Below, piece after piece: positions 1-64,000 of a DNA stretch of 64,000 nucleotides (positions are counted from its first letter, which is position 1; each line of letters starts with the position of its first letter). Source of the DNA: Cetorhinus maximus. Its lineage: Eukaryota. The DNA lies in the NCBI RefSeq assembly GCF_964194155.1, contig NC_135887.1, positions 48,422,001-48,486,000 on the forward strand. Reading direction: 5' to 3'. Both the position numbers and the translations under genes were made by a program. The notes under the pieces were generated by a model. That model was not told where the DNA came from and did no database searches. It saw only the letters and a program-made list of their open reading frames with translations.

Positions 1-412
1 AATTCTCAAGAAACTTGAATTACTAGGTTTCTTGTTCCCCCAATCTTATTGCTTTAGAACTTGACTGATGCCACAGTTATTTCCAGTCACCAGCAGCTCT
101 CCCAATTGATCCAAGACAAAGGTGTGTTAACAAGCCAATGAACCAATGTGCATTTTTCACCAGGAGCCACTGGATAATGATCAGATGTGGAAACCATGAT
201 TGCTTTTCACTGTCCTTGATAGCCCAGGGGCCCCAAATCCAATTACGGTTGCTCTGCTGCTACTGACTGGAAAAAGCAAATTCAGTACAAACCAGGAATT
301 AAATCAGAAATTTCCCAGTTCTTTGTGGGTCACAGGCTGCTACAATTTACCTCCAGTTCAGCAAGTTAAAGTGATCTTTAGTCACGATGAGGTACTCCTG
401 TAGAATGATAAT

Positions 413-1150
413 GAGCCGGATTTTGCTGTGAAAATATGGTGAAGTTAATTGCACTCAACTTTATGTGCAAATTGGATAACATATGCTGACTTCACACGCA
501 CCATTAAATGTGGAAATCTGGAAGTTGCTGTTTGAGATGTAATGTTCTGCTGTAAACTTCCTGAAAACAGCATCACGCCATCTGATCCACCATTTAAATA
601 TTCTGAATGGCGTGAAGTTGCTGGACTTAACCCATAGAAATGGATTAAGCTCGCCAGAGTTAGGGTTATTCATTCCAGTTTAAATACCCTTTTAATGGTG
701 TTGTAGGTCTTAATTACAACTAAACAAAATGTCTGACACTGAAAATTAACTTTTACAAGTGTGGAATCTCATTCTTACAGTTTTTAATAGTTGCCAAGAG
801 ATTTAAAAAATACAAAGTAAAACTTTTTTTGTCCTTTTTTCTCCTCTCCCTCAATCCAATCTTTCTTTCCTTCTCTCCTCATTTCCTGTTCTACACTTGA
901 TTTGACATTGAATTCAATATTCCAACTTAACATTTTCTGGTTCAAACTCCGTGCTGCTCATTACCAAACTTTCAATCTGACTGGCTGAAGAGATACTGTT
1001 GTTTTCCCTGTTCTTACGTATTCCAGATATAGTGACTTTGGATATTAGGTTGATAACAATTTGCAAAACGTGAAAAGTCAATGGGCAAGTGGTATTGAAG
1101 GCATAATTCTGGCATATGGGAATGAGCTTGGACAAGTTGTATCTGCATGA
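413..1150. mobile_element. Related MITE-like element in the opposite orientation
   Basis: Starts aat|gagccggattttgc; ctcaatccaatctttctttc is shared with 7380-7445. Right end not resolved. Confidence 0.45.
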
Positions 1151-2039
1151 ACACTGGGATCTTTATGCATGGTTATAAATTGGCCTTAGACAGCTTTTTA
1201 CTATGAATAGTTTTTCTCTATAATACTTCCCTGACTATTTTAAAAACTGATTTTTAAATCACAAGTGCTAGAATTCAGCACCGAATCCTTTCAAGTGAGA
1301 ATTGCTATGGAAACCAGCATTCTCTGGTTGAGCATGTACATTCCAGGCAACTCTTCTGCTCTGTTCTTTGAAAATGCCACTCCCGATCAGGCACACATGT
1401 TTTAATGATTTATAAACAGCCAAGCCAGGATCAGAAAATAAGAAAAATAAATTTAGTTAAGATTTTTCTGTTTAGAAAGCCAGTTAATTTTATGTCTGAT
1501 CACAGCTAAAGTTGTGTATGAGAATGTACTCGTAATGCTAAGGCCAATGAATAAACTGGTAATTTACTGACTCACATTAAGTATTTCCATCAATTTAATG
1601 CTAGCTCACCCTATGACCTAATGGGTGAAGGCTGCTCTGTCAATGAATCACACAGAAACAGGTTCTATAGTTGAGGGGGTCCTGTTCTTAATCCTTAACC
1701 AATAGCCTGTGTGGACAAGACTTGTGTGTGAATGTCAGTAAGGACAGGTTCAGGCTTGGATCTACTGTCCTTCAGGGTACAATGACCAGCTAACAGTCAC
1801 TGTCTGAACTCTCATAAGGAATGGTTAGTATCCTGAAAATGGTGGAGGGCATACAGTACTGATGGGATCATCTTATCCCAGCAATAATATGCATGGTGGG
1901 AGAGGAGCGAAGATCATACTGCTGGTAATTAAAGCAATTACATCATTTTAATACCTTCACACAGAGAGATAAGTTTTATAATGTACATCGAGATGTTGGC
2001 TTGAATACAAGTGAAAGGGAGTGAGATGGAAGCTTTCAT

Positions 2040-3340
2040 GAATTGTTAAGATACTGTACGTAAAAGAAGCCTTCCATAATTGACAATAGGGGAGGAACTG
2101 CTGGATTTAAATGGTTTTTTTTAACTAACAAGATGGAAGCCCAGCGAATTAAGGGGAAAGATAGTGGAATGAATGCAAAATTGGCTCAGTGTGACTGGAA
2201 GCCAAACGTGGTGGTGGATGGATGTTTTCCAGACGGACAGGTGGTTTGCAATGATGTTTGCCAAAAGTTACTTATGCAATTCGTATAGACCACCTACACT
2301 CAGATGTAGGAACAGCTGTATAAATTTAGCAGATGATATGAAATTGGCAAAGTAGTAGACTGTGATGAGAATAGTTATCGGCATCAAGATGGCACGAGAA
2401 GAGTAATGAAATGGGTAGAGGCATGGCAGCTGCAGTTCAACACGCAGAAACCGGACTTGTAAGAGACATTATGGAGGAAAGATTTCAAGGAAAAAGATGA
2501 GAGGAAGAAAGGGAATATCAATGCTGGATAGCTTGAAAATTGAAGGAAGTTATTGAAAAGTGAAAAGACTGGCACAGGTTAGAGAGACTTTGAGCCAAGG
2601 ACCTGCTTTCAGGCAGAGCACACATGATGCTGAAGTGTGCAGAAAAACCATGAGTGTGCATATACATAAAAGAGGCAGGGCATATTAATGAGGTGGTTAA
2701 AAATGCACATGGATTACTTGGGGTTATAAACAGAGGAATAGATCATAAAAACAAATCATATTAGAACATTATAAATCATTGGTTAGGCCTCAGCTGGTGT
2801 ACTGTGGGCAGTTCTGGCCACCACACATTAGGAAAGATGCAAGCCTTAGAAATGCAACAGAGGAGGTTTACCTGGATGTTACCAGGGATGAGGAACTTTA
2901 GTTATGCAGAATGGTTGGATAGCTCAGGTCTATTCCCTTGGAACAGGGAAGGTTAAGTGGTGACATAATAGAGGTTTTCAAGATGCCGAGAAGTTCTGGG
3001 CAGATGGAGAACAATGATTCCCTCTCGCTGGTGAGTAAATAACTAGAGGTCACAGATTCAGAATAACTGGCCAAAGATCTGGAGGGAAGAATAGGAGAAT
3101 ATTTTTCATTTAGAATTTTCAGGATCTGGAACACATTACCAGAGCACAAAAGTTAGTGGAAGCTGATTCCATTAATAATTTAAAAAAAGGGAGTTGGACA
3201 GGTACTTGAAAATGAGGAACTTGCAGGTTCAAAAGGCCGGATTGTGGAAGCAAGCATGATTGCTCTTTCAAAGAGTCAGCAAAGGCATGACAGATCAAAC
3301 AATCTCCCCTGTACTGCAAGTTTCTGCGCTTCTATGATTC
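2040..3340 (+). mobile_element. Decayed CR1 RT/3' fragments
   Basis: ADDMKL motif; ..LVRPQLVYCGQFWPPH..; GDIIEVFK; CR1-type 3' tail. Confidence 0.7.
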
Positions 3341-5319
3341 TCTGCTGCTCTTGGAACTCAAAGAGGGGGGGTCACTTTACAACCTACCAATAGTGTAGCA
3401 GGCTCAGGGATACATATAATATCCTCTCGGTCTTCACATAATATCCCTTCTGTCTTGATAATTAATTTGATTTATGCAATACATTTATTATGGAACCAGT
3501 TGGGTTAGATTGTGAATGAGGCCAAAAACTTGGGGCCATAAATACAAGATGATCACCAACAACATTCCCTTGGGAATATGCCAAACAAGAATTAAACAGG
3601 CCACACACAACAGCAATCACTTTTAAGTGCCTACATGTGACTGTGTGACAATCGTAAAGGGACTGTGCAGTGCAACAAATGGGCTGCGCACAGTGAAGGG
3701 GAATTAGAGGCAATGTTGGTCAGCAATAAATCCAGAAGGGATTCAGCAGAAACAAGAGTGGTTAGAATGTAGAACTCGCTATCACAAAGAGCAGCTGAGG
3801 CGAGTAGCATACAGGCATTGAAAGGCAAGCTAAATAAGTTCATTAGGCAGAAAGTAATTGCAGAATTTGTTGATAGGATGAGATGAAGTCAGGTGGGAGG
3901 AGGATCATGTGGAGCATTAACACCCGCATAGACCAGCTGGATCACATGGCACATCTCTGTGCTGTAATTACTATGTATGTTGGACAAGTGGAAGCTGGAT
4001 GGGTTTAATGGCGTACTATGGTCCTCTGTGGATGTGTTCCAGTGCAGCTGGATTCCGCGAGAGTCCTAATCACGCTGTCATTGTGTGATGTTGGTTTATA
4101 ATGGTTAGGATTTGAACACACTCTTTGAATGAGGTTTCAGAGAAAAACAGCTCCTGTAATTAGAATGTGATATAATAATATCTCTAATGCACCAAAAATA
4201 CTCCCTAAATCATTCTGAATGGCATTAGTAGTAAAAATCTGACAACTGCAAACAAGGAAAAAAAATACCAAGCACAATATATAATTCCCAGCTATCCTGT
4301 GTTGAAGTGAACACCGAAGGATTCTGTCAGGAAGGACTGCAAATGATTCCACCCATCTCTTGACGCTCAGCATACCCACGCTTGTCAGGTGCTATGCAAA
4401 CAGTATTCTGGTACTTTGAAATAGCTGTCTTAGTAAATTAGTGTTGGAATCCCCAGTTGTGGTTAAAGTGGTCACAAATTTGATCCCCAGTCTGTGCTAA
4501 ATTACCTGATCACAGTAAATACAAAGGCACAGTGCCACAATTGATCAAAGTGCCTGGGTTAGTAGGGCCAAGGTTCCTATTCCTCACCACTATCCAGTGA
4601 CTTCTGCCAGATACTACAACTAAAAGACAGGCTCAGACTTGCCAAAAATAGTCCGAACAGTTGAATAGTCTGCAAACACTTAGCATCTGGTTCACAAGTT
4701 CAGAATTTGGGCAAGGTGCTACACAATAAGCATGTGCATAGGATCATATCCCAGCAACAAATGGAGGGGAAAGAGGAGATGAAAGATTTCTAAATGGCAT
4801 GATAAATATGAGATTTCTCTGCACTTATACTCTCTTGCCTCCAATTTCTGTTGGTGTTCTCCTGATTATTCCCCAAAATTCCAATGGAACCCCTGGAGAA
4901 ATGGCATGAACTGCCACAGGATTGAAACAAGTCTCAAAGTAACAAATGACATCCTACCTAACTATAACAGTGGCAAACTATCCCACCTGTCTGAGGCCAT
5001 TGACATAGTTGAGCACACCATCCTCCTTCAATATCTCACCTCTACCAGCAAGCGAGCTAGGACTCCCCTGCCCTGGTTCCATTCTCATCTATCCAGTTGT
5101 ATCTAGTAAAGCACCTGCAATGGCTTCTCTTCCTGTTCCACCATTGGTATCTCTGAAGTCTCCCCCCACAGCCTCTCCCCGGTCTATCCTTGGCCTCCTA
5201 TTTCTCATTCATATGTTGCCCTTTGGAGACATCACAAAAATAAAATGTCACGTTCCACATGTATGCTGACAACACACAACTCAATAAATGAAAGAATTGC
5301 ATTTATATACTTCCAGACC

Positions 5320-5770
5320 ATACCTGCACTGGAGAGGGTGCAGAGGAGATTCACCAGGATATTGCTTGGGCTGGAGCATTTCAGCTATGAAGAAAGACTG
5401 GATAGGCTAAGGGTTGTTTTCCTTAGAGCAGAGAAGGCTGGGGACCTGATAGAGGTATACAAAATTATGAGGGGCATAGATAGGGTAGATAGGAAGAAAC
5501 TTTTCTTCTTAGCAGAGGTGTCAATAATCAGGGGGCATAGATAGAGGGGATTTGAAGAAAAATCTTTTCACCCAGATGGTGGTTGGAATCTGGAACACAC
5601 TGCCTGAGGGGTGGTAGAGGCAGGAACCCTCACAACATTTTAGTAGTATTTAGATGAGCATTTGAAACGCCATAGCATACTGGGCCAAGTGCTGGAAAAT
5701 GGGATCAGAACAGATAGGTGCTTGATGGCCAGCACGGACACGATGGGGCTGTTTCTGTGCTGTATAACAA
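5320..5770 (+). mobile_element. CR1 3' fragment inserted in an L2-like relic (~4900-6290)
   Basis: ALERVQRRFTR..YEERLDRL..GDLIEVYKIMRG; the flanks carry L2-like KVTNDIL/LGLLF motifs and a tail. Confidence 0.8.
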
Positions 5771-7170
5771 TGGCTATCATTAGTCCAGGTTACTAGTCCA
5801 GTGACATAAGTCCTATGCGACTATACCCTTTCATAAAACGTGTGCTCAGCCAAAGCTCTGCTATTTCCCAATTCACACCAAATCTCCTTCACCCATTATC
5901 CCTGTGCTCATAGCCCTATTTTGGCTCCCAATCTATTCTTGTTGTTTTCAGATCCTTCCATGGACTCATACCTCCCTATCTCCAACCTACTCCTGTCCTA
6001 CACCCTCAGATCTCAGTGCCTGTTCCATTTTATTCTCTTGCTCACCCTCCAATTTAGCTGCTTCACCATAGGTGGCCATGATTTCATCTGCCTAGGTCCT
6101 AAACTCTGGAATTTGCTTCCTAATCTCTGTCTCTCTATCTTCTTTAAAACTCTCCCTTTGACCAAGCTTTTAGTTATCTGTTGTGATATCACCTTATGTA
6201 GTTCAGTGCCAAATTTTGTTTGATAATGTTCCTGTGAAGTGCCTTGGGATATTTATTATGTATAGGTGCTATATTAATGCTAGCTGTTGTAGTAAAAAGG
6301 CATTCGTGTTGTTTCTCCAGGGTTTCTGTCAAACTCACTGATAATCTGTAGAATTCCTGTGGAAATGCTACCACCTTCATCTCAGCTCTTACACTGTGTA
6401 AAGGGCTTTCTTCCTATATATCCATTTTAAAATTAAAATTGGTACATTCTGCTATAATCAAACTAAAATTGTTCAGAATCCTGACATTAAATCAACTCTA
6501 TATAACATGCTGAAAAATAAAATTACATAGCATAGTTCAATTGCTTATTACTTATTGAGCTAAGTGATATATGACTGATGTGAATTTTCTCTCTCCAAAT
6601 TAAGTCCATTTTACACAAAGCGCAGCAACTTGAACTCGACAGAATGGTGAACATATAAGACTAGTTTTGCACAGTGCAGCTTAATTAAATTATAATCCCA
6701 TGACATGCCTTACTCTAAAAATACAGAACATTCGTAAAGCCTGGCTCTGCAGTTTGTTTGACAAGCCCCATTAAGAATTCAGTATTACATACTAAATTAT
6801 ATAATTAAAGGTTGGCATTTTTGCCTCAGCCCATCAGGTTCAACTGGACAGATTTTTAATGTCTTCCAGAAACACAAAGTAGTCATTAAAATGCATGGCA
6901 AAGTCGGTTTCCCTACACACAGTTGCAGTTGATGTTTAACTTGAGTAAACCTGATTTGTTCGTACACTAATCCAGTCAGGACATGGCTGAGAGAATGCTA
7001 AAATCTGTCTGGAGAATATCAGTTTTTTCAGGCATCCCTCATTTGTGTATGTAGCTTTTCATACAAGCCGCAGATAAGTAGAATGAAGGCTGATGTGGCT
7101 TGCCATATTTTGGACAAACATAAGAGGACAAACTCTACTGTGCTTGCCATATCCTGCAGCTGACCTAATT

Positions 7171-7785
7171 GGCCTAGATTTTCTTGAGTGGGGCATCTCA
7201 TTGTGTACTGTTTGTTGTGCTGTTTCCTGTACTGTTCAACTCAAAAATTGTTTACCTGCAAGTTGCTGGATGAGTGAGCTGTTAACGGTGTGGCAGGGCA
7301 TCTGGGGTCTTAGTGAACGATCGGACCAACTTAACCACTGAGACAGAGATTGAGAAAGAAACAGGGATGACAGAGGAGGAGGGTGAATTGGAATCAGGTA
7401 CAGAAAAAGAAATAAAGAGAGTGAAAGAAAGATTGGATTGAGAAAACGATAAAAAGATGGAAAGGAAAAATATTTCAAAAATAAAAGTTCTAAATTAAAA
7501 GATGACTTTACTACTGCAATAATGAGATTCAAGAGTTTAAATAGTTCCCTGCCTGGGCTGGAGAGGTTAATAAAACCCAGCTCTAACTTAATTCGAGTTT
7601 AATGTGCAAACCCACCAAGTTCTTAATAGTAAGGGGAGGTTGAGGGCAAGCTGTTGTTTTCATGAGGCTAACGGCGGAGTAGGGCAATTCATTATTCACA
7701 GGTATCCCTTCCTCAACATAAGTCGTTGGATAAACGCATTAGTAAGTAATATTAAACTTGTTAGCTTGGCAGCAAATTTTGGACC
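7171..7785. mobile_element. MITE-like non-autonomous DNA transposon (probably Harbinger/Tourist type)
   Basis: Imperfect TIRs ggcctagatttt / caaattttggacc; TSD att (7168-7170, 7786-7788); internal similarity to 840-915 in inverted orientation. Confidence 0.55.
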
Positions 7786-7939
7786 ATTAAATCGTATAAT
7801 TTTTTTGAAGAGAGCCTGGTGTTAAATTTGGTTTCAAATGGTCTAATAATTTTAATCTACATAGCTGAGATAGATTCCCATTGAGTACTGAAAATTTAGG
7901 TCTGAATTATCTAAATTTAGGTCTGATTTAAATTGATTA

Positions 7940-9095
7940 AAAGGAGTTAATAGGATAGATAGAGTGAAACTATTTTTTCTGGTTCGTGAATCAAGAATAA
8001 GGGGTCATAACCTTAAAATTAAAGCTCAACCATTCAGCGTTTGCATGATTACATAGGACATAGACCACAGAACCAGGCCATTTAGCCCAACTAGTCCATG
8101 TCAGTTTTTATGTCCAGCTCAAGCCTCCTCCCATTCTTCCTCATCTAACTCCCTCAGCAAAACCTTCTATTTCCCTCTCCCTCATATTTATCTAGCTTTC
8201 CCATAAATGTATCTATACTGTTCACCTCAACTACTCCCTGCACTCTCTGGGTAAAGGAGATTCTTCTGAATTCCCCATTTGTTTTCTTGGTGACTCGTAT
8301 TGATGACGTCTACATATGCTCTTTTCCACAAGTGGAAATGTTCTCTTTGTATCCACTCTATCAAAACCTTTCAAAATTTTAAAGACCTCTGTAATGTCCA
8401 CTATCAGCCTTCTCTTTTCAAGAGAAAAGTGACCCAGCCTGTTCATCCTTTCCTAATAGGTCGCAGTTTTAGTATCACAGTTGTATATACTTTTTGCACG
8501 CTCTCCAGTGCTTCTAAATCCTTTCTGTAACATGGTGACCAGAATTTCTCTCAGTACTCAAGTTTGGTCTAATCAAGGTTCAATGCAAGTTTAGCACAAC
8601 TTCTCTATTTTTCAATTCTACCCTCCTAGAAATAAACCCTAGTGCCTGGGTTGCCTTTTTTTGGGGGCTTTATTAACCTGCCTTGCTACATTTAGTGATT
8701 TATGCATTTTACTCCCAAATCCCTTTGCTCCACTACCCCATTTAGATTATTTCCCAAGTAATATGTGACCGTCCTAATCTTCTTACCTAAACGTAATACT
8801 AAAAAGTTGAAATTCATTTGCCTACTATATGCCAGGATGATGTCATGAAGTACCTCTTTGTGTACACAAAGCGTTGTGGAAATCTGGAACACTCTCCCCT
8901 AAAAAGCTGTGAATGCTGGAGGGGTCAACTAAAATCTTCAAAACAGTGATTGATATATTTTTGATAGGGAACAGTATTAAGGGGTATGGAACCAAGGCAG
9001 GTAAATGAAGTTAAGATATCGATTAGCCATGATCTAATTGAAGGAAAGAAAAAGCTTGATGTGCTGAATCTCTTATTCCTGTTCCCATGTTCCTT
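7940..9095. mobile_element. Nested CR1 3' fragments (minus copy 8050-8850 inside a plus copy)
   Basis: RLGHFSLEKRRLIVDITEVFKILKG; CR1 tails on both strands. Confidence 0.75.
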
Positions 9096-10992
9096 TCTAA
9101 ATACTGTGACTATTCAAATCAAATGGAGGGAACTACTTTAAGTCTCTATTGGACATGTGGTTATGTACCAATCTGTGATGAGGTGACATGTTTTGATTTT
9201 TCTCATTAACTCATAAGGTGAGGAACCTGTTCTAGACTCTGGGATTCATCTGTAAGAGAACAGAGAACTAGCCTGTGTCAAAGAGAAACATGGAAATTAC
9301 TGCGTGCCTTATCACCTAGCAAGTACTTCTGCAAAGATCTCTTCACAATCTATACACTTCTTTCTATTTCTCACTATTCAATGCTAGGTGACATGGTAAT
9401 GTTAGAGTGTGTTTGACTCCATTCTCACCCAGAAATATTTCAAACTCTTCTGACGTAAACTATGGACCATACCTGGCACCATTATCTCTGGCGACCCATA
9501 AATTGCAAACCAATTTTTCAAAACCTTAATAGTTTTGGCACTTGTGGATATTGGGCATAGACTCAACATTTATCTATTTGCTATAGCTATCGACCATAAC
9601 AATGTACTCTTTCCCTTCCACTTCAAAGAAATTGGAATGTATTTGTTTTCATGGTTGTCTTGTGTTTGACCATGGAATAAAAGGAACCTTGGTTGGATCA
9701 TTTTTCATTCTAAGTCACACTTCACAACTTCTCACCAACTCTTCAATATCTCTATTTACCTTTGGATACCAAAAATAACTTCTTGCTACTGTTTTCATAT
9801 GGAAAATCCCAGTGTGCTCTTGAAGAAGTTCCTCTAACAATCTCTCTCTAAACCTTGGCGGAATAATGATTCTTAAGCCCCATTGGAGACAGCCTTGATC
9901 TACACAGTTGATTTCTACACAATTGATGTGTGAAATGCTCCTGCAATTTATCATCACATGCCTTAGGTTAGCCATTCATAACATAATTGAGCACTTTACT
10001 GAGCAAAATTTGCAAGTTTCTTCACTCATTTCACTGGCAGGCACTGGCATGTTATTTGTGTATGTAAAGTAATTCCCAGATAATTCAGTGGCTGAAAATG
10101 AACCAGCCTTCACTGGAAATCCTGAAATAATTTGCATGATCTGCTGGCTTATAATATTTAATTTCATACTAATCGCTAATTTTATCATTTGGTCCTCCTT
10201 GCTCAAAGATCGCTTTGTGCTCTCTTAGCACTGTTACTCACAATAAGAGGTTGTGGTGGAAGAATTAATCCAGGCTGGTCTTTTGGTTTAAGCTGGTTTA
10301 TTTTCAAGACAACGCCTCAATGCTACTGATTTCCAAGTAGCTTCCACACAAAGTGTTCCACCTGTATCTTTTTATTCTATTTAGATGGGATAATCAATGC
10401 CCATCACCTGTTTAACTAGCAATTAGTTTTAACAAGGTGATTGCCATATTAACAAGTGCTTCCTCAATGACAGATGTACTCTTACTGATCCCTACTGTAA
10501 ATAACTTGGCCCAGTTTAACCATAATTTCTTAAGCCAATTCCTTCCCATCAGGGAGACGGTGTTCCCTCCTATCACTATCAGTGACAAGTAATAGGATGC
10601 ATCATGGTATTCCATCCTAACACTAACTTCACCTAATACTGGAATACTGTTATTGGAATAACTTAGACAGTTTCACACCAATTTTGTGTAAGGGAATGTG
10701 ACTTAGGGGCTTCTTGGATTCTCCTGGTGAGATAAACACAGCTGCAACTGTAGCAATGCTCAAAGTAAGTTGTGATCTCTTTCATTTTTACTGTGGGAGC
10801 TGGAAATATCTTCAGCTTTTCTACTCTATTCTGCCATGTGCTGCTTTTCTTGCTCTCTGAACAAGTACAACTATTGATTTTTCTGATAAAAACAAAAAGC
10901 TAAAAGCTACTGCGGATGCTGGAAATCCAAAATAAAAACAGAATTACCTGGAAAAACTCAGCAGGTCTGGCAGCATCGGTGGAGAAGAAAAG

Positions 10993-11031
10993 AGTTGACG
11001 TTTCGAGTCCTCATGACCCTTCGGCAGAACT
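10993..11031 (-). ncRNA. Minimal type I hammerhead ribozyme motif (Penelope tail, within a ~10890-11165 insert)
   Basis: agtt-CUGCCGA-a-gggtc/gactc-GAAACGUC-aact. Confidence 0.7.
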
Positions 11032-11666
11032 GAAGTATAGTTAGGAGAGAGGTGAAATATAAGCTGGTCTAAGGTGGGGGGCGGCGGGAGAGAGAAGTTG
11101 AGAGTGGGGTGGTTGTGGGGACAAGCAAGCAGTGATAGGAGCAGATAATCAAAAGATTCCACATCTATCATATTCGAGGATTTCCAGTGACCTCGACCTG
11201 TTGTATGGCTGTGTCCTGGAGCTTTGCCACAGCCTGGAATGTTACTGTTTCCTCTATTCCTGCATGCCATCTGGAGAGGACTGATTTCCCACAGGGATAG
11301 CACTCTAACTGGAAACGGAGGCATTTAAATGGTTGGTGGCTACCATGGCAATGGTAAGATCTAAATTTCTGACTGAGTCTGTGAGCCTGCCCTGGCCAGG
11401 ATCTCACTGATATCCAGTGGACCTCCCCCACTGGCTCAGAAAAAGAACTTCCTTACAATTTACAACTCTCTCTTTCTGCCACTTCCATGGGTGAGGCCTC
11501 AATCGCAGGCCTCCTTCCACATCAGCTTATTCCCTTTGCTCAAAAGCTTGGCCTGAATTTTATTGTTCTTTAGGGATCCTAGAAATCAACCTTAAAAACA
11601 CGTTTATAGCTTGGTGCCATACCCATAGTGACAAGAGAGTTTATTTAATTTGAGAATGTAATCTGC

Positions 11667-11703
11667 GTTCTGTTGAAGGGTCATGAGGACTCGAAACGTC
11701 AAC
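11667..11703 (+). ncRNA. Minimal type I hammerhead ribozyme motif heading a 142-bp insert
   Basis: gtt-CUGUUGA-a-gggtc/gactc-GAAACGUC-aac. Confidence 0.72.
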
Positions 11704-12819
11704 TGTGCTCTCCTCCGCCGATGCTGCCAGACCTGCTGAGTTTTTCCAGGTATTTCTGTTTCTGTTTTTGTTTTGGATTTCCAGCATCCGCAGTTTTTTG
11801 CTTTTATCTCTGCAACAGTCTCACTTGACAACTGCTTCCTTTCACTGAATGTGACCCTCAGTGCAATCTCATTCTTAGTCGTGCCATAATATGAGTCTAG
11901 AATCTCATTAATTTCAGAATAATCCATAGTGCTGGGGTTTCACAGGTAACACTGGTTAAGCACTATCTCAAGAGCATCTGGCCCTATTATGGTGAGGAAA
12001 ACATTTACTTTATCCTCATCTCCTATTTTATTCACTTTCAGCCAAATGTGTAACCTACGTTCGTAATTATACCAGTGCTCTTTGTTAGGGTTGAATTCCA
12101 ACATTGTCCCCAAATACATCTTCAGTACCATTATTTTCAATTCCATTCCGTGCTGACTCATTGTGTACCTGAACATGATGTGCACACATAGCAATCTTTC
12201 AAATTACTCAAACTTCCTAAAAATCAACTTTAGGAGCTCCAAAAAATGTGTCACAATGTTCTTCAGCCCTTAATCTCTCAAAACGAAATGTAAAAGAAAG
12301 TTCTATCCCATCCTTTTCACCATCTTTCTGTTGTGCATTGCACTAAGACTAACACATGCTCAGCTGCAGGCAGCCATTACTGAACTAACTTTATTTACAC
12401 CTCCCCAACAGAGAAGGCAGTAGAGAGATCAATATAACAAAATGTTCAGGTTTGCAATTTATTACAGGAGTGCTCAGAACAGACTCGGGACTGGACCTGG
12501 GACCTTCCTGGTTTAGATTACCTAGCTAGTCTCCACCATCTGGGATATGGGGGAAAATCATTAACAACTCCTAAAATAGAGAAAGGCTTTTCATAAATGA
12601 ACATGTGCCCCATTAGCTGTGGGGATGTTAGTGCAGGGGAACTGAACTCTTCCCATTTCAATGACACGCTGGCAGAATCAACACAACCTGATGTACTGTA
12701 GAGCACCCTCTTCTCTACACTATCAATGCACCTCAGAAGGGTGCCCTCAAATGTACAAGCCTGACATTTTTACTCATTTCCCACTCTGCGCTCCTTGAAG
12801 TGATAATACCAATTGTTTT

Positions 12820-13480
12820 TTTAAATTCATTCACAGCACGTGAGTGTCACTGGCTAGGCCAGCAATTATTGTCCACCCCTAATTGCCCTCGAGAAACCGG
12901 TGATGAGCCACCTTCTTGAACCACTGCACTCATGTAGTGTAGATACACTCAGTGCTGTTAGTGAAGGAACGGCGATATGTTTCCAAGTCAGGATGGCGTG
13001 TGGCTTGGAGGAGAACTTGCAGGTGGTGGTATTCCTATGTGTCTGCTGCCCTTGTCCTTCCAGGTGGTAGAGGACGGGAGTTTGGAAGGTGCTATTGAAG
13101 GAGCCTTGGTGAGTTGCTGCAGTGCATCCTGTAGATGGTACACACTGCCGCCACTGTGCATTGGTGGTGGAGGGAGTGAACATTTAAGGTGTTGGATGGG
13201 GTGCCAATCAAGCGGCTGCCTTTGTCCTGATGGTGTTGAGCTTCTTGAGCGTTGTTGGAGCTGTACTCATCTAAGCAAGTGCACAGGCTTTGGAGAATCA
13301 GAAGGTGAGTTATTTGCTGCAGAATTCCCAGCCTCTGACCTGCTCTTGTAGCCACAGTATTTATATGGTTGGTCGAGTTCAGTTTCTGGTCAATGATAAC
13401 CCCCAGGATGTTGATAGAGGGGATTCAGTGATGGTAATGCAATTGAGTGTCAATGGCATATGGTTAGATTTTTTCTCCTT
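12820..13480 (-). mobile_element. 3' fragment of the same LINE family
   Basis: ATRAGQRLGIL..AVCTIYRMHCSNSPRLL plus the conserved 3' tail. Confidence 0.85.
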
Positions 13481-13807
13481 GGAGACACAAATTAGGGATT
13501 GTTTAGTGATGTAGGCCCATTCCCACTAGGAATTAGACCTTTCCAGTGAACAGATGGAGAATATTTTCAGCTTGTCAGTCTGGACTTGATTCAATAGCCA
13601 GAATTTTAAAACCGGCATGCGGACTCGGCGGGAGCAGGCAGTTGGGAAGCCGACCGCTGCCCACAATCGGCTTCACAACGCCATTTTACGTGGGCGGGCC
13701 AATTAAGAGGGGGCGGGAGCACAATGTCCACTGGGTCCAATGGCAACACGGCGGCCGATTCAAAAGCAGCCATGTGAAGGCTGCCAGTGAAGCAGACGCA
13801 CCTCATC

Positions 13808-15647
13808 ATGGAGCTTGTAAGTGCTGAACATGGCAGGCGGGAGGGCAGGTCAGCGGGGCAGTTGGTCCTGTGTTTTTCCGATGAGTGTCTCGCTGTCCTC
13901 CTGGAGGAGGTGGCACTTGTCCTCAGGGATGAGAGGAGCCCCCCCTCAACTCACCAAAAATGCCTGGGGGGGAGGGGGGGGTGGCATCCAGGGTAAGCTC
14001 TCATGATGTAGTGAGGCACACATGGGTGCAGTGCCGTAAGTGGTTCAATGATCTCCTGCGATCGGAAAGGGTGAGTACTGTGTTGGCATGGGTCACTTAA
14101 CACAACAGTTAGGAGCCTCTCGCCCCAACCCCCTCCACACCTCAGTGTTCTTAGAGTGAGAGTGGCAAATGTTAATAAGGCAGCATCTGGTCAAGGGGTT
14201 GAGCCCTGGCTGCTTGGAATGAGTATCTTGCAGCTCCAGGACCATGAATCGGCTGAGCCCTGTGAGATATTCCTCAGGTGGGGTTGGCCAGGCTGCAATG
14301 GTGCTGCAGGTACAGGGTGGACTAATCAATGCTCCTCTGTCCTTTCAGGAGAAGACATCCCATAACAATGCAGAGAGGTTGGCGGAGGATCGTGCCACCT
14401 TCTAATCCTGAGTAGATATGAGGAGGCCCTGGAGCTGGAGAGGCGCTATACATCTTGGTCAACCGGCCGCGGTGAAGTTGGGGTGCCAGAGGGAGGTAAG
14501 AGTGCAGCGCACCAAGGTCAGAATGTCTGTAAGAGCAACCATTCCACTGTTGTCTCTATATTGATGTGAGCCTCAAACATGGAATCCCCATTGATAATGG
14601 AAAGATGAGGGCACCTTGATCTGGGTGCCAGGCATGCACAGTAACAGAATAATGACTTCAACTAATGACATGTTCTTGTTCGTCCTTTCAGGCTCATCAG
14701 CAGCCCATCGGAGTGAGGAGCCTGAAGGCCCAACACTGACCCCAGAGGACAGCAACCATGGAAATGCTCCTGAGTCACACTGTCTCAGCCAAGCAGGCAC
14801 CAGCGCAGATACCAGCACCTCAGTGGGCATTAGATTGGCAGATAGTATCTCTGTGCACAGCGGTGAGGGCACTTCACACTCGCTTGAGGTGCAGGCAGAG
14901 GCCGATAGTGCCCGGGGCGCCAGCAGTCAAAGGACTTCTGGGGACCAGGAACATGCTCAGTCGGTGGCTGATGATGTGCCTCTGGAGTCATCCCAGAAGA
15001 GGCAGATGCTCAATGTCCAGCAGGGGGTGTGGGAGGATCTGGCAGAGATACATGAGGGAATGCGCGCCAAGGTCTCCGCTGTGGAGGAGTCCTTGCGGAG
15101 CATGACCAGTGCAATGACCCTCATGGCCAAGTGCACTGCCTCCTCCACGGAGAGAGTGGCGACTCTCATGCAGAGGCTCCTCCAGAAGTTGCATCAGGGG
15201 TTCCTGGGGATGCGATCAGACCTGCAAGCCCTCACACTGGCAATAACCTCAGGTGGTCACTGTCAGTGTGGAAGATGGATTGAGCACCCAGTATCCCAGC
15301 TAGGTGCCCGTCCATCAATGGTGAGCAGGGAGGTCCAAAGCGACCCGTCGTTGGCGCACGAGCTGCTTATCGTCTCTGCAGGCTCCTCTCAGGGCGCTCC
15401 GGATGATGGCAGCAGCTCCTCTGCCTCTCTACCAGTAACTGTGGCATCTGATGAGGCTGCGGCGACTGGGGAAATGCCAGCCGTGGCACTGGCGGGGCCA
15501 GCACATGCTCCACGGGCCATAGGACGCCCGCCAAGGTCATCAAGGCCAACAGGACAGCACAGTAAGCAGGCTGTCTCCAATGTCGGTGTCGTTGAGGGTG
15601 GAGCAACTAGACGTAGCACCCGCAAGCGAAAACTTAAAGCACCTTAA
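13808..15647 (+). pseudogene. Harbinger Myb/SANT-like accessory protein; predicted exons 13808-14070, 14349-14495, 14692-15647
   Basis: FSDECLAVLLEEV..KNAW..VASRVS..RHTWVQCRKWFNDL. Donors gtgagt (14071) and gtaag (14496); acceptors cctttcag (14348, 14691). The last exon is open and ends in the basic NLS-like TRRSTRKRKLK. Exon 1 is frameshifted. Confidence 0.8.
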
Positions 15648-15976
15648 GCACAACACGGGTTTATCACTGGTGATATTTTTTCCCCCCACTTTTGTGTTAA
15701 ATATTATTTGGTGTGATGGATAACATCTTTCAATTTAATTTGTATTGTGTGTGTCAGGCACCACAGCATTAAATGTGTTTCTGTTCAACAAGCCTCTGGG
15801 TGCTTCATTAATCCTGCAGGTGCAGGGTAACCCATGATATTATGAGTGACTTGTTTGTCATTGAACTTAATTGAAATGGCAAACAGTACATGTTGTTCAC
15901 CAAGCAAATGTTCCTGTCAGGAATCGAATATGAAGCCTGCAGCCCTGGCATGGGGTGGTGGTTCTTATTTGGTAGG

Positions 15977-17151
15977 CTAGCTGAAGGAGCATTGGATCAA
16001 AGCCTCCAGGGTGTCCCTGCCTCCCTGGAGGTAAGCATCTATTCCCTTAGCGTTCTCCTGACCGTGCTCGTCCTTGGACTCTCTACTGGACTCATCGTCT
16101 GTTGCCAGAGCAGCTGCGTCAACATCATCTTCCTCCACTGCGTCACCACTTGAGTGCCAGATTGTGGAGAGCGCAGCATGCAACCACTATCAGTGACACA
16201 CGATCTGGGGGGGTCGGTATTGCAGTGTGCCCCTTGAACAGTCCAGGCATCAGAAGCGCATCTTGAGAAGACCTATGGCTCTCTCTACCACCGCCTTTGT
16301 GGAGGCATGGCTCCTACTGTTCTTGGATGGCAGAGGGGCGTCATGAGCCATCTTTTGAGGGGATAGCCCTTGTCATCCAGCAGCCATTCATCCAACCGTG
16401 CTGGAGCACTGAGGAGCTTTGGCACCTGAGCGTGTCTCAGGATGTAAGCATCATGGGAGCTGCCTGGGTACCTTGCACAGACTTGTAAAATCAGCATCCT
16501 CTGTTCATGGAGTGGAAGCCCTTCCTGTTGATGAAGGCACTGGGCTCACCTGCTGGCACCTCAATGGCCACATGTGTGCAGTCGATTGCACCCTGGATGC
16601 GGGGGAACCCAGCAATTGCTGCAAAGCCTCTGGCTCACTCTGCCTGGCTGGCTTCGTCTGTGCAGTAGTGAATGAAAGTTAATGCACGCCTGAACAGAGC
16701 GTCTGTCACCAGCTTGACAACTGTGGACAGCTGATTGGGAGACACCACAAAAATCACCCACTGACCCCTGGAAAGAGCCGGAGGCATAGAAGTTGAAGGC
16801 CACTGTGACCTTCAGCGCACTGGCATGGAAGTGTCCACCTACACAATCGGAGCTGATCTCAGGGCCTATCATCTGACAGATGGAGGTCACTGTCTCCATC
16901 AAGAGGCGGAGCCTCCTTCGGCATTGCACCTCAGACATATTGAGGTAGCTGCATCGCCGCCTGTAAACTCTGGCAGCACGATAGTGGCATCTTCTGCAGC
17001 CACTTCTGCCTTGGACTTCCTGTTGGCCCTGCACCTGTCCTCCCACAAGTCACTCCCTTGGAGGCTGAAAAGGGGCACCTGATCTCCTCCCCCTTCTGGT
17101 CCTCTCTTCCTTCTCAGTGGAGGTTCCTCCAGCGGAGACCACAATCCCCAT
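15977..17151 (-). pseudogene. Harbinger DDE transposase (HARBI1-like), disrupted
   Basis: Motifs FYASGSFQ, GAIDCTHV, NRKGFHS, ARYPGSSHDAYI, WLLDDKGYPLKRWLMTP, ERAIGLLKMRF and an acidic tail; in-frame stop and several frameshifts. Confidence 0.92.
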
Positions 17152-18223
17152 TCCCAGGGTAAGGGAAATCTGTCTGATACCTAGAAGGACTCAAGTGGTG
17201 TGACTCCTCCGGTGTCCTGAACTAAAGCCTCTTATTTCTGTCAAAGCAGCTCTGAAGCAAAATGAAGTTGTCCTGCTCACACAAGCAAGCAGCAACAACT
17301 TATAAGCTAAAGTACAAACAACTCTCACTAGCAAGCGCACTCACCCTTCTTATCCCGCCCGTGGATGAGGTTTTTGAAAATGTGGCCTGCCCGTTACGCC
17401 CATGCGATGCCCTGAAGATCGCACGGGCTACGTAAAATCACAGACGATTGGTGCCACAAGGGCCTTAACTGGACCGTTAATTAATGGTGGACACGCCTCC
17501 GTTTTCATCTTGCGTCCACCTAGTGAAAATTCACGATGTTGCGCGGTGACGTCGGGGTCATCGCATGTCATTTTACATTCCAGCGTGTCAGGCGCACGCC
17601 CGCACACCGAAGGTAAAATTCTGGCCAATGAGGACTGAAAACTTTCTTGCCCTGCTGCATTCGCTCAATCTCCCCTTTTTTTAAACAAAAAAGCACAGTG
17701 AGACGGCAGGTAAACAGCCATGAATTGGATGACGGGTAACATTTTATAACAGATCGCCAGTTATACAGAAACAAAATAGGAAGGAAAATACAACAGGACA
17801 CCAACTACAAATGTGCAGCATTGTGGGTTCATGCATGCTGCAAGGCAGGTGCTGCAAATGGATATTACATGAGCAAATACGTTTTCTTTTAAGTACAATA
17901 AAGGGCCCAATATGAAGTTTCCAAATTCATACTGGAGTCTTTGGAACTAAATTTAAAACTGTTCTGGGATTTAAGTCTGGTTAAGCCTCCAGTACTTCAC
18001 TTTAAATATGTTGGGGCACAAAACTAACAATTCCACCTACAGTGCATTAACTAAACGAGAACTTTTCTTCAACTGAGCTATTGGTGTCTCCTACGAAGAA
18101 GGTTCATGGCTGCAGACAGAAGCACTTTCTCCATATACTGATTAAAGCGCCTAATTATAAATCTGAATTTTTTCCCCCAACTGGTGAAGTTTGGGTTTTT
18201 GGAACAGAAACTAAATTGTAGAC

Positions 18224-19490
18224 AAAACAAAAACAGAATTACCTGGAAAAACTCAGCAGGTCTGGCAGCATCGGTGGAGAAGAAAAGAGTCGACGTTTCG
18301 AGTCCTCACGACCCTTCAACAGAACTGAGTATAGTTAGGAGAGGGGTGAAATATAAGCTGGTTTAAGGTGGGGGGCGGGGGGGGTGGTGGTGGTTGTAGG
18401 GACAAGCAAGCAGTGATAGGAGCAGATAATCAAAAGATGTCACAGACAAAAGGATCAAAGAGGTGTTGAAGGTGGTGATATTATCTAAGAAAATGTGCTA
18501 ATTAAGAATGGATGGCAGGACACTCAAGGTACAGCTCTAGTGGGGATGGGGTGGAAAGACTGACAAGGTATTAGTTGTAGATTTAAAAATAATGGAAATA
18601 GGTGGGAAAAGAAAAATCTATATAAATTATTGAAAAAAACAAAAGGGAGGGGGAAGAAACAGGGTGGGGATGGGGGGAGGGAGTTTAAGATCTAAAGTTG
18701 TTGAATTCAATATTCAGCCTGGAAGGCTGTAAAATGCCTAGTCGGAAGATGAGGTGCTGTTCCTCCAGTTTGCGTTGGGCTTCACTGGAACAATGCAGCA
18801 AGCCAAGGACAGACATGTGGGCAAGAGAGCAGGGTGGAGTGTTAAAATGGAAAGCGACAGGGAGGTTTGGGTCTTTCTTGCGGACAGACCGCAGGTGTTC
18901 TGCAAAGCGGTCACCCAGTCTGCTTTTGGTCTCTCCAATGTAGAGGAAACCGCATTGGGAGCAACGAATGCAGTAGACTAAGTTGAGGGAAGTGCAAATG
19001 AAATGCTGCTTCACTTGAAATGAGTGTTTGGGCTCTTGGACAGTGAGGAGAGGGGAAGTAAAGGGGCAGGTGTTGCATCTTCTGCGGTTGCATGGGAAGG
19101 TGCTGTGGGAGGGGGTTGAGGTGTAGGGGGTGATGGAGGAGTGGACCAGGGTGTCCCGGAGGGAACGATTCCTGCGGAATGCCGCCGGGGGGGGTGAAGG
19201 GAAGATGTGTTTGGTGATGGCATCATGCTGGAGTTGGCGGAAATGGCGGAGGATGATCCTTTGAATGCGGAGGCTGGTGGGGTGATAAGTGAGGACAAGG
19301 GGGACCCTATCATGTTTCTGGGAGGGAGAAGGTGTGAGGGCAGATGCATGGGAGATAGGCCGGACACGGTTGAGGGCCCTGTCAACCACCATGGGTGGAA
19401 AGCCTCAGTTAAGGAAGAAGGAGGACATGTCAGAGGAACTGTTTTTGAGAGTGGCATCATCAGAACAGATGCGACGGAGGCGAAGCAACT
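18224..19490 (-). mobile_element. Inverted 3' copy of the same Penelope element (GIY-YIG endonuclease + tail)
   Basis: ORF 18685-19392 contains CNRRRCNTC and LVYCIRCSQCGFLYIGETK; reverse complement of ~21235-22515. Confidence 0.93.
18288..18326 (-). ncRNA. Minimal type I hammerhead ribozyme motif
   Basis: agtt-CUGUUGA-a-gggtc/gactc-GAAACGUC-gact in the Penelope 3' tail. Confidence 0.72.
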
Positions 19491-19555
19491 CCTGTTTGTG
19501 GATTTTGGGTAGGAGGTAGAAGCGGGCCGTCCGAGGTTGGGAGACTATCAGGTAT

Positions 19556-22520
19556 CTTGGACGGCCTGTTTCTACCTCCTATCCAAAATCCACAAACAGG
19601 ACTGTCCCAGCAGACCGATCGTGTCAGCCTGTTCCTGCCCCACGGAACTCATTTCTCCCTATCTTGACTCCATTCTCTCTCCCCTTGTTCAGTCCCTTCC
19701 CACCTACATCCGTGATTCCTCCTCTGACACCCTAAAACATATCAAGTGCAAAGGAACACAACTCCAACAACTCATCAACACCAACACCCATCCAGGACCC
19801 TCCACCCCTGCCTGTCCCTCTGTCCCCATCCCGTCTTCCAATCCCAGCCCCGGCCGTGTACTCACCATACCCCCTGACCTTCCCCTCTCCAACGCTGAAC
19901 GTCCAGTGCTCGGCAAAGGACTTAGTTTCATACCCTTACGCCCTCATCTCAATGAATTTCTGGCTCGGCATGATGCTGAACTCTTCTTCCGCCGCCTTGG
20001 TCTCCGTGCTCACTTCTTTGGGCAGGAGTCCTCTCCCCGTTCAACAGATCCTTTTACCCACCTCCAATATTCTCCCTCCACCTGGACCCCTCCCTTTGGA
20101 TTCTTACCTTCTCTTGATCTTTTCATTGAGAACTGTCAGCGTGACATTAATCGTCTCAATTTCTCTGCTCCTCTCACCCATTCTAACCTGTCTCTCTCTG
20201 AACTTGCTGCACTCCATTCTCTGAGGCACAACCCTGACATTGTCATCAAACCCGCTGACAAGGGTGGTGCTGTTGTTGTCTGGCACACTGACCTCTACAT
20301 CGCAGAGGCTGAGCGTCAATTCGCAGACACTTCCTCCTACCTCTCCTTGGACCTTGACCCCACCACTGAACATCAAGCCATTGTTTCCAGAACTGTCACT
20401 GACCTCATCTCCTCTGGAGATCTTCCTTCCACAGCTTCCAACCTGACAGTCACCCAACCTCGGATGGCCCGCTTCTACCTCCTACCCAAAATCCACAAAC
20501 AGCACTGTCCCGGCAGACCGATCGTGTCAGCCTGTTCCTGCCCCATGGAACTCATTTCTCGCTATCTTGACTCCCTTCTCTCTCCGCTTGTCCAGTCCCT
20601 TCCCACCTACATCCGTGATACCTCTGACACCCTATATCACATCAACAATTTCCAGTTCCCTGGCACCAACCGCCTCCTCTTCACATTGGACGTCCAATCC
20701 CTCTACACCTTCATCCCCCACCAGGAAGGTCTGGTGGCTCTCCGCTTCTTCCTCGAACAGAGGCCCGAACAATCCCCATCCACCAACTACTCTCCTCCGT
20801 CTGGCTGAACTTGTTCTCACACTGAACAATTTCTCCTTTAACTCGTCTCATTTCCTCCAAATAAAAAGTGTGGCTATGGGTACCCGCATGGGCCTGACTC
20901 TTTATGGGGTATGTGGAACATTCCTTGTTCCAGTCCTACTCCGGCCCCCTCCCACAACTCTTTCTCCGGTACATCGATGATTACTTCGGTGCTGCTTCAT
21001 GCTCTCGTCTGGACCTGGAAAATTTTATTAATTTTGCTTCCAATTTCCACTCCTCCATCATTTTCACATCGTCTATCTCTGATACTTCCCTTCCCTTCCT
21101 TGACCTCTCTGTCTCAATTTCTGGTGATAGACTGTCCACCAATATCCATTACAAGCCTACCGGCTCCCACAGCTACCTCGACTACAGCTCCTCACACCCC
21201 GCTTCCTTTAAGGACTCCATCCCATTCTCTCAGTTTCTTCGAGTCAGTCGCATCTGTTCTGATGATGCCACTTTCAAAAACAGTTCCTCTGACATGTCCT
21301 CCTTCTTCCTTAACCGAGGTTTACCACCCACGGTGGTTGACAGGGCCCTCAACCGTGTCTGGCCCATCTCCCGCGCACCCGCCCTCACACCTTCTCCTCC
21401 CTCCCAGAAACATGATAGGGTCCCCCTTGTCCTCACTTATCACCCCACCAGCCTCCGCATTCAAAGGACCATCCTCCGCCATTTCCGCCAACTCCAGCAT
21501 GATGTCACCACCAAACACATCTTCCCTTCACCCCCCCGGCGGCATTCCGTAGGGATCGTTCCCTCCGTGACACCCTGGTCCACTCCTCCATCACCCCCTA
21601 CACCTCAACCCCCTCCCACGGCACCTTCCCATGCAACCGCAAAAGATGCAACACCTGCCCCTTTACTTCCCCTCTCCACACCATCCAAGGGCCCAAACAC
21701 TCATTTCAAGTGAAGCAGCATTTCACTTGCACTTCCCTCAACTTAGTCTACGGCATTCGTTGCTCCCAATGCGGTTTCCTCTACATTGGAGAGGCCAAAC
21801 GCAGACTGGCTGACTGCTTTGCAGAACACCTTTGTTCTGTCCACAAGCATTACCCAGACCTCCCTGTCGCTTGCCATTTCAACACTCCACCCTGCTCTCA
21901 TACCCACATGTCCGTCCTTGGCTTGCTGCATTGTTCCAGTGAAGCTCAATGCAAACTGGAGGAACAGCACCTCATCTTCCGACTAGGCACTTTACAGCCT
22001 TCTGGACTGAATATTGAGTTCAACAATTTTAGATCATGAACTCTCTCCTCCATCCCCACCCCCTTTCTGATTTTTTTCCCCCTTTTTGTTTTTTCCAATA
22101 ATTTATATAGATTTTTCTTTTCCCACCTATTTCCATTATTTTTAAATGTATTTCCATCCATTGTTTTATCTCTACCTTTTAGCCTTTTTCCATTCCTTCA
22201 CCCCACCCCCACTAGGGCTATCTGTACCTTGCTTGTCCTGCTTTCTACCCTATATTAGCACATTCCTTTAGATAATATCACCACCTTCAACACCTTTTTG
22301 TCCTTTTGTCTGTGACATCTTTTGGTTACCTCCACCTATCACTGGCCCTCTATCCAGCTCCCTTGTCCCAACCCCCCCCTTAAACCAGCTTATATTTCAC
22401 CCCTTTTCTATTTTTCCTTAGTTCTGTTGAAGAGTCATGCGGACTCGAAACATTAACTGTGCTCCTTTCCACAGATGCTGCCAGACCTGCTGAGTTTTTC
22501 CAGGTATTTTCGTTTTTATT
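19556..22520 (+). mobile_element. Penelope-like retroelement (RT + GIY-YIG), 5'-truncated and frameshifted
   Basis: IVIKPADKGGAVVV, FYLLPKIHK, LDVQSLYT, VAMGT, LRYIDD, LVYGIRCSQCGFLYIGE..EH..HF..LNIEF; 3' tail carries a hammerhead motif. Confidence 0.93.
22420..22458 (+). ncRNA. Minimal type I hammerhead ribozyme motif
   Basis: agtt-CUGUUGA-a-gagtc/gactc-GAAACAUU-aact; stem II is perfectly paired. Confidence 0.68.
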
Positions 22521-22529
22521 GTCTTTTTG

Positions 22530-23990
22530 GCTTGACGGCAGCATCCTGTTAGTGGTGAACAGCACTTGTGATGCTACTGCTAACAGCTAACTTCACCCGT
22601 TTCTCAATTTTTTGAGACAGATTACCCTGGAAGGGCAAGGTGAGGTAGACTGGGCACTTTTCAGGACCGAAAGTGACGGCCTTAGACCCGTTCATGGGTT
22701 TGCGAGATATACAGCAATAAATGATCTGATCAGGATAGCCATTACCTTGCAGGATGCCTTTGATGCGCCCTATTTCAGCATCAAACTTGAATGTAGGTTG
22801 CCGATAAGACCAATCTTATAGCGTGTGGAACTGTGAGAATCCTAACGCATATATTGACTAGTGAAGGTAGGCTTGTGGTAGACTGTGTTAGAAAATCGCC
22901 TGGCAGATTTCTCAACTAGCACGTGAAGGATGAGGAGATCATCTGACTGCTCCATTTCAAAAGTGAATTTCAGCGCAGGATGGAGCCCATTAAGATATGA
23001 AAGGAAATTGTTACATGCAGCTTATTGAACTTATGAACTCGGCAACTTGCGTAATTGAGTTCAGTTTTAATGACACCATGTATGCCCAAATAGATGGTGT
23101 TGCCATGGGATCCCCGCTAGACCCAGCTCTCGCAAATATCTTTGTTGGGTTCCATGAGAAACGTGTCTTCGATGGAATGACATCTAACCCTCTCATATTC
23201 CCAATATGTGTATGATACATTTGCTATATTTAAATCCGCAGCCGCATGTTGTTTCACGCTGCTTTTATGCAATAGCAACACGAGTGGTAACTGCCACTAA
23301 CAGGGTACTGCCATCAAGCCAAAAAGACATCTAGCACACAAATGAGTAATGTGGTATATGAATTTAAGTGCCAGTGAGATGCTGGATATGTAGACCATAT
23401 GTCCTAAAGACTGGTGGATCGTATCAAACGGCATGTCCCAGCTGCTGTTCACAATGGGCATAGTACAGGCCATATTCAACCTACCCATGCTTCCAAAATT
23501 CAAAACACAGTGTCCAACATTAGATGTGATTCCGCGATTGGACAACATTTGTTAAATAATCCTCAGTGTGCTGAGAATTACGCTGACAACCAATTTAAGA
23601 TTGTCAGTCCGGGCTCGCAGTGTGATGCATTTGCTGGAAGCCACATATATTAATACACAGGGCCATATTCTTTTCAGGCAGAAAGAACATATACACACGT
23701 TGCGTCTGTTTCAGTTAAAATAAGTGACAGTCATTTGCTGACTCAGTCCCCAGGGCAACGCCTTAAGCAATCAGGGTCAAGCTGCCTGGTTTAAATTTCA
23801 AACAATGGTTGGCAGTTAACTATCAGTCACCATCACTGGTGAATTCTCCATGGCAACACCATTTGCCAATCAATCAGCACACTCTTTCACATACAGTATA
23901 AATTGTTGTTTTCCCCTTTTATTGGTATTCCTGAAAAGTGTCCTGATGAGTGCAAGATGAAAAGTTTAGACATGTCTCTTTTTTCAGTAA
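22530..23990. mobile_element. Second, older Penelope-like family, internally rearranged
   Basis: FSFNDTMYAQIDGVAMGSPL..LANIFV (RT, plus strand); post-RT segment inverted at 22530-23021; GIY-YIG remnants at 23340-23660; hammerhead motif at 23939. Confidence 0.8.
23939..23972 (+). ncRNA. Minimal hammerhead ribozyme motif of the second Penelope family
   Basis: tgtc-CUGAUGA-gtgcaagat-GAAA-agtt-UA-gaca; canonical core with stem I UGUC/GACA. Confidence 0.65.
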
Positions 23991-23994
23991 TACT

Positions 23995-25200
23995 TGGGAA
24001 TGTAGTGGTAGTAGGGGACAGTATATTCAGGGAGTTAGACACACTTCTCTGCAGCAAAGAACATAAGTCCAGAAGGCTGTATTGCCTTTCTGGTGCCAGC
24101 TTTGGGACATCTGCTCTAGGCTGGAGAGAAACGGGCAGTGGGAGGAGGAGGGTCCCAGTTGTCATGGTGCACATAGGTATTAATGACACAGGACTAGGAA
24201 GGAGGTTCAGCTCTGAGTGTACAGTAGTTAGGGGCTAAATTAAAAGCAGAACCTCAAAAGCAATAATCTCTAGATTATTACCTGGGGTAAACAAGATTAA
24301 AGAGTTACATGTGTGGCTCAAAGGTTGGTGTGGGAGAAATAGGTTTCCATTCATGGGGCATGCACACCAGTATTAGGGAAATTACCCTGGGTCTCTGGAT
24401 CACTAGTCCAGAGTTAATAAAGGATGAGATCAGTACATTAGTGAGAGAGGATCTTAGTTTGGAAAATCAAGATGTAAAATCAGTTTAGGTGGAGCTAAGA
24501 CCAGCAAAGGGCAGCAAACATTGTTAGGAGTTGATTATAGGCCACCAAACAGTAGTGGTAATACAGGGCATGGTATAAATCAGGAAAGTAGAGGCACATG
24601 TAACAAGGGTAACACAGTAATCATGGCGGACTTCAATCTACATATATACTGGGTAAACCTAATTAGCACTAATGCTGTGGAGGACAAATTCCTGGAATAT
24701 ATCTGAGATGGTTTTCTAAAACAGTACGTTGATGAACTAACTAGAGAATGGGCTATTTTAGATCTCGTATTAAGCAACGAGAAAGGGCTAATTAATAATC
24801 TCACTGTAAAGGAGTCTCTCGGGAAGAGTACCATAATAAGATAGAATTTTACATTAAGTTTGAAAGTGATGTAGTTCAATCCAAAACTAGGTTCTTAAAC
24901 CTAAACAAAGGAAACTATGAAGGTATGAGAGGCTAATTAGCTATGATGAGGACGGGCAATGGCTGGCATTTAAAAGATTAATACATGGTTTACAACAAAT
25001 TTACATTCCTTTGAGGGACAAAGCCCGTTAGCTACGGCTAATAAGAGAAGTTAAAGATTGTATTAGATCAAAGGAAGAGGCTTATAAAGTTGGCAAAAAA
25101 GTAGTAAGCCTGAAGACTGGGAGCATTTTAGGATTCAGCAAAAGAGGACCAAGAAACTGATAAAGAAAGAAAATAGAATATTAAAATGGAATATGAGAGA
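23995..25200 (+). mobile_element. CR1 LINE fragment: ORF1 SGNH esterase + ORF2 endonuclease
   Basis: VVVVGDSIFR..CLSGA..VMVHIGIND; LGVDYRPPNS..IMADFNL. Confidence 0.85.
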
Positions 25201-26244
25201 GGGGAAGAGAGCAGATAGGGCGTCAAGACTCTACAATTCAGGAATGCAGGTGGGAGCTTGTGCACAGATTGAAAAGGCCAAATTTGCGAGGAATAGAGCT
25301 TTATACAACTCGTCCCCAATTAACCCATTCAGTCCTCATATAATTCTGGCAAATCCCACTGTACCTCTTCCAAAGGAAACATATCACTCTTGAGGTTTGA
25401 TGTCCAAAATTGAATGCAAACAGGTCCTCAGAGAATCTTTCACAGGTGAGGGCAAATCAGAGTCTGCAATCCTGTTGAATGTTGGGCAATATCTATGTCC
25501 ACATTTGCTGGGGGGGGGGGAAGTTGGATCGTTTTGCACTGGAAACCACTCTAGAGACAGCAAGCCTTTCTGATGGGTAGTATAGTTTTGCATGTTGTGG
25601 TCCAGAATTTCCACAATTAATTCAAGTTCTGAACTCTATGGAATGTCTGTTAGCTTGACAAGATAGTCAGATAAGTCAAGTCAGCAGGTACTGATAATGT
25701 TGAAAGCACTGCATTTTGAGATGACTGCAACTACATATAGGCACCTTGTAAAGCCTCAATTTCCAAGAAGTCAAACTACAGAATTTTGAAGGGATAACTT
25801 TTCTCTTTGAAGCAGGAACCTTTGACAGTGCTCCCAAGTAGTGATACGGAAGCAGAATTATTTTGATCTACGCTGTTCTCTGGGCAAATCATTCCATATT
25901 TGGACACATTGTTACCCTCTTGAACCTTTCCTAAATGAGGAACCTGTTCAAAATGCTGAGGTTTAGTAATACATAATGAATTCTGAAATATCTGGAGCAC
26001 TCCTGGTCAGGGTGAATCCTTTCACTTATCAGATAACAATGTACCCAATGGGGGATGACTAAAATTAATAACCTCTAAGTTTACCAGCATCACAATAAAG
26101 ATCCATAAATACCCCATCAGATTAGCCTGCACAGCTTCAAGATTGTGCTCATCTTCTGGGGCCACAGTGCAAAGCTGTCCTCAATTTGGTATTAACTGGC
26201 AATTAATTGACAGACCATAGGATAGGCTAGGGTGAGAAATTTTA

Positions 26245-26490
26245 ATAATGTTGATTGAGGATAAATATTGACTTGGACATCAGGAAGAACTCTCCTGCTC
26301 TTTGAAATAGTAGTATAGGGCTTTTACATCCACTTGAGGCAGCAAATTCAGTTTAACGTTTCATCAAAAAGATGGCACCTCCAATCACGCAACACTCTCT
26401 CTGCATGTGCTCAAGTTTCTGGAGTGGAACTACAATCTACAACCTTCTGCCTCAGAGGTGATTGTGTTACCACTGAGTCACAGCTGCAAC
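26245..26490 (-). mobile_element. Deu-domain SINE (SacSINE1/AmnSINE1-like), decayed
   Basis: Reverse complement contains ggtgccatctttttgatgaaacgttaaac..gtggatgtaaaag..ctatttcaaagagcaggagag, resembling the recalled Deu core, with a tRNA-like head. Confidence 0.6.
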
Positions 26491-26693
26491 CACAGTGATG
26501 CCTGTCTGAGATTTGCAACAGAGGTGTCATTACCATTCAGAGGAAATCTGGAACTCTATTGCAGAAAATGTTGTGGAGGCTTGGACAATTGAAAAATACA
26601 AAATTGAAATAGAATTTTATTGGCCAAGGGTATGTGGAGATATGGAGTAAATGGAAGTTAAATAGAGATCAGCCATTATCTAACTGAATGTCT

Positions 26694-26903
26694 AAGGAAA
26701 TCTGCCATCCTTAACCAATCTGGCCGATGTGTGATTCCGACTCTCAGCAATGTGATTGACTTTTAATTGCTCACTGAAATGACCTAAAAGCCACTCAGTT
26801 GTACTCAAGAAGATAACTCACCACTACCTTCTCAAGGATAATTAGCAATGGGCAATAAATGCTGGCTTTGCCAGAAATGCCCACATCTTGTGAATGAATA
26901 AAA
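26694..26903 (+). mobile_element. SINE fragment joining the 5'-head body and 3' tail of the 57939-61057 LINE; inserted in a CR1 3' end (~26545-26955)
   Basis: 26694-26803 resembles 58105-58184, and 26804-26903 resembles 60954-61050. Confidence 0.75.
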
Positions 26904-27968
26904 GAATTGAAAGGCTGAATAGGCTCAAGAGGTTGACTGGCCTACTGCTGTTCCTATCAATGTCAGTGTTGAACAGTTCCAAGTGAAGGAGCTTTCTTTT
27001 GCATCTAACCATGCCACATTTGATGGAGTACACAGCACGGAAACAGAAAGTGTTCCATGCCTTTTATTTCCTTCTAAAAGTGTAGAGAATTTGTGTGCTC
27101 ACCGCTGGACAGGGGCGAGTGCCCAGTTTAACAATTCAGTGGGAGGTGATATTTTGAATAGAATGTGCTGCCTGATGTATGACAGCACCGACCCTGGTGC
27201 TCCTTGTTTTAGGTTTCACTCTAATTCGCAGATGCAAGCCAAACCTTAAAAGGGGAGTCATAAATATTCAGCAGTCAAGAGAGTTTGATGTCTATTTATT
27301 CTTTAACCGCTCACTAATGTATCCTCTCAATGATACTTATCTGAAAATGAAAAGCCAACAGCAATTCACAGTGCACTGCAATAATGGTTAAGTGAATTAA
27401 GTAATTAGAAACTAATGAACAAGTTAGATACCTATTCGGTATAGGAAGAAAAATAAAAGCTGCTGATTCATGGGTATTTTAAAATACAAATAAATGCACA
27501 TGGCCATGTTCGTTATTACTGTACACTGGCTGAGTTCGTGTGTTGAATCTAGTTCTCAGCTGCGTTGATGAAGGCTTCAAGTTTCAGGAAGCTGGAACAA
27601 CTTGCAAGAAAATCTATTATCAGCCAACTTCTTTCACCATCGAGACAGACAATTAGGTAAAGGTAAATGAATAAGGTACATCCCCCTAACTCTGCGCATG
27701 CCCCACCCGCCCCCGGCCACCACACTGTTGCCACTACCCCCATCCCCCCCAATCCACCTCTGCATAGTTTTCTCCCCTTTCTCTCATGCTTGGGTACAGT
27801 TCGGTGAGTGCCAGGGCACTTGCTAAAACCATGCACCTCTGGCCATCTTTCATGTTTGGATCTAGAGATGGAGTGTGAGCAAGCTATTCAACCCTGTGAG
27901 CCATCGCACACCAAGGTGGGTCCCCACTGCACTCAACATCATACACATATTTTCCATCAAGGGTTACT

Positions 27969-27988
27969 GGGGGGGCGGGGGGGGGGGG

Positions 27989-28034
<46 letters not shown>

Positions 28035-28056
28035 GAGAGAGAGAGAGAGAGGGGGT
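27969..28056. repeat. Poly-G followed by a (GA)n microsatellite
   Basis: Directly visible. Confidence 0.95.
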
Positions 28057-28240
28057 GGCTGATCAGGTGCACAAATCCTAGCTAATTTTTTTCTCATTAG
28101 CCCAGAGATACTGAAGGCAACTTATGGAGCCCCTAATGCCACCCAAAGTACTCTGGGTGTTACTCACGTGACCAGATATCGAAATCCTACTTTAGGTACA
28201 CTTTTATTTAATAAATCTTGATTGTGATGCACACTCTTAC

Positions 28241-28395
28241 CGTGTAGTTGGGGTTTCCAGGTTGAATGCGCAGTTCTGCCAGCATCCAGATCCCATTGGT
28301 TAGCTTCAAGGATTGGTACAACATGTCCTGACCCTCCACATTCCTCTTTGCAATGGTAAACACGTTGCTATTCTGCAATTTATTGGATACCATGT
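28241..28395 (-). CDS. AP2B1: Internal (probably penultimate) coding exon of beta-adaptin, C-terminal appendage platform subdomain; most likely AP2B1 (AP1B1 is the alternative)
   Basis: Encodes (D)MVSNKLQNSNVFTIAKRNVEGQDMLYQSLKLTNGIWMLAELRIQPGNPNYT. Acceptor tttttcttttcAG (AG = 28397-28396) and donor GTaag (28240-28236). 155 nt = 2 nt completing the Asp codon + 51 codons. The PNYT ending favours AP2B1 over AP1B1. Confidence 0.85.
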
Positions 28396-29136
28396 CTGAA
28401 AAGAAAAATGACATTGCACTGGTGAGCAAGTAGCAATTTTACTGGTTACATTTTTTTCCCCCTTGAACTGGCAGCTATTTCTTGAAAGCTCATTGTTGAT
28501 TGGTTGTTTTCAAATGTCCTTTGTACTTTGCCCTTGGTGAATTTTTAAAGCTGCTTTTGATTAGTACCTTCCCTACCTGTTCAGCTGAACTTGCTACTGT
28601 TTTAGAGGAAACATGGGCAAACCAAGTGAGGTGCAGAGATTTGCATGCACAAGTCTAACACTGAAGCTGGCTGCCAAAACATGAACTAGATACAGGACTT
28701 TTAAACCATAAGATTGCTGGAACATCAACTGGTGTTTAGCTGCTAATTTGATTATTGCTCAAGTACTCCCTGTGGAGCAGTGGTGTAAACAGCCAATTGA
28801 GGTAACCGTAGAGGGTTATAGTTCTTGAAGCCAATTAAAAGATAAGAGTAATGGATTGCAAATTCTAGGTTCCAGGATACTGAATCTCCTTGTTTTTTTA
28901 AAATATTGTTTTTTTTGTCCATATCACTTGAAAACTGAATTTGAGACTCTGGATGTTGCAAGTGGATCTACATTCTAACAAGGCATCTTTAAGTTGAACC
29001 TACATGCTAAAGCAAATCAAAAACACAAATTCCACATTAAAAGATTTATTGTACACTATTACTTGAATAAGTAGCCTGCTCCTAGACATTTCACAGTTTT
29101 TGTACAAATTACTACAAGGTGTGGCAGAATTAGATT

Positions 29137-30400
29137 ATAAGTAGTAGGAGCAGGAGTAGGCCATTCGGCACTTCAGAGGCTGATCCACCATTCGATAAGA
29201 TCACGGCTGATTTGACTGCGGCCTCAACTTCACTTTCCTGTCTGTTCCTCAAAACCCTTAACTCCCTTGTCAACCAGAAATCTGTCTAAATCAGTCTTGA
29301 ATATATTCAACGGCCCAGTCTCCATGCTCTCTGTGGAAGAGAATTCCAAAGACTATCGACCCTCTGAGAATTTCTCCTCATTACAGTCTTAAATGGGAGA
29401 CCCCTTAATTTTAAACTGTGTCCCCTAGTTATAGATTCCCCCAGGAGGGGAACTATCCTCTCAGCATCCATCCTGTCAAGCCCCCACAGAATCTTATATG
29501 TTTCAATAAGGTCACTTTTCATTCTTCTAAATGCCAATGAGTACAGGCCCAACCTGCTCAACTTTTCATCATAAGATAACCCCTTTATCCAGGAATCACC
29601 CTAATGTGCATTCTCGGAACAACTTCTAACACAAGTATATCCCTCCTTAAGTAAGGTGGCCAAAACATCACAAACTACTCCAGGTGTGGTCTCACCAATG
29701 TTCCATACAGCTGCAGCAAGACTTCCCTACTTTTATACTCCATCCCCCTTGCAATGAAGGTCTTTGTTCTATTTGCCTTCTCAATCACTTGCTGTTCCTG
29801 CATGCTAACTTTGTGACTCATGTATAAGGACGTCCAGATTCCTCTGTACTGCAGTATTCTGCAGTCTCTACTTCAATGTTCTGCTTTTATATTTTTCTTG
29901 CCAACCTCACATTTTCCCACATTCTCCACCTGCAATTTTTTTCCTACTCATTTCACCTATGCGTTTCCCTTTGCAGACTCTTTGTATCCTCCTCACAGCT
30001 TGCTTTCCTACCTATATTTGTATCAGCAGCAAATTTGGCTCCAATACAGTCTGTTCTTTCTTCCAAGTCATTAATGTAGCTCATAAACAGTTGAGGCCCC
30101 AGCACTAATTCCTGTGGCACTCCACTAATTACTAGCTGCCAACCTGAAAATGACCCATTTATCCCTACTCTCTTATTTCCTGTTAGTTAGCCAATCCTCT
30201 ATCCATGCTAATATTTCACCGCCAACATCATGAGCTCCTACCTTGTGTTATAACCTTGACAAATGCCTATTGGAAATGAAAATACACTATATCTCCTGAT
30301 TCCCCTTTACCCACCCTGCATGTTACATCCTCAAAGAACTCCAATAAATGTGTCAAATTTAATTCTCGGTTCACAAAACCATGTTGACTCTGTCTGATAG
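29137..30400 (-). mobile_element. CR1 (HER1-like) LINE 3' fragment
   Basis: SQHGFVNR..THLLEFFEDVT; RLGLYSLAFRRMKSDLIETYKIL..LWNSLPQ. Confidence 0.88.
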
Positions 30401-30419
30401 TATGCTGATTTTCTAGTTG

Positions 30420-32760
30420 TTGCAGTGCATCTTGTAGATGATACATGCTACTGCCATGCATCATTATGGAGGGAGTGAATATTTATTGCAGTGTATGTGG
30501 TGCCAAATAAATGGGCCTGGATGTGTTGGAGTTCTCGAATGTTGTTGGAGCTACACTCATCCAGGCAAATGTAGAGTATTCCATTACACTCCTGACTTGT
30601 GCTTTCAAGAGGGTGGACAGGCTTTGGGGAGTCAGGAGTTATATTCCATAGAATTCCCAGCCTCTGACCTGCTTTTGTAGCCAAAGTATTTATATGGCTG
30701 GTCCACTTCAGTTTCTGGTCAATCGTGACCCCCAGGATGTTGATAGTGGGGGATTCAGCGATGGCAATACCATTGAATGTCAAGGGGTGATGGTTACATT
30801 GTCTCTTGTTGGAGATGGTCATTGCCTGGCATGAATGTTACTTGCCACTCTTCAGCCCAAGCCTGGATATTGTCCAGGTCTTACTGCATTTGGACATGGA
30901 CTACTTTAGTATCTGAGGAGTCACGAATGGTGAACATTGTGCGGTCATTCCCGAACAGCCCCATTTCTGACCTTATGATAAAGGGAAGGTCATTGATGAA
31001 GCAGCTGAAAATGGTTGGGCCTAGGACACTGAGGGACTCCTGCAGTGATGACCTGGGACAGAGCTGATTGACCTCCAACCATCAGAATCATCTTCCTTTG
31101 TGCTAGGTATGACTTCAACTAGAGGTTCGGCAAAGAGTTTTCCCTCTGAAGCTCATGACTCCAGTTTTGCTCGGGCTACACATGGACAAATGCTGCCTTG
31201 ATATCAAGTCACTCTCACCTCAACTTTTCAGTTCAACTTTTTTGTCCATATTTGGACCGAGGCTGTAATGAGGTCAGGAGCTGAGTGACCCTGGTAGAAC
31301 CCAAAGGGAGCATCAGTGAGCAGGTAATTGGTGAGTAGGTGTCACTTGATAGCACTGTTGCTTTGCTGATGATTGAGAGTAGAATGATGGGACAGGTATT
31401 GGCCAGATTAGGTTTATCCTGCTTTTTGTGTACAGGACATAACTAGGCAATTTTCCATGTTGATAGCTAGATGCCAGTGTTGTAGCTGTACTGGAACAGT
31501 TTGGCAAGGGGCACGGTTAGTTCTGGAGCACAAGTTATCAGTATTATTGCCGGAACATTGTCAGGGCCAATATCCTTGGCAGTATCCAGTGCCTTCAGCC
31601 GTTGCTTGATATCACGTGGAGTGAATTGAATTGGTTGTAGACTGGCATCTGCAATGCTAGGGACCTGAGGAGGAGGCTGAGTTGAATCATCCACTTGCCA
31701 CTTCTGGCTTAAGAGGCTGGAAATGTTTCAGCCTTGTCTTTTGCACTGATGTGCTGGGCTCCCCCATCATTGAGGATGGGGATATTTGTGATGCCTCCTC
31801 TTCCAGTTACTTGCTTAATTGTCCACCACCATTCACGAATGGATGTGGCAGGACTACAGAGCTTAGGACTGATCCAATGGTTGTGAGATCACTAAGCTTT
31901 GTCTATCACTTGCTGCTTCTGCTGTTTGGCATGCAAGCAGTCCTGTTTTGTAGCTTCACCAGGTTGACACCTCATTTTTAGGTATGCTTGGTACTGCTCC
32001 TGGCATGCCCTCCTGCACTCCCATTGAACCAGGGTTGATTCCCCAGCTTGATGCGGATGGTAGAGTGTGGGATATGCCGGGCCATGGGGTTACAGATTGC
32101 GATTGAGTACAATTATAACGCTGCTGATGGTCCACAGTGCTTCATGGATGCTCAGTTACAAGTTGCTAGATCTGTTCGAAATCTCTCTCACTTAGCACAG
32201 CGGTAGTGCCACACAACATGATGGAGGGTATATCCTCAATGTGAAGATGGGACTTCATCTTCACAAGGACTGTGTGGTGGTCACTTCTACCATTACTGTC
32301 ATGGACAGATGCATCTGCAACAGGTAGGTTAGTGAGGAAGAGGTCAAGTAGGTTTTTCCTCTTGCTTGTTCTCTCACCCCCTGCTGCGGACTCAGTCTAG
32401 CAGCTATGTCTTTTAGGACTTGGCCAGCTTGGTCAGTAATGGGCAACCGAGCCACTCTTGGTGTTGGACATTGAAGTCCCCCACTCAGAGTACATTCTGC
32501 GTCTTTGCCACCCTCAGTGCTTCTTCCAAGTAGTGTTCAACATGGAGGAGTACTGATTCATCAGCTAAGGGTGGGATGGTACATTGTCATCAACAGGTGG
32601 TTTCCTTGCCCATGTTTGACCTGGTGCCATGAGATACCATGGGGTCCGGAGTTGATGTTGAGGTCACCCAGGGCAACTCCCTCCCGGCTGTATACCACTG
32701 TGCCACCACTTTTGCTGTGTCTGTCCTGCCAGCGGATCAGGACATGCCCAGGGATGATGA
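30420..32760 (-). mobile_element. LINE of the same family, decayed ORF2 (APE to RT)
   Basis: ORFs 30448-30822, 30881-31078 and 31467-31694 are homologous to 58400-60700. Confidence 0.88.
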
Positions 32761-34169
32761 TGGTGCTACGTGCATTCAGATAAAGAGCCTCAACTCTGTC
32801 TTTTTACCATTTTTCCTGTGCTGACCAAATTTGCTGGGGCCCTCATATTTGTACATTGTCCCTTCCGTCACACTCTGGTATCATTATCCGCATCACTACC
32901 CTGCACTACTGCCTTATCCTTTCTCTTTAACTTTCCAAATCTCCCCCCACCGTTAAGTTTAAAGCCCCCTCTACAGCCCTAGTTATACAAATGCCAGTAC
33001 ACTGGTCCCAGCATAGTTCAGTTGAAGGCCATCCAACCAGTGCTGCTTGAAAAGCTGGACTTGACTCTATTCCTCTTCTTCCCTGGAGGTTATAGCTGAA
33101 CTCTGCTGTCTCTTTCCTGGTATATCAGCTGAGATCAGAAAAAAAGTCTGAGAGATCCCTGACTGTGAACCTTTATCCTAACTGCTCATAATATGATGTA
33201 TTTGTGTACTAGGCACAATGCCAATGGGCTGTGTACTTAAATCTCATTACCTTTCAAAATCCAGAGATTTGCAACATCTACCACGAAAATGCAGTTAACG
33301 TTTAATACAATTGTGCCCAAATCTGTCTTTTTTTTTTAAGTGAAACTGTGTAATTTTTCCTATTGCAATAAATGACAAATGGTTGCAGTATTCCTGGACT
33401 TAAAAACTGTGATGTCAACTGGGTAGCAAGGCCACATTTGTTAGTAAAACCATGATCAATAGCAATTATATCAACATCACAGGTTATGGCAGATAGTGCT
33501 ATGATATTACCAACCAAGTATATTTAAATTCTCTTTTATAGCTTCAAGTTCTGTTATAATTTAATACAGACCTCTGCTGCTTAGTTTTTGTCTTTCTTGC
33601 ATCTTTAACCACTCCAATTCTCCTGCAATTGACTGTAAGCATGCTGCAGATACATTAAACCTACTCAGTTACGTTCTGAGCTACTTCAACTTGTCTCGCC
33701 TAACACAGATTTAAGCACTATTTCACAGCACCTGTTGTTCCCATGTGCATAAATTGCATTTACAAAACTGGAGTGTGCCAAAAATAGAATCTTTGTCCTA
33801 TGAGACATGTAATCTTCTGTATATATCACTTTGAATTTATGGTAATCAGAAAATGAATGGCAAACATCTTATTGGAAAAAAAATCTGATGTTCAGGCACT
33901 TTGCCTAACTCAGCACAAAACACTTTCATTTACTGGGATGTTACTTGTGTCCCTCCTGTGACCTCAATGTTAATGAGGTCCACACCAGACGGTGAAGTCA
34001 AAACTCAGACATAGAATGTTATCTTTCATTTCCTGAGAGTGTTTATTGACTTGGTACAGAGTCAACACTCCTCACCAGTGCCTCAGCTATCTCCTATTTT
34101 TATGTGTTCAAATACCCATCACCTGTTTTCATTAACATGTCTATCTCTCCTTGTTCTCCAAGAACCACA

Positions 34170-34670
34170 ATTCAATAGTATTACCATCGCTGAAACCCCC
34201 ACTATCAACATCCTGGGGGTTAGCATTGATCAGAAACTGAATTGATTAGCCATATAAATACTGTGGTTACAAGAACAGGTCAGAGGCTCTGAATCCTGTG
34301 GCAGTAACTTACCTCCTGACTCCCCAAAACCTGTCCAGTGTGTACCATCTACAAGCTGCACTGCAGAAACTTACCAAGGCTCCTTAGACAGCACCTTCCA
34401 AACCCATGACCGCTACAATCTAGAAGGACAAGGGCAGGAGGCACAAGTTCCCCTCCAAGCCACTCATCATCCTGACTTGGAACTATATCGCCATTCCTTC
34501 ACTGTTGCTGGGTCAAAATCCTGGAACTTCCTCCCTAACAGCATTGTGGGTGTACCTTGCAGGTATACCACATGGACATGCACCACCAACTTCTCAAGAG
34601 CAATTGGGGATGGGCAATAAATGCTGGCCTAGCTGGCAACGCCCACATTCCATGAATGGATAAAAAAAAT
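34170..34670 (+). mobile_element. 3' fragment of the same LINE family, internally deleted
   Basis: TINILGVSIDQKLN; tail gggatgggcaataaatgctgg..aaaaaaaa. Confidence 0.85.
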
Positions 34671-36309
34671 CTGCAATATTAAACATGGTTAGTTACTCCA
34701 CCAACATCTGCCTCTACTGAGTGGCTATTGTTTGTTTCCATTCTTATCTGTTATGTAGCTATGACACCTGCAATGATTTCTCTTCAAGGATCCATCCTTG
34801 GCCCCCCTCATCTACATAATACCTCCCAGTCAGAGGGTCAACTTTCAAATGTATGCTGATGATGCACAACTTTATCACCCCATAATTTCCCACTGCTGAA
34901 AATGAACTTGTGGAAGAGCCTGACTGCTTCCAAATAAACACTGGGAGGACCAAAGCCATCACTCTTCTTGCTACCTCCCCACCCCTCCCACACCAAAACC
35001 CAGCTCTTTTTATGCCATTGCCAACCCTTTCCCTTGATGCTCATTTCAGAAATCCTAGCATTTTGTTCAATGCATAGCTGAGCTTCAAAAACCATATTCT
35101 GTCCAACAGTAAAACCATTTATTTTCACTGTCTCTTCCCCCACTAACCCTTCCCAAACCTTCAAAAACCATCATCTCCAGACTCTCAATCTCCAATGCCT
35201 TCCTTGCCGGCCTTCCACCTTGTACCTTGCATAAATTCTAACTCCTCCAAAATCCTGTCATCTGTATCTTATCCAACCTTGCCTCTCTTCTGGTGGAACA
35301 TTCAAATGATTGAACTCAAACTTTTAGAATGGCCCTAAAGCCTCCCACCCTTCTCCCCTTTAACAAGTCACTAGCCCTTAGGCTGTTGCTTTCTTCCTCT
35401 CTGAAGCACCTAGAGTCATTTTTCCTGCAAAGGTGTTTTATGAAGGTAAGTTGTTTCATTTGTTATATACTTGTACATGGCTGTTGGAAGCATTTTTAAG
35501 GTTAAAGGGCTCGAGCTCATTGAATCATACCTCAAAATTCTCTGGCATTTGGATGACCCTAGCTGCTGTCTCCTGTACAGCCTCTCAGGCCAGAATTAAA
35601 AAATACTCTAGATGCAACCTGACAATTTTTGGGGATTTGAATACAACTGATCTGGCAATTTAACCAGTATCCTGTTTGCTCTTATTGTCACTTCACACTG
35701 TTTAGACACAGTGAATGGCAAGTGAGCCAAAAACTCAGATGTTTATCAAGATTGTTGAGGTCAAACTGTGACTGAAGCTAGTTATCGGAATTAGTCAAAA
35801 ATATATCAACTGGGGTTTAGTCAGCACAGTGGTATAGCACAGAAGCATTTCACCTCAGGCAATTGGTTTTGAATCAAATCCAGATTGATGAGATAAAGGC
35901 CCTCCTCGGCTGAGTGGAAGGGTTCTGCGTGAAACAGGTTTTGGCACTAAGAACATACGAATCAGGGGCAAGAGTAGGCCGTTCAGTCCTTTGCCACTGC
36001 TCTGCAAAATAGTTTCTCTTCAATTTCTAACAGCCTGGAGCCCATAGCAGAAAAAACAATTCAGCACTTAGCATCTTCATGCAAGATAAGGCACAGGAAT
36101 AGCTGGTGTAAAATGGATAAATTCACACTGCCGTTCCTCTGGGAGATTAGTGCAAGTAGGGAAGGCTTCACTCGATAACTTGCCCCATCTTATAGCTCAA
36201 GGCTTGTATCAGCAATCCTAGCAAGTGGACACTAAATTGTTTTGAAATCAACCAACATCACAAAGTTCCTGTATATATCTCAATCCTTGAAATGAATCCA
36301 AACTATAAG

Positions 36310-36650
36310 CACCCCTGGTGGATCAGTGTGTTGCCACACCCACCAAGTGTAGTACTAAACCCTTTCTATATGGAAGCTCAGGCTGGATCCCTGAACTGTG
36401 CTGAGTTTGCTGATCTCAGCAAGGTGGCACTGCAACTGGCTTCAGAACTTTTGGGGTAGCAGGGAAAACTGCCAGGCTTGTCATAGCTATCCAATGACTT
36501 CCCGCTATAAAGATTTTGAGCAACAAAGATTAAGATCAACAGTAATGTCCTCCATGACTGAATAGCCTATTAGCACTCACAGATAGTGAACAGCCACTTG
36601 CGTTGAGGTACCAGAGGGCTGTCCGCCCCACTGAAACTGCACCAAAAATG
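36310..36650 (+). mobile_element. Old SINE family copy (relatives at ~4470-4790, ~1630-1910, ~130-310 minus, and one split by the LTR element at 37920)
   Basis: Recurrent blocks ctgtgctgagtttgctgatc, ctatccaatgac, gaatagcct..cactcac. Confidence 0.5.
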
Positions 36651-37919
36651 GGAAACAAATATTTTCGGTCAGAACTTGCAGTCGTTTTAAAAGACAATCG
36701 TGCAATGAATTGGCCATTATATAATTACAAAAAGACCAAGAGTAGGGAGTGATTATAAATTAACTCTGGGAGTACGTGAAATTCATAAACCACTTAAAGC
36801 CATCAGATTATATTATAACAGGTATCTAGTGTTCTGCTAATACTGTAATTTTTATGCAGGTAAAATATAAATAGCAATGCATAACTGAAAAAACAAATTT
36901 AGGAAGGCTTTTGACGCTGCCTACTCTGATCCTGTTTTCTACAAAATGAGAAGGCCTCTTAAGAGAAAAAGCCAAAGCAATGACAGTAATGCAATCTTGA
37001 TGCGTTTGAACTCCAAACATTAAAAAGGCCCCCCAACAGAGATGAAGCGAGCTTGTTTACAATGAAGCAGATGTCCGGAGATAATATTAGCTAGTACAGG
37101 GGCCATCACAAACATTGTTGGGGGGGGGGGGGGGGGGGAGGGGTGTGGAGAGGAGGAGGAGGAGAACATATGAATCTAATTCGCTGCATTCTTGAATTAT
37201 AAGGAAGGAAAATTCCCATTATATGCAATGTCTTTTTCATTGCTGAAAATGCAAAAGGGACATATGCGAGCTACACATACCTATGGGATGGATTAGTGGG
37301 AAATGCAGAGTGAGGTGTGTTACTGAGCCACACACACCAGGAGGCTCCATGCTTGACTCCAAATCTGTACTTAGTTGAACTCAGTTGGGACAGTAGTTGG
37401 AACATTGCAAACTGCCTCAGATCCTCTTTGGCCAAGAGGTAAAAGAGAGTGCCAAGATTCCTACTTTTGGCTCCCTGACATTGCTGGTACAGTAGATGCA
37501 ACTTAAACCTGCAGGCTCCTCATAAAGCCCAAAGCTACATTTCAGTGCCATATGTGCTTCACTACTGTACTGCAATTGCAGACTGCCATAGCAATAATAG
37601 CCTAGTAGATGTTGCACTGAAGGGTACAAACTGCAAACCAGCTTGAGCAGAGAACTTGGGAAGATGGGAGTGATGCATGAGGGGAATGGGTGGGTGCTGA
37701 TGAGAAGCTCATGGGAACAGACTAAGGTCAGTTGGTGCAGCCACAGCAGGCAGCATTTTAAATGGACAAGTGTGGGCAGTTTGCACATGGAGTTTTAAAT
37801 TGACCAGTTTGGGAAAGATAAATCCAATTTTCTCCATTTTCCTAACTGATAACTAGTGGACCTTTTTGGAACCATTGACATGGTGTGGAATAAGGACAGC
37901 ATCGAGCTCAGCTACAATG

Positions 37920-39247
37920 TGATATGATCCCAGCTGAAGTTATTACTGGACAAGCCAGATCCCAGGGTGGAAACCGGCTTGATAGATCCTAACTTTTATT
38001 TTTTGTTTAGATACACGGAGAGTGGCTACTGAAGAGAGTCAAAGGAGTTAGCTGATGAACTTCTAACAAAAGGATAAAACATTAAGCAACCAAAAGATTA
38101 ACTATATTACAATACTCCAACCACAATTAAACCTTTACAGATATATACAGGTTTGCAAGGATAACACCAGTTACAAAAGCTAACTTATACTCTAGTATTC
38201 ACACTAAGTACACAGCACATGTAAACCAATAGACGACCTGTGGTCAGGCACACCATACTCTGAAACCAAGTGCCAGATGCGACCCCAAACAGATGCTATG
38301 GATCTCTAATCAATTCTCCCCAGACGCTTGACAGACCATGAGCCAACTGGTCTCACTGAACTCACATGAAGGTTTCTAATCTCCACCCCTGAAAAACTTG
38401 CTTTGGAATCTTCTCCCTAACAATGCTTTCGCTCAGATGACTTTCACAAGGGTCCACCTCCGAGGTTTCGAATTCTCCTTTTGATGTTCCTCTCCCCTGG
38501 ATCACCACAAGCTTTCTTCCAAGCACACACACACACTGATTCAACTGTGCCAACAGAACACCACTGCTTCGCATGGCCATAGTAAAGAGTTACGGCCCTT
38601 CAGCTGTCTCCTTGAATTTTCTGGCTTCTTGCAAGCCAATATTGCTTTAAATCTGCATCCTGCAGCTTCTCTCTTTAAGCTTGGAGCCTTTCTCTGCTCC
38701 TCACTCAACTTTACTTAACAAGGCCTTTTCCAGATTCCTCTTCATTCCCTTTGACTTCTCGGGGCCTCTCTTCTTCTGTTCTTTGGGGAAACCTGCTTCC
38801 TGTAACTCCCTCCTGTCCAGCTTCTTTTGGCAGCTGGTTTCAACTTTAGTTTGGGACTTGCTATCTGTCTCTTCTCCTATGCTGGCTCTGCTGGTAACTC
38901 CTTTTAACTTTAGAGCACAATTACCAACTGAGCTCAGGCTGGTTCTGGTTCTTGCGTGTGTGCATGCATGTCGCCTCTCTCTCTGGACCCTTGTTGCAGC
39001 ACAGTTTTTTCTACTTTCTTTTAACTTCCCTAAACCACTACCCCACCCTCCTCCTCCCGATAACACAACTCTCCACTTCAAGGATCATAAAACGCATTAA
39101 AAATGCAGGCATCTTTCAAAGTGAAACTAAAACTCAGGTTTCAACCTATTAACCCACAAATACAGAAATACAAATGAACTTTGGACATTAAAGCTAAAAC
39201 TCATTCCTAGCGCACACAAATACACATACTGTCTCTATTTCCTAACA
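37920..39247 (-). repeat. 3' LTR of the TPR-carrying element
   Basis: TG...CA termini on the minus strand; preceded by the PPT aaggggaggg. Confidence 0.92.
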
Positions 39248-40003
39248 CCCTCCCCTTGCAAGAAAACAAGCTTCACAACAATGAAGAATTCTTTACAATG
39301 GCCTTACATTCGCTTCACATAAACTTATCATAAACCTCTAAGAATAGCTTATTACATTCTATTTACTCAAATGTGGTATCTCATTTTGATTTATCAAAGT
39401 CAAAATGGCATTTTTGTGCATTAGCATCTCATTTCTTTTCTGGTCAAAATCCCTTTTAGGATGTTGAGATGCTTTTTATGTTCGCACAGAAGGGTTTCGT
39501 ATTCCTGCTTGGTTTGATCTTTGAACTTATGATCTTGTTGTTTCTCCCAATCCCATTTCGAACAGGTCTTTTCCACTTCTCATTTGAGCAGCATCAATTA
39601 TTTTCTCCCTTTGGAGTTTCATAGTTCATTCTAACGCTTGAGCTCTTTTGTATAATCCATGAACCATATCATGCCTCTTCTCCACAGGTTTTGAATGGTC
39701 TTTTGCAAACTGCCCACTTGCCTGGATTCCAGCTGCTGTATTTCGTGTATTAGCATGGACAAGCACTTTTAAATCAGTGTCACTGGTCGTCGATCTTTCC
39801 AGATCTTTTTGCAACTTCAGTCCTTTTTGTTGACACTTAATTCCCAATTCTGCAGGCACTTTAGTTGCTTTCATATTGCTTATTACTGAAGTCAATACAT
39901 CAGTAATGTTACTTGGATCAGTTCTTTGCTGAACTACACCACAATTTGGCAAGGAATTTTTATTGACAGGAACAACTTCAGAACTGTGACACACTATATC
40001 ACA

Positions 40004-40400
40004 CATCTCCTCTTTCATTTTCTCCAGATTGCTTTCAAGTTCAAGAATCTGATTGTTCTTTTCATGGCGAAGTTCTAACAGTTCGTTAGTTTTGGTTTTT
40101 AATTCTGCAACCAATTATTCTGATGTACCAACAATTCCTTTTCTTCAAGGGATTTTCCACAATATTTCATAGCGACTTCTTCTGCTTGAAGTTCATCAAG
40201 TTTTAACTGAAGATTGACTTTTGTGAAGTTTGCTTCTACAAGGTGACCATTTAGACATTTCAAGTCCTCAGTCAAGTGTCCTACTTTCCACGACTGCTTC
40301 TCAATTGTTCTCACCAATTCTCTTTCATTGGCAAACTTTTCTTTTATGCATGAAAGTTGGTTTTCTATGTTAATCAGGTTTTCCTTCAATTGCTTATCAG
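40004..40400 (-). pseudogene. TPR: Transduced intronless fragment of nucleoprotein TPR (N-terminal coiled coil, roughly human aa 100-235), with one frameshift near 40110
   Basis: [39 protein letters not shown] / ELKTKTNELLELRHEKNNQILELESNLEKMKEEM matches recalled TPR [76 protein letters not shown]. Confidence 0.88.
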
Positions 40401-40479
40401 CAATAAGCATCTCATGTTGGCCACAGTAATTTTCTGAAGTTTAAGACCAGTATGATCAGCTGTCTGCTGCAGTACAGTC

Positions 40480-40854
40480 ATTGCCACATTACTTTCTCCA
40501 CCAGCCAAATCATTACCCAGAATAAACTCCACCCCTTCAATAGGTGATTTAGGAATAATTCCCACCGTAACAATTCCTTTTACAAAGTGACTTTGTGGCT
40601 TCATAAATTCCATTAATGCCTCTAAGTAACAGTTTTATGAAGGAAAAAGTATCCAGAACACAAACTGTATCAACAGCCACCTTCAATGATTGAGCTGCCC
40701 CAGTATCTCTTAAAATTTTGATTTCTTTACTTATTTTGTTGGAGGAGTAAGGTAACACTTCTCCCTTTGAAACAAAACATCCAGAACCTCTAATAACCTG
40801 ACTTCCTTCACCAGTAAAAAAAACAGAGGAATTCTCCAGACTATCCTGAACCAT
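40480..40854 (-). pseudogene. Retroviral-type aspartic protease, frameshifted
   Basis: IKILRDTGAAQSL active-site motif and C-terminal VEFILGNDLAG motif. Confidence 0.88.
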
Positions 40855-40979
40855 ACCCCCCCTTCCCTGTATGTTCTGAAGAAATATGTTTCACCTGTAC
40901 CACTGCTACAGTTTAAACAACCATTTCCTTTTCTGATGCAACCTTTCCTGAGGATTCCTAGGCGTTCCTACTACTGCAA

Positions 40980-42200
40980 TAGTTCTACCATTTAATCTCC
41001 AGTAATCGGCCCGAATGTATCCCGCCTTGTCTAATGGAAAGACTTGGGCCCTCAAATGTCACTTCACCCTCAGTGCCCTCCTTTCTGATCTGAGAAGAAG
41101 CTTCCTGGGAATTCCCAACTGTCCCTTCTCTTCCCTAGCTACTTGCCTTCCTGTCTTCTGTCCCTCTCAGGTTTGTGGGGATGACAGAAAAAGGGTTTGG
41201 AGTTATGGACCAGTTCATAATCGTCAGCCATCTCCACTGTCTGTCTCTGTGTTTTAACCCTCTGGTCTTCAACATGGGTTCTAACTACAGGAGGAAGTGA
41301 ATCTTTAAATTCTTCTAAGAGAATTATTTCCCTAGGAGCTTCATATGTTGTCTCAACCTTTAATGCTTGTATCCTGCAGTCAAAATTACTCTACCTGCTC
41401 AAACTCAATACAGGTCTGCCCAGACTGTTTCTTTATATTCCAAAATTTCTGCCTGTATGCCTCAGGGACCAACTCATACGCACTAAGAATAGACTTTTTT
41501 TAATGCGTTATAATCCACAGTAACCTCTTCTAACAGCGGTGCATCAAACTTTTAAGCTCTACCCGCCAACCTACTCTGTTAGAGCAATGTCCAGATCTCT
41601 TTCGGCCACTTCATTTGCTTAGCTATATTTTCAAACAAGATAAAAAATGCCTCTACATCTCTTTCCTCAAACTTTGGAAGGGCTTGCACAAATTTAAACA
41701 TCTCCCCACTGGGCTTTGGGTTGGAGATAGTCATTTCACCATCAGAATCATCCTCAGCATCTGAGGCCCCGTTTTTAAAGTCCAGCCTTTTAACCTGGTA
41801 TTCCTTTTCTTGTTCCTTCTCTCTTCCCCCCATTGCTAACTTTTCTCTCTGGAGGTCACATTCTCTTGCCTTATCTCACTTCTGTCTTTCTACTCGCTCC
41901 CTTTGAAATGCTCTCTCTTTTTCCCTTTCCTCTCTTTCTTTTTCCTCCAATTCAAGTTTTTTAATTTGCTACTGAATCTTAGCCAATTCAATTGCCTCAC
42001 CCGTTGGAGAATGTGGTCTCTCTGGTATCCCTTCCAATTTCAAATGCTGTGCTATTATGTCAACAATATTTGCTTTCCTCACCCCTTTGGGTAATTCTAA
42101 CTCCAACTTAGCCACCAATTCCATTTGCTTGCTCTTGGTACTTTTTGTAAACCGGTCAGGGTTACATCTTCCAACTGTAAAAAAAAAGCTGCAGCAACTT
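40980..42200 (-). pseudogene. Disrupted gag (coiled coil, capsid-like domain, decayed zinc knuckle)
   Basis: MELVAKLELELPKGVRKANIVDIIAQHL; FVQALPKFEERDVEAFFILFENIAKQMKWPKEIWTLL; ILSAYELVPEAYRQKF; stops and frameshifts present. Confidence 0.85.
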
Positions 42201-42359
42201 CCAAAGTTACTTTGAATTCCAATCTGTATAATATACCTCACAGCAACTCCAACTCCTATGTCCAACCTTAGTACCTCCAGGTACTCATTAGAGGATTCAC
42301 AGATCCCACCAATGTTCAAGGATTTCCAATCCCACAAGAGGTCCCACCTTATAACAATA

Positions 42360-42377
42360 ATCTCGCACGAGCCCCCA
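42360..42377 (-). promoter_or_regulatory. Primer-binding site, tRNA-Pro
   Basis: TGGGGGCTCGTGCGAGAT versus the canonical tRNA-Pro PBS TGGGGGCTCGTCCGGGAT (16/18), 3 nt from the LTR. Confidence 0.9.
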
Positions 42378-42380
42378 CTT

Positions 42381-43715
42381 TCTTATGATCCCAGTTGATG
42401 TTACTATTGGACAAGCCAAATCCCGGGTTGGAACCCGGCTTGATAAGATCCTAGCTATTTTTTGTTTAGATACGCCAAGAGTGGCTACTGAACAGAGTCA
42501 CAGGAGTTAGCTGATGAACTTTTAACAAAAGAATAAAACATCTATTAAGCAACCAAAAGATTAACTATATTTCAATACTCCTTCACCCACAACTACATCT
42601 TTACAGATAAATACAGATTCGTAAGGAAAACACCAGTTACGAAAGCTACCTTATACTGTAACGTTCACAGTAAGTACCCAGTCCAAATAAATCAATATAT
42701 GATCCGTGGTCAGGCACACCACACTCTGAAACCAAGTGCCAGATGCGACTCCAAACAGATACTATGGATCTCTCACCAATTCTCCCCAGACGCTTGACAG
42801 ACCATGAGCCAACTGGTCTCACTGAATCTCCACTCCTGAAAAACTTGCTTTGGAATCTTCTCCCAACCAATGCTCTCTCTCAGATGCCTTCCACAATTGT
42901 CCACCTCCACAGTTTTGAATTCCCCTTCTGATATTCCTCTCCCCTGGATCACCATGTGCATTCAAGCTTTATTCCACACACACACACTCTGGCTCAGCCA
43001 TGCCAATAGAACACCACTGCTTCACATGCCCATAGTAAAGAGTTACAGCCGTTCAGCTGTCTCCTTGGATCTTTTGGCTTCTTGCAAGCCAATATTGCTT
43101 TAAATCTGCTTTCTGCAGCCTCTCCCTTTAAGCTTGGAGCCTTTCTCTGCTCCTCACTCTTAACTTCACTTGTCAGGACCTTTTCCAGATTCCTCTTCAT
43201 TCCCTTTGACGAGAAGGTCTTCTCGGGGCCCTCTTTTTGTGTCCTTTGTTGGGGAAACCTGCTTCCTGCAACTCCCTCCTGTCCAGCTTCACTTGGCAAT
43301 CAGCTTCAACTTTAGTTTGGAACTTGCTATCTGTCCCTCCTCCTACGCTGCCTCTGCTGGCAACTCCTTTTAACTTTAGAACACAATGACAAACTGAACT
43401 CAAACTATTTTCGGTTTGTGTGTGTGTGTTCTCTCTCTGGACTCCCTGTTGCTAGGTAACAGCACACTTTTTTTTCTACTTTGTTTTAACTTCCCTAAAC
43501 CACTACCCCCCTTGACAACGCAACTCTCCAAGTCAATTGTCATAAAACTCATTAAAAATGCAGGCATCTTTTAAAGTGAAACTAAAACTCAGGTTTCATC
43601 CTATTAACCCACAAATACAGAAATACAAATGAACCTTGGAGATTAAAGCTAAAACTCATTCCTAGCACACACAAATACACATATAACTACTTAAAACTGT
43701 ATCTACTTCCTAACA
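42381..43715 (-). repeat. 5' LTR of the TPR-carrying element
   Basis: Colinear with 37920-39247; lies immediately next to the PBS. Confidence 0.92.
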
Positions 43716-45039
43716 AACGCCCTTCATGGTCAGACAGCCTGCCAGCACTGGCTTTCTAAACTCACATTAGAAGAGTGGACATTTGGACAGGGTATTGATT
43801 ACAGCTTATTTATTTGCGGATCCATAAACTCCACAAGAAGCAGAACCTTCAAGAAGGAAAACAAACAGGTGTGTCGCAGCTGTGTTCAATTTTAGAGGCA
43901 GATAGTGGCAGTTTTAGTGAAGAAGTACATTGAATAAGACCATCTCAGGGACCTATAATTTATATGAAGTCACGGATGAAGCAACCATATCACGCCCCTC
44001 CTCCCTGTGTCAGCAAGTTATTTACAACTCCCAATGACCAGAGAAAGGTTGCAGCAATTCATTCAGGTTTCTCTCACTCGTCCCAACAGGCTTTCTGCAG
44101 TGCTGCAAAAAGGCTAGTATAATGTGATCGCCATGGTAATGCCAGCCTGCCACCAACATTGGCCTTTAACTGAGAAGGGCGGGCGGCTCCAGCTGTGAAT
44201 AAGCTCTGCAGCAAATAATTTTTTCCCCCAAGAGGTTACTTGGGTCCCTCAGGCTTAACCAGACTGACTGTTCAATTTTCGTTGCTGTTCTGTTGCTATG
44301 GCTACAGCAAATTGTTTAACAGTAACCACATTTGGGGTCCCGAGTTTTGCAAGAAAAGCTATCATAGACGTAATTTTTCATCCAGTCACTGGCTTTATAT
44401 AAAATCTGTAAAAAAAACATCGTAATCTGTTAATCTGTCACTGGAAATCAAGATAAATTATTCCACATGAATTTCTGTTAATGTGGAGCTAGCACATTGC
44501 AACTGGCTTGAAGGAAAATGATCAGGAACCAGTCACAGATCGACTAAAATTACTCAGAACACATTTTTAAACAGAAATAAACAGTTCAAAAATCCTTTTT
44601 TTTTTAAAAAGGGTAGCTACCAAACTGAATATTTGGAATCCATTTTCTATTCTTAAATTACATTGCGTGTACATCATGACAGTGCAAATTGTCACTCTTC
44701 CCTCTCCCCAGATTGTCAGATTTTGGTCAGTCTGTTCATTACCATATTTTGAACGATTTCTATCTGTTACAACTTCTCGTATATCATGTTTGTTACATAT
44801 ACAACAACAGCATCTTGCATATATACAGCACTTCAATTATTAAAACCGAGGCACTTCACAGAAGAGTAATCAACCAAGATGTGACAATGAGCCAGAAAAC
44901 TTTGATTGAAAAGTGTCTTTAATATGAAACATCCCAAAATGCTTCACAGGAGTATTACAAAATATGACACCCAAGCCACATAAGGAGATATTAGGTCAGA
45001 TGACCAGGCTGGGGGCAGGTGGGGAGAATAGCGTGTGGA

Positions 45040-45182
45040 AGGGAGAAAGAACAGGAGGGAGGAGGAGGAGGAGAGACAAGGGAGGAGAGGGGGGAGACAA
45101 GAGAGGAGGGGGGGAGACAAGAGAGGAGGAGGAGAGACAAGGCTGGAGGAGGAGAGACAGGAGAGACAAAGGGAAAAGGGGG
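45040..45182. repeat. Purine-rich degenerate minisatellite (ggagacaag/aggagg units)
   Basis: Directly visible. Confidence 0.85.
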
Positions 45183-46654
45183 ATTAGTGTTTTGACTGTC
45201 AATGTGTTTGTGGAATGCAGCTGACCTACATTTGTTTTTTGCTGGATTTATCCTTCATTGTGTGATTTATAATTGCCACCTGGTCTGTCAATAGGTTAAA
45301 GCCTTCACTATGCCAGAATAGGTCTCTTTAACAACTTGCCACTATAAGCAGCAGCAGACGAAAGTGACAGGCTATAGATTACATAGAGCATGCGTCAAAT
45401 GTTTCACAGCTCATGGGCTGGAGAAATAGACACATGCTCTGTATCTGCATGAAATTCAAAAACACAGCCTATCAATGTGATTTATGAAATGTCTTGTCTC
45501 CAAAGGTTTCCATGAAATGTGGGTTGCATTTTCATATTCCTTTTTCTCTCTCATACCTCTCCACTTCCCTTCTAATTAACCTATCATTCCCTTTGCAGTG
45601 TCTGACATCACCCTTCTCATAACTTAATCTCACCTCTCTCTCTCCCCATGTTTCATATTCCCTCTTCCTCTAATTCCCTGCATCATTCTCTTCCTCCCCT
45701 TCCACTGCACCCTTCCTCCCAAATTCTATCTATCCCCTTCTCTCATTTGCTTTTCTTTCCCCTTATTGTGTGCCTCCTCTGTAATTTCCTTTCTTTTCTC
45801 CCCGATCCCAGAGTGTACCTTCATTCCTGCTAATGGCATTTAGCCTCTTTTCTGGAATCAAGGCAAAGGCTTTTGCTTATGGTGGAATACTTTGTTTTAG
45901 GTTTGAGCATGGCCCACTGGATATGGTGCTGCATTTCAGTTGAAACTAGATAACTCACTTCAGCAAAGGACAAGATATGAGTGCATCGTATGGTAGATCC
46001 ATAATTAAAACCAGGATTTGGTTGTACTTATTTTGAATGGTCTATATTGCATTTCTACAGCATCTAAGGTACTCTATAGAGGAAAAGGAGAAAAGCAGAT
46101 AAAAAAGGGATAAAAGAATGGGTGCTGGGAGAGTTAAGAAAGGTGACTAAAAACTCGGTTGGCAAATTATTTTTTGGGAGATTTTTTTTTTAAAAAAGGT
46201 GGAGAATTGCTGGGAGTGAGTTAAGACAGTGTGGCCAAGTTGGAAGAATCCCATCACCAATAGTGAGGTGAAAGATAGAGGAAACACAAAGGACTCGGGG
46301 AAGAGATGAAGTCAGTGGTCTTAAGCTTATTATGGAGACTGATGTTTAGGCAGTCAGCCAGTTCGATACTTTCAACTGACAGAGTTTAAAATAACTTCTT
46401 TTCTGAATGCTATGATTTGGAAAAAAAACTTTCAAATCTGTATCAGTACATGATATGGAACGTACAACAGCTTTCAACAATAATGAACAGAAAACATTTA
46501 TAATGCAGCAACTTCATTTACTAAATTTCCTCATACTCTCAATTAATTCTGCTATTTGTTATGAAAGGCCTACGTTTCCAAAAATACTTCTAAATTATGT
46601 AAAAGACAGGCCCAATCTAAGTTTCCTCAGATACATTTTTAATTTCCTTACTTG

Positions 46655-46930
46655 TCCCATTACCACCCCCCTTTCGCCTTGCATCATCATCTCGTCATAT
46701 AATCTCTCCCGTCTTTCATCATATCACAGTCCTTCCCTCTTGCTCGTCCCCCCCATTTCTTCCCTGCTTCCGTACTTGCTTTAAATGTGTTTAATCTCTA
46801 ACTTTTTCCAGCTCTGATGAAAAGTCATCAACCTGAAACATTTACTCTGTTTCCCTACAGATGCTGCCTGACCTACTTCACCTCACTCATTTTCTGTTCA
46901 GATTCCCTGCAACTGAGGTATTTGCCCTTG
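46655..46930 (+). mobile_element. Old Penelope 3' tail with a decayed hammerhead (CUGAUGA at 46814..GAAAC)
   Basis: ctgatgaaaagtcatcaacctgaaacatt followed by cagatgctgcctgacct, as in the younger tails. Confidence 0.6.
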
Positions 46931-47208
46931 TCTTAGGTCCTAAAACTTAGGAACTCAGTTTTCATTTGTGTTGCGGCATATCTGTGAAGGCACTAAATTT
47001 ATTCTAGTTACATATTCTAGTTACTCCAAAGAGTCAGAATGAGTAGATGGTAGCCCTCCTTTCTGTGGCTAATACTGCCCTTTGCTATCTGTACTTCATA
47101 CAATGAAACTGGAGTTCAAACAAAGTTTTGAAAGAGCTACATTTCAGTCACTGAAGATGCATGCTCAGTTCCAGAAATGCTGATTGGTCATCCTTAATGA
47201 ACGTTGGG

Positions 47209-47274
47209 TAAAACCTGTTTCTGTATGAGTTACAGCCAGAATAAAACCTGTTTCTGTATGAGTTACAGCCAGAA
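47209..47274. repeat. Perfect 33-bp tandem duplication
   Basis: taaaacctgtttctgtatgagttacagccagaa repeated twice. Confidence 0.95.
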
Positions 47275-47386
47275 ATTTGCAACGTGCACTCATCAAACCT
47301 TTAATAATTGAAATACTTAGTTTACTCTGTTTTCTATCTTGATCCTGTTCTAGATGTACAGCAATTATAATTCTGCATTCAGGTGA

Positions 47387-50300
47387 TGTAGCAACTAGAT
47401 GTATTATCCTCCCTCCTATCAATCACTCATCATGTGATGTGATTACAGTGACTTTGGCCAATAAGCTTATGGGTAATCCTGTCGGCGGGGCTTCTGACAG
47501 AGAGATCGCAACTAGCGTGCAAGCACTTCTACTTGTCTCCTAAAGTTTAGCTTTTTCTTCACCAAACCTACTGCTCTATCAAGGTATTACTTTTGGTGAC
47601 GAGGATAAAACTGGCTTCTGCTGTGATTGATGTGGTTGATGTGAGCAAAACTAAGTTGAACAATACTAACAGTCAAGCCGCTGTTTGGAAGAACCAATTC
47701 ATACAATGTTAACATTGAAGACTGGAGTCAGTATGTTGATAGACTCGGGTTCCATTTCACCGCGAACAAGATTACTGAAGAAAAACGTGAAGTTATCCTG
47801 CTGAGTGCATGTGGAAGCAAAACATATAACCTGATTCAAAACCTGACTGCCCTGAATGCGCCCAGTTCTAAGTCGTACAGCGAATTAGTGGAACTCATGA
47901 AATTGCACTTTCAGCCAAAGCTGTCTGTGATCATGCAGCGCTTGAAGTTTAATTCAAGAGTTCATGTCCTGGGAGAGTCCATTGCCACCTTTGTGGCAAC
48001 TGTGAAACAGTTAACCGAGTACTGAGAGTTTGGGGATGCCTTGAATGATACGCTGCGGGACAGACTTGTATGCGGAGTCAAGGACGACACCTACAGCGCT
48101 GCTTGAGAGCCAAATCCGACAATGATTTCAAGCATGGCCTAATACTTTCTCTTGCTTTGGAAAATGCCACAAAAGACTCTCAGGCTTTGCAGCATGTGGA
48201 TATTGGCACCATACTCCATGTTGGGTAGGAACCTGCCCTGAGCGTGGCACCAAGAACAGAATAGCAGATTTTAAACACGATTCTATGCCCATTACACGAA
48301 GACTTAGCAACCCTAAATGATAACATGCCAGCTGATAGGATACGCATTTGCTACAGATATGCAGGAAATCATGGAGCAGACATTTGTAGATTCAAAGAGG
48401 CAGAGTGCAATTATTGCTACAGGAAAGGACAGCTGGTTAGGCATTGCAGAACAAAGGATAGGCAAACAGCAAAACAACAAACAAATCTGTTGAGCTAACT
48501 GATACAAAGGCTGAGGCTGCTACCACTGATATACACTCTATCATGTGACTACTGTTAAATCTGAGCCCACAAGAGTGCCTCAGGGCAAGTGAATGGCAAG
48601 CAACTGCAGATGGAGGTGGATACTGGTGCTTCAGCTACTGTTGTTGGGGAGCACACGTTCAAGTACCTCAGTGAAGGGGGTTGGCCTTTGATATTGGAGT
48701 GGATGCCCACCAAGCTGAGAACTTACACTGGAAAATCCATTCAGGTCAAAGGCATTGCTGCTGTCCCAGTCTGCTACAAACAACAGACAGCCCAACTGCC
48801 TGTGATAATTGTAAAGGGGGAGGGGCCCAGTCTTTTGGGTCGAGATTGGCTGCAAAAAATTAAAATTGACAGGTCAGAAATACTCCATTTGAAGTCCGAT
48901 GGAATTCCAGAGCTCTGGAAGAAATATGACACTGTTTTTCAAGACAAAATGGGAAAACTGAAGAGCATGCAAGATAAAATGCACGTCGATCCCCAGGCAG
49001 CATCACGTTTCTTCAAAGCCAGACCACTGCCTTACTCACCAAAAGAAAAAGTGGAAGCAGAGTTGTGCAGGTTGGAAAACCTGGGAATAATTCAGCCTGT
49101 TCAGTTTTCTGGGTGGACTGCACCCATAGTTCCAGTTGTCAAGACAGACCAGCCTATACGCATATGCCGTGACTACAAATAGTCAACAAAGCAGCCAAGT
49201 TAGACAAATACCCCACTCCTACAATCGATGAGTTGTACGCCAAGTTAGCAGGAGGCAAGTCATAGACAAAACTAGGCACGAGTCATGCCTATCAACAATT
49301 GGAATTGGAAAACACGTCAAGGGAATACGTGACTATTAATACCCATAAAGGCCTCTACCAGTACACCCGATTACCTTTTGGAGTTTCATTAGCATACGCT
49401 ATTTTTCAGCGAACCGTGAAGAGTCTCCTGCAGGGACGTCCACATGTGGTTGTGTACTTAGATGACGTTCTCATCACTGGGCAGACTGAAGCTGAACATT
49501 TAGCCAACCTTGAGGAAGTGGTAAGATTTATGGAAGCAGGTGTGTGTTTCAAGCAAGAAAAATGCACATTTCACACATCGGAGGTAACCTATCTGGGTCA
49601 CAGAGTGGATGCTATGGGGTTGCATCCTGATGAAGACAAGGTTCAAGCAATTAAAAATGCACCGTCACCCTCTAATGTGACAGAGCTTAAATTTTTCCTA
49701 GGTATGATTAATTACTATAGTCGTGTTTCACCTAATTTATCCACTGGCACCACTGCATTTGTTGCTGAGGAATAACCACCACTGGTCATGGCGTTCACAG
49801 CAAGGTGAAGCCTTTGTAATAGTGATGAAACTGCTTCATTCATCATGCTTGTTGGTGCATTATGACCGACCTAAAGAGCTAATGTTAATGTGTGATGCTT
49901 CTCCTTATGGTGTAGGAGCCGTTCTATCACATCAAATGGAGGACGGATCAGAAAGATCCATTGGCTACATTTCAAGAACACTTTTCCAAGATGATAAGGG
50001 CTACTCTCAGTTAGAAAAAGAAGGATTATCAGGTTTACTTAGTGTCAAGAAGTTCACCAATTCCTACACGGGCAACATTTTACAATTGTAACTGACCATA
50101 AGCTGCTGACAGGTTTGTTCAGCGAAGACAAAGACATCCCGCCTACAGCTTCAGCGAAATCCAACGTTGGGCTTTGATGCTATGAGCTCACGAGTACACA
50201 TTCATGTACGGCCCTGTCTTGCATATAGCCAATGCAAATGCATTTGGTCGTCTTCCGTTACCAGTAGCTTTGTCAATACACCCGTTCCACAAGAGTTAAT

Positions 50301-51906
50301 GTTATTGTTAAATTTCTTGGGTTTATCACCTGTATGTGCCAAACAGATCAAGAATTGGACGACCAGGGACCCAGTGCTGTCAAAAGTCAAAAACTTTGTT
50401 TTACAGGGATGGCCAAGAACACTTGTGTCTGATGACTCATTCACAAAACAATGAACGTTGGAACTTTGCTTTGGGGTCCCATCACAGGGTAGAGTGTCAC
50501 TCTTGGCAGAGCTTCAGAGTGCACACCCAGGCATATCAAAGATGGTGATGCTGGCATGTACCTACGTCTGGTGGCCAGGAATAGACAGTGACATCGAGAG
50601 CATGGTTAAACACTTTGCCAGCAACACCAGAAGCTACATGTTTCAGCTCCTCTTCACTCATGGGAATGGCCTGGCTGACCTTGGGTTAGACTGTATATTG
50701 ACTATGTGGGACCGTTTCTAGGCACCATGTTCCAATTAATCAACTATGCATATTCAAAATGGCTTGATGTCTACGAAGTAAAAACATCAGCTTCAGCCGC
50801 AACTATTGAAAAGCTGCACCATTCCTTCAGTATGCATGGTTTACCTGAGATTGTTGCTTCTGATAATGGAACAGCTTTCACCAGTGTGGAATTTCAGAGA
50901 TTCATGGACCTGAGCGGTATCTTGCACATAAAGACCGCTCCCTGGTGTCCTTCACCCAATGGTCTCGCTGAAAGAGCTGTCCAGACCTTTAAAGTTGCTA
51001 TGATGAAGTTATCTGGAGGTACTCTGGAGTCTCACCTTTCCAGATTTCTCCTAAGTTACCATACAACACCATATACTGCTGCAGCTCGACACCGTTACTG
51101 ATAAAATGCCGTTTGCGTACATGTTTACACTTGGTGCTTCCAAATCTAGAGGGGAAGGTGACACAGAGCCAGAATAATCAAAAATTGAACCACAATCTGC
51201 ACAGCAAGGCTCGTACGTTCCATGTAGGCGACCCTGAGTATGTGGGTATTTTGGAAGAGGACCCTGTTGGACTCCAGGAGCCATCATTTCAGAGACCGGT
51301 CCATTATCTTTTCAAGTGCATGTTGAAGATAGAATTGTACATAAACAGGTCGATCATATTAGGGCTAGCGAAACATCCCAACTAATGCAAGCTCAACCTG
51401 TGATTGATGCTTCACTGCCGATTTCAGAGGTGTGTGATCATCCTAGAGCTGATATTCTAGGGGTATCTAACGAGTTGCCAAGTACAGAACTACCCAGTTC
51501 CAACAATGTATCTCTCAGTGCGGCTCCAGATCACATTAATCCTGTTCAGGAACCTCCTTCAGTAGAGCTATACCGCTCTAACCATCTCCACCGAGCTTCT
51601 CAGAGACTTGATTTGTAATAGCCAGAGATTGTACAAATGTTTGCTGGTTTTTCTGCCGTTTTTTTTTATTGAAAATGTAAGAAACTTAAAGGGGGAGGAA
51701 CTGTAGTATTGTCCCTCCCTCTTGTCAATCACTCATCATGTGACAGGATTACAGGGGCTTTGACCAGTAAACTTATTGTGTGGGTAATCCTATGGGCAGG
51801 GCTTCTGATAGCAAGATCACACCTAGTGTGCAAGCACCTCTATATGCCTCCCAAATAAAGTTTAGCCTTTTCTTCACCAAACCTGCTGCTCCATCAAATT
51901 ATTACA
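47387..51906 (+). mobile_element. Full-length decayed Gypsy (Mag-type) LTR retrotransposon
   Basis: LTRs 47387-47591 and 51702-51906, TSD ggtga (47382-47386, 51907-51911), PBS tggtgacgagga at 47594 (tRNA-Ser GCU-like), PPT aaagggggaggaa at 51688-51700. Confidence 0.93.
47670..51618 (+). pseudogene. gag-pol (PR-RT-RNase H-IN), disrupted
   Basis: MEVDTGAS (PR), YQYTRLPFG..VYLDDVLI (RT), CDASPYGVGAVL (RH), HPGISKM..YVWWPGID and SDNGTAFTS..SPNGLAERAVQTFK (IN). Confidence 0.93.
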
Positions 51907-51959
51907 GGTGATTGTCAGGAGCAGCAGAGTTCATCACTGTGATGCCTCGTTCATACTTG

Positions 51960-53710
51960 TGAATTGACAGAGAGTTGTTATAATCACATTATTCTGTCCA
52001 AATGAATCCCATGGTGGAACCTGGCCAAAGCTGACTGGGGCTATTAAAGGGAAGCCATCAAGAAAGCAGTCATCGGAATTCCCCAACACCAAATCTTATC
52101 ACAACCTTTTTGGCTTCCTTACCAAGACCAAAAAGAGCACTCTACAGGGCTTCCAGGAAGAATACACTCCCTGCTAAAGAAAGGGCTTGTTCCAGCAGTT
52201 CAGTTAGGCAGCCGTTAGGATCTATTAGGATTGCAACAGCCCTACTACAGTCTCTATACTGAGCCAGATGCTAGTGGTGGTCTGAATGTGTGTAAAGCCT
52301 AGACTTCACACACTCTAATCACCATGCATGGGCCTTAATTCAACAGAATCACAAAATTGTTACAGCGCAGGAGGCGGCCATTTGACCCATTGTGGCTGCA
52401 CTGGCTTTCAGAATGAGCAATTCACTTAGTGCCATTGTCTTACCTTCTCCCCGAAACCCTGCACATTCTTCCTCTTCAAATAACTTTCTAATTCCTTTTT
52501 GAATGCCTCGATTGAACGTGTCTCCACCACACTCTCAGGGAGTCCATTCGAGACTTAAATCACTCGCTGCATGGTGAGTTTTTTCTCATATGGTTTTTGC
52601 TTCTTTTGTCAATTACTTTAAATCTGTGCCTTCTCGTTCCCGATCCCTTCATGAGTGGGAACAGTTTCTCCCCATCTACTCTGTCCAGACCCATCATGAT
52701 TTTGAATTCCACTATCAAATCTCCTCTCAGCCTTCTCTTCTCAAAGGAAAACAGTCCTAACTTCTTCAATCTATCTTCATACCTGAAGTTCCTCACTCCT
52801 GGAACCATTCTTGTGAATCTTTTCTGCAATATGTATTGTAAAGTAACAACCGTGGCCTGGATTTTAACCTACTGACCTGTTGAGAGCTGGGAGGAGGCGT
52901 TGGTAAGACACAGAGGAGCCTTGTATGCAGAGCTCCCCAGTGCACCTGCAGCGTGATGTAACCGATCTGTTCCCTACCTGGTCCAAGTCTCAGGGAACCC
53001 CGGCCGTCCATAGTTAAATTCCAAAAGTAGAACAACAACGGATGTTTTGGAGTTACTGTCTAACAAGATATCAGACCTCAAAAGTCCAGCTCAACTCCAC
53101 AGCCTCCAAACTAGTGGGGAATACAAAAAGATCAAGCAAGAGGTTTGCTTTCAACTACACCAGACAAAGAACTCAGTCCCTCCACAAGACCCACCACTAT
53201 CAGCACAAATTAAGAGGAGGGTTTAGCCATAATGAAGAAAGGGAAGGCAGCCAACATTGTAGCACCACCTAACCCTCCCACACCACTCCAATGGGGTTCC
53301 AGCTTAAATGCTGTTGCTGCCACCAAGTTTTGGGCCTGACAACACACACTGAAGCTAGATCCCAGGAGCAATATAAAACCTGTCATCGGACGACAGTATG
53401 GTCTAGGTTAAAGGACTAATGCTGAAGCTCTCAAAGATTATCCCCTGCTTCAAAACACTATGCTTGCTCTACAGCAATAGGTGGCTGTGTCCACCTGTGC
53501 GACAGTTTGCCCTGCCTCCTCGAAAAAGGACTGCCACAAGGCTCAGTACTCTCACAGTATTTAACGTTTACACAAATGTTATAATCAACAAAGTTGCACA
53601 AACTTGCAACCACCTTTAACAAGATCAAGCCCATCTTGAATGGGGCCCTAAACACTATGGAGGAATATTTCCAGAAATGGAAGTTCTAGCCAAACCACCG
53701 CAGAACAACA
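51960..53710 (+). mobile_element. Very decayed Ingi/Vingi-like LINE relic, interrupted by the CR1 at 52345
   Basis: WNLAKADW (APE-RT linker) and ..FNVYTN..LNTMEEYFQKWKF*PN (RT remnant). Confidence 0.4.
52345..52829 (-). mobile_element. CR1 3' fragment
   Basis: QKRFTRMVPG..LGLFSFEKRRLRGDL. Confidence 0.85.
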
Positions 53711-53964
53711 CTCACTATATTCCATCTTATGCAAGGAAGGCGGCCATTTAGCCCATCACATCCTTGCTGGTCAATAAACAACCATCCAGCCTAAGCCCAT
53801 TTCCTGCTTTTGGTCCATAGCCTTGTAGGTTACAGTATCTCAAATATAGATCCAAGTACTTTTTAAATGTTATGAGGATTTCTGCCTCTACCACCATTTC
53901 AGGTGGTAGATAACAGCAACACTAAGTGCACCTTGAAAGAGATTTTCCGCAGCAACTCTTTACT

Positions 53965-55372
53965 CTAATGAACAATTTGTTTTTATATAGTATCTTTAAT
54001 GCTTTAAAACATCTCAAGACGCTTCATAGAATTTTTAACAAACAAAATTTGACACAGAGCCTAAGAATATTAGGCCAGGAGGCCAAAAGTTTGGTCAAAG
54101 GAGTAGGTTTTCAAGGAGAATATTGAAAGAGGAAAGAGAAGACGAGAGATGGAGCGGTTTAGCGAAGGGAATTTTAGAATTTAAGGCCTAGGCAGTAGGA
54201 GCATGGCCATCAATTTTAGGTTGGTGAAAATCATGGGTGTGCAATAGTTGGAACTGGAGAAGCATAGAGGTCGCAAAGAGTTATAGGGTTAGAGGCACTC
54301 ACAAAGATAAGGCCCTGGAAAGAATTTGAAAACAAGGATGAGTATTTCAAATTCCGAGGCATCGTCAGACTGGAAGCCATTGTAGGCCAGCAAGCACAAA
54401 GGTGATGGGTGAACATGACTTGGCGTGTTAGGATATAGGTGAATATATAAAGCAACATGAAAGTAGTGCTTAGGAAAGCTCAGTGTGGCAACAACGTGGC
54501 AACTCCAAGTAATGCTAAATCTTCGTAATCCTGGTTTAAATTTTAATTTAGTATAGCCACTTATTCTGGATACATGCCTCATTTGGCAAACTGCTAATTA
54601 TGCATAACTCAGGTGACTTGTATTGACAACTGGAGCTAAATTTGGCATCTATAACCTAGAAAATACAATACAAAGAGAGCTAATAATAATTTCCAACAAA
54701 TTTAAAGTTTCCATACCATATGGCCATCAATCTAAACCAGGACTGAAGTGGATGGTAATCTCACCTAGTGCAGCAAGACACACTTTAAAGTAAACCCTCA
54801 TGCAGGCCTTTGTCCAGACTTGGCTATTCTAGTGCATTTTCAGCCAGCCTCCCATCTTCTACCCTCTGTATCTTAATGGTATCTAAAACTCTGCCGCCCA
54901 CATCCTAACTTGCACCAAGTCCCATTCACCCATCAGCCCTGTGCTTGCTGACCTACGTTGCTTAAAGCAATGCCTTAATTTTAAATTCTCATCCTTCTTT
55001 TCAAATCCCTCCATGGTCTTGCCTCTCCCTATCTTTCTCCGTAATCTCCTCCAGTCCCACAACCCTCCAAGATATCTGCTCTCCTCTAATTCTGGCTTGA
55101 GCATTCCTAATTTTAATTGCTCCACAATTGGTGGCAGCACCTTTAGCTGCCTAGTTCCAAGCTTGGAAGTTCCCTCCCTAAATTTCTCCACCTCTCTACC
55201 CTCCTTAAAGGCTCCCCTTAAAACATATCTCTTCGACCAAACTTTTGGTTGTCTGCTCTGGAATTTCTTTACATGGCTGTGTCAAATTTTGGTTCATAAC
55301 ATGCCTATGGGGTGCCTATGAAGGTTTTATTATTTTAAAGGTGCTAAATAAATACAAGTTATTGTTGCTGTA
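53965..55372. mobile_element. Two L2-like 3' fragments (53965-54440 minus; 54800-55372 plus)
   Basis: LNFKFSS/IGGSTFSCL-type C-terminal remnants and shared tail ..ggtgctaaataaatacaagttattgttg, also present at ~6260. Confidence 0.65.
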
Positions 55373-57344
55373 AATTGATAATAGCATTCTGGAAGATCTC
55401 CAATTACTGTGGATTGTTCTCGGTGGGAGAAGATCCATTCCGCAGCACATTCCTACACACTGCCAGATAGGAAATGAAAAACAAGTGGGTTTTATTGCTT
55501 CATTAAAGGGGATCAGATATTTGCTTGAATAATGAAAGTGCAGTGGATTATCATGTAGTAACCTGCTAAAACATGGAGGATGTAACCTGTGGAGCCAATT
55601 AAGATCTTCCATTAACCAATATAGAAATTTCATTAAAAAAATGCTGCAGATGTTGGAAACACATAGCTGTCTAATTCAGTCTTCACTCTACTACTGTTCT
55701 GCAATCTGCACAAAACTCAATTGCTCTCTGGGCACAGTCAGCAAATCTGATTTATTCCACTGACATTTATGTAGGGAGGAAAAATCGGAATAACTCTAAA
55801 ATACCCACTTGTGCTAGAAAGCAAATGGTAGATTATGTAATCTATGTAACCTGCAAAATAAGGAAGCTGTCCCTCAAGACTGTTTAAGTAATAGCAGCAA
55901 AAAAACAGAGTAAAGCTCCTGGCAAACATAAGCTACAGTGTAGATGAAGACTTAACACCAAAAGGCATAACAAATTCTGCACATTTCTGGCATCAGGTTC
56001 ATTAACAGATCCAATTGTAGCATGTGAATCACAATTCTGACAATATTTTTTGTGAAAAATTGGGTTGCCAAGAACAATGTGGTTGGATTCCTGGCAACAG
56101 TCCTGGATTGATAAAAATCAAAAATGCCTGGCTTTTTTATAAGATTATAAATCTTATACCTGACTTATGAGTTCTTACAGGCTGTAATGAAAAAGGAAAA
56201 CAAAGTGCGTTAGCTAATAAAACAAAAGCACATACTGTAGGCAAACTTCTGTCGACCTATTGTTGCGGCTTCGCCTCCCAAAGACAGTCTATGTTTCATT
56301 CAAATGAAGCATAGGTAAACTATAGGATGAGGCAGCTTGGTTTTATAGCCTGTCTGCCAGTTCTAATCTTGGCGAGTTTTCAATGGCCAGAATTGGAAGA
56401 TTACCCGTGTGCTAATTTTATGATGTCAGTGGTTGTAAAAACCAGCATTCCAGCAGCACTTCAGAGAAGTGTAATGAGCAGCACTAAGTTGGGGTGCAAT
56501 GATTTATGTATTTTATTATCTTTTGTCTGTTTTAAAAAGTACAAACATACATTCTGGTACATGGTCTGCTATTGAATGAGCGGTGGCAGTCTCCAAGCAC
56601 TGCTGCAAGGAATGTTTTATCAATTTTCTGTTTATTGATGCAGGTACAATCATTTGCTCTGGTACAAAATGTACAATGTGTACTGCTGCGTCAGAAGATA
56701 ACACAGGCTGTTTGGTTAATTAATGTCTGCAAAAGAAAAACCAGGCACATTTTGTCAAAAGACTCCGTACAACTCTGGAATCTGGACCGGAATCTAGAAT
56801 AAAGTGATTCAAGTCCCAGTCTCTCCAGGCTGGGTCATAATCATCCTGTCAGTTGAGGTTAAGCAGGACCAGATTGAATTAATTTAGTTCTTTCCACACA
56901 CTATGCAGAATCTGCCCTCTCATGAATCCTATCTCACAGATTGTTTTCTCCTAATGCCCAAAGATAATTGTACAAATTGACATGCCTACCTATGCTTACA
57001 CCTTTGATAATCAAACGCTCCACAGATGACACGTCCAATCTCCCAGCAGCATGGAATTGCATTCTATGGAGTTGTTGATCATTTCTTGTTTACCCCCATA
57101 ACCTTCAACCACATTCAACTAGACCTTATCATGGCTCACTTTTTTTTAAGGTGGTTATCAACACAGCATTAACCGCTTTTGCTCCATGTTCCACATACTC
57201 ACTGGAGACTCATTACTTTTCATCTGCTGTCCTCTAGTTCCACATAAACAGTGCATGTTTTGTTTGCTTTCACCTAACGTTATCCAGCCTCCCATCATGT
57301 CAAAGACCATGTCATCTCGCCTTCTAATCATCTCTCTATATAGT

Positions 57345-57938
57345 TTTATTTTATTCATTCACAGGATGTGGGCTTCGCTGGCTGGGCCAGCATGTATTGC
57401 CCTTCCCTAATTGCCCTTAGCCTTCTTGAACCGTTGCATTCCATGTGGTGTAGGTACACCCACGGTGCTGTTCGGAAGAGAGTTCCAGGATTTTGACACA
57501 GTGACAGTGAAGGAATGGCGATATATTTCCAAGTCAGAATGGTAAGTGACTTGGAGGGGAACTTGCAGGTGGTGGTGTTCCCATTTATCTGCTGCCCTTG
57601 TCCTTCTAAATGGTAGTGGTCATGGGTTTGGTAGGTGCTGTCGAGGGAGCCTTGGTGAATTCCTGTGGTGAATCTTGTAGATGGTACACACAGCAGCTAC
57701 TGTGTGTCGACGGTGGAGGGAGTGAATGTTTGTGGATGTGGTGCTAATCAAGTGGGCTGCTTTGCCCTGGATGGTGTCAAGCTTGACTGTTTTTGGACCT
57801 GCACTCATCCAGGCAAATGGAGAGTCTTCCATCACAGTACTGACTTGTGCCTTGCAGATGGTGGGTAGACTTTGGGGATTCAGGTGGTGAGTTACTCGTC
57901 GCCTTATTCCTAGCCTCTGACCTGCTCTTGTAGCCACA
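57345..57938 (-). mobile_element. 3' part of an older copy of the same LINE (host of the nested insertion)
   Basis: ATRAGQRLGI..AVCTIYK; sequence resumes at 61058. Confidence 0.88.
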
Positions 57939-60900
57939 GGAGGAGGCGAGGCAAAACCGGTATTGTCACTGGGCTAGTAATCCAGAGACACGGGTTCGAA
58001 TCCCACCACGGCAGATGGTGGAATTTGAATTCAATAAAAACCTGGAATTAAAAGTCCATGAAACCATTGTCGATTGTTGTTAAAAACCCACCTGGTTCAC
58101 CAATGGTAATCTCCCGTCCTTACCTAGTCTGCAATGACTCTTAAATGCCCTCTGAACTGGCCTAGCAAGCTACTCAGTCGTAACAAACTGCTACAAAGTC
58201 ACAAAACCGAGTTGAAACCGACGGACCACCTGGCATCAACCTAGGCAGCGGAAACGACAATGGCAATCACAGCCCCGTCGACCCTGCAAAGTCCTCCTTA
58301 CGCACATCTAATGCCAAAATTGGGAGAGCTGTCTCACAGACTAGTCAAGCAACAGCCAGATATAGTCATCCTCACGGAATCATACCTTATAGATAATGTC
58401 CCAGACTCCACTATCACCATCCCTGGGTATGTCCTGTCCCACCAGCAGAGGTGGTGGCACAGTGGTATGGTCAGGAGGGAGGTGCCCTGGGAGTCCTCAA
58501 CATCGACTCCAGACCCCATGAAGTCTCATGGCATAAGGTCAAAGGTGGGCGATGAAACCTCCTACTGATTACCATGTACCGCCCTCCCTCAGCTAATGAA
58601 TCAGTGCTCCTCCATGTTGAACATCACTTGGAGGAAGCACTGAGAGTGGCAAGAGCACAGAATGTACTCTGGGCGGCAGACCAGGAATGGCTCGGTAGCA
58701 CCGAGCTGGCCGAGTCCTAAATGACATAGCTGCTAGACTGGGTCTGTGGCAGGTGGTGAGGGAACCAACAAGAGGGAAAAACATTTATCCTGACCAACCT
58801 GCCTGCCGCAGATGCATCTGTCCATGACAGTATCGGTAGGAGTGACCACCGCACAATCATTGTGGAGACCAGAAGTCCCGCCTTCACATTGAGGATACCC
58901 TACATCGTGTTTTGTGGACTATAGATCGAGCAACTCAAGACTGGCCATCCATGAGACACTGTGGACGATCAGCAGCAGCAGAATTGTACTCGAGCACACT
59001 CTGTAACCTAATGGCCCGGCATTTCCCCAACTCTGCCATTACCATCAAGCCAGGGTATCAACCCTGGTTCAATGAAGAGTGCGGGAGGGTATGCCAGGAG
59101 CAGCACCAGGCACACCAAAAAATGAGGTGTCAATCTGGTGAAGCTATAAACACAAGACTACTTGTGTGCCAAACAGCATAAGCAGCAAGTGATAGACAGA
59201 GCTAAGCGATCCCATAACCAATGGATCACATCTAAGTTCTGTAGTCCTGTCACATCTCGTTGTGAATGGTGGTGGACAATCAAACAACTCACTGGAGGCG
59301 GCGGCTCCACAAATATCCCCATTCTCAATGATGGAGGAGACCAGCACAGCAGTGCAAAAGATAAGGCTAAAGCATTCTCGACAATCGTCAGCCAGAAATG
59401 CCGAGTGGCTGATCCATTTCAGGTCCCCAGCATCAAAGGTGCCAGTCTTCAGCCAATTCGATTCACTCCACGTGATATCAAGAAACTGCTGAAGGCACTG
59501 GATACTGCAAAGGTTATGGACACTGACAATATTCTGGCAATAGTACTGAAGACTTGTGCTCCAGAACTTGTTGCGCCCCTAGCCAAGCTGTTTCAGTACA
59601 GCTACAACAGTGGCATCTACTTGGCTATGTGGAAAATTGCCCAGGTATGTCCTGTACACAAAAAGCTGGACAAATCCAACCCAGCCAATTACCGCCCCAT
59701 CAGTCAACTCTCGATCATCAGTAAAGTAATGGAAGGACTCATCAACAGTGCTATCAAGTGGCACTTGCTTAGCAATAACCTGCTCATTGATGCCCAGTTT
59801 GGGTTCCGCCAGGGCCACTCAGCCCCTGACCTCATTACAGTCTTGGTTCAAACATGGATGAAAGAGCTGAACTCCCGAGGTGAGGGGAGAGTGACTGCCC
59901 TTGACATCAAGGCAGCATTTGACTGAGCATTGCATCAAGGCGCCTCAGCAAAATTGGAGTCAACGGGAATCAGGGGGAAAACTCTCCACTGGTCGGAGTT
60001 ATACCTAGCACAAAGGAAGATGGTTATGGTTGTTGGAGGTCAGTCATCTCAGCTCCAGGACATCAATGCAGGAGTTCCTCAGTGTAGTATCCTAGGCCCA
60101 ACCATCGTCAGCTGCTTCATCAATGACCTTCCTTCCATCATAAGGTCAGAAATGGGGATGTTCGTTAATGATTGCACAATGTTCAGCACCATTCGCGACT
60201 TCTCAGACATTGAAGCAATCCGTGACAAAATGCAGCAAGACATGGACAATTTCCAGGCTTGGGCTGACAAGTGGCAGGTAACATTCATGCCACACAAGTG
60301 TCAGGCAATGACCATCTCCTACAAGACAGAATCCAAACATCGCCCCTTGATGTTCAATGACATTACCATCACTGAATCCCCCGCTATCAACATCCTGGGG
60401 GTTACCATTGACCAGAAACTGAACTGCACTAGTCACATAAATACTGTGGCTACAAGAGCAGGTCAGAGGCTAGGAATCGTGTGACGAGTGACTCGCCTCC
60501 TGACTCCCTAAAACCTGTCTACCATCTACAAGGCACAAGTCAGGAGTGTAATGGAATACTCCCCACTTGCCTGGATGAGTGTGGCTCCCACAACACTCAA
60601 GAAGCTGGACACTGTCCAGGACAAACTAGTCCCCTTGATTAGCACATCCACAAAAATTCACTTCCTCCACCACCGACGCACAGTAGCAGCAGTGTGTACC
60701 ATCTACAAGATGCCCCGCAGGAATTCACCAAGGCCCCTTGGACAGCACCTTCCAAATCTACGACTGCTGCCACCTGGAAAGATAAGGGCAGCAGACAGAT
60801 GGGAACACCACCACCAGGAAGTTCCCTTCCAAGTTACTCACCATCCTGACTTGGAAATATATTGCCATTCCTTCACTGTCACTGGGTCAAAATCCTGGAA

Positions 60901-61057
60901 CTCCCTTCCTAACAGCACTGTGGGTGTACCTACACCACATGGACTGCAGTGGTTCAAGAAGGCAGCTCACCACCACCTTCTCAAAGGCAACTAGGGATGG
61001 GCAATAAATGCTGGCCCGGCCAGTGAAGCCTATGTCCCGTGAATGAATAACAAAAAA
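57939..61057 (+). mobile_element. Near full-length CR1/L2-group LINE with a tRNA-like 5' head and ORF2 only (APE + RT), disrupted
   Basis: Box B ggttcgaatcc at 57993-58003; QQPDIVILTESYL (APE); NPANYRPIS, QFGFRQGHS, ALDIKAAFD, GVPQCSILGP (RT); 3' end aataaatgctgg..gaatgaataacaaaaaa. Confidence 0.9.
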
Positions 61058-61600
61058 TATGGCTAGTCCAGTTCAGTTTCTGGTCAATGGTAACCCCCAG
61101 GATGTTGATAGTGGGAGATTCAGTGATGGTAATGCCATTGAACATCAAGGGGCAATGGTTGGATTCTCTATTGCTGGATATGATCATTGCCTGGTACTTG
61201 TGTGGTGCGAATGTTACCTGCCACTAGTCAGCCCAAGCCTGGATATTGTCCAGGTCTTGCTGCATTTGGACATAGGCTGTATCTGAGGAGTCACAAATGG
61301 TGCTGAATATTGTGCAATCATCAGCCAACATTGCCACTTCCGCCCTTATGATGGAAGGAAGGTCATTGATGAAGCAGCTGGTCGGGCCTAGGACTTTACC
61401 CTGAGGAACTCCTGCAGTGATGTCCTGGAGCTCCAACAACCACAACCACCTTCCTTCGTGCTAGGTATTACTCCAACCAGTGGAGAGTTTTCCACCTGAT
61501 TCCCATTGACTCCAGTTTTGCTGGGGCTCCTTGATGTTAAGGGCAGTCACTCTCACCTCAACTCGGGAGTTCAGCTTTTTTGTCCATGTTTGAACCAAGG
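61058..61600 (-). mobile_element. Upstream part of the same interrupted LINE copy
   Basis: GVPQGKVLGP..LADDCT..INILGVTIDQKLNWTSHI. Confidence 0.88.
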
Positions 61601-62130
61601 AACAAGACCTTCAAGAATACCATTGTTTTCAGTTTTTAAGAGGCTCACATTGCTTCTGACCACCCTCTTTTTCCTCATGTAATTGTGAAAGCATTTGTGA
61701 TGTTTATATCCCTTGCAATTTTATTTTCAAACTCCCTTTTTGCACCTTTTACTATCTGCTTCGGCACCTTTTACTACTCTTTGCATCCTTCCTATTTGGC
61801 AAGATTTGTGCTATTTTTTGCAGCCTCGAGATTTATCAGGGAAAAAAAGACTCCATGCAAATACATAGCAAAATAAACAAAGTGGTCACTGAGAAATTAT
61901 TTAAATAGCTTCAGAAAGAGGACATGTGGCTCTGCCAAAACAACCTAAGACACTATCAATACAATTTCCCACAACATTTTTTATCTGGAAAGGTGATCTA
62001 TTCAGGCAAACACAACTTTTGTGTCAGTCAGTAAGGCACTACAATGGGCATAAGTGGCCCTGACAATGAGAGAGAGATAACAAGCTATTTGGAAAGAAAA
62101 CAAATTGCAGAACTATGGGAGAGCATGGGG

Positions 62131-62238
62131 GTTCTGTTGAAGGGTCATGAGGACTCGAAACGTCAACTTTGTTCTTCTCCGCCGATGCTGCCAGACTTGC
62201 TGAGTTTTTCCAAGGTATTTCTGTTTTTGTTTTGGAAT
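62131..62238 (+). mobile_element. Short hammerhead-headed Penelope-derived insert
   Basis: Hammerhead motif at 62131-62167; flanking direct repeat gcatgggg (62123-62130, 62239-62246). Confidence 0.8.
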
Positions 62239-64000
62239 GCATGGGGGGTCGGGGGTTGGTGAAGCAAATTGGACAGCTGTTCCAAAGAGTTCGCATAGAC
62301 ATTATGGGCTAAATGGCCTCCTTCTGCGCTGTACGATTCTAACAACTGGACTTCCTGCTCCAAACTACTGGCCAGTCACTTCTGTTGGAAAGGGGATATG
62401 TGCACAGTGACCAATTAAAGACAAGATTTTATTTAATTGAGCAAAGGCAGGTAAATGGGGTTGAGGTACAGATCAGCTAATTGAATGACAGCTCATCGAA
62501 CTGTCCTAACTTTCCTAACTATAATGTCTTTCCCTGGTCTCATCCACACAAATACAGCACTCGTCCCCACCCTGGCCCAACAATCTCCCCCCCGCCCCAA
62601 CCCCAACTCACAGATGGTGAACCACTTCAGAAGAGATAGGGAGAAGACTGGAATTAGGAGCTGTGAAAAAAAAATATGGAATCTAGTGCTTATGAAAGCC
62701 TAGAAAGATCAAATAAAGCTTTCTCTTATGAATGTCGGAGGATAGAAAAACAAGCCAAGTGGTTTAAACCTTGGATGATGTGGCTGTCTAATCATAAAGC
62801 AGGTGAAGGATCAGTGTTTGACAGGTACCTTGGTACAGGGGGATTTTCTGTGTGGATTTGGACTATTGTGGGCTCGTTATATATTAATGCAACTTGTTTA
62901 TCAAAGGGGACAGTTCCAGTACTTCGTTTATCAAGTTATGAAAATGTTTCAAACATCCTTGCACTACTGTTGATAAATATTAATGAAACCTTCAAAAAGC
63001 AACATATTTTTTAAAAAATTGCAGAGAGTTGAAGGAAATATGTTGAGTGAAGGAACTTGCAAGCTTTATTATTCCACTTTCCCAGGGAAAATTAAACTTT
63101 AATTTTAGGTACATCTGATACCCCAATTACATGGAGTATGTTTTATTTTTATTATCAAAATTAAGCAATTACTATCGGCCTCCCATTAAAGCTCTGCTTT
63201 CAGGACAGCAGACAGCCCAGCCTGAGAGAAATACATACTGAGACAGGACCAGAATTTTAAAAACTCTAATTCCTTGTCCAAACCTCCTGCTAGCAGCTGG
63301 TGAGTACATTGGTGACATGTTGCACATTACACCAAGCGTTTGAGGACATGCTCTGTCCAATCTAAACAGAGTATCTGACAAAGCTGTGGCAGTGCACCCA
63401 AAACCCATAAGACTCTTGCCCAGTGAGTAATCACAGGGTGGTTGGCTGCCACGACAACACAAAGTCAGTCTAGAAGTTAAGCCATTCACCATCATGCTAA
63501 ACTAGGCCCATGGGATATAATGAAGTTTTAAGGTCAAACAACAACTACGGCAAAATAAAAATACAGCAACCAGTGATAATATTAACAGAGGTTACATAGC
63601 AGGTTTGTCTGAATACAGACCTCACAGAATACTAGAGCAGAGGGAGTTTCAGAAGCAATAAGTATGCGATTAACAGCCCCTCCAATTATTCAAAATCTAA
63701 AGGTCAATCTCTTTGCAGCCAAAATACTGATTTAATGAAGACATTGCTACACAGTATACTTGGACCATGTTTATTAGAGATAGAATGACTTTTGGGCTAC
63801 AAATATGAGGTGGAAAAGGGAAGGAATCAACTAGCTAAAAATTGATTACTGAAGAATCTATTCCCCTCACATACATGACCTATAAAGTTAAATGAATGGA
63901 AGTTGCTTGCATTAAAGATAGAAAAAATGATTACTATTACAGCTAATGCTGTTAAGAGTTGATACAGTTTCTCACGCCCATGCCAAAAGGTTGGTCTAAT

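Follow-up and report, generated by a model that had tools for sequence, protein, structure and literature searches.

Captured host coiled-coil sequence behind the protease of a non-autonomous Gmr1-like LTR element family in Cetorhinus maximus

Structure of the element

We found that the window, a 64,000-nucleotide stretch of Cetorhinus maximus DNA (contig NC_135887.1, positions 48,422,001 to 48,486,000), contains on its minus strand (37920-43715) a non-autonomous Gmr1-like LTR element that is decayed yet complete and has a piece of spliced host TPR mRNA directly behind its protease. The element belongs to a family with on the order of a thousand copies. We consider it probable that this is a helper-dependent Gmr1-like element built by repeated template switching, with a cargo that serves as a frame-compatible tail and lacks the pore function of TPR. 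Its features are as follows:

43716..43719, no strand: target-site duplication on the element's 5' side (AACG on the plus strand; 3 of 4 letters equal the other flank)
42381..43715, minus strand: 5' LTR, begins TGTTAG
42360..42377, minus strand: tRNA-Pro primer-binding site (16/18 letters match the 3' end of the genome's tRNA-Pro(TGG) plus CCA)
41000..42124, minus strand: gag, broken by several stops and frameshifts (start approximate)
40503..40790, minus strand: aspartic protease, broken (DTG motif at ~40707)
39993..40502, minus strand: captured spliced TPR mRNA (72.5% over 109 nt and 77.4% over 385 nt versus host exons on C18)
39668..39992, minus strand: in-frame spacer, origin not found, also in TPR-less relatives
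39397..39667, minus strand: older capture, CEP152 coiled coil (approximately residues 930-1045 of pig CEP152; broken in the window copy)
39248..39257, minus strand: polypurine tract
37920..39247, minus strand: 3' LTR, terminates ..ATCA
37916..37919, no strand: target-site duplication on the element's 3' side (AATG on the plus strand)

A sequence-only reading of this DNA had described a bounded element, and its LTRs, primer site, polypurine tract and target duplication were all located. The LTRs, 1.3 kb each, are 89.5% identical over 1259 aligned bases (K2P 0.114), and the primer-site agreement was counted by eye from fetched sequences. The target duplication is 4 bp with one mismatch (AATG/AACG); 4-bp duplications were also seen at sister loci L067 (4/4 letters) and L042 (3/4). 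Upstream of the polypurine tract (near 39364), the window copy is short of approximately 260 nt present in most of its sisters.

A Ty3/Gypsy gag and protease without pol

The window gag comprises an E/K/R-rich coiled coil, a SCAN-type capsid (41207-41466) and a CCHC knuckle (41004-41045). The SCAN profile (PF02023) matches the window at E 1.2e-5, under the Pfam cut-off, and sister copy L019 at E 1.1e-8, over the cut-off; L019 also matches RVP (E 0.017). Acutely transforming retroviruses (gag-onc) are replication-defective and carry cellular mRNA in place of pol, fused to gag. The window family resembles them in its defective genome with a gag-fused cellular mRNA for pol, but it contains neither env nor a kinase or signalling domain and is germ-line amplified and decayed. 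As a class assignment, the earlier comparison with these viruses does not hold, since the relatives of gag and protease are SCAN-bearing Gypsy proteins and the cargo is coiled coil only; the element is Ty3/Gypsy (Gmr1-like), not a retrovirus. Gmr1-like elements, in excerpts of their description (SCAN-PR-IN-RT-RH; bioRxiv 10.1101/2025.03.03.638093), share its SCAN-type capsid, CCHC and DTG protease, whereas the present family has host coiled coils where IN, RT and RNase H would stand.

Four Gmr1-like polyproteins matched only gag and protease of the window interior (E to 4e-11) and nothing below ~40455. A translated search of 25 pol-bearing genome copies against 39250-40520 gave no match at E<=0.01; one tblastx run gave a match reaching 39974, which the repeat search with the 25 copies did not reproduce. 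Neither IN nor RT-RNase H was therefore matched in the interior by these polyproteins or genome copies, which bears out the earlier claim of an interior free of polymerase and integrase and indicates a non-autonomous derivative, not an autonomous Gmr1-like member. The tRNA-Pro primer site is common to the window family and the pol-bearing copy L181. It had been suggested that an autonomous partner could be sought via the LTR, and no pol-bearing copy with the family's LTR was present in the three flanks tested.

Capture of spliced TPR mRNA

The sequence-only reading placed approximately 130 intronless TPR codons at 40004-40400. The identity and the absence of introns stand, while the segment extends over 39993-40502 because it also takes in the beginning of exon 1. 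The window contains TPR cds -17..98 (exon 1), 263-270, and 310-713 (end of exon 3, exons 4-6 and start of exon 7), and the family holds residues 1-33, 88-90 and 104-237. All four exon junctions within cds 310-713 are crossed without an intron (exons 3/4 at 40362, 4/5 at 40268, 5/6 at 40164, 6/7 at 40006), while the jump from exon 1 to exon 3 is an internal deletion that does not lie at splice sites. Four separated exons of the genome's own TPR gene map end to end onto the element at 73-77% identity, and at the protein level 61/93 amino acids match host residues 104-198 and 28/40 match residues 198-237. Furthermore, the Nucleoprot-TPR profile matches the window at E 1.4e-8, over the Pfam cut-off, and a protein search with the frame of a sister copy returned 11 matches, all bird or fish TPR. 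Generic coiled-coil similarity is ruled out as the source of the match by the profile, the exon mapping and these TPR-only protein matches. A search of solved structures with window 40102-40440 returned antibody noise only.

A DNA search gave 1575 candidates, and 40/40 of those scored, the window itself left aside, match at 79-83%; a TPR-profile search gave 1687, with 150/150 scored exceeding the cut-off and the host exon scoring best. The TPR segment is thus present in many copies, and the four crossed junctions together with this copy number uphold the proposal that a helper-dependent LTR family transduced spliced TPR mRNA. The features are those of an LTR-mediated retrocopy: donor introns are absent, the flanks belong to one LTR element, and neither poly-A nor a separate target duplication was seen around the TPR insert. 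A later processed-pseudogene insertion into one copy is ruled out, since the insert is multicopy with shared joints and no poly-A. Shared words of 5-6 letters at the joints, GC(A/G)GGC at the 5' and ATGGA at the 3' end, are candidate microsimilarity at the switch points. The window copy is, as first read, frameshifted within TPR (near 40418 and 40109). Natural sister copies L019 (669 aa, from gag), L020, L021, L022 and L029 are open across protease-TPR, in agreement with the suggested single Gag-Pro-TPR frame.

An older CEP152 capture and a mosaic ancestry

The coiled coil first noted after the protease is TPR, as claimed, but a second, older CEP152 coiled coil downstream had been overlooked. 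This piece was missed by Pfam, Atlas and word-index protein searches and was identified by a full HMMER profile search (E 4e-8 to 8e-6). Sister copies match the host CEP152 exon on C27 at 26-39% amino-acid identity, mostly gap-free, with E down to 9e-16 (window copy, E 0.015), and the piece keeps its register, with codon-position identities of about 0.53/0.62/0.41. The CEP152-like piece retrieved 33 distinct loci, of which 22 have no TPR in the fetched stretch; the five TPR-less loci shown read directly from protease into spacer. The spacer had no Pfam or protein match and matched nothing among the 25 pol-bearing copies. That a cellular segment had replaced pol is correct insofar as gag-protease-TPR lacks pol; TPR itself was not the displacer, since relatives without pol and without TPR already hold the CEP152 piece.

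The capsid core of L019 is 73-77% identical in amino acids to pol-bearing L078, L082 and L089 and 25-43% to older TPR or CEP152 lineages, while its protease has the opposite pattern (45-68% to the older TPR/CEP152 lineages versus 32-47% to pol-bearing copies). The window family is a mosaic of at least three lineages (capsid, protease-TPR and spacer-CEP152); a simple insertion of TPR into a CEP152 parent was considered and revised because the proteases differ.

The same TPR cassette occurs in unrelated Mag-like elements, joined to a third captured coiled-coil gene (UACA-like); the source of a ~95-aa stretch between UACA-like and TPR was sought and not found. Deletions seen in the window's family and deletions seen in the Mag-like family occur together at locus L154, which points to one TPR capture. 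In the tree, which is ladder-like, the Mag-like elements form a nested group, and most inner branches are unstarred (3/32). Lineages retain different TPR pieces, with exon 6 in all of those examined, which were chosen with an exon-6 profile, and the longest relative (L051) reaches to about residue 462.

We propose that repeated RT template switching among co-packaged RNAs assembled the helper-dependent element; template switching at microhomology is a known capture mechanism. Long ago, one pol-less lineage would have taken up CEP152 mRNA, and a separate lineage would have taken up TPR mRNA (exons 1 to 12) once, directly behind protease. The TPR cassette would later have been trimmed via in-frame deletions and recombined into other backbones. 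The window family draws on three sources: the pol-bearing (helper) clade for its capsid, the TPR lineage for protease-TPR, and the CEP152 lineage for spacer-CEP152. Most likely the family supplied a Gag-protease-cargo polyprotein of its own, and this may have co-assembled with helper Gag-Pol particles supplying IN and RT. Under this model, strong selection would act on Gag, with the frame held open to its end, and the cargo would mainly replace IN-RT-RH as a coiled-coil tail that fits the frame and is weakly constrained in sequence.

Selection on gag and cargo

Using shared-versus-private N/S comparisons, we found clear purifying selection on gag, which is of helper type (OR 0.23-0.44, p<=2e-4 after ts/tv stratification), with LTR and UTR controls at OR 0.6-1.0 (n.s.). 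None of the cargo tests within the family was significant after ts/tv correction: the stratified OR was 0.83-1.10 for TPR and 1.0-1.24 for the spacer, and the CEP152 piece gave 0.44-0.66 (p 0.07-0.21). Without stratification, TPR appeared significant (OR 0.41-0.55), yet the controls fell below 1 as well, and stratification removed the signal; a 0-fold/4-fold form of the test was underpowered. The suggested check for dN/dS below 1 between copies gave no sign of TPR amino-acid constraint within the family, where dN/dS is 0.83-1.07.

These within-family values would suit a cargo that is untranslated or irrelevant stuffer RNA, with Gag alone mattering. We regard this as doubtful, since both TPR joints keep the frame and 7/7 large shared deletions in the TPR and UACA-like cargo have lengths divisible by three, whereas shared indels in the LTR (15/16) and 5' UTR (9/11) mostly do not. 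Of the short direct repeats within these coding regions, 52-74% are themselves spaced by multiples of three, which partly predicts in-frame deletions and leaves the 7/7 with p about 0.01-0.12. In an unbiased set, no stop was common to five or more copies among shared variants of TPR (0/36) or the CEP152 piece (0/35), against 16/258 and 12/198 private variants. Shared frame-breaking indels comprise a 2-nt indel in TPR (4 copies) and a 1-nt indel in protease (3 copies), and several shared non-3n indels in the spacer are partly reference-copy artefacts. Overall, cargo frames look preserved, while TPR amino-acid constraint is weak or absent.

We also asked whether TPR, CEP152 or UACA-like helices might be useful in themselves, oligomerising Gag or helping to out-compete helper RNA, so that any long host coiled coil would be favored. 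Each of the three cargoes identified is a long coiled coil that lies in the sense direction and keeps the frame, and the captured TPR region overlaps the N-terminal part fused in TPR-MET/RAF/TRK, as excerpted from PMC3258255. Along the path from old to young lineages, TPR dN/dS is 0.42 (0.20-0.85) at kappa 2 and 0.58 (0.30-1.17) at kappa 4, the LTR pair indicating kappa near 3.6, versus 0.9-1.5 in the other two frames. The in-register CEP152 piece and its OR point the same way, but its inter-lineage dN/dS is 0.79-1.10 and the within-family cargo tests are non-significant. Furthermore, coiled-coil mRNAs are A-rich as the element is (A 0.39-0.42 versus 0.34), and A-richness with codon-phased repeats alone would favor their in-frame capture; our searches were steered to coiled coils and are not a survey of all cargoes. 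We consider it unlikely that the tail is useful in itself.

A cargo directed at TPR itself, pairing with host TPR to poison unspliced-RNA retention or piRNA silencing or tethering particles at the pore, is very unlikely. In excerpts of published work, TPR restrains export of unspliced CTE RNA (PMC3258255), and in mouse germ cells, which express it highly, it assists LINE1 methylation directed by piRNAs (PMC7618654). The captured cassette itself lasted through a long succession of lineages and reached at least three backbones. High germ-cell expression would, however, explain co-packaging of TPR mRNA equally well. The fragment has drifted (dN to host 0.195) instead of tracking host TPR, its retained pieces differ by lineage, and it lacks L458/M489 (Nup153), residues 775-877 (SPOCD1) and the C-terminal NLS. 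Nup153 binding requires L458/M489, and N-terminal TPR fragments are largely cytosolic (excerpted from PMC3258255); the pore tether first suggested is thus unlikely, as the captured piece stops at residue ~237. The companion idea of a TPR decoy aiding unspliced RNA export gains little from our data, given no TPR amino-acid constraint within the family and three interchangeable coiled-coil cargoes.

Relation to known systems

The helper-dependent element with a frame-compatible tail resembles LTR-mediated retroposition in animals, which, in excerpts of Tan et al. 2016 (PMC5131818), likewise places spliced host mRNA in sense between LTR parts, with multi-gene chimeras and non-autonomous retroduplication; the microsimilarity described there at switch points may have its counterpart in the short words at the TPR joints. 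That survey counted between 3 and 15 retrocopies in each species, and two with more than one site, compared to the order of a thousand copies here; moreover, the present cassette kept an in-frame Gag-protease fusion over a long succession and moved between Gmr1-like and Mag-like backbones. LTR elements of plants, rotifers and planarians with extra ORFs or trapped DNA (excerpts of PMC6431247) also hold host sequence between LTRs, sometimes replacing coding parts, but their extra ORFs lie mostly downstream of pol or in autonomous elements, whereas here the genome that carries the elements also contains the identified donor genes, and the fusion directly follows protease. In the literature searched, we found no earlier description of the capture's scale, its serial nature or the cross-clade shuffling.

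The window contains one decayed copy, yet captured TPR and CEP152 pieces can multiply and pass between unrelated element lineages. Animal LTR capture of host mRNA has so far been described mostly as rare and low-copy; here captured exons are fixed parts of successful families, so the genome, where gag-host fusions form an extensive and datable record alongside their donor genes, allows tests of cargo selection, helper-matching capsid swaps and sequence flow between distant Gypsy clades. A broader reading is that shark non-autonomous LTR elements repeatedly recruited host coiled coils as a selected, exchangeable Gag C-terminal module that aided helper parasitism or reached or disarmed pore and centrosome scaffolds, and that the Gmr1 and Mag clades exchanged over a very long period; we offer it as tentative and on the improbable side. 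Many 'TPR-like', 'CEP152-like' and 'UACA-like' matches in shark genomes are element copies, which could give small RNAs against the three host genes, and the UACA-like piece alone gave 10,559 first-look candidates.

Element structure and class

We found that the element grew by serial capture of spliced host mRNA with in-frame fusion, that it is of mosaic origin and was amplified on a large scale, and that its gag was under selection. Its position was confirmed, and the sequence-only reading was right in describing a bounded LTR element lacking polymerase and integrase.

37920-43715, minus strand: the whole element
37920-39247 and 42381-43715, minus strand: LTRs, 89.5% identity over 1259 aligned bases, K2P 0.114
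39668-39992: spacer after TPR, 325 nt, 108 codons, in frame, common to CEP152-bearing elements

The element is flanked by a 4-bp target duplication (one mismatch) and has a polypurine tract; 16 of 18 letters of its primer site agree with the tRNA-Pro of the same genome. Inside lie a broken gag, with a SCAN-type capsid and a CCHC knuckle, and then a DTG protease. Their database relatives are Gypsy proteins that carry SCAN, in many cases together with integrase and reverse transcriptase families, which places the element as Gmr1-like, a group whose domain order is SCAN-PR-IN-RT-RH (bioRxiv 10.1101/2025.03.03.638093). Four Gmr1-like polyproteins matched it in gag and protease only, and 25 genome copies that keep pol gave no translated match to window 39250-40520.

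Capture of spliced TPR

The host TPR gene sits on contig C18, and its exons were delimited by AG/GT ends. Aligned to the spliced host sequence, the element matches cds -17..98 (72.5% over 109 nt), cds 263-270 and cds 310-713 (77.4% over 385 nt), passing without introns through junctions e3|e4, e4|e5, e5|e6 and e6|e7, as expected of the proposed spliced TPR segment after the protease. Two internal deletions account for the step between exons 1 and 3; the second, of 39 nt, lies between AAGGAAA repeats. Protein identity to host TPR is 61/93 (residues 104-198) and 28/40 (residues 198-237), and all 11 matches to a sister copy's frame were bird or fish TPR, so the assignment to TPR and not to a generic coiled coil stands. 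Both TPR joints bear short shared words; no poly-A was found at the insert. The window copy is indeed frameshifted, and the predicted single protease-TPR frame exists naturally in five sister copies (L019, L020, L021, L022 and L029); in L019 it spans 669 aa and begins in gag, the copy being broken further downstream.

An older CEP152 cargo

A second coiled coil lies downstream of the spacer, which is absent from the 25 pol-bearing copies. Pfam, Atlas and a word-index search missed this cargo, while a profile search of 1.84 billion proteins returned 11 matches: one named CEP152, one clustering with named CEP152, one with the CEP152 Pfam family, four unnamed but CEP152-like by sequence, three hypothetical proteins from Scyliorhinus torazame and Chiloscyllium punctatum, and one further protein. 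The host CEP152 exon (contig C27) aligns to sister copies at 26-39% amino-acid identity, mostly gap-free (E to 9e-16); for 7 of 8 frames the score exceeds that of every one of 200 shuffles. Because almost no DNA match accompanies this likeness, the CEP152 capture is much older than that of TPR. The three shark proteins are closer to the element form than to host CEP152, which suggests that a CEP152-bearing lineage is present in other shark orders. Among 33 distinct loci picked by the CEP152 piece, 22 have no TPR in the fetched stretch, and in the five shown the protease runs straight into the spacer.

Shark proteins P0139, P0132 and P0141, annotated 'hypothetical', resemble parts of the element; in P0139, what we take to be a calcium-channel alpha2-delta exon seems joined to an element fragment, likely through a gene-model error. 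L125 (G000:C14:38416132-38419206), a decayed CEP152-like stretch with 46% amino-acid identity to the host exon and no similarity to the element, is probably a separate pseudogene.

Copy number and age

The TPR insert is multicopy, as the sequence-only reading required. A DNA search with the element gave 1575 candidates, and all 40 scored matched (79-83% besides the window itself); a TPR-profile search gave 1687, with 150 of 150 scored exceeding the cut-off and the host exon at the top. These totals are not counts, though they point to a family of about a thousand copies or more. LTR divergence in 17 copies with a usable pair (pairs of other repeats or very short pairs excluded) is 0.081-0.169, median 0.127, which at shark substitution rates corresponds to at least tens of millions of years. 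In sequencing run X6, labelled as a different organism from the best-matching runs, one contig spans the LTR-flank junction at 43650-43900, differing at 11 positions and having 4 gap letters over about 255, so the insertion seems to predate that split. Copies L024 and L025 and the TPR-profile matches on G000 contigs C24, C215, C1272 and C1433 are near-identical, score equally and lie beside zinc-finger genes; such copies appear to have multiplied by segmental duplication and not transposition.

Mosaic origin and cassette traffic

In its capsid core, L019 shares 73-77% identity with three copies that keep pol (L078, L082 and L089) and 25-43% with older lineages that bear TPR or CEP152, whereas its protease is 45-68% identical to TPR lineages versus 32-47% to pol-bearing copies. 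The spacer and CEP152 of this family derive from a TPR-less lineage.

Several of the 20 top TPR-profile loci fetched were other elements. L030, L032, L037, L038, L039, L041 and L049 form one family with ~250-nt LTRs and a different primer site, whose gag we take to be Mag-like. In this family, which also includes L097-L102, a UACA-like coiled coil is fused to TPR exons 3-12, with DNA matches of 76-90% to a single host exon ahead of the TPR pieces; the gene of that exon, with ankyrin exons upstream, is presumably UACA, judging by its motifs.

G000:C27:11440482-11443214, minus strand: UACA-like host exon, 911 codons
G000:C19:35245828-35253028 (oriented 2035-4586): Mag-like element L043, 2.5 kb, with gag, protease and 225-nt LTRs

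First-look candidates for the UACA-like piece number 10,559 and greatly exceed those for TPR; families carrying this piece alone therefore probably exist. Between the UACA-like and TPR parts lies a ~95-aa coiled coil (L098:3085-3369), possibly a fourth captured gene; no host source was identified among 1804 candidates (150 scored, not individually inspected). In L043, TPR exons 2-6 directly follow the protease region, making it a third backbone carrying TPR. L154 has some deletions common to the window's family and some common to the Mag-like family. A tree built on 207 columns has a ladder-like shape in which the Mag-like copies form a single clade (100/99) inside the Gmr1-like ones, although only 3 of 32 inner branches are starred. 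The simplest reading is that TPR was captured once and the cassette was then trimmed and recombined.

Selection and reading frame

Shared and private variants were compared in up to 44 copies not chosen by TPR profile (16 to 44 per segment), stratified by transition/transversion with CpG columns removed. Odds ratios were 0.23-0.44 for gag (p<=2e-4), 0.43-0.86 for protease (p>=0.05), 0.83-1.10 for TPR, 1.0-1.24 for the spacer, 0.44-0.66 for CEP152 (p>=0.07) and 0.62-1.0 for LTR and UTR controls. Significant TPR and CEP152 constraint from an unstratified test was dropped, the controls there also lying below 1. Comparing old with young lineages gave a dN/dS for TPR of 0.42 (0.20-0.85) or 0.58 (0.30-1.17) depending on kappa (off frame 0.9-1.5), and for CEP152 of 0.79-1.10. 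All seven shared large deletions are multiples of three (TPR 162, 39, 96, 117 and 159, the last varying with how exon 11 is bounded but staying the same modulo 3; UACA-like 126 and 282); since 52-74% of short repeats in these cargo sequences are so spaced, p is ~0.01-0.12. Neither TPR nor CEP152 has a stop that at least five copies share, and shared indels in LTR and UTR are mostly frame-breaking. Together, these results argue that Gag was functional in cis, that the reading frame was probably kept open, and that constraint on the TPR sequence is weak at most.

Proposed mechanism

The element would have made a Gag-protease-cargo polyprotein that co-assembled with helper Gag-Pol, whose capsid type it shares, and borrowed its integrase and reverse transcriptase. 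The cargo would then be a frame-compatible tail where IN-RT-RH would stand. A generic oligomerising role for it is possible, though less likely than not. The suggestion that captured TPR served as a nuclear-pore tether was not borne out and is unlikely, because Nup153 binding requires L458/M489 and N-terminal TPR fragments are largely cytosolic (PMC3258255); SPOCD1 binding is placed at TPR 775-877 in PMC7618654. The latter also describes high TPR expression in mouse foetal germ cells, which may explain co-packaging of TPR mRNA. The capture mechanism matches that described for LTR-mediated retroposition, in which chimeras of several genes and secondary amplification also occur (PMC5131818). In the openly accessible articles searched, neither a capture of TPR, CEP152 or UACA nor a shark family of this kind was found; the element may already have an entry in a repeat library.

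Other repeats

The window outside the element is repeat-rich. Motifs point to a Harbinger-like element, Penelope-like RT/GIY-YIG pieces in tandem, the remnant of a Gypsy pol and an RT of L2/CR1-like type at 14598-17049, 18685-22039, 48565-49775 and 59150-60994. Of the 75 sites identical to the 3' motif of tRNA-Pro, 53 fall on a single contig (G000:C32 8.9-21.0 Mb), where they form a large dispersed tRNA cluster.
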